54,217 bases of DNA, from IMG/VR virus record IMGVR_UViG_3300024354_000012. The stretch is one strand, 5' to 3'. The notes beneath the pieces are model-generated. The model searched no databases and was not told the DNA's origin. It worked only from the letters and a program-made list of their open reading frames with translations. The position numbers were made by a program, and so were the translations under genes. The DNA comes from an uncultured virus (IMG/VR IMGVR_UViG_3300024354_000012). Its lineage: Duplodnaviria; Heunggongvirae; Uroviricota; Caudoviricetes. Numbering within the stretch: the stretch's first letter is position 1; each line of letters begins with the position of its first letter. This document shows positions 1 to 54,217 of the stretch, in pieces.

Positions 1-3000
1 TATGTAGATGGCAAAACATTTACCAGTGCTAATAACATCTTTGTTGCTAAAAATGGTAGCGACAATAGAACAGATATTCCAGAAAACCAAAGAGGACGTT
101 CTTGGTCAGCTGCCTATGCTACTGTTAGCTATGCTGCTCAAGTAGCAGAGCAGATCATTAACAGTGCTCCATTTGAACTAGGTCCTTATAGAAAGAAACT
201 TACCTACGATTTTGGTACCAAGAATTCAACACTTTATTCGTTTGCTGCTTCTCCCTTGTCAGGAGTAGGTGCTACAGCAGTAGCAAGGATGGGCGTCGAT
301 TCTTTCACTATCCCTATCGTAGGAACTGGGTACGAACTCGGAGATGTGTTAACGCTATCTGGAGGTACTCCTGTTATTCCAGCACAGGTGCGTGTAGAAG
401 CCAAAGATATCACAGGCGGCATTACTCAACTTTCTATCGTAGAAGCAGGTGTCTATAGCGCATTACCTGATAATATAACCAATATCACTCTCGTAGGAGG
501 AACCGGTAACGGTGCTAGGATATCGGCTACCTGGAAAGTCAGTAGCATCATAGTTACTAATGGAGGTAGCAATTACGGTTCTGCTTCTGCCATATTCTCA
601 GGAGGATCTCCTACATTAGGAGCAGAAGCCACTCCTATAGAAGTAGGTGGAGTTATCAAGGATGTGAATATCGTAAGCAATGGTTCTGGATATACATCTA
701 TTCCAACTATCGATATCTATCTACCAAGAATAACCATAACTACAGAAAATCTAGGTTCCGACTTTGACAACGATCTATCAGATGGTCAACTATTACGAGG
801 ATTAACTTCAGGTGCTGTAGCTAGAATCGTTAACTTTGCTGCCGAAATAGATAATCTAGGCAACGAAATATTTGATATACAAACACTTACTGGTAATCTT
901 CTTGTAGGAGAAGAAATAGAATACGGCCAAGCTACCAAGAACGTACAAGTTACTATTGAAGTAGAAAGTGGTATCTATTACGAACATTTTCCTATACGTC
1001 TAGCAGCTAACGTTTCTATCAAAGGAACAGAATTTAGACGTGTCCAGATCAGACCAAAACCAGGAATCAGCAGATCCCCTTGGGCTAGATTATATTTCCG
1101 TAGAGATCCTATCATCGACGGAATCCGTGTCTCGACCACAGAATACGGTTATCACTATCTAACAGATCCGCTGGACTACTCAAGCACTCCCAAGAATAAC
1201 GACGAAATGGATGTGTTCTTAGCCAATGACGCTGTTGTTGTACGTAACATGAGTGTTCAAGGTCACGGCGGATTCATGATGGTACTTGACCCCGAAGGTC
1301 AGATATCTGCCAAGTCACCATACATGCAAGTTGGATCAAGTTTTACTGGCAGCACTAATGCCAAGAGATTTGCTGGTGGACAATACGTCGATGGATTCGT
1401 AGCTAACATGCCCGGTGTGCTACTAGATAAGAGCGATGACGGATATAAGATCACTATCGGTGGTCTTTACAGAGAACCTCAGCTACCAACATCATTTGTG
1501 TTCGGCAGTGATTTATATAGGATTACCTTAGCGACTAGAGTAGAAACACCATATTTTGGCGCTAAGACTCTGCTGGCTGCTAACAAAACATTCATACAAA
1601 CAGAAACCATAGCATGGATCAATTCACCTAGTGGATTTCCTAATCTAAACTATGACGAAGATATTTGTTATAGAGATGTAGGACTGATCGTTGATGCTGT
1701 CATGGAAGACCTTCTATATGGCGGTTATAGACATAGCTCACAAGCAGGTAGACTATATTTTTCTAGTGGTTCTACTATCATTGCCGGTCAAGTAACACAG
1801 ACTGCCGCAGCTATAAGACATGCTAGAGATATCGCGATAAAATGTATCAAACAAGAACTGTTTACACCTGTGCTAGGCAGCGCAGGACAAACTACTATTC
1901 CGTCGATCACTGATGGTGCCACTGCTCAAACTATCGTTGACAACTGTTTTGAAATCATAGCTAATATTGTTCAATACGGAGAAGCTATGTATAAGGCCAA
2001 GGCCTTGATACAGGCTAACAAAGAACTCATACAGGTAGAAACTGTTAAATTTGTCGATCAATATTATCCTTCACTAAATTATCTTAAAGACACTTGTAAG
2101 CGAGATGTTGGACTTATAGTTGATGCTATTGCTATAGACATGTTTGGAGATTTTACAGAATCTCTAAGAGCAGGATATTCTTACTACAGACAAGGAGTAT
2201 TGGTATATGCGCAGGATCAAATTCCTGCCGAAACAGATGCTGTTAATTTTATAGGTTCTACTATAACCGATATTATACAGAACATCACCATAAGTCCTTT
2301 ACGTAGCAAACAGACTTTCAATCCCTCATCTGCTGTTTCTATATCAGCAAATACAATAACACTACCTTCGCACCCATTTACTAATGGATCTAAGGTACAA
2401 TATAGCAACGGCGGTGGGTCTTCTATTACCACAGATTTTGGTACCTTATCAACTGTAGATCCATATTATGTTTATGTGATAGATGCTGACACTATTCAAC
2501 TGTTCGAATCATTTGATCTGATAGTAGCCGCAGAAAAAGGTCTTTCTACAGCATTGGCAATCAATATCACAGGATCAGGCAGTGGGTCCAGCCATACTAT
2601 TCAGTTCTACCAGACTAAAGACCTAACACTATCAGGTGTAGATCTAACCAACGCTAAAGTACTAACAGGAACTAGCACAGGTACTATAGACACTGCTGTA
2701 GGTTATATTAATACTATCGCAGCAGGCGGTGATAGTACCACTGTGCCTGATATCTATCCACAATATAACTGCGTGTTAGATACTCCATATAATGCCATGG
2801 TCGGTGGTAAAGTTATCTTAAGAACACCTGGTAACAAGTCAATGTTGAACAACGACTTTACACAGGTCAATGACTTGGGCTATGGAATTTTTGCCAACAA
2901 TAACGGTTTGATCGAATCTGTGTCGCTGTTTACCTATTACTGCTACACAGCCTACTACTCACTCAACGGTGGTCAGATACGTTCAGTGGGTGGCTCATGC

Positions 3001-6000
3001 TGTAACGGTGTGTATGGTTTAAGGGCAGAAGGTGCTGACCCTAATGAAGTACCAGATTCAGTCAATCTAAAATTTCCGCTAGCCCAGACAGCTACATCTT
3101 ATGAAAATGCTCTACTGTCTATTAGCAATGCCAAGGGATCGTTAACTCTTTATGTGACCAATTATTCATATCTACCTCGAAATGGCTGTGTCGTCGACAT
3201 TGATCATACAGGCGATTCTGGAGCAGGAGTTACATTAGGTTGGAGAACATACAACGTAGTAGGTGTATCCACAACAGGTTTACCAACCGGTGTTGCTGCG
3301 CTTTCATTAGCTAATGTGACTAGTGCTTCGGGAGTCACTGGTATCGCCAACGATTTGACCAGCAAATCATTGATCATAAGACAAAGCGGTGAATTGGTCA
3401 TTAGTGGTAAAGATGCCATCGTAAGCACAAGACCAAGCACTGCTCTAGTATTTTCAGAATCAACTGCCAACGTTATCAGAGTAACTGCGTTTAACCCATA
3501 TCTAGATGTCGGAGCAGCAGACAAAGATGTGTTAGTGACCACTAGAGACGGATTCAGTTATGTTTCGTTACCTGTCAAGAAAAATGATACAACATTTACT
3601 ATACCTCCAGGTTTCGGCAATGCTGGCGATGATTATATAGCTATCCAACCTTTAAGCACAGCTAACGCTGCGAGACTGACTTATCAAACTACAGGTTATA
3701 CTGTATATCCTAGTACAACAGGAACAGGAGGACAGATATTTGGTTATCAAGACTCTATATACGAAATAACAGGATATACGCTGGTTAATACCGGTCTACC
3801 AAATGCTTATGCCAAGGTTACATTTAACAACGTCACTAATCCTAATGCTGCTACTGCTCGAGGAACGGTCAGCGCGGTTACCAAGGCCAATCCTGCTGTA
3901 GTCACTACTACACAGGCCCACATGATGACAGACGGCAAGAAGGTCAAATTCACCGGCGTCGGTGGTATGACAGAGTTGAATTTCTCAGGTTCAAACTATT
4001 ACTATATCAAGAGACAGACTAACACTGTCAATATAACTGCCACTGCTGCCGGAACTAATTATGTAACTTTAGGATCAGCAGTGTCTACACCTGCGCTGGC
4101 TACTGGACAGGCTGTGATAGTTTCTGGATCTATAGGCGGATTGGTCAGCATACAAGACTATTTCGTCCATCGTGTGATTAATTCTACAACAATCACAGTG
4201 AGCACGTACAGGATCAATGCTACGGCAACAATCGTTTCTACAGACCCATCAAGACCTAATCAGATAGTAGTCGACGATACCAGCAAGCTATCGCTGAATC
4301 AAGCTATCATCTTCTATGGTACAGGGTTTGGCGGTATCGTTAGTGGTACTACATATTATGTTCTATCTATACCAGATACTACACATATTACGATAACTGC
4401 CACTATCAGCGGTACGACCCCAGTGACATTGACTACTGCTTCCGGATATATTTGGGGTGGTACTACTGCTACACTTAGCAACGCTACTGGTTCTGTTTCT
4501 ACAGTGATCAGATCATTTGATAGTTTTGAATTGTATTCAGATAGTGCGTTAACAACCGCAGTCAACAGTACCGGATATACTACATTTACCAGCGGTGGTA
4601 CTGTCAGTGCCATGGGCGGATTAACTTACAGCATCAATAACAGTGCCAGCAATGTGTCACTCAACGCAGGTATAAGAGGTGGTGCTACAGGAACTGTCAC
4701 CGTTAATATTTCTACTATGAGAGCCACTAGCGTGGACTTCTTGGATATAGGAACTGGTAGCTACGCAGACACTAACTATCCATCAGATATTTTTGGTCCG
4801 CCGGCTAACACCCCTGATGTAGCTAAACAAGTTCTAGAACAAAACAAGGGTCGTGTGTTCTATGTAAGCACAGACCAAAACGGTACATTCAAAGTCGGTG
4901 ACTTCTTCGGTGTTGATCAAGGTACAGGTAATTTGACCCTGAGCGCCAAAATCAACTTGGCTGGTATCGAAACTCTAAGATTGAAGAGCGGCGTTGAAAT
5001 TAACGAGTTCTCAAACGATACAACCTTAGGTGGAACAGGACCTGCTCCATCTACTTCTACACCTACATCTAATGCTGTTAGAACCTATATCGATTCTAGA
5101 CTAGGTCTATCTAACAGCGGCACCATAGTAACTACAGGTTTGGTTGGTCCGGGGTATATGGCTCTAGATGGTACATTGGGCATGAAAGGTCCTATGGACC
5201 TTAACAACAACAGAATCATAAATGTTGCTAGTCCAACATCAGCGAATGATGCTGTTCCAAGAAATTACATGAAGCTGTTGAATCTAGAGGATGGTACGAC
5301 TACTGGAGCAAGCAGCGGTGACCTATTGACATTCACTGGTACTGCTGCCGGCTTTACAAAAGCCACTGTTACTGGTGCTATAACTCTAAACAGAAGCGGA
5401 ACTACATTAACATCTACCCTTGCTTCAAATTATGTTACTGATAACAATATAGCTTACACTGCTGCTATCGGTCAATACAAGTTAAATCTTAACACTCTAA
5501 AAGCAAAAGCTGCGGATGGTCTACAGATAACTTCTTACACCAATCAAACAGTAGGAGCTCCTCGAGTAACACTGACAGCCACATTACACGGATTTGTTAA
5601 TGGAGAAAGCGTTGTCATTTCAGGTGAGACTTCAATAACTTCTTTAAACGGTCAATGGACCGTTTACAATGTGACTACTAACACATTCGATATAGCACTA
5701 GCTATACCGTCTGGCACACTAAGTTCTACTATACGAGTAAGATCGTTCGGTCTGTTATCAGCTGCCGATTCGGCTGTGTTCACAGTTAGTGCTAACGGTT
5801 TCTTGAGCTTGAATGATTCGACTTCTACTACTAGTGGTGTTAGATTTACCAAGCTGGCATACATCGATCCTAGTGTTTATGATGCCACTGACAATCAATC
5901 ATTGTCTGGAAACAGCACAAAGGTGTTGGCAAGAAGAGCAACACCTGCTAGTGGAACCGCTATCGGAGCTCCGGTTCCCGTTGACGCTAGAACTATCGTA

Positions 6001-6951
6001 GAAGACGGCGACGGTCTAAGCAGAGCAGAAGTTCCATCAGTAGGTGCTGTGGTTAGAACAGCTACTGGTACTGGCTCTGGCAAATTTAGCACAATCGGTT
6101 ACAGTTCTACAACTGCTGTAGGTGGTTTGAATCTAGTACAAAGAGATGCTTCAAACGGATTTTCGGCAGGCGCTGTATCTGTTACAGGATTGACCAGTAG
6201 TGGTGAAATTACGCTGGCAGGTGGTGGATCAATTAATGCTGTCGGTTCACTTGGTATCAAGATGACTGTTAACAGCACAACATCAACTGTACTATCTCGA
6301 GTATTAGATAACGCAGGTTCTCAAGCATATTATGTTGCTCTCAGAGATGGTAACGGTAATACTGCTATAAGATTAAACACCGGTACATCGGCAGCATATC
6401 AATACAATGCTTATTATGCTACTATTCACAATTTTTGGGATGCCACCGGTAGTAACGCAGGTACAATTAATGTTAATAATGGCGGAACATTATCAACAGG
6501 CGCAGCAGCAAATACTGGACAGATTGTCGGTAACTGGTCTATAGGTTCGGGCAGTAGATTCTCAGCCACATGGGCCGACTTAGCAGAATGGTATACAAGT
6601 GATCAAGAATACGAACCAGGTACGATAGTAGAATTTGGAGGCTCTGCCGAAGTCACTAAGAGCAGCAAAGCAGCTACTACTAGAATAGCCGGTGTGGTTT
6701 CTACTAATCCGGCTTATGTGATGAACGGAGAATGCCCAGGCACTAGAGTATGTGTCGCACTACAAGGCCGTGTGCCATGTAAGGTAGTAGGCAAAATTTC
6801 CAAAGGAGATCTCATAGTTTCTAGCCAGATTCCGGGTGTAGCTATTTCTTCCGGCGAAGAAGCTAAACCAGGAACAATCATAGGTAAAGCCCTAGAAAAT
6901 TACGACAGCGATAGAATTGGTACGATCGAAGTTGCCGTAGGCAGGTTATAA
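1..6951 (+). CDS. Giant multidomain virion (tail/baseplate-fibre) protein, 5'-truncated, with C-terminal autocleaving chaperone (Peptidase_G2-like) domain
   Basis: Frame is open from base 1 (YVDGKTFTSANNIFVAKNGSD...), so the gene starts upstream of the window. It has G/T/S-rich beta repeats (NGGSNYGS, SNGSGYTS), FCCH-like repeats (TTTQAHMMTDGKKVKFTG, TATLHGFVNGESVVISG), two helical CxRD repeats, and a C-terminal ADLAEWY...GVVSTNPAYVMN...VALQGRVPCKV...IIGKALE. Confidence 0.85.
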   Translation, partial: YVDGKTFTSANNIFVAKNGSDNRTDIPENQRGRSWSAAYATVSYAAQVAEQIINSAPFELGPYRKKLTYDFGTKNSTLYSFAASPLSGVGATAVARMGVDSFTIPIVGTGYELGDVLTLSGGTPVIPAQVRVEAKDITGGITQLSIVEAGVYSALPDNITNITLVGGTGNGARISATWKVSSIIVTNGGSNYGSASAIFSGGSPTLGAEATPIEVGGVIKDVNIVSNGSGYTSIPTIDIYLPRITITTENLGSDFDNDLSDGQLLRGLTSGAVARIVNFAAEIDNLGNEIFDIQTLTGNLLVGEEIEYGQATKNVQVTIEVESGIYYEHFPIRLAANVSIKGTEFRRVQIRPKPGISRSPWARLYFRRDPIIDGIRVSTTEYGYHYLTDPLDYSSTPKNNDEMDVFLANDAVVVRNMSVQGHGGFMMVLDPEGQISAKSPYMQVGSSFTGSTNAKRFAGGQYVDGFVANMPGVLLDKSDDGYKITIGGLYREPQLPTSFVFGSDLYRITLATRVETPYFGAKTLLAANKTFIQTETIAWINSPSGFPNLNYDEDICYRDVGLIVDAVMEDLLYGGYRHSSQAGRLYFSSGSTIIAGQVTQTAAAIRHARDIAIKCIKQELFTPVLGSAGQTTIPSITDGATAQTIVDNCFEIIANIVQYGEAMYKAKALIQANKELIQVETVKFVDQYYPSLNYLKDTCKRDVGLIVDAIAIDMFGDFTESLRAGYSYYRQGVLVYAQDQIPAETDAVNFIGSTITDIIQNITISPLRSKQTFNPSSAVSISANTITLPSHPFTNGSKVQYSNGGGSSITTDFGTLSTVDPYYVYVIDADTIQLFESFDLIVAAEKGLSTALAINITGSGSGSSHTIQFYQTKDLTLSGVDLTNAKVLTGTSTGTIDTAVGYINTIAAGGDSTTVPDIYPQYNCVLDTPYNAMVGGKVILRTPGNKSMLNNDFTQVNDLGYGIFANNNGLIESVSLFTYYCYTAYYSLNGGQIRSVGGSCCNGVYGLRAEGADPNEVPDSVNLKFPLAQTATSYENALLSISNAKGSLTLYVTNYSYLPRNGCVVDIDHTGDSGAGVTLGWRTYNVVGVSTTGLPTGVAALSLANVTSASGVTGIANDLTSKSLIIRQSGELVISGKDAIVSTRPSTALVFSESTANVIRVTAFNPYLDVGAADKDVLVTTRDGFSYVSLPVKKNDTTFTIPPGFGNAGDDYIAIQPLSTANAARLTYQTTGYTVYPSTTGTGGQIFGYQDSIYEITGYTLVNTGLPNAYAKVTFNNVTNPNAATARGTVSAVTKANPAVVTTTQAHMMTDGKKVKFTGVGGMTELNFSGSNYYYIKRQTNTVNITATAAGTNYVTLGSAVSTPALATGQAVIVSGSIGGLVSIQDYFVHRVINSTTITVSTYRINATATIVSTDPSRPNQIVVDDTSKLSLNQAIIFYGTGFGGIVSGTTYYVLSIPDTTHITITATISGTTPVTLTTASGYIWGGTTATLSNATGSVSTVIRSFDSFELYSDSALTTAVNSTGYTTFTSGGTVSAMGGLTYSINNSASNVSLNAGIRGGATGTVTVNISTMRATSVDFLDIGTGSYADTNYPSDIFGPPANTPDVAKQVLEQNKGRVFYVSTDQNGTFKVGDFFGVDQGTGNLTLSAKINLAGIETLRLKSGVEINEFSNDTTLGGTGPAPSTSTPTSNAVRTYIDSRLGLSNSGTIVTTGLVGPGYMALDGTLGMKGPMDLNNNRIINVASPTSANDAVPRNYMKLLNLEDGTTTGASSGDLLTFTGTAAGFTKATVTGAITLNRSGTTLTSTLASNYVTDNNIAYTAAIGQYKLNLNTLKAKAADGLQITSYTNQTVGAPRVTLTATLHGFVNGESVVISGETSITSLNGQWTVYNVTTNTFDIALAIPSGTLSSTIRVRSFGLLSAADSAVFTVSANGFLSLNDSTSTTSGVRFTKLAYIDPSVYDATDNQSLSGNSTKVLARRATPASGTAIGAPVPVDARTIVEDGDGLSRAEVPSVGAVVRTATGTGSGKFSTIGYSSTTAVGGLNLVQRDASNGFSAGAVSVTGLTSSGEITLAGGGSINAVGSLGIKMTVNSTTSTVLSRVLDNAGSQAYYVALRDGNGNTAIRLNTGTSAAYQYNAYYATIHNFWDATGSNAGTINVNNGGTLSTGAAANTGQIVGNWSIGSGSRFSATWADLAEWYTSDQEYEPGTIVEFGGSAEVTKSSKAATTRIAGVVSTNPAYVMNGECPGTRVCVALQGRVPCKVVGKISKGDLIVSSQIPGVAISSGEEAKPGTIIGKALENYDSDRIGTIEVAVGRL
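1561..2290 (+). repeat. Two tandem ~145-aa helical repeats within the giant virion protein (CxRDVGLIVDA motif)
   Basis: AKTLLAANKTFIQTET...CYRDVGLIVDAVMEDL starts at 1561 and AKALIQANKELIQVET...CKRDVGLIVDAIAIDM starts at 1996, a period of 435 nt. Confidence 0.85.
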
Positions 6952-6959
6952 AAAACTAG

Positions 6960-6967
6960 GATAAATA
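6960..6967 (+). promoter_or_regulatory. T4-type late promoter (GATAAATA)
   Basis: TAAATA core in the intergenic gap before the baseplate gene; the same motif recurs before other structural genes. Confidence 0.65.
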
Positions 6968-6985
6968 TAGGGTAAAGGTAATAAA

Positions 6986-7663
6986 ATGAGCATAACATCG
7001 ATCAACATAGGTAATTTTGTCAATGACGGTCTCGGAGACGATCTTCGTGCGGCTTTCCAAAAAGTCAATGCTAATTTCGCGACTTTAGATAACCAACTGA
7101 GTGTTACTGGAAAAAACCTAGGTTCAGGTGCTAGGATCTTCAAGCAAAAGTCTAATTATAATCTCGAAATGAGATCATTAGTAGCTGGAACTAATATTAA
7201 TCTTGTAGAAAATACTGATAACATCACTATTAATTCTCCTTTACAAAACACATTTAATAGTATAGTAACTAGTAACGGTAATGTGGATGCTATCAGTCCA
7301 ACTACAGAGGTTACTTTCCAGGGCGGAAACAATATTGTAATCACTAAGTCTGGAAATACTATAGTGTTCGATGCTAACCTAGTAGCAGTCAATCTAGAAG
7401 AAGACCTAAATTTAAACGGACACAGTCTATTAGGTTTAGGTAATATAAACATAACAGGAAATATTACCGCTACAAATTTATTCGGTAATCTATTAGGCTA
7501 CAACAGCCAAGCATTAATTTCAGGAGTATTCGATTATAACTTTGGTTCGATAACTCAAGGAAATTATATAAACGCAACAGAATTTTTATTTTCACAGCTC
7601 GATTGGGATTTTGGTACAGTAACAAGTCCAGGTACCTATGAACTCGATCTCGGAACGATTTAA
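6986..7663 (+). CDS. Baseplate wedge/tail-fibre connector protein (T4 gp9/gp10 N-terminal-like)
   Basis: N-terminal INIGNFVNDGLGDDLRAAFQKVNANF matches the gp9/gp10-type motif. Confidence 0.7.
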   Translation: MSITSINIGNFVNDGLGDDLRAAFQKVNANFATLDNQLSVTGKNLGSGARIFKQKSNYNLEMRSLVAGTNINLVENTDNITINSPLQNTFNSIVTSNGNVDAISPTTEVTFQGGNNIVITKSGNTIVFDANLVAVNLEEDLNLNGHSLLGLGNINITGNITATNLFGNLLGYNSQALISGVFDYNFGSITQGNYINATEFLFSQLDWDFGTVTSPGTYELDLGTI

Positions 7664-7675
7664 CGGAGAAAAAGG

Positions 7676-9085
7676 ATGGCCCTAAAGATACGCAGAGGAA
7701 CCAACGCAGAAAGGTTAACCATTACCCCAGCGGCAGGTGAATTAATTTTTACGACAGATACAAAGTCGTTATACATAGGTGACGGATCTACTGTAGGTGG
7801 AAAATTTTTATCATCAGGTAGCAGCATCATCAACGATATCAACCTAAATGGTCATGATATTGTAGGTACTGGTAATATCGACATTAGTGGTAACATACAT
7901 GCCAGCGGCACTATCACTGCCGATGGTGATATTACATTAGGTAATGCGAGTACAGACAATGTGGTATTTCAAGCAGACATTAATTCAGACATAATCCCAA
8001 ATACTAACAACACATACGACCTAGGTACTACCAGCAAGCGTTGGCAAAATCTTTGGGCCAATACTGTCAACGCAACCAACGTAGTGTCAAATCTACAAGG
8101 CAATGTTCACGGTGATCTAAATGGTTCTGTGTTTGCTGATGATAGTACACTTATAGTAGATGGCACCAGCGGAAAGATCTACGGTACATTTTATGGAAAC
8201 TTGACTGGTGATGTTAGTGGTAACTTAACTGGTAGCAGCAATGGCACACATACTGGTCCTGTAATCGGAAACGTAACTGGCAATGTTAGCGGAAATCTAA
8301 CAGGACTGTTAAAATCTACAGGCGGTCAAACTGTGATGACTACAGGAACCGATGGTACAGATGCTGCCTTCGGCGGACAGACCAGAGGCGATCATTATGG
8401 TTCTGTATTTCCAAATAATTCAGGTTTGGGAGGAGCACCATTAATAGATGGTAACGATGTTAGTATTAATCTAAGAAATACAATCGTAGACGATGTCATT
8501 CCAAAAGTAGATGGAGTTACTAATCTAGGTTCTATAGCTTACCAAAAATTCAAAAGAGTATATCTATCAGATAGAATCAATCTCGGAGTAGAAAAAGATA
8601 TAGGCGTCGTAAGACAATACGGCCTTGATATTAAAATTGACGAAAACAGCAATCACATCGTAGTTAAAAACGGTGTGTGGAACGCTTTACCTATCACGAC
8701 CACATTGTCGGGTAATATCCCAGCAGGATCTAGGACCACATTTACAGTCGACGATCCTACAAACATATTACCAGGTGCTGTATTCAGCTTACCAGGAGTA
8801 AGTGAACGAACTGTGTTGTCGGTAGTAGGCAATGTTATAACAGCTACAGAAACTTTTGCTATCAGCGCAGGTCACGGATTAAATGGTGATGAAGTTACAT
8901 TCTATAATCCAGGACAGCCAACACTTACAGTAAGTTCTGTTGTCCCAACTACATCAGTAGGTTATCCAGGCAGTGTTCCCGGAATGGTCACTCTAGATAA
9001 TACTTACTTCTATATCTGTAGCGGATTTTATGACGGAAGCACAAGTATTTGGTCAAGAATATCTATCCAGTCGTCAACCTTCTAA
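7676..9085 (+). CDS. Tail fibre-like protein with Mtd N-terminal-like domain
   Basis: MALKIRRGT...PAAGELIFTTDTKSLYIGDGSTVGG, plus G(N/D)(V/L)xG repeats typical of trimeric fibres. Confidence 0.7.
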   Translation: MALKIRRGTNAERLTITPAAGELIFTTDTKSLYIGDGSTVGGKFLSSGSSIINDINLNGHDIVGTGNIDISGNIHASGTITADGDITLGNASTDNVVFQADINSDIIPNTNNTYDLGTTSKRWQNLWANTVNATNVVSNLQGNVHGDLNGSVFADDSTLIVDGTSGKIYGTFYGNLTGDVSGNLTGSSNGTHTGPVIGNVTGNVSGNLTGLLKSTGGQTVMTTGTDGTDAAFGGQTRGDHYGSVFPNNSGLGGAPLIDGNDVSINLRNTIVDDVIPKVDGVTNLGSIAYQKFKRVYLSDRINLGVEKDIGVVRQYGLDIKIDENSNHIVVKNGVWNALPITTTLSGNIPAGSRTTFTVDDPTNILPGAVFSLPGVSERTVLSVVGNVITATETFAISAGHGLNGDEVTFYNPGQPTLTVSSVVPTTSVGYPGSVPGMVTLDNTYFYICSGFYDGSTSIWSRISIQSSTF

Positions 9086-9094
9086 GGAATTCGT

Positions 9095-11785
9095 ATGGCT
9101 GTAACATGGAATACTCCAGCTGGTACCTTAGGTACATTAAATGAAAGAACTAAACAAAATATAGTTCTTTCTGCCAGCTCTGGCGTATCTGCTGTCACTT
9201 ATAAGCTGATATCAGGTTCATTACCTCTCGGGCTACGATTAGAAAATAATACCATAGTAGGTACTCCATTCGAAGTTAAGAAACCAATTACTTCTAGATT
9301 TGTTATCCGAGCTAGTGACAGTGTAGATAAAAAAGATAGAACATTCGAAATAACAGTGTTAGGGGCAGATGAACCATTTTGGGTTACACCAGACGGACTT
9401 TTACCGGTAGGTCCTAATTACACATACTTTGTGCTTGATAACGACAAAGTTGATTTCCAACTATTAGCTTTAGATCCTGACATTCCGGCAGGCGACAAAA
9501 TAGAATACTACATACCATTCGACGGTGGGGAACTTCCCCCAGGTCTCACATTGTCATCAACTGGTAGGATTTCAGGTTTTACAAAACCAATTTTTGCTCT
9601 AGAAAATAAAATTTATAATTCTAACTATGACAGGAATTTATATGATTCAGAACCATATGATCTAGGTGCTTTACCTATCAACGGTTTTGATAGTTTCGGG
9701 TTCGACGTACAGACATTTGATTACTTTGATGCTGTAATGTTTCCAAGAAAGTTGACTAGATTTTATCAATTCGTTGTAGTAGCCTCAGATGGATTACATG
9801 ACGAAAGAAGAACTTTTAAAATCTATGTAGTCAGCGAAGATTTCTTGAAATCAGATAATACCATAATGCAAGTAGGAACTGGTATATTCAGAGCCGACAA
9901 CACATATGTAAGAGCTCCTATATGGATCACTGAACCCGATCTAGGCACAAGACGAGCTAATAATTATGTTACTTTAAATCTAGAAGTGTTCCACCCAGAT
10001 ACATGGCCAGGTACAATCACTTTTAGATTAAATGATATCAATCCTCAGATAAGAGCAGAAACTCTATCTATAGTTAGAGATACCGACACATACTTAGATG
10101 TACAAATAAAACCAACCGTGGCTGGTGATTATCCTGTTCCTAATAAAAAACAACTGATATCGGTCTATGATGTAGCCACATTTACTGATAGCACACTTGG
10201 ATCATATTCTATCGACAATATCGTATATCAAGGCAATAACAAGTATAGAATTTACGTAGATCCAAGAATAAATGGCAAGATACCCAAAGGATCTGAAATA
10301 CTTTTCGGAACTCCAAGCGTGGTGCCTAAAGGCATGGTATTAGATACGATAGAAGGAAAATTAACAGGCAAAGTACCGTATCAACCCAGAATAACAGAAA
10401 CATTTGAATTCAGTGTGGTGGCTACTACTACCTATCCATCAGGAACACAGGCCAGTAGTATTAGAACATTCACTATCAAGACTATCGGTGAGCTTGAGAC
10501 GGGTATCAAATGGATATCACCTGCTGAACTTGGATCAATCAGTCCAAATAAAGATAGCCAATTAGTAATCGAAGCTGAATCATTACTAAGAAACGGTCTA
10601 GTAACTTATCAACTAGTACCCGGAAAAGGAGTTTTACCTCCAGGTCTTACTTTACTATCAACTGGCGAAATCATTGGAAAAGTTAGACAAATCGGAACAT
10701 TCAATTCAACTGGTTTTATCTATGACTTAGATGGTGGCTCAGCATCCGGTAGTGGCAACATAACCGTAGATAATGGGGACTCCTTATCAACAAATTTTCT
10801 CACTCTTGATGGCAATACGACTACGAACATTACACGCGGTTTAACAAGATTTTATAATTATGACGGTAGTAGTGAAAGAGATTTTAATGTTACATTTGAT
10901 AATACATTAACATCATTTGATAAAGAATTTACATTTGTAGTTGCTGCTAGAGATATCTACAATTATTCCAGTTCATCTAAAACTTTTAAGATAGTTGTAT
11001 CAGGTATCAGTGATATAGTTTACAGCAATCTCAGTTTCAAGGTATTACAGAAAAAAAGCAAAAGAGATCGTTGGTACACATTTATATCTGACACCACTAT
11101 TTTCAATCCCGAAAAAATTTATAGATATGGGGATCCGGCATTTGGTATACAGGACAGTTTGACTATGTTAGTTTATGCCGGTATACAAAGTTCTAACATA
11201 GATATGTTTGTTGAAGCTGTCAGCAGGAATCACTATAACAAAAGATTGAAATTCGGTGACATCAAAAAAGCTGTCGCTAAAGATCCTACGACACAAGAAA
11301 TTATTTACGAAGTAGTCTATGTCGATGTAGTCGACGATCTAGTAAAAAATGGCAAGAGCATCAGTAGACAGATAAATCTTCCAGATAATATAAATCGACC
11401 TGTGAGAGTCGATGTTGATACTATCAGAGTAGACAGCAATAACTTTCTTGCTAGTGATAGAGATGTACAGACAATATGGCCAAACAGTATCAAAAATATG
11501 AGAAAACGTATCAAAAGTACAGGCCTTAATGATCGAACCTATCTGCCGCTTTGGATGAGAAGCATACAGGAATCTAGTTTCGTAGAACCTGGATGGGTTA
11601 GTGCGATGCCTATCTGCTACTGTTTACCAGGAGCAGCAGATGACATCATAATAAACATAAAGAATCTAAGCGATTTCGATTTTAAAACCATAGACTTTGA
11701 AGTAGATCGATATCTGATTGATTCTACCGACGGAATACTACAGGATAAATATCTAGCATTTCCGCAACGTGGAGAAATAATATAA
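9095..11785 (+). CDS. Virion/baseplate protein with putative Ig-like (He_PIG-type) repeats
   Basis: Repeated W.TP.G.LG and G.LP.GL.L..G.I.G motifs. Confidence 0.7.
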   Translation: MAVTWNTPAGTLGTLNERTKQNIVLSASSGVSAVTYKLISGSLPLGLRLENNTIVGTPFEVKKPITSRFVIRASDSVDKKDRTFEITVLGADEPFWVTPDGLLPVGPNYTYFVLDNDKVDFQLLALDPDIPAGDKIEYYIPFDGGELPPGLTLSSTGRISGFTKPIFALENKIYNSNYDRNLYDSEPYDLGALPINGFDSFGFDVQTFDYFDAVMFPRKLTRFYQFVVVASDGLHDERRTFKIYVVSEDFLKSDNTIMQVGTGIFRADNTYVRAPIWITEPDLGTRRANNYVTLNLEVFHPDTWPGTITFRLNDINPQIRAETLSIVRDTDTYLDVQIKPTVAGDYPVPNKKQLISVYDVATFTDSTLGSYSIDNIVYQGNNKYRIYVDPRINGKIPKGSEILFGTPSVVPKGMVLDTIEGKLTGKVPYQPRITETFEFSVVATTTYPSGTQASSIRTFTIKTIGELETGIKWISPAELGSISPNKDSQLVIEAESLLRNGLVTYQLVPGKGVLPPGLTLLSTGEIIGKVRQIGTFNSTGFIYDLDGGSASGSGNITVDNGDSLSTNFLTLDGNTTTNITRGLTRFYNYDGSSERDFNVTFDNTLTSFDKEFTFVVAARDIYNYSSSSKTFKIVVSGISDIVYSNLSFKVLQKKSKRDRWYTFISDTTIFNPEKIYRYGDPAFGIQDSLTMLVYAGIQSSNIDMFVEAVSRNHYNKRLKFGDIKKAVAKDPTTQEIIYEVVYVDVVDDLVKNGKSISRQINLPDNINRPVRVDVDTIRVDSNNFLASDRDVQTIWPNSIKNMRKRIKSTGLNDRTYLPLWMRSIQESSFVEPGWVSAMPICYCLPGAADDIIINIKNLSDFDFKTIDFEVDRYLIDSTDGILQDKYLAFPQRGEII
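11744..11751 (+). promoter_or_regulatory. T4-type late promoter (GATAAATA)
   Basis: Motif lies 35 nt upstream of the ATG at 11787. Confidence 0.5.
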
Positions 11786-11786
11786 A

Positions 11787-12362
11787 ATGGCAAGCAACAT
11801 AAATTCAGCACAGATTGATGAAACTTATCCAATCGCAGGAGTAGATAACGATACTCAAGGATTTAGAGATAATTTCAATTATACCAAGATCGGACTAGCT
11901 ACAGCAGCTACCGAAATTACAGACCTACAGGCTAATACAGCTAAAATCAATGTAGACAACGATTTCAACAAAAAGGCGATCACCAATGCCGTGTTAAGAA
12001 ATAATATTCACAGTTTTCTTAACCTAGGTACACGTAGCGGAGCGATCGTTATCAACTTCGGAAATGCTGATCATCAATATGTGTCATTAAGCGGCGATGC
12101 ACAGTTTACTTTCGAAGGGTTTCCTGTAGACAATTCTGTGTCAGTTATATTAGAAATTAGAGGCGACGGTACTGCTAGAACTATCACTTTCCCTACAGAT
12201 GGTGTTATACCAGTATTAAAAGCCAACTTTCCTGCTAATCCTATCACAGTGACTAGCGCAACTTCGGCTATGTTGGTAAGAGTAACTACAAGAGCCAAAA
12301 GCATAGATCCCGGTTCATTGGCTAGATGCTATTTGGTAGAATGTATGGGCGTATTCAACTAA
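11787..12362 (+). CDS. Putative virion structural protein
   Basis: Structural gene context, late promoter, GGAGA SD; N-terminal YPIAGVDNDTQGFRDNF followed by a beta-rich domain. Confidence 0.55.
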   Translation: MASNINSAQIDETYPIAGVDNDTQGFRDNFNYTKIGLATAATEITDLQANTAKINVDNDFNKKAITNAVLRNNIHSFLNLGTRSGAIVINFGNADHQYVSLSGDAQFTFEGFPVDNSVSVILEIRGDGTARTITFPTDGVIPVLKANFPANPITVTSATSAMLVRVTTRAKSIDPGSLARCYLVECMGVFN

Positions 12363-12363
12363 T

Positions 12364-12606
12364 ATGATACATCCGTTCCAAGCCGATCTTAGCACACTCA
12401 AAGATTCGGAAGTAGAGCTGAAGTTACAAGAACTGACTAAAAAATATTATCAAGCACAGAGATTAGGAAACCGAGATCTCTTGACACAAGTCTTAACCTT
12501 TGTTACAATATACAGAGAAGAGCTAGCTAGACGTTTGAGAAACAATGGAACAAATGCGTCTAAAGGACTAGATAAAGACTTGGATCAATTGATTAATGTT
12601 GAATAA
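12364..12606 (+). CDS. Hypothetical helical protein
   Basis: Tightly packed ORF between its neighbours. Confidence 0.6.
   Translation: MIHPFQADLSTLKDSEVELKLQELTKKYYQAQRLGNRDLLTQVLTFVTIYREELARRLRNNGTNASKGLDKDLDQLINVE
12481..12509 (+). promoter_or_regulatory. Sigma70-type promoter TTGACA-N17-TACAAT
   Basis: Near-consensus -35/-10 inside the preceding ORF, upstream of the dnaE-like fragment. Confidence 0.7.
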
Positions 12607-13078
12607 CGCAGACAAAGACATCATAGAAGGACTGTTAAAATACGGACCTTCTGCTCTAGAAGATTCTTTCGTCACAGACCTATCTCCCAATTTAGAAAAA
12701 TATATTGAACGCTGTTTAGAAGAAAAACTAAACTATCCTATGCCAATGTCCGAATTACCAAAAGGACGCTCTTGGTTTATTCCACACAATTACCAAACAA
12801 TGGATATAGAAGGATTCCTAGTCAATCAATGTCCAAAAGAAAACTACGGACGTTTAGTCGATGAACTAGATCTATATAAAAAACATAATCTATTAGATAT
12901 TTTAAAAGTATCAAAATACTTGGTCGATACTCTTAGAGCAAATAATATAGTCTGGGGTGTGGGACGAGGTAGTGCCGTTTCTAGCTACTGTCTATATCTT
13001 ATAGGACTACATAAGATAGACAGCGTTAAATACAAATTACCTATAACAGAGTTTTTCAAAGGAGAAACAGATGGCTAA
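12596..13078 (+). CDS. DNA polymerase III alpha (DnaE)-like fragment
   Basis: RLVDELDLY...GVGRGSAVSSYCLYLIGLHKIDSVKY matches DnaE [23 protein letters not shown]. It ends before the catalytic PDIDxDF motif. Confidence 0.8.
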   Translation: MLNNADKDIIEGLLKYGPSALEDSFVTDLSPNLEKYIERCLEEKLNYPMPMSELPKGRSWFIPHNYQTMDIEGFLVNQCPKENYGRLVDELDLYKKHNLLDILKVSKYLVDTLRANNIVWGVGRGSAVSSYCLYLIGLHKIDSVKYKLPITEFFKGETDG

Positions 13079-13178
13079 AAGAAATGGACAAAGAAAGGTT
13101 AAGGTAGTGGCAGCTAGAAACGCTAGACGTATCTTACAAGGACGTAAGCTACCAAAGACAAGAATTAAAAGGAGATAA
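13071..13178 (+). CDS. 35-aa highly basic peptide (not in ORF track)
   Basis: AAAGGAGA SD, then MAKRNGQRKVKVVAARNARRILQGRKLPKTRIKRR; fills the gap between neighbouring genes. Confidence 0.7.
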   Translation: MAKRNGQRKVKVVAARNARRILQGRKLPKTRIKRR

Positions 13179-13180
13179 TA

Positions 13181-13414
13181 ATGGGTAAAACAGTTAGAAC
13201 CATGCAGGGCAGAGAAATCGACATGGAAAAACTCACCCTAGTCAACGAACTCGTACAGGCTGTAGGCAACGCTAAAGTCAATGCCCGCGGTGACCAATTA
13301 GGTCCAGGTGGCAAGATCGTAAAGACTAGAGAAGAATTGATGGCAGAATATTACAATCGTAATCCCAGGTCAGTAAAAGCAGAAAATCCTACACCTAAGA
13401 AAGCGGAGGAATAA
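13181..13414 (+). CDS. Hypothetical protein
   Basis: Strong AAGGAGA SD; stop overlaps the groES start. Confidence 0.7.
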   Translation: MGKTVRTMQGREIDMEKLTLVNELVQAVGNAKVNARGDQLGPGGKIVKTREELMAEYYNRNPRSVKAENPTPKKAEE

Positions 13415-13806
13415 TGTCAGTAGTCAAAGGTAAATTGCGAATCCTCCGTGACAAAATCATGGTCAGTGATATGTATTTCGGTGAGCAGAAAACTGCCAGC
13501 GGCATTATTATCAAAAGTGATGACGGCAAGGTAGAAGGTATCTATCCTCGCTGGGGTAAGGTGTTTGCCGTTGGTCCTGAACATAAAGAAGATTTCGGAG
13601 TTGGTGATTGGATCCTAGTCGAACACGGTCGTTGGACAAGAGGTATCGAATATGATAATGGCGGTGACGAACCTGTTACTATTAGACTGGTAGAAAACAA
13701 AGCCATATTAATGTGGAGTTCTGAAAAACCAAACGACACAGTAAATATCAACCAAGGCATCGCAGTTCCGAATGCCGTAGACGCTTATAGATTGGAAAAC
13801 AAATGA
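13414..13806 (+). CDS. groES: GroES-like co-chaperonin
   Basis: LRILRDKIMV, mobile loop EQKTASGIII, GKVFAVGP, VGDWILV. Confidence 0.8.
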   Translation: MSVVKGKLRILRDKIMVSDMYFGEQKTASGIIIKSDDGKVEGIYPRWGKVFAVGPEHKEDFGVGDWILVEHGRWTRGIEYDNGGDEPVTIRLVENKAILMWSSEKPNDTVNINQGIAVPNAVDAYRLENK

Positions 13807-14177
13807 CGAATCCGTTCCGTGATCAAGAACAGTTTATGACAGCCTGTGACCAAACAGTACAGGGGTTGAATCTAGCTCAATTTCAAATGTACTGTAATCT
13901 CATAGCAGAAGAAATGGGCGAACTCAGTCAAGCTATGACTTCTGACAACAGCGTAGAAACCTTAGACGCTTTGATCGATATCTTGGTAGTCACTATCGGT
14001 GCTATACATAGTATCGGAGCAGATGCTGAGGGTGCGTGGAAAGAAGTCATGCGCACAAACTTTGCTAAGATCGATCCAGAAACAGGCAAGGTTCGCAAGC
14101 GTGAAGACGGCAAGGTTTTAAAGCCAGAGGGATGGCAACCTCCCAACCTTAGACCTTTGTTAGTCAAACAAGCATAA
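13803..14177 (+). CDS. MazG-like all-alpha NTP pyrophosphohydrolase
   Basis: LIAEEMGEL...ETLDALIDILVV...EVMRTNFAK...REDGKVLKPEGW. Confidence 0.8.
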   Translation: MTNPFRDQEQFMTACDQTVQGLNLAQFQMYCNLIAEEMGELSQAMTSDNSVETLDALIDILVVTIGAIHSIGADAEGAWKEVMRTNFAKIDPETGKVRKREDGKVLKPEGWQPPNLRPLLVKQA

Positions 14178-14201
14178 GGGTCTTGACAGACCCTTTTTTT
14201 T
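14176..14201 (+). terminator. Intrinsic terminator AAGGGTCT-TGAC-AGACCCTT + T tract
   Basis: Perfect 8-bp stem right at the stop codon, followed by a run of T. Confidence 0.75.
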
Positions 14202-14211
14202 CCTCTATACT
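14183..14211 (+). promoter_or_regulatory. Sigma70-type promoter TTGACA-N17-TATACT
   Basis: The -35 overlaps the terminator loop; the ATG at 14218 lies at the expected +1. Confidence 0.75.
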
Positions 14212-14217
14212 ATAATC

Positions 14218-14655
14218 ATGGCTATTCCCTTACGAGACGATTTGATGGTACAGCAGCAGTTGCCGGCTAAGGACGAAAAGATTCGTGCTTGGCAACACAT
14301 GGTTGGTGTCATCATGCTTAACCAAACTGGACGCAAGCCAGTGAAATATGTGCTACCTCTATTCTTAGAAAAATGGCCTACTCCCAAACAATTCTTGTGG
14401 GCTTCCATCGATGATGTAAAAGAAATCATCTGGCCATTAGGCATGTACAATGTACGATTTAAAAGACTCAAACTCATGACCGCAGATTTCATGTCTTGGG
14501 ATGGGGTTGATGCAAAACAATTATACGGCATTGGCAAGTACGGCAGCGATAGTTATGAAATCTTCTTTAAGAACAATTATGATGTACAACCAACTGACAA
14601 AGAACTAAAAAGGTACCTAAATGACGAGATCAGAAATTTTGACACTGCTTGCTGA
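14218..14655 (+). CDS. HhH-GPD DNA glycosylase, MBD4-like
   Basis: IMLNQT, PLGMYNVR, LYGIGKYGSDSYEIF and PTDKELKRY parallel MBD4 IFLNRT, PLGLYDLR, LHGIGKYGNDSYRIF and PEDHKLNKY. Confidence 0.8.
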   Translation: MAIPLRDDLMVQQQLPAKDEKIRAWQHMVGVIMLNQTGRKPVKYVLPLFLEKWPTPKQFLWASIDDVKEIIWPLGMYNVRFKRLKLMTADFMSWDGVDAKQLYGIGKYGSDSYEIFFKNNYDVQPTDKELKRYLNDEIRNFDTAC

Positions 14656-14887
14656 AGGCGTATATACTGTTACGTTCACTAAAGTTAGCGGAGAGTTACG
14701 TTCTATGCCTTGTACGCTAAAGGCAGATCTTGTTCCGCCGCCTAAGGCAGAACAACCAGAAACACAAAAGAAAGTAAGAGAAATCAACGAAAATGTAGTA
14801 GTAGCTTTCTGTACTGATAAAAAAGAATGGCGCAGTTTTCGTGTAGCTAATGTAATAGAAATCAAACCATTTGAAGAAACAGTATGA
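14621..14887 (+). CDS. Small WYL/SH3-like beta-barrel protein
   Basis: VTFTKVSGELRSMPCTL...DKKEWRSFRVANV. Confidence 0.65.
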   Translation: MTRSEILTLLAEGVYTVTFTKVSGELRSMPCTLKADLVPPPKAEQPETQKKVREINENVVVAFCTDKKEWRSFRVANVIEIKPFEETV

Positions 14888-15084
14888 GCACAATACCATT
14901 ATTAGAAAAACTTGCGGTACAAAGTCTCGTCGAATATAAAGGCGAATTAATCTTTAGTAAAGAAAAATTCGCCGAGTTAATCATAGAAGAATGCGCATCC
15001 TTATTTCCTATGACGTTTACTGACGAACAATATCAGCGTAGAATAGACAAAACTATTAGAAAACATTTCGGAGTTCAAGAATGA
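14884..15084 (+). CDS. Hypothetical protein
   Basis: ATGA overlaps on both sides; EKFAELIIEEC...IRKHFGV. Confidence 0.6.
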   Translation: MSTIPLLEKLAVQSLVEYKGELIFSKEKFAELIIEECASLFPMTFTDEQYQRRIDKTIRKHFGVQE

Positions 15085-16004
15085 AAGAACTGTGGGTAGA
15101 AAAATATCGTCCTAAAACACTAGACGGTTATGTGTGGCGAGACGAACATCAAAAGAAGCAGGTAGAATCTTGGGTCAAGAGCAAGTCTATTCCGCATCTG
15201 CTACTAAGCGGAAGTCCCGGCATAGGTAAAACTACTATGGCCAAGATGTTGATACACGAAATCGGTATCGAAGAGTATGACGTGCTAGAACTAAATGCTA
15301 GTCGTCAGCGTGGTATTGACGAAGTACGTGACACTATTACTAACTTTGTTAGCATGATGCCTTTTGGTCCATTTAAAGTCGTTCTATTAGATGAGGCGGA
15401 CTTTCTAACACCGCAGGCGCAGGCATCGTTGCGTGGAGTCATGGAAGAATTCCATAATACTGCGAGATTTATACTAACCTGTAATAAACCGCACATGATC
15501 ATGGATGCTATCCACAGTCGCTGTCAGACTTTCCACTTTCATAAACTAGATCAGATGGATTTTATCACTCGCGTAGAAAACATATTGACCATGGAAAATA
15601 TCAAATTTGATATTGAAGATCTAGCATCTTATGTGTCTGTAACCTATCCCGATCTTAGAAAATGTATCAATATGTTACAGCAAAACTCTACAGAAGGAGT
15701 TTTGATTAAACCAGAAAAGGGAGACTCGGGAGAAAATGATTGGCGCTTTGACATGATTGAATTATTCAAAGCAGGCAAGATAAATGATGCGAGAAAAATG
15801 CTCTGCGGCAAACTACGTGCCGAAGAAATGGAAGAAGTGTTTACTTGGTTGTATAACAACACAGAAGTTTTCGGTGACGAAACCAAACAAGATAGCGCCA
15901 TCCTTATCATTAAGCAAGGATTAGTGGATCACGGTCTGATCGTAGATCCCGAAATCAATCTGTCAGCGACACTGGTCAAACTGGCTAGGCTGACCAGTGC
16001 TTAA
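15081..16004 (+). CDS. Clamp loader AAA+ subunit (T4 gp44/RFC small subunit-like)
   Basis: LWVEKYRP, Walker A GSPGIGKTT, LELNAS, Walker B LLDEAD, SRC motif. Confidence 0.92.
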   Translation: MKELWVEKYRPKTLDGYVWRDEHQKKQVESWVKSKSIPHLLLSGSPGIGKTTMAKMLIHEIGIEEYDVLELNASRQRGIDEVRDTITNFVSMMPFGPFKVVLLDEADFLTPQAQASLRGVMEEFHNTARFILTCNKPHMIMDAIHSRCQTFHFHKLDQMDFITRVENILTMENIKFDIEDLASYVSVTYPDLRKCINMLQQNSTEGVLIKPEKGDSGENDWRFDMIELFKAGKINDARKMLCGKLRAEEMEEVFTWLYNNTEVFGDETKQDSAILIIKQGLVDHGLIVDPEINLSATLVKLARLTSA

Positions 16005-16022
16005 CTGCTAGGTAATTATAGT

Positions 16023-16760
16023 TTATCTTCCCTCTGAGTCTCCGTAAATTGCTAGCACTTCTTTCACAGCGATATGTCTTTCAACATCTTCTACTGTGAA
16101 GTGAGCCGTATCTACATACTTTTGATTTTTAAAATCATCATATAATTTTAAAAATTCTAACAGACCATTTGATGTAGGTCTGTCAGCTTGTTGTAGATCT
16201 CCTGTTACTACCATCTTGGAACCATCTCCAAGACGTGTAAGTAGCATTTTCATTTGGCTGGGCGTAGCATTTTGCATTTCATCAGCGATAATGAATGATT
16301 TCTTGAAGGTCCTTCCTCTCATATATGCCAAAGGACTGATTTCAATCACCCCCTCTTTGACAAAGTTTTCTATTTCTTTGGCATAATAGTATTCTTCAAA
16401 AACATCAAAAATAGGTCTAGTCCAGGGCTCCATCTTTTGCTGTAGGGTACCTGGCAAGAATCCATGCTGCTCGTCCACACTAACAGCTGGACGAGTTACC
16501 ACGATCTTGTCTACTTCTCCTTCCTGGAACAGTTTGACTGCCATTTGACAGGCCAACATGGTTTTACCCGTACCCGCAGGTCCGATAGCAAATACTATGT
16601 GGTTTTGTGGATTTTGGAGTTTGAGTAGATAAGTCTCTTGATTGAGATTCTTGGGATATATTAGAACGCGATTTTTCTTTTTTGGAAGGAATTTATTTAG
16701 TTGGACTACATTATCTTGCTGGTGTAACGCTTGATTTCTAGCTTTTCTGTTTTTTCTCAA
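16023..16760 (-). CDS. phoH: PhoH-family ATPase
   Basis: GPAGTGKT, VTRPAV, GFLPG, PLAYMRGRTF, DEMQN, GDLQQAD. Start re-placed at TTG 16760 behind an AGGAGG SD (16768-16773). Confidence 0.92.
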   Translation of the reverse strand: MRKNRKARNQALHQQDNVVQLNKFLPKKKNRVLIYPKNLNQETYLLKLQNPQNHIVFAIGPAGTGKTMLACQMAVKLFQEGEVDKIVVTRPAVSVDEQHGFLPGTLQQKMEPWTRPIFDVFEEYYYAKEIENFVKEGVIEISPLAYMRGRTFKKSFIIADEMQNATPSQMKMLLTRLGDGSKMVVTGDLQQADRPTSNGLLEFLKLYDDFKNQKYVDTAHFTVEDVERHIAVKEVLAIYGDSEGR

Positions 16761-16829
16761 AGGATAGCCTCCTGTTATAGTGTTAGGCACGGACCTTTAG
16801 ACCGTAGTGTCCGTGTCCGAACACAAAAT

Positions 16830-16837
16830 TATTTAAG
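16830..16837 (-). promoter_or_regulatory. Late-type promoter (CTTAAATA) for phoH
   Basis: TAAATA core on the minus strand, divergent from the motif at 16879. Confidence 0.45.
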
Positions 16838-16878
16838 TTCGTGCGCTCAAAATAAAGTATAAACACATTGATTTTTGA

Positions 16879-16886
16879 AATAAATA
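16879..16886 (+). promoter_or_regulatory. Late-type promoter (AATAAATA)
   Basis: TAAATA core upstream of a GAGG SD and the ATG at 16908. Confidence 0.55.
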
Positions 16887-16907
16887 ACTGTGAGGACTTA
16901 AAACACT

Positions 16908-17420
16908 ATGCGCGATACTAAAGATATCCTAAAAAACATACAAAACATATATGATTCTAACAATTCATTAAACATTCTCAAGGATTTTGAGAGGGTGCTA
17001 GATGAACTAGATGTATATGTGTATGAAAACTGGTTAGACGGCGAGCTCGTCGAGGGACCTGTAGAATCCAGATATTTCGTCTCCTGTACATTTATGTGGC
17101 CAGAAAAAGAAATGCCCAATCCTAAAGGTGGACAAAGATTGTTAGAGTACGGTTGTAGAGTATTCTTCCAAGAAGACGAAGTATCAACAGTAAGAAAGAT
17201 TAAATCACCCGATGACATCAGACCGGGTACAAGGAAAGGCAAGATTGATACTAAAAAAGTTTGGTTAGTTGAAATCCGTATGCCTAAAAAATTAATGTTT
17301 GATATTGACAAAGGCTACAGCACTCTCAAGAAAAACAAAGTAAATGACCCTATGTCTAATATTCCAGTTGCTCCGGTCAATACTAACCAACCAGTCGAAG
17401 ACATTGGAGCTACACCATGA
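16908..17420 (+). CDS. Hypothetical protein (late gene)
   Basis: Long ORF with SD and late promoter; no recognised motif. Confidence 0.7.
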   Translation: MRDTKDILKNIQNIYDSNNSLNILKDFERVLDELDVYVYENWLDGELVEGPVESRYFVSCTFMWPEKEMPNPKGGQRLLEYGCRVFFQEDEVSTVRKIKSPDDIRPGTRKGKIDTKKVWLVEIRMPKKLMFDIDKGYSTLKKNKVNDPMSNIPVAPVNTNQPVEDIGATP

Positions 17421-18154
17421 GACAACTACGAGAAGGTCTTAGACCCAACGACCTAGAAGACATGGTCGTTTCTCTTTTCGAGATAGATGCTTTCCAAAGC
17501 AAAATGGGCGATGACCGTGATGTCTGTGTATTAAGTTTCCGAGTGAGGGATCGAGCACCAGCTAAAGACATGATGGAATTCATCGAAAAAGGTTTTGATT
17601 TTGTTTTAGATTCAGATGTCAGTGCCGGCGAAGATCGTTACGGGCAATATCATGTATTTGTTGAATTAAAGAGAACACCTAACTTAGCAAAACAGATAAC
17701 AGAACTTGCCGACGGTATGAGAAGATTGACCGGTGTTGATAACTGGCGATTCAAATATTATAAACAGTTCAAAGCACACGATCTCAATGAAGATAATGTA
17801 AACAAAGTCGTTCCTACTAGTGCCAACGACTACGACATGATGATGGAAAACATCCGTGTGGAAAGCATACAGAAGTTTTTTAACAAAACCTACAAAGACG
17901 AAATAGTAGTAGAAGGCAATAGAGTAACTATCACAAAACCCTTTGGTATCAAGATGAATTTTGATATTGTAGGTTTCGGAGATAAGGATTCTATCTCCAG
18001 AGATCTAAATGAAACATTAAAGATGGATACCAAGAGCACCGCAGAAGCCATGTGGTTAACTAAACTTCTTGGCGATTTTAACATCAACAAATATGGTGAA
18101 TCATTTGTTTTAGAAAATGGTAACAAGGCCATGTCTATAAGGATCGTATTCTAA
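17417..18154 (+). CDS. Hypothetical protein with leader-like N-terminus (MRQLRE/G)
   Basis: ATGA-coupled ORF of 245 aa. Confidence 0.7.
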   Translation: MRQLREGLRPNDLEDMVVSLFEIDAFQSKMGDDRDVCVLSFRVRDRAPAKDMMEFIEKGFDFVLDSDVSAGEDRYGQYHVFVELKRTPNLAKQITELADGMRRLTGVDNWRFKYYKQFKAHDLNEDNVNKVVPTSANDYDMMMENIRVESIQKFFNKTYKDEIVVEGNRVTITKPFGIKMNFDIVGFGDKDSISRDLNETLKMDTKSTAEAMWLTKLLGDFNINKYGESFVLENGNKAMSIRIVF

Positions 18155-18606
18155 TGTGGTGGCTTGCCTTTATTCCCGATAGCTTGTTACAATTTTTTGT
18201 ACATGCTATAACAATTCTAGGACTAGCAGGAATCATTTTAGGTTCTGTTGCTAGACATATAATCTTTATCGAACACTATGGTTTAATGATAAGGATAGTA
18301 GGTGCTGTGATGTTTGTAGCTGGCGTATTTTTTGAAGGCGGCTATGCTACTGAAATGGCATGGAGAGCTAGAGTCGAGGAATTACAAGCCAAGTTAGCCA
18401 TAGCAGAACAGCAATCGGCTGATGCTAATGCTGCTCTAGAAGTAGAAAGATTGAAAAAACAAAAGGTAATAACACAAACTGTTACCGAAATACAAGAAAG
18501 AATAGTAGAGAAAGAAAAGGTTATCAATGCCGAATGTAAAATTTCAGACGAAGCTGAACAAATTTACAGACGAGCAGTAAAAGGACCAGCGGAGGAAAAG
18601 AAATGA
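18154..18606 (+). CDS. Putative inner-membrane spanin (Rz-like)
   Basis: N-terminal TM segments, then a coiled coil (ARVEELQAKLAIAEQQ) and a C-terminal Cys; immediately precedes a lipoprotein gene. Confidence 0.65.
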   Translation: MWWLAFIPDSLLQFFVHAITILGLAGIILGSVARHIIFIEHYGLMIRIVGAVMFVAGVFFEGGYATEMAWRARVEELQAKLAIAEQQSADANAALEVERLKKQKVITQTVTEIQERIVEKEKVINAECKISDEAEQIYRRAVKGPAEEKK

Positions 18607-18881
18607 AACAGATTCTAATACTTCCTGCGATCGGCCTACTGCTAACAGGCTGTATGACTACAGCACCAGTAACTTATAAATTTCCAGATGTACCACCGGA
18701 ATTGATGGTGCCAGCTGAACCTTTAAAAGATCTACCCAAAGGTAAAAAACCAGAACTAAGTGATATCTTAAAAAATGTCAACGAAAATTATGGTCATTAT
18801 TATGAACTTAGAAACAAGTACAATCTTTGGATAGACTGGTACAATCAACAGAAAAAGATACACGAGGACGCTACAAAGTAA
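18603..18881 (+). CDS. Putative outer-membrane spanin lipoprotein (Rz1-like)
   Basis: Lipobox LLLTG/C and a Pro-rich segment FPDVPPELMVPAEP. Confidence 0.7.
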   Translation: MKQILILPAIGLLLTGCMTTAPVTYKFPDVPPELMVPAEPLKDLPKGKKPELSDILKNVNENYGHYYELRNKYNLWIDWYNQQKKIHEDATK

Positions 18882-18900
18882 ATTTTTAGAGGAGCGAAAA

Positions 18901-19398
18901 ATGAGCGAAGAGTATTCAAAATTGAGCGCAAGCGAAAAGAAAAAAGAAGATTGGATGAATAGTAAATGGCGTCCTATGATGGGCTGGATGTACATGTCAG
19001 TATGTACTTTCGACTTCATGGTCGCTCCTATCCTTTGGAGTTTAGTACAGACTCTAGGACATGGTAATGTATCAACACAGTGGCAACCACTTACACTCCA
19101 AGGCGCAGGATTATTCCATGTGGCTATGGGTGCTGTGCTAGGTATCGCTGCGTTTGGTCGTACACAGGAAAAGCTAGCAGGAGCAAATAATGGCGGAGCA
19201 CCTACAATGGGTACAACCTATACACCACCACCGAGCACTCCATCATCTAGCGGTTTCAACTCACCTGCTCCGGCAGCACCTTCATTTGGTTCACCTAGCA
19301 GTTTTGGAGCAGCACCAGCTGATACTTCGGCTCCTGCTACAGCAGCACCAGCACCAACAACAGGTATGCCTGGTAGGAGTTCATTGAGCAAAAATTAA
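18901..19398 (+). CDS. Putative holin (GTA 3TM-holin-like) with Pro/Ser/Ala-rich tail
   Basis: WRPMMGWMY...MGAVLGIAAFGRTQEK; adjacent to the spanins. Confidence 0.6.
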   Translation: MSEEYSKLSASEKKKEDWMNSKWRPMMGWMYMSVCTFDFMVAPILWSLVQTLGHGNVSTQWQPLTLQGAGLFHVAMGAVLGIAAFGRTQEKLAGANNGGAPTMGTTYTPPPSTPSSSGFNSPAPAAPSFGSPSSFGAAPADTSAPATAAPAPTTGMPGRSSLSKN

Positions 19399-19408
19399 TC
19401 AAGATTGC

Positions 19409-19437
19409 TTGATCTTAATAAGGAGATCAGCTAAAAT
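19409..19437 (+). promoter_or_regulatory. Sigma70-type promoter TTGATC-N17-TAAAAT
   Basis: Directly upstream of the dnaJ ATG at 19443; the -35 lies within the inverted repeat ATCAAG-attg-CTTGAT. Confidence 0.55.
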
Positions 19438-19442
19438 ATAGT

Positions 19443-20276
19443 ATGAACTACTATAGTACATTAGGTGTTGCGCAAACCGCGTCACAAGATGAGATTAAAA
19501 CTGCGTATCGTAAGCTAGCCATGAAACACCACCCAGATAGAGGTGGTGATCCTAAAAAGTTTCAGGCGATACAAGAAGCTTACGATACACTCAGTGACGA
19601 CGAAAAACGCAGGCAGTATGATAATCCCAATCCGTTCAACAGCATGGGCGGTGGCGGAAATCCTTTTAATAATATGAATCCAGATGACATATTTGGATCA
19701 TTCTTTGGCAGCGGACCTTTCAGTTTCCATTTTGGTAATAGCCCTCAGCCACAACGAAACACCAACATAACAGCCGTCGTAGACATCACACTAGCAGATG
19801 TACTAACAGGCAAAAATATAGACGCACAGGTTAGTTTTAGAAATGGTGATACTAAATTAGTATCTATCAATATACCAGCCGGTGTCGATGATGGTTCACA
19901 GATCAGATATCCAGGTATGGGTGATCATAGCATACCTCGATTTCCACCGGGTGATCTTATAGTATCTGTAAGGATAATACCACACCCTGTATGGCGAAGG
20001 GAAGGACTCGATCTAGTCTGCGATCATAGTGTAGATGTATGGGAAGCACTATTAGGATCTAGCCTCACAGTTACTACATTAGATAATAAGTCATTCACTA
20101 TATCTGTTCCAGCAGGAACACAACCCGACACAGTATTAAGTTGTAGAGGCGAAGGTTTGCCTCATCCTAGGTCAGGGCATAGAGGTAACTTACTAGTTAG
20201 AATAAAAGTGATTATACCTAGGACACTTAGAGAAGATCAAAAACTACTAGTAGAGAAATTAAAAAATGGAATTTAA
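19443..20276 (+). CDS. dnaJ: DnaJ/CbpA-like co-chaperone (no zinc finger)
   Basis: J-domain with HPD, G/F-rich linker, C-terminal domain (IPAGVDDG, GDL, GEGLP). Confidence 0.92.
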   Translation: MNYYSTLGVAQTASQDEIKTAYRKLAMKHHPDRGGDPKKFQAIQEAYDTLSDDEKRRQYDNPNPFNSMGGGGNPFNNMNPDDIFGSFFGSGPFSFHFGNSPQPQRNTNITAVVDITLADVLTGKNIDAQVSFRNGDTKLVSINIPAGVDDGSQIRYPGMGDHSIPRFPPGDLIVSVRIIPHPVWRREGLDLVCDHSVDVWEALLGSSLTVTTLDNKSFTISVPAGTQPDTVLSCRGEGLPHPRSGHRGNLLVRIKVIIPRTLREDQKLLVEKLKNGI

Positions 20277-20760
20277 ATTAGGTGTACACGAAAGTCTAGT
20301 TACTCCTAGTACTAACTGGGCGTTCGGCATAGATGAAGATCCCGAATATCTAGAACAGGCCATGATAGAATTCATGCTTAATAATAATGGTATCGGGCTT
20401 GCTGCTAATCAGGTTGGTATTACTAAAAGAGTATTTGTGATGGGTAGTAAAAACATAGAAGGATTCCCAGAACCCTTTGCGTTATTCAACCCAAAGATAT
20501 TAGAAACTAGCCAGGAAGAAAAACTAGATCAAGAAGGTTGTCTAAGTTATCCAGGACTATATCTAATGGTCAAAAGACCTGAATGGGTCAGAGCTGAATA
20601 CCAAGACAGCAAAGGTAACACACACGAAATTAAAGTAGACGGTTATCTGGCTAAATGTTTCCAACACGAATACGATCACCTAGATGGTATATGTTTTGTT
20701 GACAAAGTCAGTAAACTGAAGTTAGACTTAGCAATGAAGAAACTAAAAAAGAGAAGGTAA
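20266..20760 (+). CDS. def: Peptide deformylase
   Basis: GIGLAANQ, EGCLS, QHEYDHLDG. Confidence 0.95.
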   Translation: MEFKLGVHESLVTPSTNWAFGIDEDPEYLEQAMIEFMLNNNGIGLAANQVGITKRVFVMGSKNIEGFPEPFALFNPKILETSQEEKLDQEGCLSYPGLYLMVKRPEWVRAEYQDSKGNTHEIKVDGYLAKCFQHEYDHLDGICFVDKVSKLKLDLAMKKLKKRR

Positions 20761-20761
20761 T

Positions 20762-23107
20762 ATGTTAGAACCCAGTGAAAAGTTACAAGCGATTTTTGAA
20801 CGTGCTATCGGATTAGCTCAACAACTGTCACACGAATATGTGACATTAGAACATCTTACCTTTGCCATAATGTGCGATGATGACATGATCAAAGCACTAA
20901 AGGAATATGGAGCCAATAGTGATTTTATAAAATCTAATCTAGAACAATTTCTTAAAAATCAACTTAATGAAATACGCACAGACCTTAAAGGTCAAAAACC
21001 CCGAAGGACTGCTAGTGTAGAACGTGTGTTAAATCGCAGTTTCACACAAACACTGTTTAGCGGTAGACAAAAGATCGAAGTAGAAGATGTACTGATTGCG
21101 ATCTTGAGTGAAAGAAAAAGTTTCGCTTTTTATTATCTAACCAAAGGCGGGATTGTCAAAGAAAAATTTATACAATATTGCCAAGGCAAATTTGAAGAAA
21201 CTGACGAAGAAAACATGCCACGCAATATTCATCCATCACAGCTTGACAAGATACTTAACAACTACTGTGTAAATCTTACTCAGATGGCCAAACAAAAGAA
21301 AATCGATCCTGTCATCGGTCGTGATGAAGAAATTGAAAATATACAATTGATTTTGGCTAGACGAACCAAGTCTAATGTACTACTGATCGGTGAACCAGGT
21401 GTTGGTAAGACTGCTATCGCAGAAGGTCTTGCTCGCAAGATCTTTGAAAAGAAAGTACCTAAGTTCCTACACGATCACTTAGTTTATACACTAGACATTT
21501 CAGCACTACTAGCAGGCAGCAAATATCGTGGCGATTTTGAAGAACGTTGGAAAGCGGTGTTGGCAGCTTTAGAAAAGAAAGGCAAGGTGATTTTATTCAT
21601 CGACGAAGCGCACATGATGAGTGGTGCCGGTGCTGCGAATGGTTCTGCTAACGATCTAGCCAATATGCTTAAACCCATGTTGACTAAAGGCACTATGAAG
21701 GTTATTGCTTCTACGACATGGGAAGAATTCCGTAAGCACTTTGAAAAGGATCGCGCATTGATGCGTAGATTCCAAAGAGTGAATGTCGACGAGCCTACAC
21801 CGGAATTGACCGTCAAGATCATGAAGGGCGTTCGTAGATATTATGAACAGCATCACAAAGTACGCATCACAGATGCTGCTATCGAAAATGCTGTTAAACT
21901 ATCTATGAAATATATGCCAGAAAAGAAACTGCCAGATAAAGCTATCGACATCATCGACTGTGCTGCTGCTAGATTTAAAATTAGACCCGATGCAGAAACA
22001 GAAGGCGATGATATCAACATCGTTGATCTAGAACAGATCATGTTTGAAGTCAGCAAAATGACCAAGATGCCGTTTGAAACTGTTTCTGAAAGAGAAAGCA
22101 ACAGTCTTGTAAATCTCGAAAGCAACATGAAGAATACTGTGTTTGGTCAAGAAAAAGCTATCACTAATCTAGTAGACAAGATATTTGTAGCACAGGCAGG
22201 TATGAAGTTGCCTAACAAGCCAGTGGGCTGTTTCTTGTTCGTTGGTCCTACAGGTACAGGTAAAACAGAAACTGCCAAGAAGCTGTCTGAATCACTAGGT
22301 ATTCCATTAGTTAGATTTGACATGAGCGAATACCAAGAGAAACATGCTGTAGCAAAATTGATTGGTGCTCCTCCAGGATATGTAGGCTATGAAGATAACA
22401 CAGGTCTACTTATTACTAAACTACAGGAAACACCTAACTGTGTGTTGCTGTTAGATGAAATCGAAAAGGCACATCAAGACGTTACTAACATTCTGTTACA
22501 GTTGATGGATAACGGTTTTGTTACAGGTAGCAATGGTAAGATGGCCGACGGTCGAAATACTATTTTGATCATGACATCAAACTTGGGTGCTGCTGACAAC
22601 GAACAGAACACTATTGGTTTCGGAGATCTATCCAAGGACGGTGAGGACGACAAAGCAGTTAAGAAGTTCTTTGCCCCTGAATTCCGTAATAGACTCGACA
22701 GTGTTATTAAGTTTGACAAACTGTCTAAAGATACTGTACGTATTATCGTTGACAAGTTTATGAAAGATCTTAACACACAGATCAAAGACAAGTATGTTGA
22801 GATCATTATCGACGATGATGCTAGAGATTGGTTAGCAGACCGTGGTTACAATAGCAAGATGGGTGCCAGACCGTTAGCTAGAGTTATCGATAACGAAATC
22901 AAGAGCCCGCTGAGCCGTAAGATTTTGTTCGGTGAACTTAAAGATGGCGGAAGAGTATTTGTTAGAGTAGAAAATGACCAACTGGTATTCGAAGTAAAAA
23001 ATCTAGGTGACGGTCTTACCAAGCTAGAAAAACGTGCGTTGAAGCAGCATAAGAAAGTATTAGATGGCAAACTATTCGATGACGAAGTACAAAACAACAA
23101 CTCGTAG
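20762..23107 (+). CDS. clpA: ClpA-like AAA+ unfoldase
   Basis: Clp N domain, NBD1 (GEPGVGKT, FIDEAH), NBD2 (GPTGTGKT, LLDEIEKAH), ClpP-docking IGF loop, no long M-domain. Confidence 0.92.
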   Translation: MLEPSEKLQAIFERAIGLAQQLSHEYVTLEHLTFAIMCDDDMIKALKEYGANSDFIKSNLEQFLKNQLNEIRTDLKGQKPRRTASVERVLNRSFTQTLFSGRQKIEVEDVLIAILSERKSFAFYYLTKGGIVKEKFIQYCQGKFEETDEENMPRNIHPSQLDKILNNYCVNLTQMAKQKKIDPVIGRDEEIENIQLILARRTKSNVLLIGEPGVGKTAIAEGLARKIFEKKVPKFLHDHLVYTLDISALLAGSKYRGDFEERWKAVLAALEKKGKVILFIDEAHMMSGAGAANGSANDLANMLKPMLTKGTMKVIASTTWEEFRKHFEKDRALMRRFQRVNVDEPTPELTVKIMKGVRRYYEQHHKVRITDAAIENAVKLSMKYMPEKKLPDKAIDIIDCAAARFKIRPDAETEGDDINIVDLEQIMFEVSKMTKMPFETVSERESNSLVNLESNMKNTVFGQEKAITNLVDKIFVAQAGMKLPNKPVGCFLFVGPTGTGKTETAKKLSESLGIPLVRFDMSEYQEKHAVAKLIGAPPGYVGYEDNTGLLITKLQETPNCVLLLDEIEKAHQDVTNILLQLMDNGFVTGSNGKMADGRNTILIMTSNLGAADNEQNTIGFGDLSKDGEDDKAVKKFFAPEFRNRLDSVIKFDKLSKDTVRIIVDKFMKDLNTQIKDKYVEIIIDDDARDWLADRGYNSKMGARPLARVIDNEIKSPLSRKILFGELKDGGRVFVRVENDQLVFEVKNLGDGLTKLEKRALKQHKKVLDGKLFDDEVQNNNS

Positions 23108-23744
23108 TTTTTACGGTAAGTGGCTGTATAAGTCTAGCCTAAACGTCCCCGGCGTCTCTATCATACGGTCTAGATCTCTAGATGAAGTCATACGACTGAT
23201 CGGCGGGAACGTTTTCACAAAAAATAAATTTTATGCTAAGGCCATTAATAATGCGGATGATATTTTTAAGATCATCGATTTTATAGGAAAGTATAACATC
23301 AATGAAGATTTAGCTTTTAGGTTAGAATCAGATAATATTGATTTCTATACCAACGATCCTAGTATTTTTAAAAAGATCAATGAGAAATTTTCCAGTGTAT
23401 TGAGACTGTGTGTTTCACCTAAAGAAGGAACAGAATCAGTATTATCCGATAAAAACAAAATATTGGTAAAAAAATTTCCGGATAATACATATAAGCACAG
23501 GGTTTATCTACAACCACACAAAGTGTCTAGCATGGCAGAAAAAGCCAGAATGATTAAATGGCTTAAAGAACAAGATGGTAAAATCAGGATTACTGATACA
23601 GTATCTAGATGGTTTATCACTACTAACTGGAACTGGGATCGTAGATACGTGCTAGCCAAAGACGAACATACCTTGTTAATGCTTAAATTGCGGTGTGGCG
23701 AAGCTGTAGGGCACGTTTACGATTACGTGCTAACCGATAAATAA
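23064..23744 (+). CDS. Hypothetical protein
   Basis: 226-aa ORF overlapping the clpA end; start uncertain (23064 or 23079). Confidence 0.7.
   Translation: MANYSMTKYKTTTRSFYGKWLYKSSLNVPGVSIIRSRSLDEVIRLIGGNVFTKNKFYAKAINNADDIFKIIDFIGKYNINEDLAFRLESDNIDFYTNDPSIFKKINEKFSSVLRLCVSPKEGTESVLSDKNKILVKKFPDNTYKHRVYLQPHKVSSMAEKARMIKWLKEQDGKIRITDTVSRWFITTNWNWDRRYVLAKDEHTLLMLKLRCGEAVGHVYDYVLTDK
23736..23743 (+). promoter_or_regulatory. T4-type late promoter (GATAAATA)
   Basis: ATG at 23749 lies about at the expected +1. Confidence 0.6.
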
Positions 23745-23748
23745 TATC

Positions 23749-24093
23749 ATGCCAGCACTAAGTACAGTTTTAATTTCACAGATCCATGCTAACGGAGATT
23801 TCGTTAGCGAACCCGCACAGGGCGACGGATTTTACAATTCCGGCGACGGTTTACACACCGTACAATTTCTATTTGACAATTTCAAAGGTGCTGTATACAT
23901 ACAGGCTACATTAGCTGTATCACCGACAGAAAATGATTGGTTTGATGTACAGGGCTTTGAAGACCTAGCAGCTATCGACAGTACAACACAAATAACTTCC
24001 AGATATGCTAATTTCTACGGAAATTTCGTATGGATCAGGGCAAAAGGCACACTGATCGAAGGCATGATACGCGAAATTAGATATAATCACTAA
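23749..24093 (+). CDS. Small beta-rich putative virion protein
   Basis: Late promoter; GDGFYNSGDGLHTV...IQATLA..P...DWF...NFYGNFVWIRA. Confidence 0.6.
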   Translation: MPALSTVLISQIHANGDFVSEPAQGDGFYNSGDGLHTVQFLFDNFKGAVYIQATLAVSPTENDWFDVQGFEDLAAIDSTTQITSRYANFYGNFVWIRAKGTLIEGMIREIRYNH

Positions 24094-24105
24094 CTATTCG
24101 TTTAC

Positions 24106-24144
24106 GATAAATATAGTATGAATTCACGGCAAGGATCATACTAT
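24106..24144 (+). promoter_or_regulatory. Late promoter GATAAATA plus 9-bp hairpin sequestering the start codon
   Basis: ATAGTATGA (24113-24121) pairs with TCATACTAT (24136-24144); the AAGGA SD is in the loop. Confidence 0.65.
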
Positions 24145-25291
24145 GAAAACATCTGATATTCAAAATACAATAAAAAAACTGTCAGTAATACAGTTCGAAA
24201 CAGCATTAAATCCCAACGACCCGCAAGGCGATTACGCAGCCAAAAAACAGGCACTAGACGATCTAGCAGCAGATCCTGTTGCCAGCAGTGATCCCACAAT
24301 AGCCAAAGCTATAGAACAGAGAAAAGCAGAACTAGATAAAGAAGCTGCTAGCAAAGGCGTGACCAGTCAGGACGCAGACGAAGGGTTTTCTATAGGTGAC
24401 GAGTTTGGTATCAGTTTTAGTGAAGATCTAGAAATTGGCACACATATCGTAGGATTTGCCGAAGATGGTATCGTAGTAGAATTAGATGATCAAGCCATAC
24501 AGATGTTAGAAACACAGGGAGTGAGATTCCTTGAAGGCGAACTAGTTGAAGGTCTTAAAGATCCTAAAGACAATCCGTGCTGGAAAGGCTACCACCCCGT
24601 AGGCACCAAAAAGAAGAACGGCAAGACTGTACCTAACTGTGTGCCTGAAGCTGCTAATCCAGCACAACAAGCTGCGATTGCTATAGCCAAGAAGAAAGCA
24701 GGCAAGACTGAAGATTACAATCCCGAGTATGATGATGAAGCCGGAATGGCCGACAACAATCTAGAAACACTAAGACGTGCTGTAGACGGTTTAGACGATC
24801 TTATACAGACAGGCGATAACTTGCCTGAATGGTGCCAGGAAAAGATCGCTGTAGCTAAAAATATGCTAGTAGCAGTGTGGGATTATATGGAATCAGAAGA
24901 AGCCACACATCAAGAAACAGAAGCCATGAACATGCCATTTGCTGGCGCTGCTGTTGGGCATAAAGAAGGTCCAGCCGGTCAACTGAAAGGCCGCATGAAG
25001 CGTCCGGCTAGCGCAGGAGATCTAGTAGGCGGTGAGAGCATCGAGAATGAAGCCAAGTATCATGGCAAGGAAGTTCCGCTAGGTAAAAAACTTCCCGGTG
25101 ATGTTAAAAAATCTAAAGTCTATGTACGCGATCCAAAGACCGGCAACATTAAAAAAGTAAACTTTGGTGATAAGAAAATGCGTATTAAGAAATCAAATCC
25201 TGCTCGTCGTAAGTCATTTAGAGCAAGACATAATTGCGCTAATCCAGGACCACGCACTAAAGCTCGTTACTGGTCATGTAGGAGCTGGTAA
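24143..25291 (+). CDS. Modular putative head-internal polyprotein
   Basis: Concatenated short modules separated by Glu sites: CWKGYHPVGTKKKNGKTVPNCVPE, AANPAQQAAIAIAKKKAG, LPEWCQEKI, KKVNFGD...ARRKSFRARHNC...KARYWSC. Confidence 0.6.
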   Translation: MKTSDIQNTIKKLSVIQFETALNPNDPQGDYAAKKQALDDLAADPVASSDPTIAKAIEQRKAELDKEAASKGVTSQDADEGFSIGDEFGISFSEDLEIGTHIVGFAEDGIVVELDDQAIQMLETQGVRFLEGELVEGLKDPKDNPCWKGYHPVGTKKKNGKTVPNCVPEAANPAQQAAIAIAKKKAGKTEDYNPEYDDEAGMADNNLETLRRAVDGLDDLIQTGDNLPEWCQEKIAVAKNMLVAVWDYMESEEATHQETEAMNMPFAGAAVGHKEGPAGQLKGRMKRPASAGDLVGGESIENEAKYHGKEVPLGKKLPGDVKKSKVYVRDPKTGNIKKVNFGDKKMRIKKSNPARRKSFRARHNCANPGPRTKARYWSCRSW

Positions 25292-25632
25292 TGAGATTAC
25301 AAGAGCTTTTTGCATCTCTTGAGAAAGAACAAGATCATAGACTAGATCCTGAAATAAACTATCTAGCTGATCTTAAATTTTTCATCGACAACGATAATGA
25401 TATCTTGTCTAAATTTTTCTTTCCTGCTATAAAACAACATAAAGACACTGCGTCACCAGACGACTATCATCACTATGTTGAACCCATTAAAAAGACCATA
25501 GTGATTTATTGTAAGAAACATGATCTCGATGATGTCAAAGATGACATATTCGGTGAAGATGATATTCTAGAACTAGCTAAGAGAATGGCTCAAGAACAAC
25601 ATAGATATATAGACCGAGGCGATTACGAATAA
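25291..25632 (+). CDS. Hypothetical protein with leader MRLQELF
   Basis: TAATG-coupled ORF with the shared N-terminal motif. Confidence 0.7.
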   Translation: MRLQELFASLEKEQDHRLDPEINYLADLKFFIDNDNDILSKFFFPAIKQHKDTASPDDYHHYVEPIKKTIVIYCKKHDLDDVKDDIFGEDDILELAKRMAQEQHRYIDRGDYE

Positions 25633-26723
25633 TGAGACTAAAGCAGTTATGGGAAGATTCGGGAGATTCTATAGCATTCTGTTTTGGTAGAATGAATCCT
25701 CCCACGCGAGGGCATAAAGCTGTGTTTGATACACTAGCAAAAACCAACAAGAACTATAGAATATTCATTAGCCCCGCACAAAAACCCTTAAAAAATAATC
25801 CATTAGACTTTGATACAAAAATCAAATTTATCAGAGTGATGTTTCCAGAACATGCCGCACATGTTTCAGCAGATCCTGGCCTAAACACTATCATGGCTAT
25901 CGCTGCTAAACTGTACGATGAAGGTTACAGGAAAATCACATTCGTAGGTGGCAGTGATAGAGTTGGCACATTCAAAGAGCTACTAGACAAATATAATGGG
26001 GTAGAAATGCCCAACGGCATGTACAACTTTGAAGAAATAAATGTTGTTACTAGCGGAGACAGAGATCCCGATGACGAGGGACTAGCAGGAATTAGTGCTA
26101 GTGGCGCACGTGATGCTGCTAGAGCAGGAGATGTAGAAGCATTCACTGAAATAACAGGTGCAGGCAAGTATGCCAAGCAATTATATGATGCTGTACGTTC
26201 GGGATTAAAAATCAAAGAAGAAGTTAATGAAGGTCCATTAGAACTTAACACTAAAGATCCTGTTGTAGTTATATCTGATCCTAAGACAGGAAAGATACTA
26301 GATAAAATGAATCTGTCTGCCGCTGCTATAAAATATAGATTAGGTCCGCCAGAGAATGTCAAGCAACAATTAGCACATCAAAACTACACTACCATAGGAA
26401 ACTATGTAGTACAGGCACCAATGACAGGACAAGCCGCAGAGGCAATATTAGTAAATGATCCAGAGAAAGGTGCTCAGATCCGTCCAGACGGTGGTATGGG
26501 AACTTGGGATGAAAAATCTCTAGTATCTAACCTAAGCCGTAAATTTGAATCTATACAAGAGTTTCTCAAATACGGTAACTACGAAAATATCGAATACGTA
26601 TTATACAAAGCAGGTGCTATGGAATCTATGATAACAGCGTTAGCACAATACAATAGATTCAAACAGAAACAAGGCAAACGCCCCATAGGCAGAGGCCGAG
26701 AAATAGATATGGGGAAATACTGA
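25632..26723 (+). CDS. Cytidyltransferase-like (HxGH-family) nucleotidyltransferase with leader and C-terminal modules
   Basis: FCFGRMNPPTRGH, VGGSDRV, ISAS..R; N-terminus MRLKQLWE. Confidence 0.8.
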   Translation: MRLKQLWEDSGDSIAFCFGRMNPPTRGHKAVFDTLAKTNKNYRIFISPAQKPLKNNPLDFDTKIKFIRVMFPEHAAHVSADPGLNTIMAIAAKLYDEGYRKITFVGGSDRVGTFKELLDKYNGVEMPNGMYNFEEINVVTSGDRDPDDEGLAGISASGARDAARAGDVEAFTEITGAGKYAKQLYDAVRSGLKIKEEVNEGPLELNTKDPVVVISDPKTGKILDKMNLSAAAIKYRLGPPENVKQQLAHQNYTTIGNYVVQAPMTGQAAEAILVNDPEKGAQIRPDGGMGTWDEKSLVSNLSRKFESIQEFLKYGNYENIEYVLYKAGAMESMITALAQYNRFKQKQGKRPIGRGREIDMGKY

Positions 26724-26908
26724 TGCGTCTACGTGACTTATTTGAAAACGACTTACCTAAAAAGAGAGATCCTAATTGGAAAACTCTACAGGCCAAGCGT
26801 ACTAGTGGTGCTGCTGGTGTTCATCGCGATAAGAAAAAAGAACAGAAGCAAGGCTACGAAAAACATAAAAGTAAATCTACAGAAGAATCTCAAGATGGAA
26901 CTCAGTGA
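26723..26908 (+). CDS. Small basic protein with leader MRLRDLFE
   Basis: TGATG-coupled; K-rich SGAAGVHRDKKK. Confidence 0.65.
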   Translation: MRLRDLFENDLPKKRDPNWKTLQAKRTSGAAGVHRDKKKEQKQGYEKHKSKSTEESQDGTQ

Positions 26909-27098
26909 ATTAAAACGCCTAGCAGGCATAACAGAATTTAAGGGCTATCAGCCATACGGCGGTAGCAATATAAGTATTACTGGCAATGAAAAAGGCGAAC
27001 TGATGAAAAAACACAATATCAAACCAGGAACACCTGAATGGTTCCAGTTATGGTTTAGCAAGCCTTATCTAACCGGTGAAAAACCTGTAGGAAAATAA
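26895..27098 (+). CDS. Small protein MELSELKRLAGITE...IKPGTPEWFQLWF
   Basis: Start re-placed at ATG 26895; the track ORF from 26733 overlaps the previous gene. Confidence 0.65.
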   Translation: MELSELKRLAGITEFKGYQPYGGSNISITGNEKGELMKKHNIKPGTPEWFQLWFSKPYLTGEKPVGK

Positions 27099-27099
27099 A

Positions 27100-27444
27100 A
27101 TGCGTTGGAAAGAAATAACAGAAGGTTTGAAAAAAGAAAATACCACAGTACATGGCGCTAAAACCTTTCCTGCGATCAAAGGATGGACTTATGATATGTA
27201 TAGATGGGGTGTGGCTGCAGCTGGTAGCCCAGATCCACTACATGACATGGCTAAAGAAAGCGATATCGCTAATAATCTAGTAGCTGTACAATTCAGTGAT
27301 GGCGATAGAGAAATCATAGACCACAGCGCAAAAAGAATTGGTTTGAAAACACAAAAAATAGGTCCCGACAAAAGAAAAGAAAGCGAACACATCAACAATG
27401 CTAGTCCTGTAGCTAATGTAAAAAGAAATCGTTTCGGAGTTTAA
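27100..27444 (+). CDS. Hypothetical protein with leader MRWKEITE
   Basis: AGGA SD; shared leader motif. Confidence 0.7.
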
Positions 27445-27445
27445 C

Positions 27446-27769
27446 ATGGTAGAAATCACTCCAGCAGCAAAAGTCAAAATACAAGATTTACTTTCAGAAG
27501 AAAATAATGAAAATCTAAAACTTCGTACCTTTGTACAAGGTGGAGGATGTAGTGGGTTTAGTTATGGGTTTACTTTTGATGATGTAAAAAACGATGATGA
27601 TTTTTCTATAGATATCGGACGTTGGCAAGTGCTTATCGATTCTATGAGCATGATGTATCTAGAAGGTGCCAGCATAGATTACAAAGAAGATATCATGGGC
27701 AGTCAATTTGTTATCAGCAATCCTAATGCGCAAAGCACATGTGGTTGCGGGAGCAGTTTTTCAGTATGA
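27446..27769 (+). CDS. erpA: A-type Fe-S cluster carrier (ErpA/IscA)
   Basis: GGGCSGFSY and [14 protein letters not shown] with three conserved Cys. Confidence 0.92.
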
Positions 27770-27837
27770 ACGAGTATCCAGTATATCCAGAGGATGATGG
27801 TTATGACCGTCCGAGAAACCCTTATAGCCCTGTTTAA
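27766..27837 (+). CDS. Possible 23-aa micro-[26 protein letters not shown]
   Basis: ATGA overlap with the erpA stop and GGGAG upstream; an overlapping alternative ORF exists at 27794-27904. Confidence 0.35.
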
Positions 27838-27890
27838 AGACATACTAGAAGGAATTATTAGATTTGGTTGTGGCCTAGCAGGAATAATTT

Positions 27891-28985
27891 ATGAGAGCAA
27901 GTGAATTAAAATTACCGCAGGGAATGGAAGTCTATGTTGACATGGACGGTGTCCTCGCAGATTTTTTCTCAGAATATGCCAAACTAGCCGGTATCGAATC
28001 AGGCAACTACAGAGACATTCCTCCAGCTAAAGCAGATCCAACGTTAAACAAGATGATAGGCACTGACTTCTTTTATAGATTGCCTAAGTTTCCTACCGCT
28101 GACAAACTACTAGATATCGTTGTCGATGCTGCTGGCAGCTATAATATCTGTTCAAGCCCTCTCAGAGGCGATCACGAAAATTCCGGTGTACAAAAAAGAC
28201 GCTGGATAGAAAAACATCTAGCAGTAAAACCTAAAAATATTTTTATAGTAGCTAACAAAGCCAAGTACGCAGTCAATGCCAATGGCATGCCTAATGTCTT
28301 AATAGATGATAGAGGTAGCAACATTTCATCCTGGGAAGCAGCAGGCGGTATAGGTATCAAATATCAAGCTGACGAAGATACACTTAAAAAAGTATTAGAT
28401 GGGTTGAAACGTGCCCGTCGTGTTGGTCAAGGAGAAGAGCCTCACGAACCACAACAGCTAATCAGCAAAGATAGAGGCGGCAGCAATGCTATCGCTACTG
28501 CCAAAGACGAAAGTATCGAAGAATCAAGAAGATCTGGGTTTTATTCTGTACACAAGTTCTTAACAAAATACAATAGATTCGACCCTATAGGCAGTCCTAC
28601 TAAGTTTTCCGGAAGTGCTGTCGGCAAGACTTTGGACTATCTCAAACAGACTAACATGCCAGTAAAGGTAACTATCAATGATCATAAAGGTGAATTTGAT
28701 AGTGTGATTATCGAACCGGGCGATCACGTAAAACGTGCTGTCGAAAGACTGGGTTTCATAGATGACAGTCCGGATGTAGCATTAGACGTTAAAGAAGTTA
28801 GCAAGCAAGGTGTGGCGGAAAACTTTGCTGATGGCAAAGGACCAGGTCGCCCAGGTGATAGCCAACGCCATGGAATACCTAAAAAAGCCACTATGGCTGA
28901 ATTAGAAAAAGCCTCACACGCTAAAGGACGTAAAGGACAGCTAGCCCGTTGGCAAATAAATATGAGACGGGGTAGAAAGAAATGA
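27891..28985 (+). CDS. 5'(3')-deoxyribonucleotidase (NT5C, HAD) with leader and C-terminal modules
   Basis: VYVDMDGVLADF, LIDDRGSNISSWEAAGGIG; extra modules follow SIEE and QGVAE. Confidence 0.8.
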   Translation: MRASELKLPQGMEVYVDMDGVLADFFSEYAKLAGIESGNYRDIPPAKADPTLNKMIGTDFFYRLPKFPTADKLLDIVVDAAGSYNICSSPLRGDHENSGVQKRRWIEKHLAVKPKNIFIVANKAKYAVNANGMPNVLIDDRGSNISSWEAAGGIGIKYQADEDTLKKVLDGLKRARRVGQGEEPHEPQQLISKDRGGSNAIATAKDESIEESRRSGFYSVHKFLTKYNRFDPIGSPTKFSGSAVGKTLDYLKQTNMPVKVTINDHKGEFDSVIIEPGDHVKRAVERLGFIDDSPDVALDVKEVSKQGVAENFADGKGPGRPGDSQRHGIPKKATMAELEKASHAKGRKGQLARWQINMRRGRKK

Positions 28986-29167
28986 GATTTGGCGAGCTAG
29001 TAAATGATTATAGATATTATGGAGCTAGGATCAAGGTAAAACTTAATGGATCTACTTCTTACATTGATACAGCAGTTAACGCTAAAAACAGAGAAATGGC
29101 TAGGAGATTGTTTAAAGTAATGTACGGGCCCAGCTCTATGGTAACTAATGTACGAGAAATCAAATGA
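28982..29167 (+). CDS. Small protein with leader MRFGELV
   Basis: ATGA-coupled on both sides. Confidence 0.65.
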   Translation: MRFGELVNDYRYYGARIKVKLNGSTSYIDTAVNAKNREMARRLFKVMYGPSSMVTNVREIK

Positions 29168-29355
29168 AATTAGCAGAACTACTAGCAAAACCATCAAAAA
29201 TCAAGGAATCTGCTACAGCAGGTGCTACTAGCGCAGGAAATATAGCGTCTGTAGCCAACCCTAACATAGCTAGATCTAAGAAAAAAGTAAAAACAGCTAA
29301 TGCCCTTGATACCAAGGACGTAAGCATATTCGGCGGTCCGGCTTTCAAAAGATAA
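29164..29355 (+). CDS. Small protein MKLAELL...IKE/SATAGATSAGNIASV
   Basis: ATGA-coupled; shared leader motif. Confidence 0.65.
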   Translation: MKLAELLAKPSKIKESATAGATSAGNIASVANPNIARSKKKVKTANALDTKDVSIFGGPAFKR

Positions 29356-29358
29356 ATA
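29351..29358 (+). promoter_or_regulatory. T4-type late promoter (GATAAATA)
   Basis: Upstream of the 411-aa modular protein. Confidence 0.6.
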
Positions 29359-29417
29359 TACGTATGAAAAGAAAGCTCATGGAGCCAACAAGTTAATGAA
29401 GACCCAAGGAAAATAAC

Positions 29418-30653
29418 ATGGATTTTAAAGCACTCATCCAAAAAATAGACAGTATTGATATTCCAGCGACGCCTGTAGCAGCACCAAAGCTAGCTGATCC
29501 CGTCGTACTAGAAGAAAGCATGGCTATCAAGGTTCTAGCAGGAGTTACTCCGCTAACAGAATCAATTCTAGCTGAAAAGAAAGCCAAGCCCGATTTCCTA
29601 GATATGGATAAAGATGGCAACAAGAAAGAGCCAATGAAAAAGGCAGCTAAAGACGCTAAGGTCAAAGAAGCTTCCGAACACAAAGACAAGGATTCATTTG
29701 ATAAGAGTGCTAAACCAGGTGATACTGTCAAAACTTCTAAGGGCACATTGACCAAGACCAAGACTGGTGTCAAGCATGAGCGCAAATATACAGAAGGTAT
29801 GGAAAGCACAGCAGAAATGGCTCATCACCATGCTTCAGAATATGCCAAGCATCACAAAGCAGGAAACCTAGAGATGTGTATGCATCACAAAGAATCCTGT
29901 GAAAAATGCGGTGGTAAGATTTCACACGGTGAAATGGGTGAATGCTACCATCAACACGCAGGCATGAACCAAGGTCAACCATACAATGTACAAGAAGGTG
30001 TTATCGGCGCAGGAGTAGGCGCTGGCCTAGGAGCTCTAGTCGGTGGACCAGTTGGTGCTGTCGTAGGTGGCGGTTTGGGTCAAGCTGTAACCAATTCTAT
30101 GACCAACGAAACTAAAAAGTGTACCTGTGAAACTGTAGGCAAGACCAAATGCTCAGTACATGGTTCGATGAAAGAAGCTTCTACAGGAGATTATTCTGCC
30201 AAGAAAGCTCGCGCTGGTAAAGACATTGGTAAGCCAGGTAAGAACTTTTCTAAGATTGCTAAGTCAGCAGGTGGTGGAGAAAAAGGCAAGAAGATTGCCG
30301 GCGCTGTGTTAAAGAAACAACGTGCCAACGAAGCTGCCAAACCAGATTATATCGATCTAGACAAAGATGGTAACAAGAAAGAGCCAATGAAGAAGGCAGC
30401 TAAGGATGCTAAAACCAAGAAGCCTATGAAAGAATCAGTAGAAACAAAACTGACCTTTGTCAATGCTCTTGCTATCGTTAAAGAAAGCAATTACACAAAA
30501 CAGATCGATCCTAAAGATGAAGCACTGTGGGATTGGGCTCAACGTGTAGCAAAAAACAAATTCACTGAATCAGCAAAAGCAGATGCGTTTGCCGCTATGA
30601 CCTATGAAAGAATGGGCGGTGATTGGGACGTCTGCGATACTATTACAGAATAA
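29418..30653 (+). CDS. Modular, K-rich putative head-internal/prohead-core polyprotein
   Basis: Many xxE/(S,A,G) junctions, a duplicated DxDxDG peptide, a His/Cys-rich module and a glycine zipper. Confidence 0.6.
   Translation: MDFKALIQKIDSIDIPATPVAAPKLADPVVLEESMAIKVLAGVTPLTESILAEKKAKPDFLDMDKDGNKKEPMKKAAKDAKVKEASEHKDKDSFDKSAKPGDTVKTSKGTLTKTKTGVKHERKYTEGMESTAEMAHHHASEYAKHHKAGNLEMCMHHKESCEKCGGKISHGEMGECYHQHAGMNQGQPYNVQEGVIGAGVGAGLGALVGGPVGAVVGGGLGQAVTNSMTNETKKCTCETVGKTKCSVHGSMKEASTGDYSAKKARAGKDIGKPGKNFSKIAKSAGGGEKGKKIAGAVLKKQRANEAAKPDYIDLDKDGNKKEPMKKAAKDAKTKKPMKESVETKLTFVNALAIVKESNYTKQIDPKDEALWDWAQRVAKNKFTESAKADAFAAMTYERMGGDWDVCDTITE
29583..30413 (+). repeat. Duplicated 26-aa DxDxDG module (29583-29660 and 30336-30413)
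   Basis: AKPDFLDMDKDGNKKEPMKKAAKDAK vs AKPDYIDLDKDGNKKEPMKKAAKDAK (23/26 identical). Confidence 0.9.
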
Positions 30654-30664
30654 GGAAATAAAAG

Positions 30665-31279
30665 ATGGCTAGTCTAGAACAAATCCAAGCTGCTTTCCCA
30701 CATGCTAATCCTAACAGAATAGCTGAACTATATGATGGATTCATGGAAGCATTTGAATTGTTTGAAATTAACACACCTTCAAGACAAGCTGCTTTCTTAG
30801 CGCAATGCGCACATGAAAGTGGCAACTTTAATGCTATGGTAGAAAATCTAAATTACTCAGCCGATGGTTTACAAAAGATTTTCCATAAGTATTTTCCAGA
30901 TTCAGAAATAGCAAGTCAATACGCTCGCAAACCAGAAATGATTGCCAACAGAGTGTATGCTAACAGAATGGGCAACGGTGACGAAGCCAGCGGAGATGGT
31001 TTCCGCTATCGTGGTCGTGGACTGATCCAAGTCACAGGCAAGAACAACTACAGAGCCTGTGGTGATGCTCTTGGTGCTGATTTATTATCAGAACCAGATC
31101 TATTAGAAACATCCCCAGGCGCAGTACTATCAGCTGGTTGGTTCTGGGCTGCTAATGGGTTGAATGCCTACGCAGATGCCGGCGACATCCTAACAATGAC
31201 CAAACGTATCAATGGCGGCACTATTGGTCTAGAAGATCGCAAAAAGCATTACGAACACGCGATGCACGTTTTGGCATAA
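30665..31279 (+). CDS. GH19 (chitinase-like) endolysin
   Basis: AAFLAQCAHES, ENLNYS, GDGFRYRGRGLIQVTGKNNY, TKRINGG. Confidence 0.92.
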   Translation: MASLEQIQAAFPHANPNRIAELYDGFMEAFELFEINTPSRQAAFLAQCAHESGNFNAMVENLNYSADGLQKIFHKYFPDSEIASQYARKPEMIANRVYANRMGNGDEASGDGFRYRGRGLIQVTGKNNYRACGDALGADLLSEPDLLETSPGAVLSAGWFWAANGLNAYADAGDILTMTKRINGGTIGLEDRKKHYEHAMHVLA

Positions 31280-31285
31280 AAATTT

Positions 31286-31315
31286 TTGCTCTTCGGGGCT
31301 CAAGTCATATATAAT
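31286..31315 (+). promoter_or_regulatory. Sigma70-type promoter TTGCTC-N18-TATAAT
   Basis: Consensus -10; the -35 overlaps a small GCTC-TTCG-GGGC hairpin; AGGAG SD follows. Confidence 0.5.
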
Positions 31316-31338
31316 AGCTATATTAGGAGTTATTATAA

Positions 31339-31599
31339 ATGGCTAAAATTTACGGTCCCGAAGAAAAAGCAAAATTAGAACGTTTAATCGCAGAAGGTTC
31401 TAATGTTCTAAGAGAAGTAGAAGACCTACAAGAAGGTCTTAAAGAAACTGTCAAAGCTGTGGCAGAAGAACTCCAAGTAAAACCCAGCATCATCAACAAA
31501 GCTATACGTATCGCTCATAAGGGTAACTGGAAAGACCACGAATCTGAATGGGAAGAAATCGAAGGCATCCTCGGTGTTACTAAACATTTACCAGAATGA
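31339..31599 (+). CDS. dsDNA-binding protein (T4 DsbA/GapR-like)
   Basis: Helical LREVEDLQEGLKETVKAVAEELQVKPSIINKAIRIAHK pattern. Confidence 0.6.
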   Translation: MAKIYGPEEKAKLERLIAEGSNVLREVEDLQEGLKETVKAVAEELQVKPSIINKAIRIAHKGNWKDHESEWEEIEGILGVTKHLPE

Positions 31600-31886
31600 T
31601 AGATCTATTAAAACCCACATTCGATTGGATTAGGGATGACTGGTCTAGTCATCCTGTCCGCTTTGTGGTGGAGTTGTTTGCTTGGGCTATCAGCATATTT
31701 TGTAGTATCACGATGGCAGTCACTGTACCAAACCCGCCTCTTTTGGCTCTCTACCCTGTTTGGATTACTGGCTGTGCTCTGTATGCTTGGGCTGCTTGGA
31801 CTAGAAAAAGTTTCGGCATGTTGGCTAACTATATCTTGCTGACCAGTATCGATACTGTTGGCTTGATAAGAATGCTAACTAATTAA
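31596..31886 (+). CDS. Small multi-pass membrane protein
   Basis: Three hydrophobic segments. Confidence 0.65.
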   Translation: MIDLLKPTFDWIRDDWSSHPVRFVVELFAWAISIFCSITMAVTVPNPPLLALYPVWITGCALYAWAAWTRKSFGMLANYILLTSIDTVGLIRMLTN

Positions 31887-31896
31887 TATAGATTAC

Positions 31897-31953
31897 GGTT
31901 GATCAGCCATAAATGATCAGTTTGGTATTTGCCAGCCCTAAATGGCATAGGAG
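31897..31953 (+). promoter_or_regulatory. Tandem RNA hairpins with near-identical 8-nt loops at the DNA polymerase RBS (putative translational operator)
   Basis: TGATCA-GCCATAAA-TGATCA and TGCCA-GCCCTAAA-TGGCA, then AGGAG (31949-31953). Confidence 0.6.
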
Positions 31954-31958
31954 AATTG

Positions 31959-34631
31959 ATGAGTTACGTTGACGCTTTGTACAGCAGAGATTCTGATCTT
32001 GTAAGTATCGTAGAACGAGATAAAGAAGGTCGCAGACAATATAAAGAATTTCCTGCTAGATATATTTTCTATTATCCAGATACTAGAGGCAAGTATACCA
32101 GTGTGTACGGTGACACACTAAACAGAGTTACTTGTAAGAACCTCAAAGAATTCCACAAAGAAATAAAGATACACGGTAGCCAACGGCTATTTGAATCCGA
32201 CATCAATCCTATATTCCGATGCCTAGAAGAAAATTATCTAGGACAAGATGCTCCAAAATTGAATGTAGCATTTTTCGACATCGAAGTCGATTTCGATCCT
32301 GAACGCGGTTACGCATCGCCTGAAGATGCTTTCATGCCTATCACTTCTATCGCTATACATCTACAATGGTTAGATACACTAGTCTGTTTGGCTGTGCCTC
32401 CAAAAACGATGTCTATGGCCGAAGCTACAGAAGCTGTTAAAGAATTCCCTAATACATATCTCTTCGAAACTGAAGCGGAGATGTTAGACAACTTTCTAAC
32501 TCTTATTGAAGACGCAGACGTTATCAGTGGTTGGAACAGCGAAGGATATGATATTCCCTATACTGTTAATCGTGTTACCAAAGCATTAAGCAAAGAAGAT
32601 ACTCGCAGATTCTGCCTTTGGGATCAGTTTCCCAAAAAGCGCGAATATGAAAAGTTTGGTAAGACCGCAGTTACATACGACTTCATCGGTCGTGTACATC
32701 TAGACAGTCTAGAACTTTATAGAAAATATACCTACGAAGAACGCCACACCTATAGATTAGATGCTATCGGTGAGATGGAAATCGGAGAAAACAAAACTGT
32801 CTATGAAGGCACACTAGATCAATTGTATAACAACGACTTCCGTAAGTTTATCGAATACAATAGACAAGACTGTGCGTTGTTAGATAAACTTGATAAAAAA
32901 CTAAAATTTATCGATCTAGCCAATCAGATCGCACATGAAAATACTGTGTTGCTACAGACCACTATGGGTGCTGTAGCTGTTACTGAACAGGCTATTATTA
33001 ACGAAGCACACCGCAGAGGCATGATCGTGCCCAACAGAGCCAATAGAGATTCACACGGCGATACACAGGCTGCTGGTGCGTATGTAGCATATCCAAAGAA
33101 GGGTATAGCAGAATGGATTGGATCAGTTGACATTAACTCACTGTATCCGTCTGCTATTCGTGCTCTAAACATGGGTCCAGAAACAGTGATAGGACAGTTG
33201 CGTCCAGATTATACCAAAGCCTATATTGACGAGCAGATGGTACGTCACGGTAAGTCATTTGCCGCAGCTTGGGAAGGACTTTTCGGAACATTAGAATACG
33301 AATTTGTAATGGATCGAAATGTCGCTAAAGAAATCACTATCGACTGGGAAAAGGGCGGCAGTGACACGCTCTCAGGAGCCCAAATTAATGATCTCATATT
33401 TGATAGCAACCAACCGTGGATGTTGTCAGCTAATGGTACTATCTTTACATATGAAAAAGAAGGTGTAATACCAGGTCTGCTAAAACGCTGGTATGCTGAA
33501 CGTAAAGAACTACAGGCCAAATTAAAAGAAAGTATTGCCGCAGGTAATAAGATTGAAGAAGAATACTGGGACAAACGACAGCTGGTCAAGAAGATTAACT
33601 TGAATAGTTTGTATGGTGCTATTCTTAACGTTGGCTGTAGATTCTTTGATCCGCGCATAGGACAATCTACTACACTCAGTGGTCGTACTATCGTGAAACA
33701 TATGGCTAGTAAGATCAACGAAATTATTACAGGTGAATATGACTACAAGGGCAAAGCTATCATCTACGGCGACACCGACTCTTGTTATTTTTCCGCATAC
33801 AATGTTCTCAAGAAAGAAATCGAATCTGGTCAGATTCCTTGGACTAAAGAAACTGTAATACAGCTATATGATCAGATAGCAGAAGAAACTAATCTTAGCT
33901 TTGCTAAGATGATGAACGAAAAATTCCATTGTCCAAAGACACGCGGCGAAGTCATACGTGCTGGTCGTGAAATCGTAGCATCAAAAGGATTGTTTATTAC
34001 CAAGAAACGTTATGCTGTTCTTTATTACGACAAGGAAGGCAAACGATCTGATGTTGACGGCAAGCCTGGCAAGATCAAAGCTATGGGGCTGGATCTTAAG
34101 CGTTCAGATACTCCTGTAATCATTCAGAACTTTCTAAGCGAAGTATTAGAAAAAGTTCTTAAAGGTACTGACAGAGATGAAATCCTAAACTTTATCACGG
34201 AGTTTAGGACTGAGTTTAAATTAAGACCTGGTTGGGAGAAAGGATCGCCCAAGCGAGCCAATAACATAACAGAATATCAAGCCAAAGAAAAGAAAGCAGG
34301 CAAAGCTAATATGCCAGGACATGTGCGAGCCAGTATCAATTGGAATACTCTCAAACGCATGTATGGTGACAAGTATTCTATGAATATCACCGATGGTGCC
34401 AAAGTTATTGTGTGTAAGTTAAAAGAAAATCCCATGGGATATACTTCTGTAGCTTATCCGGTAGACGAACTTAGACTACCATCGTGGTTCAAAGAATTAC
34501 CATTCAATGACGGTGAGATGGAAAATGCCGTCATAGATGAAAAACTAGAAAATTTGATCGGTGTGCTAGAGTGGGACATCAGTCAGACTAGAAGCGATAA
34601 CACCTTTAACTCGCTTTTTGATTTTGAATAA
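31959..34631 (+). CDS. Family B DNA polymerase (T4 gp43-like)
   Basis: Exo FFDIEV, GWNSEGYDIPY, YNRQD; pol DINSLYPS, KINLNSLYG, YGDTDS. Start placed at ATG 31959 after AGGAG. Confidence 0.96.
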   Translation: MSYVDALYSRDSDLVSIVERDKEGRRQYKEFPARYIFYYPDTRGKYTSVYGDTLNRVTCKNLKEFHKEIKIHGSQRLFESDINPIFRCLEENYLGQDAPKLNVAFFDIEVDFDPERGYASPEDAFMPITSIAIHLQWLDTLVCLAVPPKTMSMAEATEAVKEFPNTYLFETEAEMLDNFLTLIEDADVISGWNSEGYDIPYTVNRVTKALSKEDTRRFCLWDQFPKKREYEKFGKTAVTYDFIGRVHLDSLELYRKYTYEERHTYRLDAIGEMEIGENKTVYEGTLDQLYNNDFRKFIEYNRQDCALLDKLDKKLKFIDLANQIAHENTVLLQTTMGAVAVTEQAIINEAHRRGMIVPNRANRDSHGDTQAAGAYVAYPKKGIAEWIGSVDINSLYPSAIRALNMGPETVIGQLRPDYTKAYIDEQMVRHGKSFAAAWEGLFGTLEYEFVMDRNVAKEITIDWEKGGSDTLSGAQINDLIFDSNQPWMLSANGTIFTYEKEGVIPGLLKRWYAERKELQAKLKESIAAGNKIEEEYWDKRQLVKKINLNSLYGAILNVGCRFFDPRIGQSTTLSGRTIVKHMASKINEIITGEYDYKGKAIIYGDTDSCYFSAYNVLKKEIESGQIPWTKETVIQLYDQIAEETNLSFAKMMNEKFHCPKTRGEVIRAGREIVASKGLFITKKRYAVLYYDKEGKRSDVDGKPGKIKAMGLDLKRSDTPVIIQNFLSEVLEKVLKGTDRDEILNFITEFRTEFKLRPGWEKGSPKRANNITEYQAKEKKAGKANMPGHVRASINWNTLKRMYGDKYSMNITDGAKVIVCKLKENPMGYTSVAYPVDELRLPSWFKELPFNDGEMENAVIDEKLENLIGVLEWDISQTRSDNTFNSLFDFE

Positions 34632-34638
34632 ATTTCAC

Positions 34639-34667
34639 TTGACATTTACTCACGATCTAAATAAAAT
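34639..34667 (+). promoter_or_regulatory. Sigma70 promoter TTGACA-N17-TAAAAT overlapping a late-type CTAAATA
   Basis: Intergenic between polymerase and clamp genes. Confidence 0.7.
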
Positions 34668-34690
34668 TAACTTATACATGGAGAACTCTA

Positions 34691-35428
34691 ATGAAGGACA
34701 TTTTACAAGACATCGTAAGCCATACACAGAACCTAGGATTCCTAACTACTGTTAAGGTTACGGGCACAGAAGAAAGCACAACTTTCTTTTCTATGGCAGA
34801 AGATCGTTCAGTGATCATGGATGCCAATACACACAATCCATATCCTGATATGATTGGTACTTTTGGTATGCCTCAACTACAAAAGTTGAAGTATCTGCTA
34901 GATGGATCAGAATACAAAGAAGATGCTAAGATCAATATTTTCAAAGCAGAACGCAACGGCGAGACCCTGCCAGTAGGCATCCACTTTGAAAATAAAGATG
35001 GCGACTTCAAGAACGACTATCGTTTTATGAGCATGGAAGCTGTAAACGAAAAGCTAAAGAATGTTAAGTTCCGTGGCGTTGCTTGGCACGTAGAATTAGA
35101 ACCCAGTGTGGCAGCAGTGGCTCGTTTCAATTTCCAAGCAGGTGCTCATAGCGAACATCCAACATTCTTGGCCAAGACAGAAAACAACAATCTAAAGTTT
35201 ATCTTCGGTGATGCTAGCACACACGGTGGTGAATTTGTTTTTGCTACCGATGTCGTAGGTACGTTGAACAAGGGTTGGACTTGGCCAGTGTTGCCAGTAC
35301 TAAGCATCTTGAAGATTGCTGATGTTAATAATACCAAGATGAAACTTTCCAACGAAGGTGCTATCGAAATCACACTAGACAGCGGGTTGACTACTTACAG
35401 GTATATCATTCCAGCACAGGCGTCTTGA
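34691..35428 (+). CDS. Putative sliding clamp (gp45/PCNA-like)
   Basis: 245 aa directly after the polymerase, alternating alpha/beta pattern, C-terminal YRYIIPA, clamp loader in the window. Confidence 0.6.
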   Translation: MKDILQDIVSHTQNLGFLTTVKVTGTEESTTFFSMAEDRSVIMDANTHNPYPDMIGTFGMPQLQKLKYLLDGSEYKEDAKINIFKAERNGETLPVGIHFENKDGDFKNDYRFMSMEAVNEKLKNVKFRGVAWHVELEPSVAAVARFNFQAGAHSEHPTFLAKTENNNLKFIFGDASTHGGEFVFATDVVGTLNKGWTWPVLPVLSILKIADVNNTKMKLSNEGAIEITLDSGLTTYRYIIPAQAS

Positions 35429-35432
35429 TATC

Positions 35433-35531
35433 ATGGATCTTGATTTAATTTTCAGTCTTGTAGCATTAGTGGTCGTGGTTGGCATGATCGCTTTTGCTAT
35501 TAAGGCAACTAAAGGTGATTGCGATGATTAA
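35433..35531 (+). CDS. 32-aa single-TM peptide (not in ORF track)
   Basis: MDLDLIFSLVALVVVVGMIAFAIKATKGDCDD fills the gap. Confidence 0.5.
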   Translation: MDLDLIFSLVALVVVVGMIAFAIKATKGDCDD

Positions 35532-35919
35532 AAATATTACTACCAACAGCCGTTACTTAAATGTACAAGGCGGTTCTCCTATGAGCACATATATCAGTCC
35601 AGGCAGTTTGTCTGCTGGTTCTCTAAGATACAATCCGAATAATTCGGCCGTAGAAGTCTATGACGGAAATTCATGGAAAGAAATGGGTATGAGCTATGCC
35701 AGCGTGAATCTTTCTTCAGAAGCAGAAGCATTGCTGGATTGGGCACGTCAGAGACGCAACGAAGAACAAGAATATGAACGGTTGGCTTCTACTAATCAAG
35801 CTGTTAAAATAGCTATGGAGAATGTAGAAAAAGCCAAACAACAATTAACAATAACAGCAAAACTAGCCAAAGATACATATCACGATCATGGCGAAGTTAT
35901 GGAACAGGCAAGCCCTTAA
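35524..35919 (+). CDS. Hypothetical protein
   Basis: Start re-placed at MIKN (AAAGGTG SD); LRYNP...VEVYDGNSW plus coiled coil. Confidence 0.65.
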   Translation: MIKNITTNSRYLNVQGGSPMSTYISPGSLSAGSLRYNPNNSAVEVYDGNSWKEMGMSYASVNLSSEAEALLDWARQRRNEEQEYERLASTNQAVKIAMENVEKAKQQLTITAKLAKDTYHDHGEVMEQASP

Positions 35920-35920
35920 T

Positions 35921-37444
35921 ATGAACCCACCAGTCAACTTAACACCTTTACAAAAAGATTACGCAGTATATCTGCCAGCTATCAGCTGTTTCTTTAGCAC
36001 GTATATCAGTAAACAACGTTTCGAACAATTCGTTCCCGACGATCGTATTCCACAAGGTTTCGATCGTGGTATCGAAGGTATGAACTTTCTTAATCCTGAA
36101 CAAGGGTACTTTACTTACAAGTATGGTCTTTATTCCGCAGGACATGCTACACTAGATCTTAACAAGACTATGACCATGGATGCGATGATCCAAGATCGCG
36201 ATCGTGCTAACACTGTTATCGTTGGAGATTCCGGTGGATATCAGATTGGTAAAGGTGTTCTTAAGTTTGACTGGCAGAACTTTGAAGGCAAGGCTGCTAA
36301 TGATGTTCGTGATAAGATCCTTAATTGGCTAGAGCTAACTGCTGATTGGTCTATGTTGCTAGACGTTCCGACATGGGCTTGTGATCATATACACAGTCCA
36401 AAGACAGGTCTTAAGAGCTTCCAAGACTGTTTAGATAAAACTCTACATAATAACGATTACTTTATCCGTAATCGACTAGGACAAACTAAGTTTCTAAACG
36501 TGTTACAAGGCAGCGACTGGGAAACAGCCGATGCTTGGTATCAGGCTGTCAAACATCTTCCTACCGAAGGTTGGGCGATGGGTGGTAAGAACATGTGCGA
36601 CATGGAAATCGCACTTAAACGTCTTATCATATTGCGAGATGAAAAGCTGTTAGACGATCGTAATTGGATGCACTTCTTGGGTACAGCCCAATTAGATTGG
36701 TCTTGCTATTTGACTTCTATTCAAAGACAGATTAGGAAGAACGTAAATGAAAACTTTACCATATCTTTTGATTGCGCATCACCGTTTATCGCAACAGCAC
36801 ACGGGCTCGTCTACACAAACGCACAGCACACAAACAAACGCTGGTCAGTTATCATGGACAAAGCCCCAGACAACAAAGCCCTTAGCCAGGCTTTTCATGT
36901 CCCGTTCCCCTTCGAATCAGAAATAGGACGCAGGCTGTCAATCGGAGACATCTGCTGGTACAAACCAGGTATGTTAAACAAAGTCGGCAAAGAAGGCAAG
37001 ACAAGCTGGGACAGCTTTGGTTATGCGCTTATGATGGCACATAACACATATTGCCATATCGTTGCTGTACAACGTGCTAACAATCTCATGGATATCGAAA
37101 CTAAGAAGATACAGCCTGATTGGAAACTATGGCGTAAGGTCAAAGAAAACGATATGAGCGATGAATACTCTGATTGGGTTCCTCGCAATATCCTGTATTT
37201 TGATAGATTTGTCGAAGAGTTATTCAAATCAGAAACTCCGATGCAGATGATCGAACAGGCAAGACCTATGCTCAATGACATGATGGGTATGAGATTGAAA
37301 GGTGGTGTTGCTAAGAACACATACAATTCGCTGTTTGAAGAAGATCAAAAAACAGGAACAGTAGAAGACTTCATGGATCCAAATGATGAAGCACTTTTGG
37401 AATTAGAAGAACTCTATCACGAGCAGGAGGCTCAGCATGTATGA
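35921..37444 (+). CDS. TGT-fold guanine transglycosylase (DpdA-like, 7-deazaguanine insertion)
   Basis: GDSGGYQ, MLLDVP, NVLQG, GWAMGG, HFLG, SFDCASP and late HN are collinear with TGT motifs. It lacks the tRNA-TGT CxCxxC zinc site and sits near folE/queE. Confidence 0.8.
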   Translation: MNPPVNLTPLQKDYAVYLPAISCFFSTYISKQRFEQFVPDDRIPQGFDRGIEGMNFLNPEQGYFTYKYGLYSAGHATLDLNKTMTMDAMIQDRDRANTVIVGDSGGYQIGKGVLKFDWQNFEGKAANDVRDKILNWLELTADWSMLLDVPTWACDHIHSPKTGLKSFQDCLDKTLHNNDYFIRNRLGQTKFLNVLQGSDWETADAWYQAVKHLPTEGWAMGGKNMCDMEIALKRLIILRDEKLLDDRNWMHFLGTAQLDWSCYLTSIQRQIRKNVNENFTISFDCASPFIATAHGLVYTNAQHTNKRWSVIMDKAPDNKALSQAFHVPFPFESEIGRRLSIGDICWYKPGMLNKVGKEGKTSWDSFGYALMMAHNTYCHIVAVQRANNLMDIETKKIQPDWKLWRKVKENDMSDEYSDWVPRNILYFDRFVEELFKSETPMQMIEQARPMLNDMMGMRLKGGVAKNTYNSLFEEDQKTGTVEDFMDPNDEALLELEELYHEQEAQHV

Positions 37445-37652
37445 GAATCGAATCAAGCACTTACAAGAAGTACATCAACACCTAGATAACCAAATCGATA
37501 AAATGGAGCGAAATGGTAATTTCAAAGATGAAGAACTAGCTGCTTTGAAAAAGAAAAGGTTGTTTTTTAGAGACGAAATTGCTAAACTAGAACGTAAGCA
37601 ATGGGAACACGATCACGATACATTGGAACACTGGGATGACGAAGAAAGATAA
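37437..37652 (+). CDS. DUF465/YdcH-like coiled-coil protein
   Basis: HQHLDNQI...LKKKRLFFRDEI. Confidence 0.7.
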   Translation: MYENRIKHLQEVHQHLDNQIDKMERNGNFKDEELAALKKKRLFFRDEIAKLERKQWEHDHDTLEHWDDEER

Positions 37653-37866
37653 ACCAATTCCTCCGGCACAATTTGCTCTCAATAGGACTCAAGTCGAAAA
37701 ACTATCTAAAATGGCCGCGCACTTCAAAGAAGTAGAATGGTTTACCTTAGAGGAAAGCCATAGTAGCGGTATCGGTCCTACTGTCGTAGTTAAATTCAAT
37801 CTGTTCAACGATAACGACAAAGATAACGACACTACCGTCGATATCACTGACGTTTCAACTTGGTGA
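37636..37866 (+). CDS. Hypothetical protein
   Basis: Packed ORF ending DITDVSTW. Confidence 0.6.
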   Translation: MTKKDKPIPPAQFALNRTQVEKLSKMAAHFKEVEWFTLEESHSSGIGPTVVVKFNLFNDNDKDNDTTVDITDVSTW

Positions 37867-37869
37867 AAT

Positions 37870-38415
37870 ATGAAAAGAGATTATTCATCTGGACAAGCAG
37901 ACGACGCTGTATTTTTCACAGGTATTGAAGTAGAAAAAACTCCTGCCTTTGGATTAAAGACTTTATTCGTTGTAGGAGTACAGCCTACTAGCAAAATTCA
38001 TGCGGCAGCAGTAGCATATGGCTGTGAACATATCTATTTTGGCGCTAATCAAAGTTTTCCTAAGCTACAAGTCAACGACGGTGACGGATGGCGTCCATGG
38101 GAAGATATGATCCAAACAATGTTACGAAGTGGTCTTAGAGACGGACATCAATACCTATGTACTTTAGATCTTGATGTTAGTTGCGTAGAAGGTCTTCTTG
38201 AATCTGCGTGTTGCGAATATACAAATTTCATTCCGCAGATATCTGTAAAGATCCCCTATCTACAACAATTAGGCTATAATGCCACAATTAAAATCGACGA
38301 TAGAGATTTTAATGCTACTAATCACGGAGTGTGGTGCCATAACCTCCATGACCTACTGGGAAGAGATCGCTTCACTAGTTGGACCGAATATGGTAAAGAT
38401 GAGATTATAAAGTAA
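37870..38415 (+). CDS. Hypothetical protein in deazaguanine cluster
   Basis: GIEVEKTPAFGLKTLFV, HIYFGANQSF, KIDDRDF..TNHGVWCH. Confidence 0.7.
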   Translation: MKRDYSSGQADDAVFFTGIEVEKTPAFGLKTLFVVGVQPTSKIHAAAVAYGCEHIYFGANQSFPKLQVNDGDGWRPWEDMIQTMLRSGLRDGHQYLCTLDLDVSCVEGLLESACCEYTNFIPQISVKIPYLQQLGYNATIKIDDRDFNATNHGVWCHNLHDLLGRDRFTSWTEYGKDEIIK

Positions 38416-38744
38416 TGGCAACTGGACAATATGCTGTCGAAACAACAGCAAAAACACAAAGGCAAGTAATGAAACGATCTTTTAAACAAAAATTTCGATC
38501 TTGGTTATTCGACGAAGAAAGTTCTCAACCAATAGCTTCTCTCGGAATGGTCGAAGAAGCTAAACTACAATCAGAAGGTATGCGACTACAAATCTACAAG
38601 GCATCTGGCGGTTATGTAGTTGAAACTAGAAGCTATGATCGTTTAAAGGATCGTAGCGGTTGTAAGATGTTCGTTATCAAAGAAGAAGACGACCTAGGCA
38701 CAGAACTAGGAAAGATCGTCATGATGGAGGCATTAAGAGGATGA
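38415..38744 (+). CDS. Hypothetical protein
   Basis: TAATG-coupled ORF. Confidence 0.65.
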   Translation: MATGQYAVETTAKTQRQVMKRSFKQKFRSWLFDEESSQPIASLGMVEEAKLQSEGMRLQIYKASGGYVVETRSYDRLKDRSGCKMFVIKEEDDLGTELGKIVMMEALRG

Positions 38745-39136
38745 ATATTCGGCAGGACGTCCGCCCTAACAAAATGATTTGGGTCACTTTTCGCAAAGAA
38801 GGTATTCATAAATATCCAGCAGCCTTGGAAGATCCAAGTCTAGCTACTGGAGATGAATATGACGTATCGTTTTTGGGTTACCCTCATCGCCACATCTTTC
38901 ATTTCAGGGTGTGGATCAATGTGCTCCACAATGATAGGGACATCGAGTTCATCCAATTCAAACGATGGCTCGAGTCGCTGTATAATGGTCAAGGTGCCGT
39001 TCTAAGCCTTGACTACAAGAGTTGTGAGATGATGAGCGATGATTTACACGCTCAGATTATCGCAAAGTACCCAGGCCGCGAGGTTTGGATTGAGATCTCC
39101 GAAGACGGAGAAAATGGTTCATTCATCAAATATTAA
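38741..39136 (+). CDS. T-fold QueD-like protein (LxxxHRHxF type, DpdL-like)
   Basis: EGIHKY...LGYPHRHIFH...SCEMM...EDGENG; lacks the canonical QueD CxxxHGH. Confidence 0.7.
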   Translation: MNIRQDVRPNKMIWVTFRKEGIHKYPAALEDPSLATGDEYDVSFLGYPHRHIFHFRVWINVLHNDRDIEFIQFKRWLESLYNGQGAVLSLDYKSCEMMSDDLHAQIIAKYPGREVWIEISEDGENGSFIKY

Positions 39137-39150
39137 AACAAGAGGCTATA

Positions 39151-39417
39151 ATGTCTAAGAACTACAAGGAATATAAGTATTTCGCCAATCGCCCAGATGT
39201 CGTCAAGATTTTTGATGACTTAGATGCTTATCTCGACTTTTGTCGATTTGAGCTTCGTCCTTATAATCCTGCTGATCTTTATAGAAAAGACAGCGAACAC
39301 TATAGGGCATTTCTAAACTCTCAACGCCATAGCAATGGTGGTTATCATAATAACCACAATCATCAACGTAGAGATTTTAGACACAACAATAAGCCAAGAA
39401 ACTTCACAAGACAATGA
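39151..39417 (+). CDS. Hypothetical protein with H/N/R-rich tail
   Basis: GAGG SD; IFDDLDAYLDFCRFEL. Confidence 0.65.
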   Translation: MSKNYKEYKYFANRPDVVKIFDDLDAYLDFCRFELRPYNPADLYRKDSEHYRAFLNSQRHSNGGYHNNHNHQRRDFRHNNKPRNFTRQ

Positions 39418-40505
39418 CAGTATTTTTAGTTGATTTAGAAGCTGTCGAGACCAGGTACACGGGACAATGGAAGGCTCATGTACCTGAGCTCTTACGAAAA
39501 AGGGTACAAAATGTTCAAATTATCGATGGCCCTACGGATATTCCTGCTGCCACTACGCCTGGTGCTTTTCTCAATTTTGGTGGCACCAATGTATATAAGT
39601 CTAGTCAAGTTGAGAAGATTAGCAGACTATTTTGCGCCGGATCAGTGGGCCCTGGTGATCATTTTATTTTTACAGATGCGTGGCATCCTGGGATCATTAA
39701 CATCAAATACATGAGTGAGTTACTTGGCATTCCTGTCAAGATACACGCTCTATGGCATGCTGGTAGTTATGATCCTCAGGACTTCTTAGGGCGTCTTATT
39801 GGTAACGCAGGTTGGGTAAGACATGCCGAAAAGAGTTTTTTCCACGCGATTGATCACAATTATTTTGCTACAGAATTTCATATCAAGATGTTCGATGACA
39901 ATCTCTTGAATGATGAGATTTTTGAAAATCCATGGAGGCATGAGGATCTAAAAAATTATCGTGATGATGGTAAGATAATTCGATCTGGTTGGCCTATGGA
40001 GTATATGCCAGACACTTTGATCATGTACAAAAACATGCCAAAGAAAAATGTCATTCTTTTCCCACATCGACTTGCTCCAGAAAAGCAATTAGACATATTC
40101 ATGGACTTGAAGAAGCATCTTCCTCAATACGAATTCCGTGTATGTCAAGAATATCCATTGACCAAGAATGAATATCACAATATGCTGGGCGAAGCTAAAC
40201 TAGTGTTTAGTGCTAATTTACAAGAAACCTTAGGCATAAGTTGGTACGAAGGCGCACTAGTAGATGCTATTCCAATGGTGCCTGATAGACTCAGCTATAG
40301 CGAAATGGCATTAGATACATTTAAGTATCCGAGCAAATGGACAGAGTCTTTCGAATCGTACGACATCCATAGAAAAGAAGTCTGCCATAAGATTATCCAG
40401 TACATGGAAAATTACGAAAAATTCTTACCTAGCCTAAATAAACAAGTAGATATGTTAACTAAAGACTTCTTCAGTTGCGATAACTTGCTGAAGATGTTAA
40501 AATAA
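39414..40505 (+). CDS. GT-B (GT4-like) glycosyltransferase
   Basis: WHAGSYD, FPHRLAPEKQ, Ex7E motif ETLGISWYE, PDRLSYSE. Confidence 0.8.
   Translation: MTVFLVDLEAVETRYTGQWKAHVPELLRKRVQNVQIIDGPTDIPAATTPGAFLNFGGTNVYKSSQVEKISRLFCAGSVGPGDHFIFTDAWHPGIINIKYMSELLGIPVKIHALWHAGSYDPQDFLGRLIGNAGWVRHAEKSFFHAIDHNYFATEFHIKMFDDNLLNDEIFENPWRHEDLKNYRDDGKIIRSGWPMEYMPDTLIMYKNMPKKNVILFPHRLAPEKQLDIFMDLKKHLPQYEFRVCQEYPLTKNEYHNMLGEAKLVFSANLQETLGISWYEGALVDAIPMVPDRLSYSEMALDTFKYPSKWTESFESYDIHRKEVCHKIIQYMENYEKFLPSLNKQVDMLTKDFFSCDNLLKMLK
40475..40503 (+). promoter_or_regulatory. Sigma70-type promoter TTGCGA-N17-TAAAAT with extended -10 TG
   Basis: Upstream of ORF 40543 and folE. Confidence 0.55.
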
Positions 40506-40542
40506 TACATATGTCATCCACGACACAAACTCGGAGAAAAAA

Positions 40543-40941
40543 ATGTTAAAGTTTAAAACAATAGAAGATATAACTTCTACTAAAGAAGAATATGATCGAT
40601 TATACAATATGGATCATATTTTTGTAATTAGAAGCAAGAAACCCGATGACAACGATTTAACTAAAGCACTGTCGATATTCGAAAGAGACAACTTTGACTG
40701 GACTTCAACCCTCAGAGGTCCGTACAAAGGTCAACCAAAAATCACAAACGAATTAAATTATCAAGATTATGCTCACGGTTACGTGTTTGAAGTTAGTGAT
40801 GATAAGTTAATTAATTTCGAAAGAAAAGCATTCATGCTTATTATGACAACAGATTTTATCGTTGAAAAATTAGATATAGTAAGATCTAAAAAAGAAGCAT
40901 CAGACGAAATGTTTTACTCCCTATTTGAGGAACAAGAATAA
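40543..40941 (+). CDS. Hypothetical protein with C-terminal FYSLFE motif
   Basis: GGAGA SD; coupled to folE. Confidence 0.7.
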   Translation: MLKFKTIEDITSTKEEYDRLYNMDHIFVIRSKKPDDNDLTKALSIFERDNFDWTSTLRGPYKGQPKITNELNYQDYAHGYVFEVSDDKLINFERKAFMLIMTTDFIVEKLDIVRSKKEASDEMFYSLFEEQE

Positions 40942-41777
40942 TGACAAAAGAATTTACACCAGATCCTGTTATTAACGCAGAACTCAATAGAGAATTTATT
41001 AAGCAAGAATACGAACCTTTAGGTAAACCTGTGTTCATCAAGAAAGAAACAGGGTTAGATGCTATGAACGGCGACGGCGGATATGAACTAGCTAAACTAA
41101 GTGATCATTTACGTTTTAAAATGAAACGTGAAAACAAAAGATTCTGGGCCGGCGATAACATTAGCGATTTCCTAAGCGACGGTGATAAAGAAAAACTTAT
41201 CGACGAAGCAACTCTAGCATTTGAAAAAGTCTTAGATGTCTTGTTGATCGATCGCGAAAACGATCCCAATAGTAAAGGCACAGCTCGTCGCCTTGCTAAG
41301 ATGTACTTTAACGAAATAATGGCAGGAAGATATGACCCAGCACCAGACGCAACAGCATTTCCCAATGATTCGCAGGACCGTTACGAAGGTATGCTTGTTG
41401 TTCGCAGTGAGCTTCGCAGTATGTGTAGCCATCATCATCAACCCGTTACTGGCGTTGCTTATATTGGCATTATTGCCGCCGAGAAACTTATCGGACTCAG
41501 CAAGTACACACGTATCGCACAATGGTGTGCCCGTCGAGGTACTCTCCAGGAGGAACTGGCTAATGATATTGCTCGGGAGATCGAACGTGCCACAGGCGCC
41601 AAAGACCTAGGCGTTTATATTCAAGCCACTCATGGTTGCTGTGAGAATCGTGGCATCATGGCACACTCTAGTCTAACACAGACTACTGTACTAAAGGGTG
41701 CGTTTAAAGATGATCCGGGTACAAAGAAAGAGTTTATGGACAATATTAAACTTCAACAAGAGTTCGCTCCACGATAA
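40941..41777 (+). CDS. folE: GTP cyclohydrolase I
   Basis: TARRLAKMY, SMCSHHHQP, GLSKYTRI, LQEEL, HGCCENRG. Confidence 0.93.
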   Translation: MTKEFTPDPVINAELNREFIKQEYEPLGKPVFIKKETGLDAMNGDGGYELAKLSDHLRFKMKRENKRFWAGDNISDFLSDGDKEKLIDEATLAFEKVLDVLLIDRENDPNSKGTARRLAKMYFNEIMAGRYDPAPDATAFPNDSQDRYEGMLVVRSELRSMCSHHHQPVTGVAYIGIIAAEKLIGLSKYTRIAQWCARRGTLQEELANDIAREIERATGAKDLGVYIQATHGCCENRGIMAHSSLTQTTVLKGAFKDDPGTKKEFMDNIKLQQEFAPR

Positions 41778-41788
41778 AGGATAAAACA

Positions 41789-42268
41789 ATGAAGTGGTTT
41801 TTAAACTTCCTAGAACGCATTGGTCGTAAACGTATCATCCTCGATAGAGAATCTAACGAACCATATCTCGAAAGATATTATGTCTTTCTCAAAGATAGGT
41901 CTTGGTTTCCCTTCAATGTGTTCTTACACAAATTCTTAAAGTCAGATCCCGACGATGTACACGATCATCCTTGGCCGTATGCCACTCTCATCCTTAAAGG
42001 CGGATACTACGAGTGGGTTCCTAAATTTAACGGCAACGGAGAAATGATCGGACAGGTCCGTCATTGGCGTGGCCCTGGTCATTTTCGTGTATGTAATCCC
42101 ACTTCTTATCATCGTATCGAACTTAAAGAAGGTGTTACAGCATGGACGTTGTTTATGCCTGGACCACATCGTAGGGAGTGGGGATTCCTTGTTAAAGGTA
42201 AGGAATGGATACAACATGAACAATATATTGAACAAAGGAAAAAGTTAAATGTACAAACGAACGGTTAG
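41789..42268 (+). CDS. Cupin-fold protein
   Basis: LHKF..SD...HDHPW...ILKGGYYE...YHRIEL...WTLF..GP..REWGF. Confidence 0.7.
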   Translation: MKWFLNFLERIGRKRIILDRESNEPYLERYYVFLKDRSWFPFNVFLHKFLKSDPDDVHDHPWPYATLILKGGYYEWVPKFNGNGEMIGQVRHWRGPGHFRVCNPTSYHRIELKEGVTAWTLFMPGPHRREWGFLVKGKEWIQHEQYIEQRKKLNVQTNG

Positions 42269-42746
42269 TTGGTACGATTTACAAAAAACAGTTAATAAAA
42301 TTTGTCGGGACGTCACATTAACAGGTTGGCGTCCTGATTATGTTGTAGGCATCACACGTGGTGGATTGCTACCAGCTGTAATGATCAGTCATTATTTCGA
42401 TATACCCTGTAACACATTAAAAGTCTGTCTTAGAGACAACGAAGAAACAGAAAGCAATCTGTGGATGGCTGAAGATGCATTTGCTGGTAAGAAAATTCTT
42501 GTCGTCGATGACATCAATGATTCAGGTGCCACCATTAATTGGTTATTAAAAGATTGGCCTAGTGGATGTTTTCCAAATGATCCCAAATGGGAAAGTATAT
42601 GGGGAGATAATGTTCGCTTTGCCGTCCTGTTCGATAACTTAGCTTCTAAAGCACAAGTATCCGCAGACTACGTCGGTGAAGAAATCAATAAAGCCGAAGA
42701 CGATTGTTGGATAGACTTTCCTTATGAAGATTGGTGGACAAAATGA
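42249..42746 (+). CDS. Type I phosphoribosyltransferase (xanthine-guanine PRT-like)
   Basis: VVGITRGGLLPA, PRPP loop ILVVDDINDSGAT, WIDFPYE. Confidence 0.88.
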   Translation: MYKRTVSWYDLQKTVNKICRDVTLTGWRPDYVVGITRGGLLPAVMISHYFDIPCNTLKVCLRDNEETESNLWMAEDAFAGKKILVVDDINDSGATINWLLKDWPSGCFPNDPKWESIWGDNVRFAVLFDNLASKAQVSADYVGEEINKAEDDCWIDFPYEDWWTK

Positions 42747-42973
42747 TAGACGAAAAAGTAAAATTACATTGTACAGACAACGGCAAAGACCTCGATGGAC
42801 ATATTCTGTCTTACAAGCCTAAAGCATATCTAGAAGTAGCTGTACAAACATTAAAGATTCGTATGGCGTATCAAGAACGCACTAAGGTATTTGTAGGCAG
42901 CGTAGGCGGAAAAGAATTCGTTCTAAAAGAATCCAATCTGCCTACCGAACGCAAGGAGTTTAGTAGAAAATGA
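42743..42973 (+). CDS. Hypothetical protein
   Basis: ATGA-coupled; start re-placed to 42743. Confidence 0.6.
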   Translation: MIDEKVKLHCTDNGKDLDGHILSYKPKAYLEVAVQTLKIRMAYQERTKVFVGSVGGKEFVLKESNLPTERKEFSRK

Positions 42974-43359
42974 GCAACGAAGCACACACATTAAGCGATG
43001 CCAAAGCAGAAGGTGTAGCACCATGGGATGATCTTGTAGAAGAAGATTTCCATGTTGCTGTTTTTAAAGATAGATATCCTGTCACAGAAGGACATCTTTT
43101 GTTTGTACCGCAATATGATGCTGACGGCATCATAGCCGATGCGTTCCGAGATGCTTTACGCAAAGGTAGAGAAATGATGGCTAATAACGAATGCGATGGA
43201 TTCAACATCGGAATCAATGTTGGTAAAGCAGCAGGCCAAACAGTAATGTATCCGCATGTACATCTCATTCCTAGAAGAAATGGCGATATGGCCGATCCTA
43301 GAGGCGGTGTACGTCATGTTATTCCTGAAAAAGGTAATTACAAGAAGGAGACTGTATGA
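42970..43359 (+). CDS. HIT-family nucleotide hydrolase
   Basis: DRYPVTEGHLLFVP, GFNIGINVGKAAGQTVMYPHVHLIPR. Confidence 0.9.
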   Translation: MSNEAHTLSDAKAEGVAPWDDLVEEDFHVAVFKDRYPVTEGHLLFVPQYDADGIIADAFRDALRKGREMMANNECDGFNIGINVGKAAGQTVMYPHVHLIPRRNGDMADPRGGVRHVIPEKGNYKKETV

Positions 43360-43568
43360 CAAATAAAATCAAAGAAGGTAGTAAATGGCGTGCCGGGGAT
43401 AAAACATTCCATGTATTGAGTGTTGTCGAAATAAACAATAATATTTGGGTACACTATATCGAAGATACAAAACTGTCATTAAACGGCGACAAACTGCCAG
43501 GCGAAAAGGAGTACAGTTGTTTTGCTGAAAGCTTCGTCAGTAGGTTCACACCCTTTGAAAACTATTAA
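43356..43568 (+). CDS. Hypothetical protein
   Basis: AAGGAG SD; GSKW...WVHY...YSCFAESFVSRF. Confidence 0.65.
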   Translation: MTNKIKEGSKWRAGDKTFHVLSVVEINNNIWVHYIEDTKLSLNGDKLPGEKEYSCFAESFVSRFTPFENY

Positions 43569-43755
43569 GATTCCGTGGTCTTCTAAACTCGACAACATAC
43601 CAAAATGGGATGAAGTGAGTATCAAGATCGTACAAACATTTGGTTTACCAGGACACAAGTATCGTTGCGAAATGAGTACCGAGGCTATGATATATCATTT
43701 TGAAAACGAACAAGATTGCTTTTTATGTAAACTGATGGTGAGTGAATATCTATGA
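43522..43755 (+). CDS. Hypothetical small protein (start uncertain)
   Basis: FGLPGHKY...FENEQDCFLCKL. Confidence 0.55.
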   Translation: MLKASSVGSHPLKTIKIPWSSKLDNIPKWDEVSIKIVQTFGLPGHKYRCEMSTEAMIYHFENEQDCFLCKLMVSEYL

Positions 43756-44570
43756 GCATAGCATTATTCTTAGGCGATAGTCATACCTGTGGGTATGTAA
43801 CAGTGCCAGGACAACAAGGGCCTGGAACATATACCATGTGGAACAATAACAATTATGCCGAATCATATGCTAGACAAAATAACAAAAAAACTGTTATCTA
43901 TGCTGTGCCTGGAAGTTGTAATAGAGTCTACCCCGATTGGTTAAGATCTATGTTGGACAAATATCCAGATATAGATGAAGTATATGTATTGTTAGCTTAT
44001 TGGAATAGATTTGTTTTAGGGTTCAATGAAACCCTATCTCCTTCTGTTTTGCCAGCTGATTATTTTACTACACACGTAATGAACAAAGACAATTTAATAG
44101 ATATCTATCAAGATGTACTGTTCAAAGAAGATCGATTCCAACTATACAATAAACCCACTTATGAAGATTTTTCAAGCGGAGCATCTGTTAGTTTTAACTA
44201 TCAAAATGCTTTAGTTGATCCGGATCTAAGAAAAGACAGCTTTATGAAAGTCAAATTATTCTTTGATCTAAATACACACCTAGAACAAAGAGATTTTTTT
44301 AAAGATGTATACACAATGGATAATATGTGCCATGATAGGAATTGTCGTTTATTTTTCTTTAACATGACTGATCGCATGAAGTTTCCTGATTCATTTGATT
44401 TTTATGGAAAGCTAAAAGCTACAACAGTAGCACCAATGTCTGTAGAATCGTATTTTAAAAGCAAATTCATAGATCATAAAAAATATTACATAGAAGACGG
44501 TGAGCATTACAATCAAGAATATCACGACCTTATTGCGAGCAGATTTATTCCATGGCTAAAGACTCAGTAA
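43752..44570 (+). CDS. SGNH/GDSL-like hydrolase-fold protein
   Basis: LFLGDSHTCG, YAVPGSCN, DGEHYN (DxxH). Confidence 0.6.
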   Translation: MSIALFLGDSHTCGYVTVPGQQGPGTYTMWNNNNYAESYARQNNKKTVIYAVPGSCNRVYPDWLRSMLDKYPDIDEVYVLLAYWNRFVLGFNETLSPSVLPADYFTTHVMNKDNLIDIYQDVLFKEDRFQLYNKPTYEDFSSGASVSFNYQNALVDPDLRKDSFMKVKLFFDLNTHLEQRDFFKDVYTMDNMCHDRNCRLFFFNMTDRMKFPDSFDFYGKLKATTVAPMSVESYFKSKFIDHKKYYIEDGEHYNQEYHDLIASRFIPWLKTQ

Positions 44571-45151
44571 AAATCCTAATCGCCGGAGATAGTTTTGCTG
44601 CTAAATGGCCTGGCAAAGGTTGGCCTGATCTGTTATCTGAATATATCAATGTGACTAATCTAGCACAAGCCGGTGTAGGCGAATACAAGATTCTAGAACA
44701 GATAAAATCAGCAAATCTACAAGATTATTCTGCTGTAATCGTTTGCCATACCAGTCCTAGTAGAGTACATACCAGATCACATCCTATTCATAAAACAGGG
44801 CTACATGAAAATTGTGATTTGATATGGACTGATATCGAATCTCATAAAGATTATTTCAATAGTAGTTTGAAAGCAGCTAAAGGATATTTCCAACATCATT
44901 ACGATGATCAATATTACAAAGACATTTACAGCTTGATTAGGAAAGAAATATCTAATATAATAGATATACCATACATATCTGTAGATAATCTAAAAGCTAG
45001 CACAGAGTTTAAGTTTGAAACAAATTCAATAGACTTTAGCGACTACTGGTTAGAAAATAGAGGAAATACAAACCATTTTAACGAACAAGGAAACAGTTAC
45101 GTATGTCAGACATTACTAACGAAACTAAAAAGCATTGGACTATCACTTTAG
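44552..45151 (+). CDS. SGNH/GDSL-like hydrolase-fold protein
   Basis: LIAGDSFAA, NLAQAGVG, NHFNEQGN. Confidence 0.6.
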   Translation: MAKDSVKILIAGDSFAAKWPGKGWPDLLSEYINVTNLAQAGVGEYKILEQIKSANLQDYSAVIVCHTSPSRVHTRSHPIHKTGLHENCDLIWTDIESHKDYFNSSLKAAKGYFQHHYDDQYYKDIYSLIRKEISNIIDIPYISVDNLKASTEFKFETNSIDFSDYWLENRGNTNHFNEQGNSYVCQTLLTKLKSIGLSL

Positions 45152-45315
45152 AAGAAGATCCCGAAACTGGCGAATTGGTAATGCCATTGCCTGACGATGC
45201 TCTACAGCAAGCAGGATTTAAAGAAGGCGATATTTTAGTTTGGAAAGATCTTGGTAACGGATCATTTGAACTAAGAAAAAAGGTTGACAATCAAGATACA
45301 AAGGATGTAAAATAA
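45103..45315 (+). CDS. AbrB/MazE-like DNA-binding protein
   Basis: LVMPLPDDALQQAGFKEGDILVW. Confidence 0.65.
   Translation: MSDITNETKKHWTITLEEDPETGELVMPLPDDALQQAGFKEGDILVWKDLGNGSFELRKKVDNQDTKDVK
45284..45313 (+). promoter_or_regulatory. Sigma70-type promoter TTGACA-N18-TAAAAT
   Basis: queE ATG (45320) lies at the expected +1, with no SD. Confidence 0.6.
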
Positions 45316-45319
45316 AACA

Positions 45320-46168
45320 ATGAGCAAAATCAAGATAGCAGAACTATTTTATTCAATTCAAGGCGAAGGACGCTATATGGGTGTACCTTCGGTCTTCTTG
45401 CGTACTTTTGGTTGTAACTTTAAGTGCGCAGGCTTTGGTATGCCTAAAGGAGAACTCAGCAATGAAGCAGATAATATTGACCCATCTCTTTACACCGAGT
45501 ACAAATCGCTTCCTTTGGTGTCTACAGGTTGTGATAGTTACGCTAGTTGGGATCCTCGCTTTAAGCATCTTTCTCCCGTTTTGGATACTGATGCGATTGC
45601 CGATGCTATTGTGGATACGTTACCTTACAAAGAATGGCGCGACGAACATCTCGTGATTACAGGCGGTGAGCCGTTGCTAGGTTGGCAACGTGCTTACCCA
45701 GACTTGCTACGTCATCCTAAGATGGCAGGTCTCAAGGAAATCACTTTTGAAACAAATGGCACTCAGCCGCTAACTGAAGAATTCGCAGAGTATTTGTTAG
45801 AATGGTTGATGCCTCATCCAGAATATCACAAAGAAATCACATTCAGTGTCAGTGCTAAACTAAGTTGCTCTGGTGAAGCAAGACATGAAGCTATTCGGCC
45901 AGATGTAGTTTGTAACTACGAAACTCTAGGATATACATATCTTAAATTTGTTGTGGCTACAGAAGAAGACGCAGAAGAAGCTATCGAAACAGTAGACCTT
46001 TACAGAGCAGAAGGATTTACAGGACCGGTGTATTTGATGCCTGTAGGCGGTGTAGAAAGTGTTTATACATTGAATAATCGCCGTGTAGCAGAGCTAGCAA
46101 TGAAGAACGGTTTACGTTATAGCGACAGATTACAAGTGCCGTTATTTAAAAATGAATGGGGTACATAA
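45320..46168 (+). CDS. queE: 7-carboxy-7-deazaguanine synthase (radical SAM)
   Basis: ELFYSIQGEG, FLRTFGCNFKC...GCDS, VITGGEPLL, FETNGT, LKFVV, YLMP, RLQV. Confidence 0.9.
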   Translation: MSKIKIAELFYSIQGEGRYMGVPSVFLRTFGCNFKCAGFGMPKGELSNEADNIDPSLYTEYKSLPLVSTGCDSYASWDPRFKHLSPVLDTDAIADAIVDTLPYKEWRDEHLVITGGEPLLGWQRAYPDLLRHPKMAGLKEITFETNGTQPLTEEFAEYLLEWLMPHPEYHKEITFSVSAKLSCSGEARHEAIRPDVVCNYETLGYTYLKFVVATEEDAEEAIETVDLYRAEGFTGPVYLMPVGGVESVYTLNNRRVAELAMKNGLRYSDRLQVPLFKNEWGT

Positions 46169-46596
46169 TGAAAGATTGGTTAAAGAAAATCACAGGTATT
46201 AAACAATTAGAAGAAGAAAAAGCTCGTGCCGAACAAGAACGCACCGAAGCACTTGCTCGTGCGGCTGAAGCGCAGGCTAAAGAGGAAGAAGCTAAACTAA
46301 CTCCTAAAGAACGTGCTACCAAAAAAGGCGAGCCTTGGGTAGCTGTGCTGGATACTAAAGTAAACAAAGATAATATACGTAACGGTTTTTTTGAGCTTGA
46401 CTGGAATGAACAATTCATAGTACAATTAAAGCAAGAAGGATACGGATTTGACGGCGACCTTGATGAAGAAATCGTAGATCGTTGGTTCAAAGATATCGTT
46501 CGAAACATGCTAGCCGACGAAGGACAAGATACTACTCGTGGGGCTGGTTATATCAATGTTGTTCCTATTACTAAAGAAAAGTCTGCTATTTCATGA
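46168..46596 (+). CDS. Hypothetical protein
   Basis: Coiled coil then GEPWV...NGFFELDWN; start re-placed to 46168 (TAATG). Confidence 0.7.
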   Translation: MKDWLKKITGIKQLEEEKARAEQERTEALARAAEAQAKEEEAKLTPKERATKKGEPWVAVLDTKVNKDNIRNGFFELDWNEQFIVQLKQEGYGFDGDLDEEIVDRWFKDIVRNMLADEGQDTTRGAGYINVVPITKEKSAIS

Positions 46597-47579
46597 ACTA
46601 TATCTTGGTAGATACAGCTAACACTTTTTTCCGTGCTAGACATGTTATCAGAGGTGATGCTGATATTAAAATTGGCATGGCTTTTCATATCACTTTTAAC
46701 AGTATCAAGAAAGCATGGAAAGACTTTAATGGTAGCCATGTTATTTTCTGTTTAGAAGGTCGTAGCTGGCGTAAGGACTATTACGAGCCATATAAGCGTA
46801 ATAGAGCAGAAAGTCGTGCTGCGCTAACTGCGTCCGAACAAGAAGAAGATAAATTGTTTTGGGAAGCGTTTGACACGTTTAAAGAATTTATTTCAGATAA
46901 AACAAACTGTACAGTATTACATAATCCAAGGTTAGAAGCAGATGATCTCATCGCTGGTTTTATTCAAAATCATCCTAACGATAACCATATTATTATTTCT
47001 ACAGACAGTGATTTCGAACAGATGATCGCCTCGAATGTAAAACAATACAACGGTGTAAGCGAAGTTACTATTTCACATGACGGATACTTTGACAGCAAAG
47101 GTAATAGAGTTAAAGACAAAAAGACAGGTGAAGATAAGGCACCGCCTGATCCACAATGGTTGCTTTTCGAAAAGTGTATGCGAGGAGACACATCTGACAA
47201 TGTCTTTAGTGCTTATCCGGGTGTGCGCACAAAAGGCACAAAAAGTAAAGTCGGTCTGCTAGAAGCATTCGAAGATCGTAACAGTAAAGGATTTTCGTGG
47301 AATAACCTCATGCTACAACGTTGGGTAGACCACGAAGGAAAAGAACACAGAGTTTTGGAAGACTATGAGCGAAATCGTAGACTTATAGATCTTTCATATC
47401 AACCTGATGATATCAAAGCCATCATCAAAGAAACTATCGATCAAGCTATTGCTGCCGATAAAAATATCAGTCAGGTTGGAATTAGGTTGATGAAGTTTTG
47501 TAATCTGTATGATCTTAAAAAGATCGCAGATCAAGCCAACCTATATGCTGAACCACTCAATGCGAGGTACACACAATGA
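46593..47579 (+). CDS. rnh: T4-type RNase H / 5'-3' exonuclease (FEN family)
   Basis: ILVDTAN, SWRK...YKRNR, EADDLIA, STDSDF, GDTSDNV. Confidence 0.9.
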   Translation: MNYILVDTANTFFRARHVIRGDADIKIGMAFHITFNSIKKAWKDFNGSHVIFCLEGRSWRKDYYEPYKRNRAESRAALTASEQEEDKLFWEAFDTFKEFISDKTNCTVLHNPRLEADDLIAGFIQNHPNDNHIIISTDSDFEQMIASNVKQYNGVSEVTISHDGYFDSKGNRVKDKKTGEDKAPPDPQWLLFEKCMRGDTSDNVFSAYPGVRTKGTKSKVGLLEAFEDRNSKGFSWNNLMLQRWVDHEGKEHRVLEDYERNRRLIDLSYQPDDIKAIIKETIDQAIAADKNISQVGIRLMKFCNLYDLKKIADQANLYAEPLNARYTQ

Positions 47580-48052
47580 CAGAATTACATGCTAAACCAA
47601 TTATCGAAAATAAGTTTTGGATAGTCGAAAAAGATGGCAATAGATTTGCTACACTAAGAAAGAACGAAGATGATCGTTTTGTTCTTAGCAATGAGTCAGG
47701 TGTAAAAATCTATCCTAGTAAAGAAAGCCTAACTAAACAGTTTGGTAAAGATTTTTTTATCGCCAAGATTGTCAAGGAATCTAGAGATTCAGAAGAAAAC
47801 GAAGTACATGGTTTTCCAACTAGCGTCAAGCCACATAACGCCATGTTTGACATACAACGTAAACTACCACTGTTTACCAAAAGTGGCGACAGCAAGAGTT
47901 TATACTGTTCTGGCTACTATGTGATCCGATTCGATAAAGGTTGGGTCAAAAGTTTCTGTCCCAAGTTAATTACTTTACAAAGATACGAGTATAAAGGTCC
48001 ATTCAAGACAGAACTGGAAATGAGACAGGTATTAGCAAATGTCTCAAAATAA
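47576..48052 (+). CDS. Hypothetical protein
   Basis: Coupled ORF; LPLFTK..SKS..C.GYY, CPKLITL.RY...GPFKT. Confidence 0.7.
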   Translation: MTELHAKPIIENKFWIVEKDGNRFATLRKNEDDRFVLSNESGVKIYPSKESLTKQFGKDFFIAKIVKESRDSEENEVHGFPTSVKPHNAMFDIQRKLPLFTKSGDSKSLYCSGYYVIRFDKGWVKSFCPKLITLQRYEYKGPFKTELEMRQVLANVSK

Positions 48053-48287
48053 ACTACCCGATACCTTTCCTTCTGTAGAAAGATTCATACAGCGTACCAT
48101 ACAAGCTGAAAAGACTAATCAGCGAGAGATTCGCATGACTCTAGAAGAAGCTAAGGATATAGTAACTGATCTTAGTATCTTGACTAGTAAATTGGGTAAA
48201 CACATAAAAGAAATACACGAAAAGCTGGATAAAATAGCTGTACAAAGCAATCAAGTGTCTATTAATATGGACGGGGGAACTTTTTAA
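48039..48287 (+). CDS. Hypothetical protein
   Basis: Packed ORF ending MDGGTF. Confidence 0.65.
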   Translation: MSQNKLPDTFPSVERFIQRTIQAEKTNQREIRMTLEEAKDIVTDLSILTSKLGKHIKEIHEKLDKIAVQSNQVSINMDGGTF

Positions 48288-48290
48288 CGG

Positions 48291-48329
48291 CATAAATATA
48301 TGCGTGTATTATAAATCGAGAAACGCATG
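48291..48329 (+). promoter_or_regulatory. Late promoter CATAAATA plus hairpin over start codon
   Basis: ATGCGT (48300-48305) pairs with ACGCAT (48323-48328), which covers the ATG at 48327. Confidence 0.5.
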
Positions 48330-48617
48330 AGTAGACCAAAACCCAAGATACTTTTAGAGTATGCTAATAAAGAAAACTATAAGGTAGAACAGGTTCTTGA
48401 AGCTGAAGCTATCTGGGCGGTCTTTTATAAAGGAAACCCCTTCAATTTAAAGAGCGGTAGTTTGGTAGCCAGTTATCCAGGACCAAAATACAAGAAGGTA
48501 AGTTTTTCTAATCCAGGACACGCTCACAACCTTGCCAAGAAACTGAACAAGATGTTTAAGTCTACCGACTTCCAAGTTGTTAAACTAACATCCGGTGAAA
48601 TTCTTGGCAAACAATGA
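48327..48617 (+). CDS. Hypothetical basic protein
   Basis: MSRPKP...GPKYKKVSFSNPGHAHNLAKKLN. Confidence 0.7.
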   Translation: MSRPKPKILLEYANKENYKVEQVLEAEAIWAVFYKGNPFNLKSGSLVASYPGPKYKKVSFSNPGHAHNLAKKLNKMFKSTDFQVVKLTSGEILGKQ

Positions 48618-49006
48618 ACAAAGATAGATATACCAAAATATTTCTAACTGCGGCTGATTTAGTTTCAGACGATGAAGCCGTAAAGGCAAAAAGAACAGAA
48701 TGGTGGTATAATAATCGAGATCAAGGTGGCCTAAGATTGACAGAAGCAGGGTTGGATTTTGTCATAGAAAAAGCTAAAATAAAAACATACAACATCAAGT
48801 TCCCAGGAACATTTTCAATCACTCCACAAATCTTAGTATGGTTAGATCGTTTCATAGACTGTCCATTTTATCTAACAAAAAAAGACATAACTGTGCTATC
48901 AGAAAAATCAGCATTTGAATTATATCTATTTTCAGGCGATGTTAAAAAAATGGGATATTCGAAAGCTCTAGCCAAAAGATTAAGCCAAGAATCCCTAGAA
49001 CAATAA
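48614..49006 (+). CDS. Hypothetical protein
   Basis: ATGA-coupled; GGLRLTEAG, LDRFIDCPFY. Confidence 0.7.
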   Translation: MNKDRYTKIFLTAADLVSDDEAVKAKRTEWWYNNRDQGGLRLTEAGLDFVIEKAKIKTYNIKFPGTFSITPQILVWLDRFIDCPFYLTKKDITVLSEKSAFELYLFSGDVKKMGYSKALAKRLSQESLEQ

Positions 49007-49026
49007 ACATAGGATTTAAATATATC

Positions 49027-49302
49027 ATGATGATAGAGCTCAACCCCCTGAATGTCATACAGGAAAGAAAACTTTCTTGGTGTCCTCCGCATTTTAAAAC
49101 TGCGAAAATAAAAAGCCAAGACACTGGTTGGTGGGCTCTTGGCACGCCAGCCAACGATCTAGAAGACTGGATTACATTCAGATTACAGGGAAGATATTGT
49201 ATCATAAACACACCGACAGAATCAGGGGAGCAATCCACTTTTGTTGGTTTTGAAGATGAAAAAGAACTAACATACTTTATGTTGGCTTGCCCACACATTT
49301 AA
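49027..49302 (+). CDS. Hypothetical protein
   Basis: Preceded by TTTAAATA (49015-49022); FVGFEDEKELTYFML. Confidence 0.65.
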   Translation: MMIELNPLNVIQERKLSWCPPHFKTAKIKSQDTGWWALGTPANDLEDWITFRLQGRYCIINTPTESGEQSTFVGFEDEKELTYFMLACPHI

Positions 49303-49312
49303 GGAGATAAAA

Positions 49313-49564
49313 ATGGCAGAAGAAAATAATACACAGACTAACGAAGCACAGGCCACTCAGCCTACCAATCAATCGGCTGCGCCTGACTTAACTATCAACG
49401 ATCTCAATGCTGTACGCACCATCCTGGATGTTGCTACTTCGAGAGGTGCTTTTAAAGCGAACGAATTAGAAGCCGTTGGTAAAGTTTATAACAAATTAAA
49501 CAGCTTCTTGGAAAGTGTAACACCAGCTACACCTAATCAAGCAGCACCACAAACCCAAGGATAA
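49313..49564 (+). CDS. Hypothetical protein
   Basis: AAGGAGA SD; LTINDL...IxDVATSRGAFKANEL..VG..YNKL. Confidence 0.7.
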   Translation: MAEENNTQTNEAQATQPTNQSAAPDLTINDLNAVRTILDVATSRGAFKANELEAVGKVYNKLNSFLESVTPATPNQAAPQTQG

Positions 49565-49568
49565 TATC

Positions 49569-50156
49569 ATGACCACAGCACTAAAACACGTGGGGCGATT
49601 AAAAGATACAAAACAAAAGGTCCTAGTAGTGTTTAAGACCATTCCAGACGATTTCTATAATTGTTTGGTAGCTAGTACATCTAACTTTAATGACGAAGAT
49701 CATAATTCTATCATGACCGTCGTAGAAAGCACACAAGGACAAGATGCTTTTGAATTAGGTGAAGTACTAGCCAATCGTTATTTTAGAGATGGCAGACCCA
49801 TGCTGGCTTCTCTACATCAAGATGGCAAGTTAGTCAAGATTCCTACAAGTAGGATAGAAATGACTCCGACTACTACCGATGTGATCAATTTAGATGAACT
49901 AAATGTTATGATCGCAGAACAAAGAGGAACACCAGTTCCTAATAAAGGAGTAGAAGTACAAGAATTAGCCAGAGTACAAGACATACCAAATACTGCCGAT
50001 AGCGCACAACCGTTGTCTGATAAAGACCTAGCACGTTCTTATCGCAGTCAAGCTGATGCTATGTATAAAGAAGCAGCCAGACTACGCAAACAAGCAGACG
50101 AATTAGATCCGCCTGCTAAGAAAACTGTCAAAGCTAAAGAAGAAGTAAGTGCCTAA
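49569..50156 (+). CDS. Hypothetical protein
   Basis: AAGGA SD; C-terminal YRSQADAMYKEAARLRKQA helix. Confidence 0.7.
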   Translation: MTTALKHVGRLKDTKQKVLVVFKTIPDDFYNCLVASTSNFNDEDHNSIMTVVESTQGQDAFELGEVLANRYFRDGRPMLASLHQDGKLVKIPTSRIEMTPTTTDVINLDELNVMIAEQRGTPVPNKGVEVQELARVQDIPNTADSAQPLSDKDLARSYRSQADAMYKEAARLRKQADELDPPAKKTVKAKEEVSA

Positions 50157-50463
50157 AAAATTTTTTAAGCCGCCCGCAGATGTCGTCAAGGAGTGGCCCG
50201 AAATATTCGAAGATATGTATATGAGCAGCATGCCTGTAAAATACATACGGGGAGTCGAAATAACATTCGACGACGGAAGAGTTTGGGCCATAGACATCTC
50301 AGAACAGTTAGATTTAAGAGATGAAAAAGAAATCTTAGATAAGCTATTTGCTGCTTTCAAAGACTATCAAGAAGAAATACTAACTGTTAATTTCCAAGTC
50401 GATATTTCAAAATTGAAAACCGACGTAATAGATTCAACGAAAGGCCTATTGGACGACAAATGA
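50149..50463 (+). CDS. Hypothetical protein
   Basis: GTG start, overlaps its neighbours. Confidence 0.6.
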   Translation: MPKKFFKPPADVVKEWPEIFEDMYMSSMPVKYIRGVEITFDDGRVWAIDISEQLDLRDEKEILDKLFAAFKDYQEEILTVNFQVDISKLKTDVIDSTKGLLDDK

Positions 50464-51128
50464 ATGTTAAACTGGTTTCCTATTCTCAACCAACAGCAGA
50501 GTTTGCGAACATGGGCATCTCGGATGCGCAGGAACTCATTGCGTACTGCGCCCGTGTGTCCAACCCAAGCAATCAATTTAACACCGAGACATCAGAAAAA
50601 CTCATCAGATACTTGGTCAAACACGCACACTGGAGCCCACTCGAAATGGTCTCAGCCTGCGTTGAAATCACAACCACCCGGGACATTGCCAGACAGATCT
50701 TGCGACACAGAAGTTTCAGTTTCCAAGAATTCAGTCAACGCTATGCTGACCCAACTAAAGATCTTAAATTCGTTACAAGAGAAGCTAGACTCCAAGACGA
50801 CAAAAACAGACAGAATAGTATCGAAGCAGATGATCCAGAGTTACAAGCATGGTGGGATGCCAAACAAAAATGGGTCATTGAACAAGCTCGCATAGCCTAC
50901 GAAGAAGCTATCAATAAGGGCATGGCAAAAGAACAGGCTAGAGCAGTATTGCCAGAAGGTCTGATTGAAAGTAGGCTATATATGAATGGAACCTTGCGCA
51001 GTTGGGTACATTTTATAGAATTGCGTTCAGGTAACGGAACTCAAAAAGAACATAGAGAAATAGCCAAAATGTGTGCTCAGGTTATTGCTCAAGTGTTTCC
51101 AATGAGTGTACAATATATACAAGATTAA
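50460..51128 (+). CDS. thyX: FAD-dependent thymidylate synthase
   Basis: HWSPLE, ThyX motif RHRSFSFQEFSQRY, EQARAVLP, TQKEHR. Confidence 0.95.
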   Translation: MNVKLVSYSQPTAEFANMGISDAQELIAYCARVSNPSNQFNTETSEKLIRYLVKHAHWSPLEMVSACVEITTTRDIARQILRHRSFSFQEFSQRYADPTKDLKFVTREARLQDDKNRQNSIEADDPELQAWWDAKQKWVIEQARIAYEEAINKGMAKEQARAVLPEGLIESRLYMNGTLRSWVHFIELRSGNGTQKEHREIAKMCAQVIAQVFPMSVQYIQD

Positions 51129-51147
51129 CTTTAAGGAGAATATCTCT

Positions 51148-51825
51148 ATGTTAGCAACAGGTACATATAGAAGTGCGGATGCCATTAACTCTGCTATGTT
51201 GAGAGTCTACAATCACATGCTCAGTGCTGTTGTGATTTCTGGACTGACTGCCGCAGGTGTTGCCAGTTCACCCGCATTATTGTCTTTCTTTTTTACAGGC
51301 CCAATGATGTGGGTTACACTATTCCTGCCGTTGGTTTGTATCTTAGGATTTGCCTTTGCTCAAGAAAATTTGAGCAAGACAGGACTACAACTATTCCTAA
51401 TGGCATTTGCTGCTCTTATGGGGCTTAGCCTTAGTGCTATGTTTGCTGTGTTCACTTTAGGTTCAGTAGTCAGCGCATTTTTAGGATCGGCGGTTCTGTT
51501 TGGTACCATGAGCTTTTATGGTTACTTTACTAAACGCAGTTTAGAAAGTTTAGGCCAGTTTATGTTTATTGGTTTGATCGCTATCGTTATCGCAAGCATT
51601 GTCAATATCTTTATCGGTTCATCAGTAATGACCATGGTGATTTCAGCATTGGCAATCATTATATTCTTAGGTTTAACAGCCTATGACACACAACAAATTC
51701 GTGAAATGGTAACTATTGATTCCGACACCGGACGAGAAGAAGTATTAGGTGCGTTGACACTATACATGGACTTTATCAATCTGTTTATCAATCTATTACA
51801 GATTATTGGTGTTAAACGGGATTAA
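51148..51825 (+). CDS. Bax inhibitor-1/YccA family membrane protein
   Basis: About 7 TM segments, YGYFTKRSL, TAYDTQ, ALTLYMDFINLF; start placed after the AAGGAG SD. Confidence 0.88.
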   Translation: MLATGTYRSADAINSAMLRVYNHMLSAVVISGLTAAGVASSPALLSFFFTGPMMWVTLFLPLVCILGFAFAQENLSKTGLQLFLMAFAALMGLSLSAMFAVFTLGSVVSAFLGSAVLFGTMSFYGYFTKRSLESLGQFMFIGLIAIVIASIVNIFIGSSVMTMVISALAIIIFLGLTAYDTQQIREMVTIDSDTGREEVLGALTLYMDFINLFINLLQIIGVKRD

Positions 51826-53239
51826 GTTTTTTACAGTAAAAATAAAATTCTGCCAATTCGGGGAACGTTTCTAAAAAATTCGTTCCCCGTCTCTTATCAT
51901 GTTCATCGACAAAGGCTACAAAATCTTTTCTATTTCTATCCTGTAGTCCATCCATTCTGCTACTGAATATAGAATATAGACGTTCTAGTTTCTGTATCTC
52001 GCTTTTATAAAATCCGACAGAATTGTCACCTTTAGAAACAGTATTAGCTTTCATAAAAGCAATTTGTTCTTTGATCATAGACATGATATCTTTGGTCAAG
52101 ATACCTACTGTTTGATGAGGAGGATTATTCAAATATGGTATGTCTAGATTAACAGGATGGGTGCCTATATCAATATTAAAGACTTTGTTTAGTACTCTTT
52201 CGTACCATTTTGGTTTTCCATATTTTTCATTAAGATAAAGGATATCTTTTAGAAACTCTGTATAACTAGTAACAGACAGAGCATTATAAGTGCTCATTAT
52301 TCCTATCTTGGCTCTGGGAACTTCTGTTAGATACTTTTCACAATTAGACAACCACTTGGCGTAATCTAATCCGAAACGAATATACTCTGCTTGTTTGCCA
52401 TGTGCTTCACAGCTAGTATAAACAAGAATAGATTTTACAGATTTTGATATCTGTATCTTTTTAAGTTTTTCTATAAACTTATCAAACAGGTCATCAGGTA
52501 CACAAAAATTCGAATTGATGTTTAATTCTAGATTCTTATTAGGATTTTCCAGTATATGATCTAACACTCTGAAAGTATGCTTGCTAAGGAGAGGTTCGCC
52601 TCCAGTGATACGGAATGTGTGTAGAGTTGGGTATAATTCAGGCCACCATTGCCAAAATGCTTCAACATATGGATTATATTCTCTTTCAGGATGTGGCATC
52701 TTGTTCTGTATCTGTACCCATTCTAGATTATTAAATCTCATAGAAGTAGGATACGGACCAAACTCTTTTATCTCTTCCATCCACTTGCTGCTAACATCCG
52801 GAGAGCAATACGAACACTTAAAATTACAAACATTTGAAAAAGAAATTTCTAGATAACTAGGATTTACGTTACCATCTGATCCGGCTGCTAGATATTCTTT
52901 CAATCTATCTTTAGACCAGGGTTCGTAACTTTTTAATATCCTATCGCTGAGTGTATGACCACTGTCCTCAGCTTTCCAACAATAATCACATTCGCTAGGG
53001 CGAGATCCATCTAGCATCTGTTTACGCAACAGTTTTTTGTATCCTGTATTATGTAATGCGCTGGGGTTTTCTTTTATTTCTTCTATAGGGATGACATGAG
53101 TTCTAGGGTGATGGCAACTGTGCGTATGCCCTACACCAAGATGTATAGTTACCTGGCTCCATTTGGCCGTACAGAAGCTAGGACTAATCTTGTCCATTTC
53201 TTTCTTATATTCTAGACGTTCTTTAGTCCAACTGTTCAT
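51812..53239 (-). CDS. Radical SAM enzyme with N-terminal Cys-rich (SPASM/twitch-like) domain
   Basis: CNFKCSYC, ITGGEPLL; N-terminal CTAKW...HSCHHP...CDYCW. Confidence 0.85.
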   Translation of the reverse strand: MNSWTKERLEYKKEMDKISPSFCTAKWSQVTIHLGVGHTHSCHHPRTHVIPIEEIKENPSALHNTGYKKLLRKQMLDGSRPSECDYCWKAEDSGHTLSDRILKSYEPWSKDRLKEYLAAGSDGNVNPSYLEISFSNVCNFKCSYCSPDVSSKWMEEIKEFGPYPTSMRFNNLEWVQIQNKMPHPEREYNPYVEAFWQWWPELYPTLHTFRITGGEPLLSKHTFRVLDHILENPNKNLELNINSNFCVPDDLFDKFIEKLKKIQISKSVKSILVYTSCEAHGKQAEYIRFGLDYAKWLSNCEKYLTEVPRAKIGIMSTYNALSVTSYTEFLKDILYLNEKYGKPKWYERVLNKVFNIDIGTHPVNLDIPYLNNPPHQTVGILTKDIMSMIKEQIAFMKANTVSKGDNSVGFYKSEIQKLERLYSIFSSRMDGLQDRNRKDFVAFVDEHDKRRGTNFLETFPELAEFYFYCKKLNPV

Positions 53240-53897
53240 ATTGATTTTTTAACCACACAAAATCATTTATTTTTTTAAGTGCTTCTTGATTGTCTTTGTT
53301 TTCTCGACCAAACTGTTCGCCTGCTCTAGCACCTTTAAGAGATTCATAAGCAAAAGGAGAATCGTTAGATTCAGTACACCAAATTTTTAATCGTGCTTCG
53401 TCTGTTTTTATATTTCTATTCTTGATAGTGCCCGATGCTAATTTGACACACTCCCTAAATGCTGTTCTCCAAGCATGGAATGCTGTGCTGTTATAAGCAT
53501 GATAATTCAACACATGTTCTACTATCTTTATTCGGCCATAAAAACTGGTACTGAAATCTATGCGTTCTTGATCATCGAACAGAGTTTTATCAAATATTTT
53601 TATTCCGCCGTGACCGTATTCCAACCCATTTATAGGATTTCTTGCTCTAAAAATATAGATGTATCCTCTTTCTTGTGTTTTCTTGTAGACATCAAAAAGA
53701 TTAAAATCATCCAAGAGAACAGCATCTCCATCTATAAGCATAAATTGATTAGTGTCAGAGATATTAGCACAGTGCTTATGAGACTGTGCTATAGACATTT
53801 TGGTGTCTATTTTTTTAAGATCTTTTATCTTTTCTTTTGCCAGCTGAAAGTTTTTTTCTGCGTTTGGCTCATCATATGCTAGGAAAAATTTTTCCAT
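53223..53897 (-). CDS. Putative GT-A-fold glycosyltransferase-like protein
   Basis: YDEPNAE, IDGD (DxD), NPINGLEYGHGGIK, AWRTAFRECVKL. Confidence 0.5.
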   Translation of the reverse strand: MEKFFLAYDEPNAEKNFQLAKEKIKDLKKIDTKMSIAQSHKHCANISDTNQFMLIDGDAVLLDDFNLFDVYKKTQERGYIYIFRARNPINGLEYGHGGIKIFDKTLFDDQERIDFSTSFYGRIKIVEHVLNYHAYNSTAFHAWRTAFRECVKLASGTIKNRNIKTDEARLKIWCTESNDSPFAYESLKGARAGEQFGRENKDNQEALKKINDFVWLKNQYEQLD

Positions 53898-54217
53898 ATT
53901 GGACTCTTATTGTAATAGGTCTGTCCTAACGAAATAGATTCAGAATAAAGATCTAATATGTATTCGCTTTGATCTTTATCAAAATAGGCCCAGTTTAAAC
54001 CTAGTTCTAATTTTATTTTTTCACCTAGTGATTTTATTTCTTCTACAAGACCCTTGTCGTTATCATCAACATAGGGTTTCACATACTGACTATAGATTCC
54101 CTGTAATATGTCAAAGTCTCTAACTTCACGATAGTCCCAATCTGTACAATAGGCTAACCATGTACCTAATCTCGCACCATATATAGCATAAAGCCCATTA
54201 TTAACGTGAGCCCCTAC
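53879..54217 (-). CDS. C-terminal part of a paralogue of the adjacent GT-like protein (5'-truncated)
   Basis: Frame is open to the window edge: ...NGLYAIYGARLG...VRDFDIL, resembling SLKGARAG...INDFVWL of the neighbour. Confidence 0.6.
   Translation of the reverse strand, partial: VGAHVNNGLYAIYGARLGTWLAYCTDWDYREVRDFDILQGIYSQYVKPYVDDNDKGLVEEIKSLGEKIKLELGLNWAYFDKDQSEYILDLYSESISLGQTYYNKSPIWKNFS

Follow-up and report, generated by a model that had tools for sequence, protein, structure and literature searches.

A candidate cargo polyprotein with glutamate joints encoded by an uncultured tailed virus

Protease-cut polyproteins are textbook knowledge for RNA viruses. In the T4 reports, as far as their available text goes, the gp21 protease is described as cutting after L/I-X-E (PMC9026906); internal proteins (IPs) are cut once, while proteins cut many times are mostly discarded (PMC9026906, bioRxiv 10.1101/2021.01.19.427310) and are identified as scaffolds (PMC9958956, PMC7411985). 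Polyvalent proteins, the closest concept to the protein described here, are presented in the available text of PMC5512222 as multidomain proteins that are encoded near late genes and thought to be packaged and processed. For PeSL elements, recombination at short repeats has been proposed (PMC2839356, in the text available). No description of head-protease-cut cargo polyproteins in tailed phages, or of the QGVAEG joint treated below, was found among the articles listed in searches of open-access PMC and bioRxiv.

Layout and genomic setting of the 382-aa ORF

The window analysed, a stretch of 54,217 nucleotides from an uncultured virus (IMG/VR IMGVR_UViG_3300024354_000012), sits in a 238-kb virus record that is about 67% complete. 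Translation of 24143-25291 on the plus strand gives a 382-aa protein carrying all six junctions that a sequence-only reading had named earlier, and the opposite strand was closed in a reading-frame check. Contigs from two DNA runs, possibly of the source sample, match the ORF over its full length with 0 differences, as do contigs from two RNA-library runs, which by themselves do not prove transcription, its timing or its strand. No joint within the ORF was seen in the contigs of the four runs, from which rare variants drop out. The protein consists of a leader, seven modules and short acidic linkers (residues 254-260 and 299-303), divided at Glu joints:

24106..24113, plus strand: GATAAATA, candidate T4-type late promoter, 36 bases before the start codon
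24143..25291, plus strand: 382-aa modular ORF, probable polyprotein (ORF call, homologue comparison and model)
24143..24199, plus strand: leader or propeptide, residues 1-19, ending IQFE, net charge +1; diverged in this phage
24200..24382, plus strand: M1, residues 20-80, predicted helical hairpin, net charge -6; pLDDT about 92 over most of its length
24383..24550, plus strand: M2, residues 81-136, predicted acidic small beta domain and helix, net charge -13; internal VVE and MLE motifs
24551..24649, plus strand: M3, residues 137-169, basic CWxGY...NC beta-hairpin (predicted) with a Cys pair, net charge +4; matches in phage records
24650..24712, plus strand: M4, residues 170-190, predicted 21-aa Ala/Lys helix, net charge +3; defined from homologue contexts
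24713..24901, plus strand: M5, residues 191-253, predicted acidic helical hairpin, net charge -13; defined from homologue contexts
24923..25036, plus strand: M6, residues 261-298, Gly-rich and poorly structured, net charge +2; acidic linkers on both sides
25052..25291, plus strand: M7, residues 304-382, net charge +21, conserved His-x-Cys...Cys; almost always C-terminal

The six junctions are thus real, albeit their list was incomplete: the joint at E80 (DADE/GFS) and both acidic linkers had been missed. The alternation of acidic and very basic modules claimed in the same reading holds roughly, with M7 as the only very basic module. The two modules with Cys pairs noted there correspond to M3 and M7 (two Cys each; M5 has one). 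The alignment-based model of the protein (119 rows) reached a mean pLDDT of 73 and a pTM of 0.35, with separate confidently predicted domains. Confidence is low at 132-139 and over most of 265-301; no dip is present at E19 or E169, and one predicted helix spans 229-261 and hence runs through E253-E260. A single-sequence fold was uninformative (pLDDT 47).

Database comparison did not name any module. Pfam returned zero families for the protein at E<=0.1, peptidase or other, PHROGs gave families of unknown function only, each covering one part, and no solved homologue was found in the PDB by sequence; neither PHROGs nor the PDB matched the protein to T4 IPs. Searches with the model found nothing in the PDB at E<=0.001 with Foldseek, generic helical hairpins only with VIA-align (best Z 8.8, M2, M3 and M7 being barely tested), and 8 BFVD matches at E<=0.001, every one uncharacterised. 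The ESM Atlas placed M7 in hypothetical clusters, and its matches of M2 to a PilZ-like beta domain were weak and fell below the bar. The label 'HVA1 family' carried by one Roseobacter-phage copy of M7 is not reproduced by Pfam on the present protein. The DNA-condensing or anti-defence roles proposed for the pieces consequently lack support from Pfam, PDB and fold matches. A second copy of any module was not found in the genome.

M3 matches 334 phage records and M7 matches 3708 representatives of 50%-identity clusters at E<=0.001. M7 is strongly basic and retains its His-x-Cys...Cys residues (His/Cys/Cys in 362 of 368 matches), and our guess is therefore that it binds nucleic acids and a metal. 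M7 occurs as a stand-alone gene in two records named spindle-shaped viruses of Nitrosopumilaceae (L515:398-649 and L519:398-649) and thus reaches beyond tailed phages. In pelagiphage Kolga it is found three genes upstream of a putative head morphogenesis gene, and in gp55 of Roseobacter phage CRP-6 (L520:338-1015) it is fused to another domain, which we take to be XkdF-like (putative head protease).

The genome encodes a Peptidase S77 of the gp21 family (PF03420, E=5e-26, above the Pfam cut-off) and, judged from its sequence, is that of a T4-type jumbo phage with an S77 protease. The protease frame, at about 147450-148075 of the 238-kb record, has no ATG ahead of the Pfam match (147506-147946), and a GTG near 147450 is its probable start. 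Genes for portal, scaffold and capsid can be read in the same record, with labels drawn from sequence and position, and its scaffold-like genes are acidic. The N-terminal part of the capsid protein aligns weakly with T4 gp23 (E=0.015); its putative cut site lies at LSE/S, about 12 residues downstream of the T4 cut position.

The 382-aa gene lies at a long distance from the head genes, in a region of replication and chaperone genes. At 19443-23107 and 35888-46168 lie genes that we take, from their sequence, to be DnaJ-like, peptide deformylase-like and ClpA-like, together with a run presumably resembling 7-deazaguanine/queuosine pathway genes. The ATAAATA element at -36 of the start codon is a candidate T4-type late promoter by its likeness to the T4 element. 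Of 245 ORFs, 35 have ATAAATA in the 80 nt ahead of them, and many of these 35 look structural; the 238 kb contain only 40 copies, counting both strands. Outside the window, genes at 136214 and 236012 of the record combine ATAAATA with a CTS-like start; a third, at 145598, does so by eye only and failed the leader pattern described below. A scan for sigma-70 promoters and terminators yielded nothing useful.

Glutamate joints and shuffling of modules in homologues

Among the best 150 M7 representatives, taken from separate 50%-identity clusters and including one fragment of the gene studied here, Glu directly precedes the module in 149 (background 10.6%) and L, V, M or I occupies P3 in 133 (background 19%), while positions farther upstream are unconserved. 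In non-redundant contexts Glu stands at P1 of M4 in 34/35 and of M7 in 187/192 cases, and at P1 of M5 in 27/30 contexts of the pattern used; for M3 and M5 the distance to the nearest Glu varies because their N-terminal extensions are variable. The form [LIVM]-x-E was counted in 89/98 contexts for M1, 18/24 for M3, 20/28 for M4, 21/30 for M5 and 151/180 for M7, where the search pattern itself required Glu for M1 and M3 and Glu or Asp for M4. A hydrophobic P3 is accordingly seen in 70-91% of non-redundant contexts at these five joints, as compared with 2060/7146 (28.8%) for all Glu. At the level of sequence, the family joints fit the L/I-X-E motif published for T4 (PMC9026906, in its available text) if V and M are allowed at P3.

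The joints of the 382-aa protein itself follow this form less closely. Only LVE136 and VPE169 match [LIVM]-x-E, whereas QFE19, ADE80, KTE190, ETE260 and ENE303 do not, and some of the joints may therefore be relics. E19 and E303 have a hydrophobic residue at P4; E80, E190 and E260 have none. Three more [LIVM]-x-E motifs lie inside M2 and M5.

Two natural controls, both read from sequence, fix the predicted cut positions: modules adjacent to leaders and Met starts in small viruses. M3, M4, M5 and M7 are also found directly behind CTS-like leaders of 8-11 residues ending in Glu, and there their first residue is the same as the first residue after the internal Glu of the 382-aa protein. One such leader, ahead of M7 in locus L018, shares 6 of 10 positions with the published T4 CTS (bioRxiv 10.1101/2021.01.19.427310, available text); the 19-aa leader of the present protein failed the CTS pattern. 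In small viruses, 11 M7 copies drawn from 30 records were translated, and 7 of these begin Met-Ala-x-Tyr-x-Gly, exactly at the predicted cut. Two others are stand-alone with a diverged start, one carries a 14-residue extension with no Glu at the joint, and the CRP-6 gp55 copy is a fusion whose acidic extension has a Glu near the place of the joint. An S77 protease was found in 0 of 5 small-virus genomes with M7 tested. In cultured large phages, M7 is preceded by [LM]-x-E in 4/4 examined, and S77 is present in all four (5/5 including S-CREM2).

The beads-on-a-string layout was also tested against the ends of ungapped alignments, and 648 of 1391 ends fell within 4 residues of the six junctions named earlier. 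Random position sets reached this value in 3 of 5000 trials and random draws from the Glu residues of the protein in 80 of 5000, and the layout proposed by the sequence-only reading thus stands above chance. With nine junctions, a set picked after homologues had been seen, 904/1391 ends lay nearby, a number equalled by 0/5000 position sets and 1/5000 Glu sets.

The module-by-module search suggested in that reading recovered shuffled orders with Glu at the joints. Among 557 proteins matching a module HMM, a pool biased to close relatives, 48 module architectures were distinguished. Reversed orders were counted for M2/M3 (3), M2/M4 (2), M3/M4 (11), M3/M5 (10), M3/M6 (7) and M4/M5 (2), with M4 before M3 in 11 cases and after it in 41. 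M1 is the first of the modules in every architecture, and within this pool no reversal was seen for M1 or M7 with any module, for M5-M6 or for M4-M6. Matches among annotated phage records are to single modules, and none spans 80% of the protein. For M5, a locus 84% identical in DNA joins the module to unrelated upstream sequence at the same Glu. Judged from the homologues and from the low pTM and separate domains of the model, the modules are neither always collinear nor parts of one fold.

A codon-fixed joint and the downstream gene cluster

In part of the family the joint is also conserved as DNA. Among loci selected by protein similarity only, 56 of 77 non-redundant GVAE contexts use the codons GTG GCG, as against 0.99 expected; the same codons are used in 2/85 cases of GVA followed by another residue, in 18/1001 cases of VA elsewhere and in 9/150 cases of xVAE. 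A 17-base form of the joint was located at 153 sites in 130 loci, with 133 unrelated flanks upstream and 142 downstream. The QGVAEG frame is open in 129/133, and the spacing of neighbouring joints is a multiple of three in 123/124 cases up to 700 nt (131/137 overall). Collection-wide counts of the fixed joint and of a synonymous control are not comparable, as both are lower bounds and some control matches are themselves family joints. The 80 bases that follow a joint recur elsewhere with unrelated sequence ahead of them; the break then falls at Glu in 153 of 180 pairs, although the pairs are not independent of one another. Several of them are 94-100% identical downstream of the joint and have only 14-18 bases in common upstream. 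Five related records, chosen partly for holding the joint, have 2-4 QGVAEG copies each, on one strand, and 0 of the reversed control. Most joints are without the DNA repeat.

The ORF at 24143-25291 has no copy of the QGVAEG joint, and for this gene the DNA joint is therefore context rather than anatomy. The genome's single copy of the codon-fixed QGVAE joint lies further downstream, within a run of genes several of which have CTS-like leaders:

25291..30653, plus strand: downstream gene run, several genes with CTS-like leaders (profile matches and leader pattern)
28806..28820, plus strand: codon-fixed QGVAE joint, single copy in the genome, inside the ORF at 27891-28985

Behind this copy, a 5'-nucleotidase-like enzyme carries a small basic module as an appendage; other loci have this module after unrelated upstream sequence, with the break at the same Glu. 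Matches to PF00589 and PF00078 were not found in the genome itself (about 67% complete), nor were PF00589, PF00239 and PF00078 found in the five related records, four of which are at least 90% complete. As neither a tyrosine or serine recombinase nor a reverse transcriptase was found, module exchange through general recombination at the short repeat is favoured; an unknown or host recombinase acting at the QGVAEG joint is possible.

In the downstream cluster, the leader pattern is found in 4 of 11 genes (24143-29418) versus 6 of 234 elsewhere (Fisher P=4e-4); the pattern is post hoc, having been written after the sequences were seen, and the 382-aa gene fails it. The gene at 25632-26723 (plus strand) is cytidylyltransferase-like; it starts with a CTS-like leader and has modules added after VNE, one of which (GPLELNTKDP...) resembles a QGVAE-bounded cassette in locus L372. 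The ORF at 27891-28985 (plus strand) is the 5'-nucleotidase-like modular gene. The 63-aa ORF at 29164-29355 (plus strand) contains IKE followed by a close copy of the sequence after LSE in the major capsid protein; this peptide occurs in 28 contexts in related loci, 27 of them directly after Glu and often right behind a CTS-like leader, and the ORF may encode a mimic of the capsid N-arm that is packaged. The 411-aa ORF at 29418-30653 (plus strand) contains seven [LIVM]-x-E motifs, each followed by a small residue, as well as a Lys/Asp-rich stretch that is repeated internally and a segment rich in His and Cys; from its sequence it is probably a second polyprotein. A related phage, seen in three runs, joins the 26895 gene almost directly to the 27891 gene, without the genes between (27058-27891); the cluster therefore varies by whole genes too.

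Interpretation and relation to described systems

Proteins sharing M3 with the 382-aa protein have been detected in virions. S-CREM2 ORF160 (M3 HMM, E 6e-12) and S-SZBM1 ORF139 (E 1e-13), both Glu-jointed strings, were reported from CsCl-purified particles, the former with 7 unique peptides and 13.1% coverage (PMC10665884) and the latter with 4 peptides and 10.5% (PMC9146016). M3 is all that the two have in common with the present protein, the available published tables give no peptide positions, and the authors of the S-CREM2 study allow for co-purification (PMC10665884). According to the available text, both virion proteomes also include a cytidylyltransferase (PMC10665884, PMC9146016), which is the PHROGs label of the gene at 25632. 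S-CREM1 carries the M3-bearing ORF219 (PMC9964418, available text).

The family is modular and shuffled, its Glu joints are gp21-like, leader-adjacent and Met starts coincide, and the genome encodes the cognate protease. We consider it probable, on these sequence comparisons, that the 382-aa protein is a cargo polyprotein of the prohead core cut by the phage's own head protease. It would be synthesised late and carried into the prohead core by its N-terminal part, and the gp21-family serine protease would cut after Glu at most joints during head maturation. Cutting would free M7 (basic, 79 aa, His/Cys), M3 (Cys-pair hairpin), M4 (short basic helix) and the acidic helical modules. By analogy with T4 IPs, the basic pieces would most likely remain with the packaged DNA and might leave the head together with it on ejection, the leader and the acidic linkers being discarded. 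In part of the family, exchange would take place at the short repeated coding joint, probably by the phage's general recombination. Because each joint would be a cut site, modules could be gained, lost and reordered in frame without harm to their neighbours. The release of separate peptides by the head protease, as put forward in the sequence-only reading, is in this way supported by comparison as far as the polyprotein is concerned (shuffling, CTS-adjacent and Met starts, S77 in the genome), with the cutting itself as a prediction.

The acidic M2 and M5, with their internal [LIVM]-x-E motifs, and the acidic scaffold-like genes of the genome would also suit a dispensable prohead-core component like T4 gp67, gp68 or gp22, whose cut pieces would be degraded and leave the head; in T4, many-fragment cutting is described for core proteins (PMC9026906, available text). 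This explanation appears unlikely, given that M7 exists alone with the same N-terminus in small viruses and retains His/Cys/Cys in 362/368 matches, that M3-bearing proteins were found in purified virions (PMC10665884, PMC9146016, available text), and that enzymes, the cytidylyltransferase among them, are bordered by the same joints. Alternatively, the protein might remain uncut and work whole, its Glu joints being relics of gene fusion or favoured points of recombination (GAAG core). Several of its joints are indeed non-canonical, some polyvalent proteins are described as transferred at full length (PMC5512222, available text), and silent positions of the QGVAE joint are conserved, so that DNA-level forces do act on joints. 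Still, Glu precedes M7 in 149/150 unrelated upstream contexts, and the hydrophobic P3 is spelled by four different residues, which makes the pattern a protein-level one; relic joints would moreover be expected to decay, and most joints have no DNA repeat. An uncut chain is thus judged quite unlikely. The protein might instead be cut by another protease or act in the cytoplasm rather than the head, which would agree with the distance of the gene from the head genes and its replication and chaperone neighbours. This is nonetheless very improbable: the joints carry an S77-type motif, a head role is indicated by both the candidate late-promoter motif and the neighbouring genes with CTS-like leaders, and Glu-jointed M7 accompanies S77 in the cultured phages checked.

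If the cargo-polyprotein reading is true, one gene loads several tiny proteins into the virus head, each module is a candidate injected protein with a predictable N-terminus, and a very large class of hypothetical genes (3708 clusters for M7, 334 phage records for M3) needs annotation module by module. A wider proposal, tentative and rather doubtful, is that T4-type aquatic phages possess an in-frame cassette system with a shared library of well over 100 micro-proteins, in which the short coding joint would be both a preferred crossover point of the DNA and the head-protease site. The pieces would then be injected effectors (DNA-protecting, anti-defence or host-takeover), and the protein described here would be one string with worn joints.

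Among described systems, the 382-aa protein is closest in kind to T4 IPI, IPII, IPIII and Alt, to which it is likened by an S77 protease in the genome, predicted cuts after Glu with a hydrophobic P3 in the family (PMC9026906, PMC9958956), and likewise by the short N-terminal leaders of related proteins, predicted small basic products and a variable gene cluster (bioRxiv 10.1101/2021.01.19.427310). In the available text of these sources, however, the T4 IPs are separate genes with one cut each (Alt at both ends), whereas the present protein has seven modules and internal joints; its kind of module also moves among leader-adjacent, internal and enzyme-fused positions, unlike the T4 IPs. As it has internal joints in place of a single leader cut, it is classed as a variant of the T4 internal proteins and not a member. 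Many predicted post-Glu cuts by a prohead protease are a likeness to T4 gp22, gp67 and gp68 and to head proteins of phiKZ and SPN3US, where the cuts strip propeptides or destroy the scaffold, while the pieces considered here are conserved units that also occur as independent genes. Polyvalent proteins differ in that their processing is credited to peptidases embedded in the same polypeptide (zincin or assemblin-like) and in that most of their domains are enzymes (PMC5512222, available text), in contrast to modules of 21-79 aa with no Pfam match, peptidase or otherwise. Shuffling of PeSLs and IP loci is similar in its short-repeat recombination with no dedicated integrase identified, and PeSLs are described, in the available text, as intergenic promoter-terminator elements that move whole genes (PMC2839356); the joint in the relatives of the present protein, unlike PeSLs, lies inside a reading frame and also spells a protease-like site. 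As in an integron-like cassette system, a repeated DNA site bounding exchangeable cassettes is present in these relatives.
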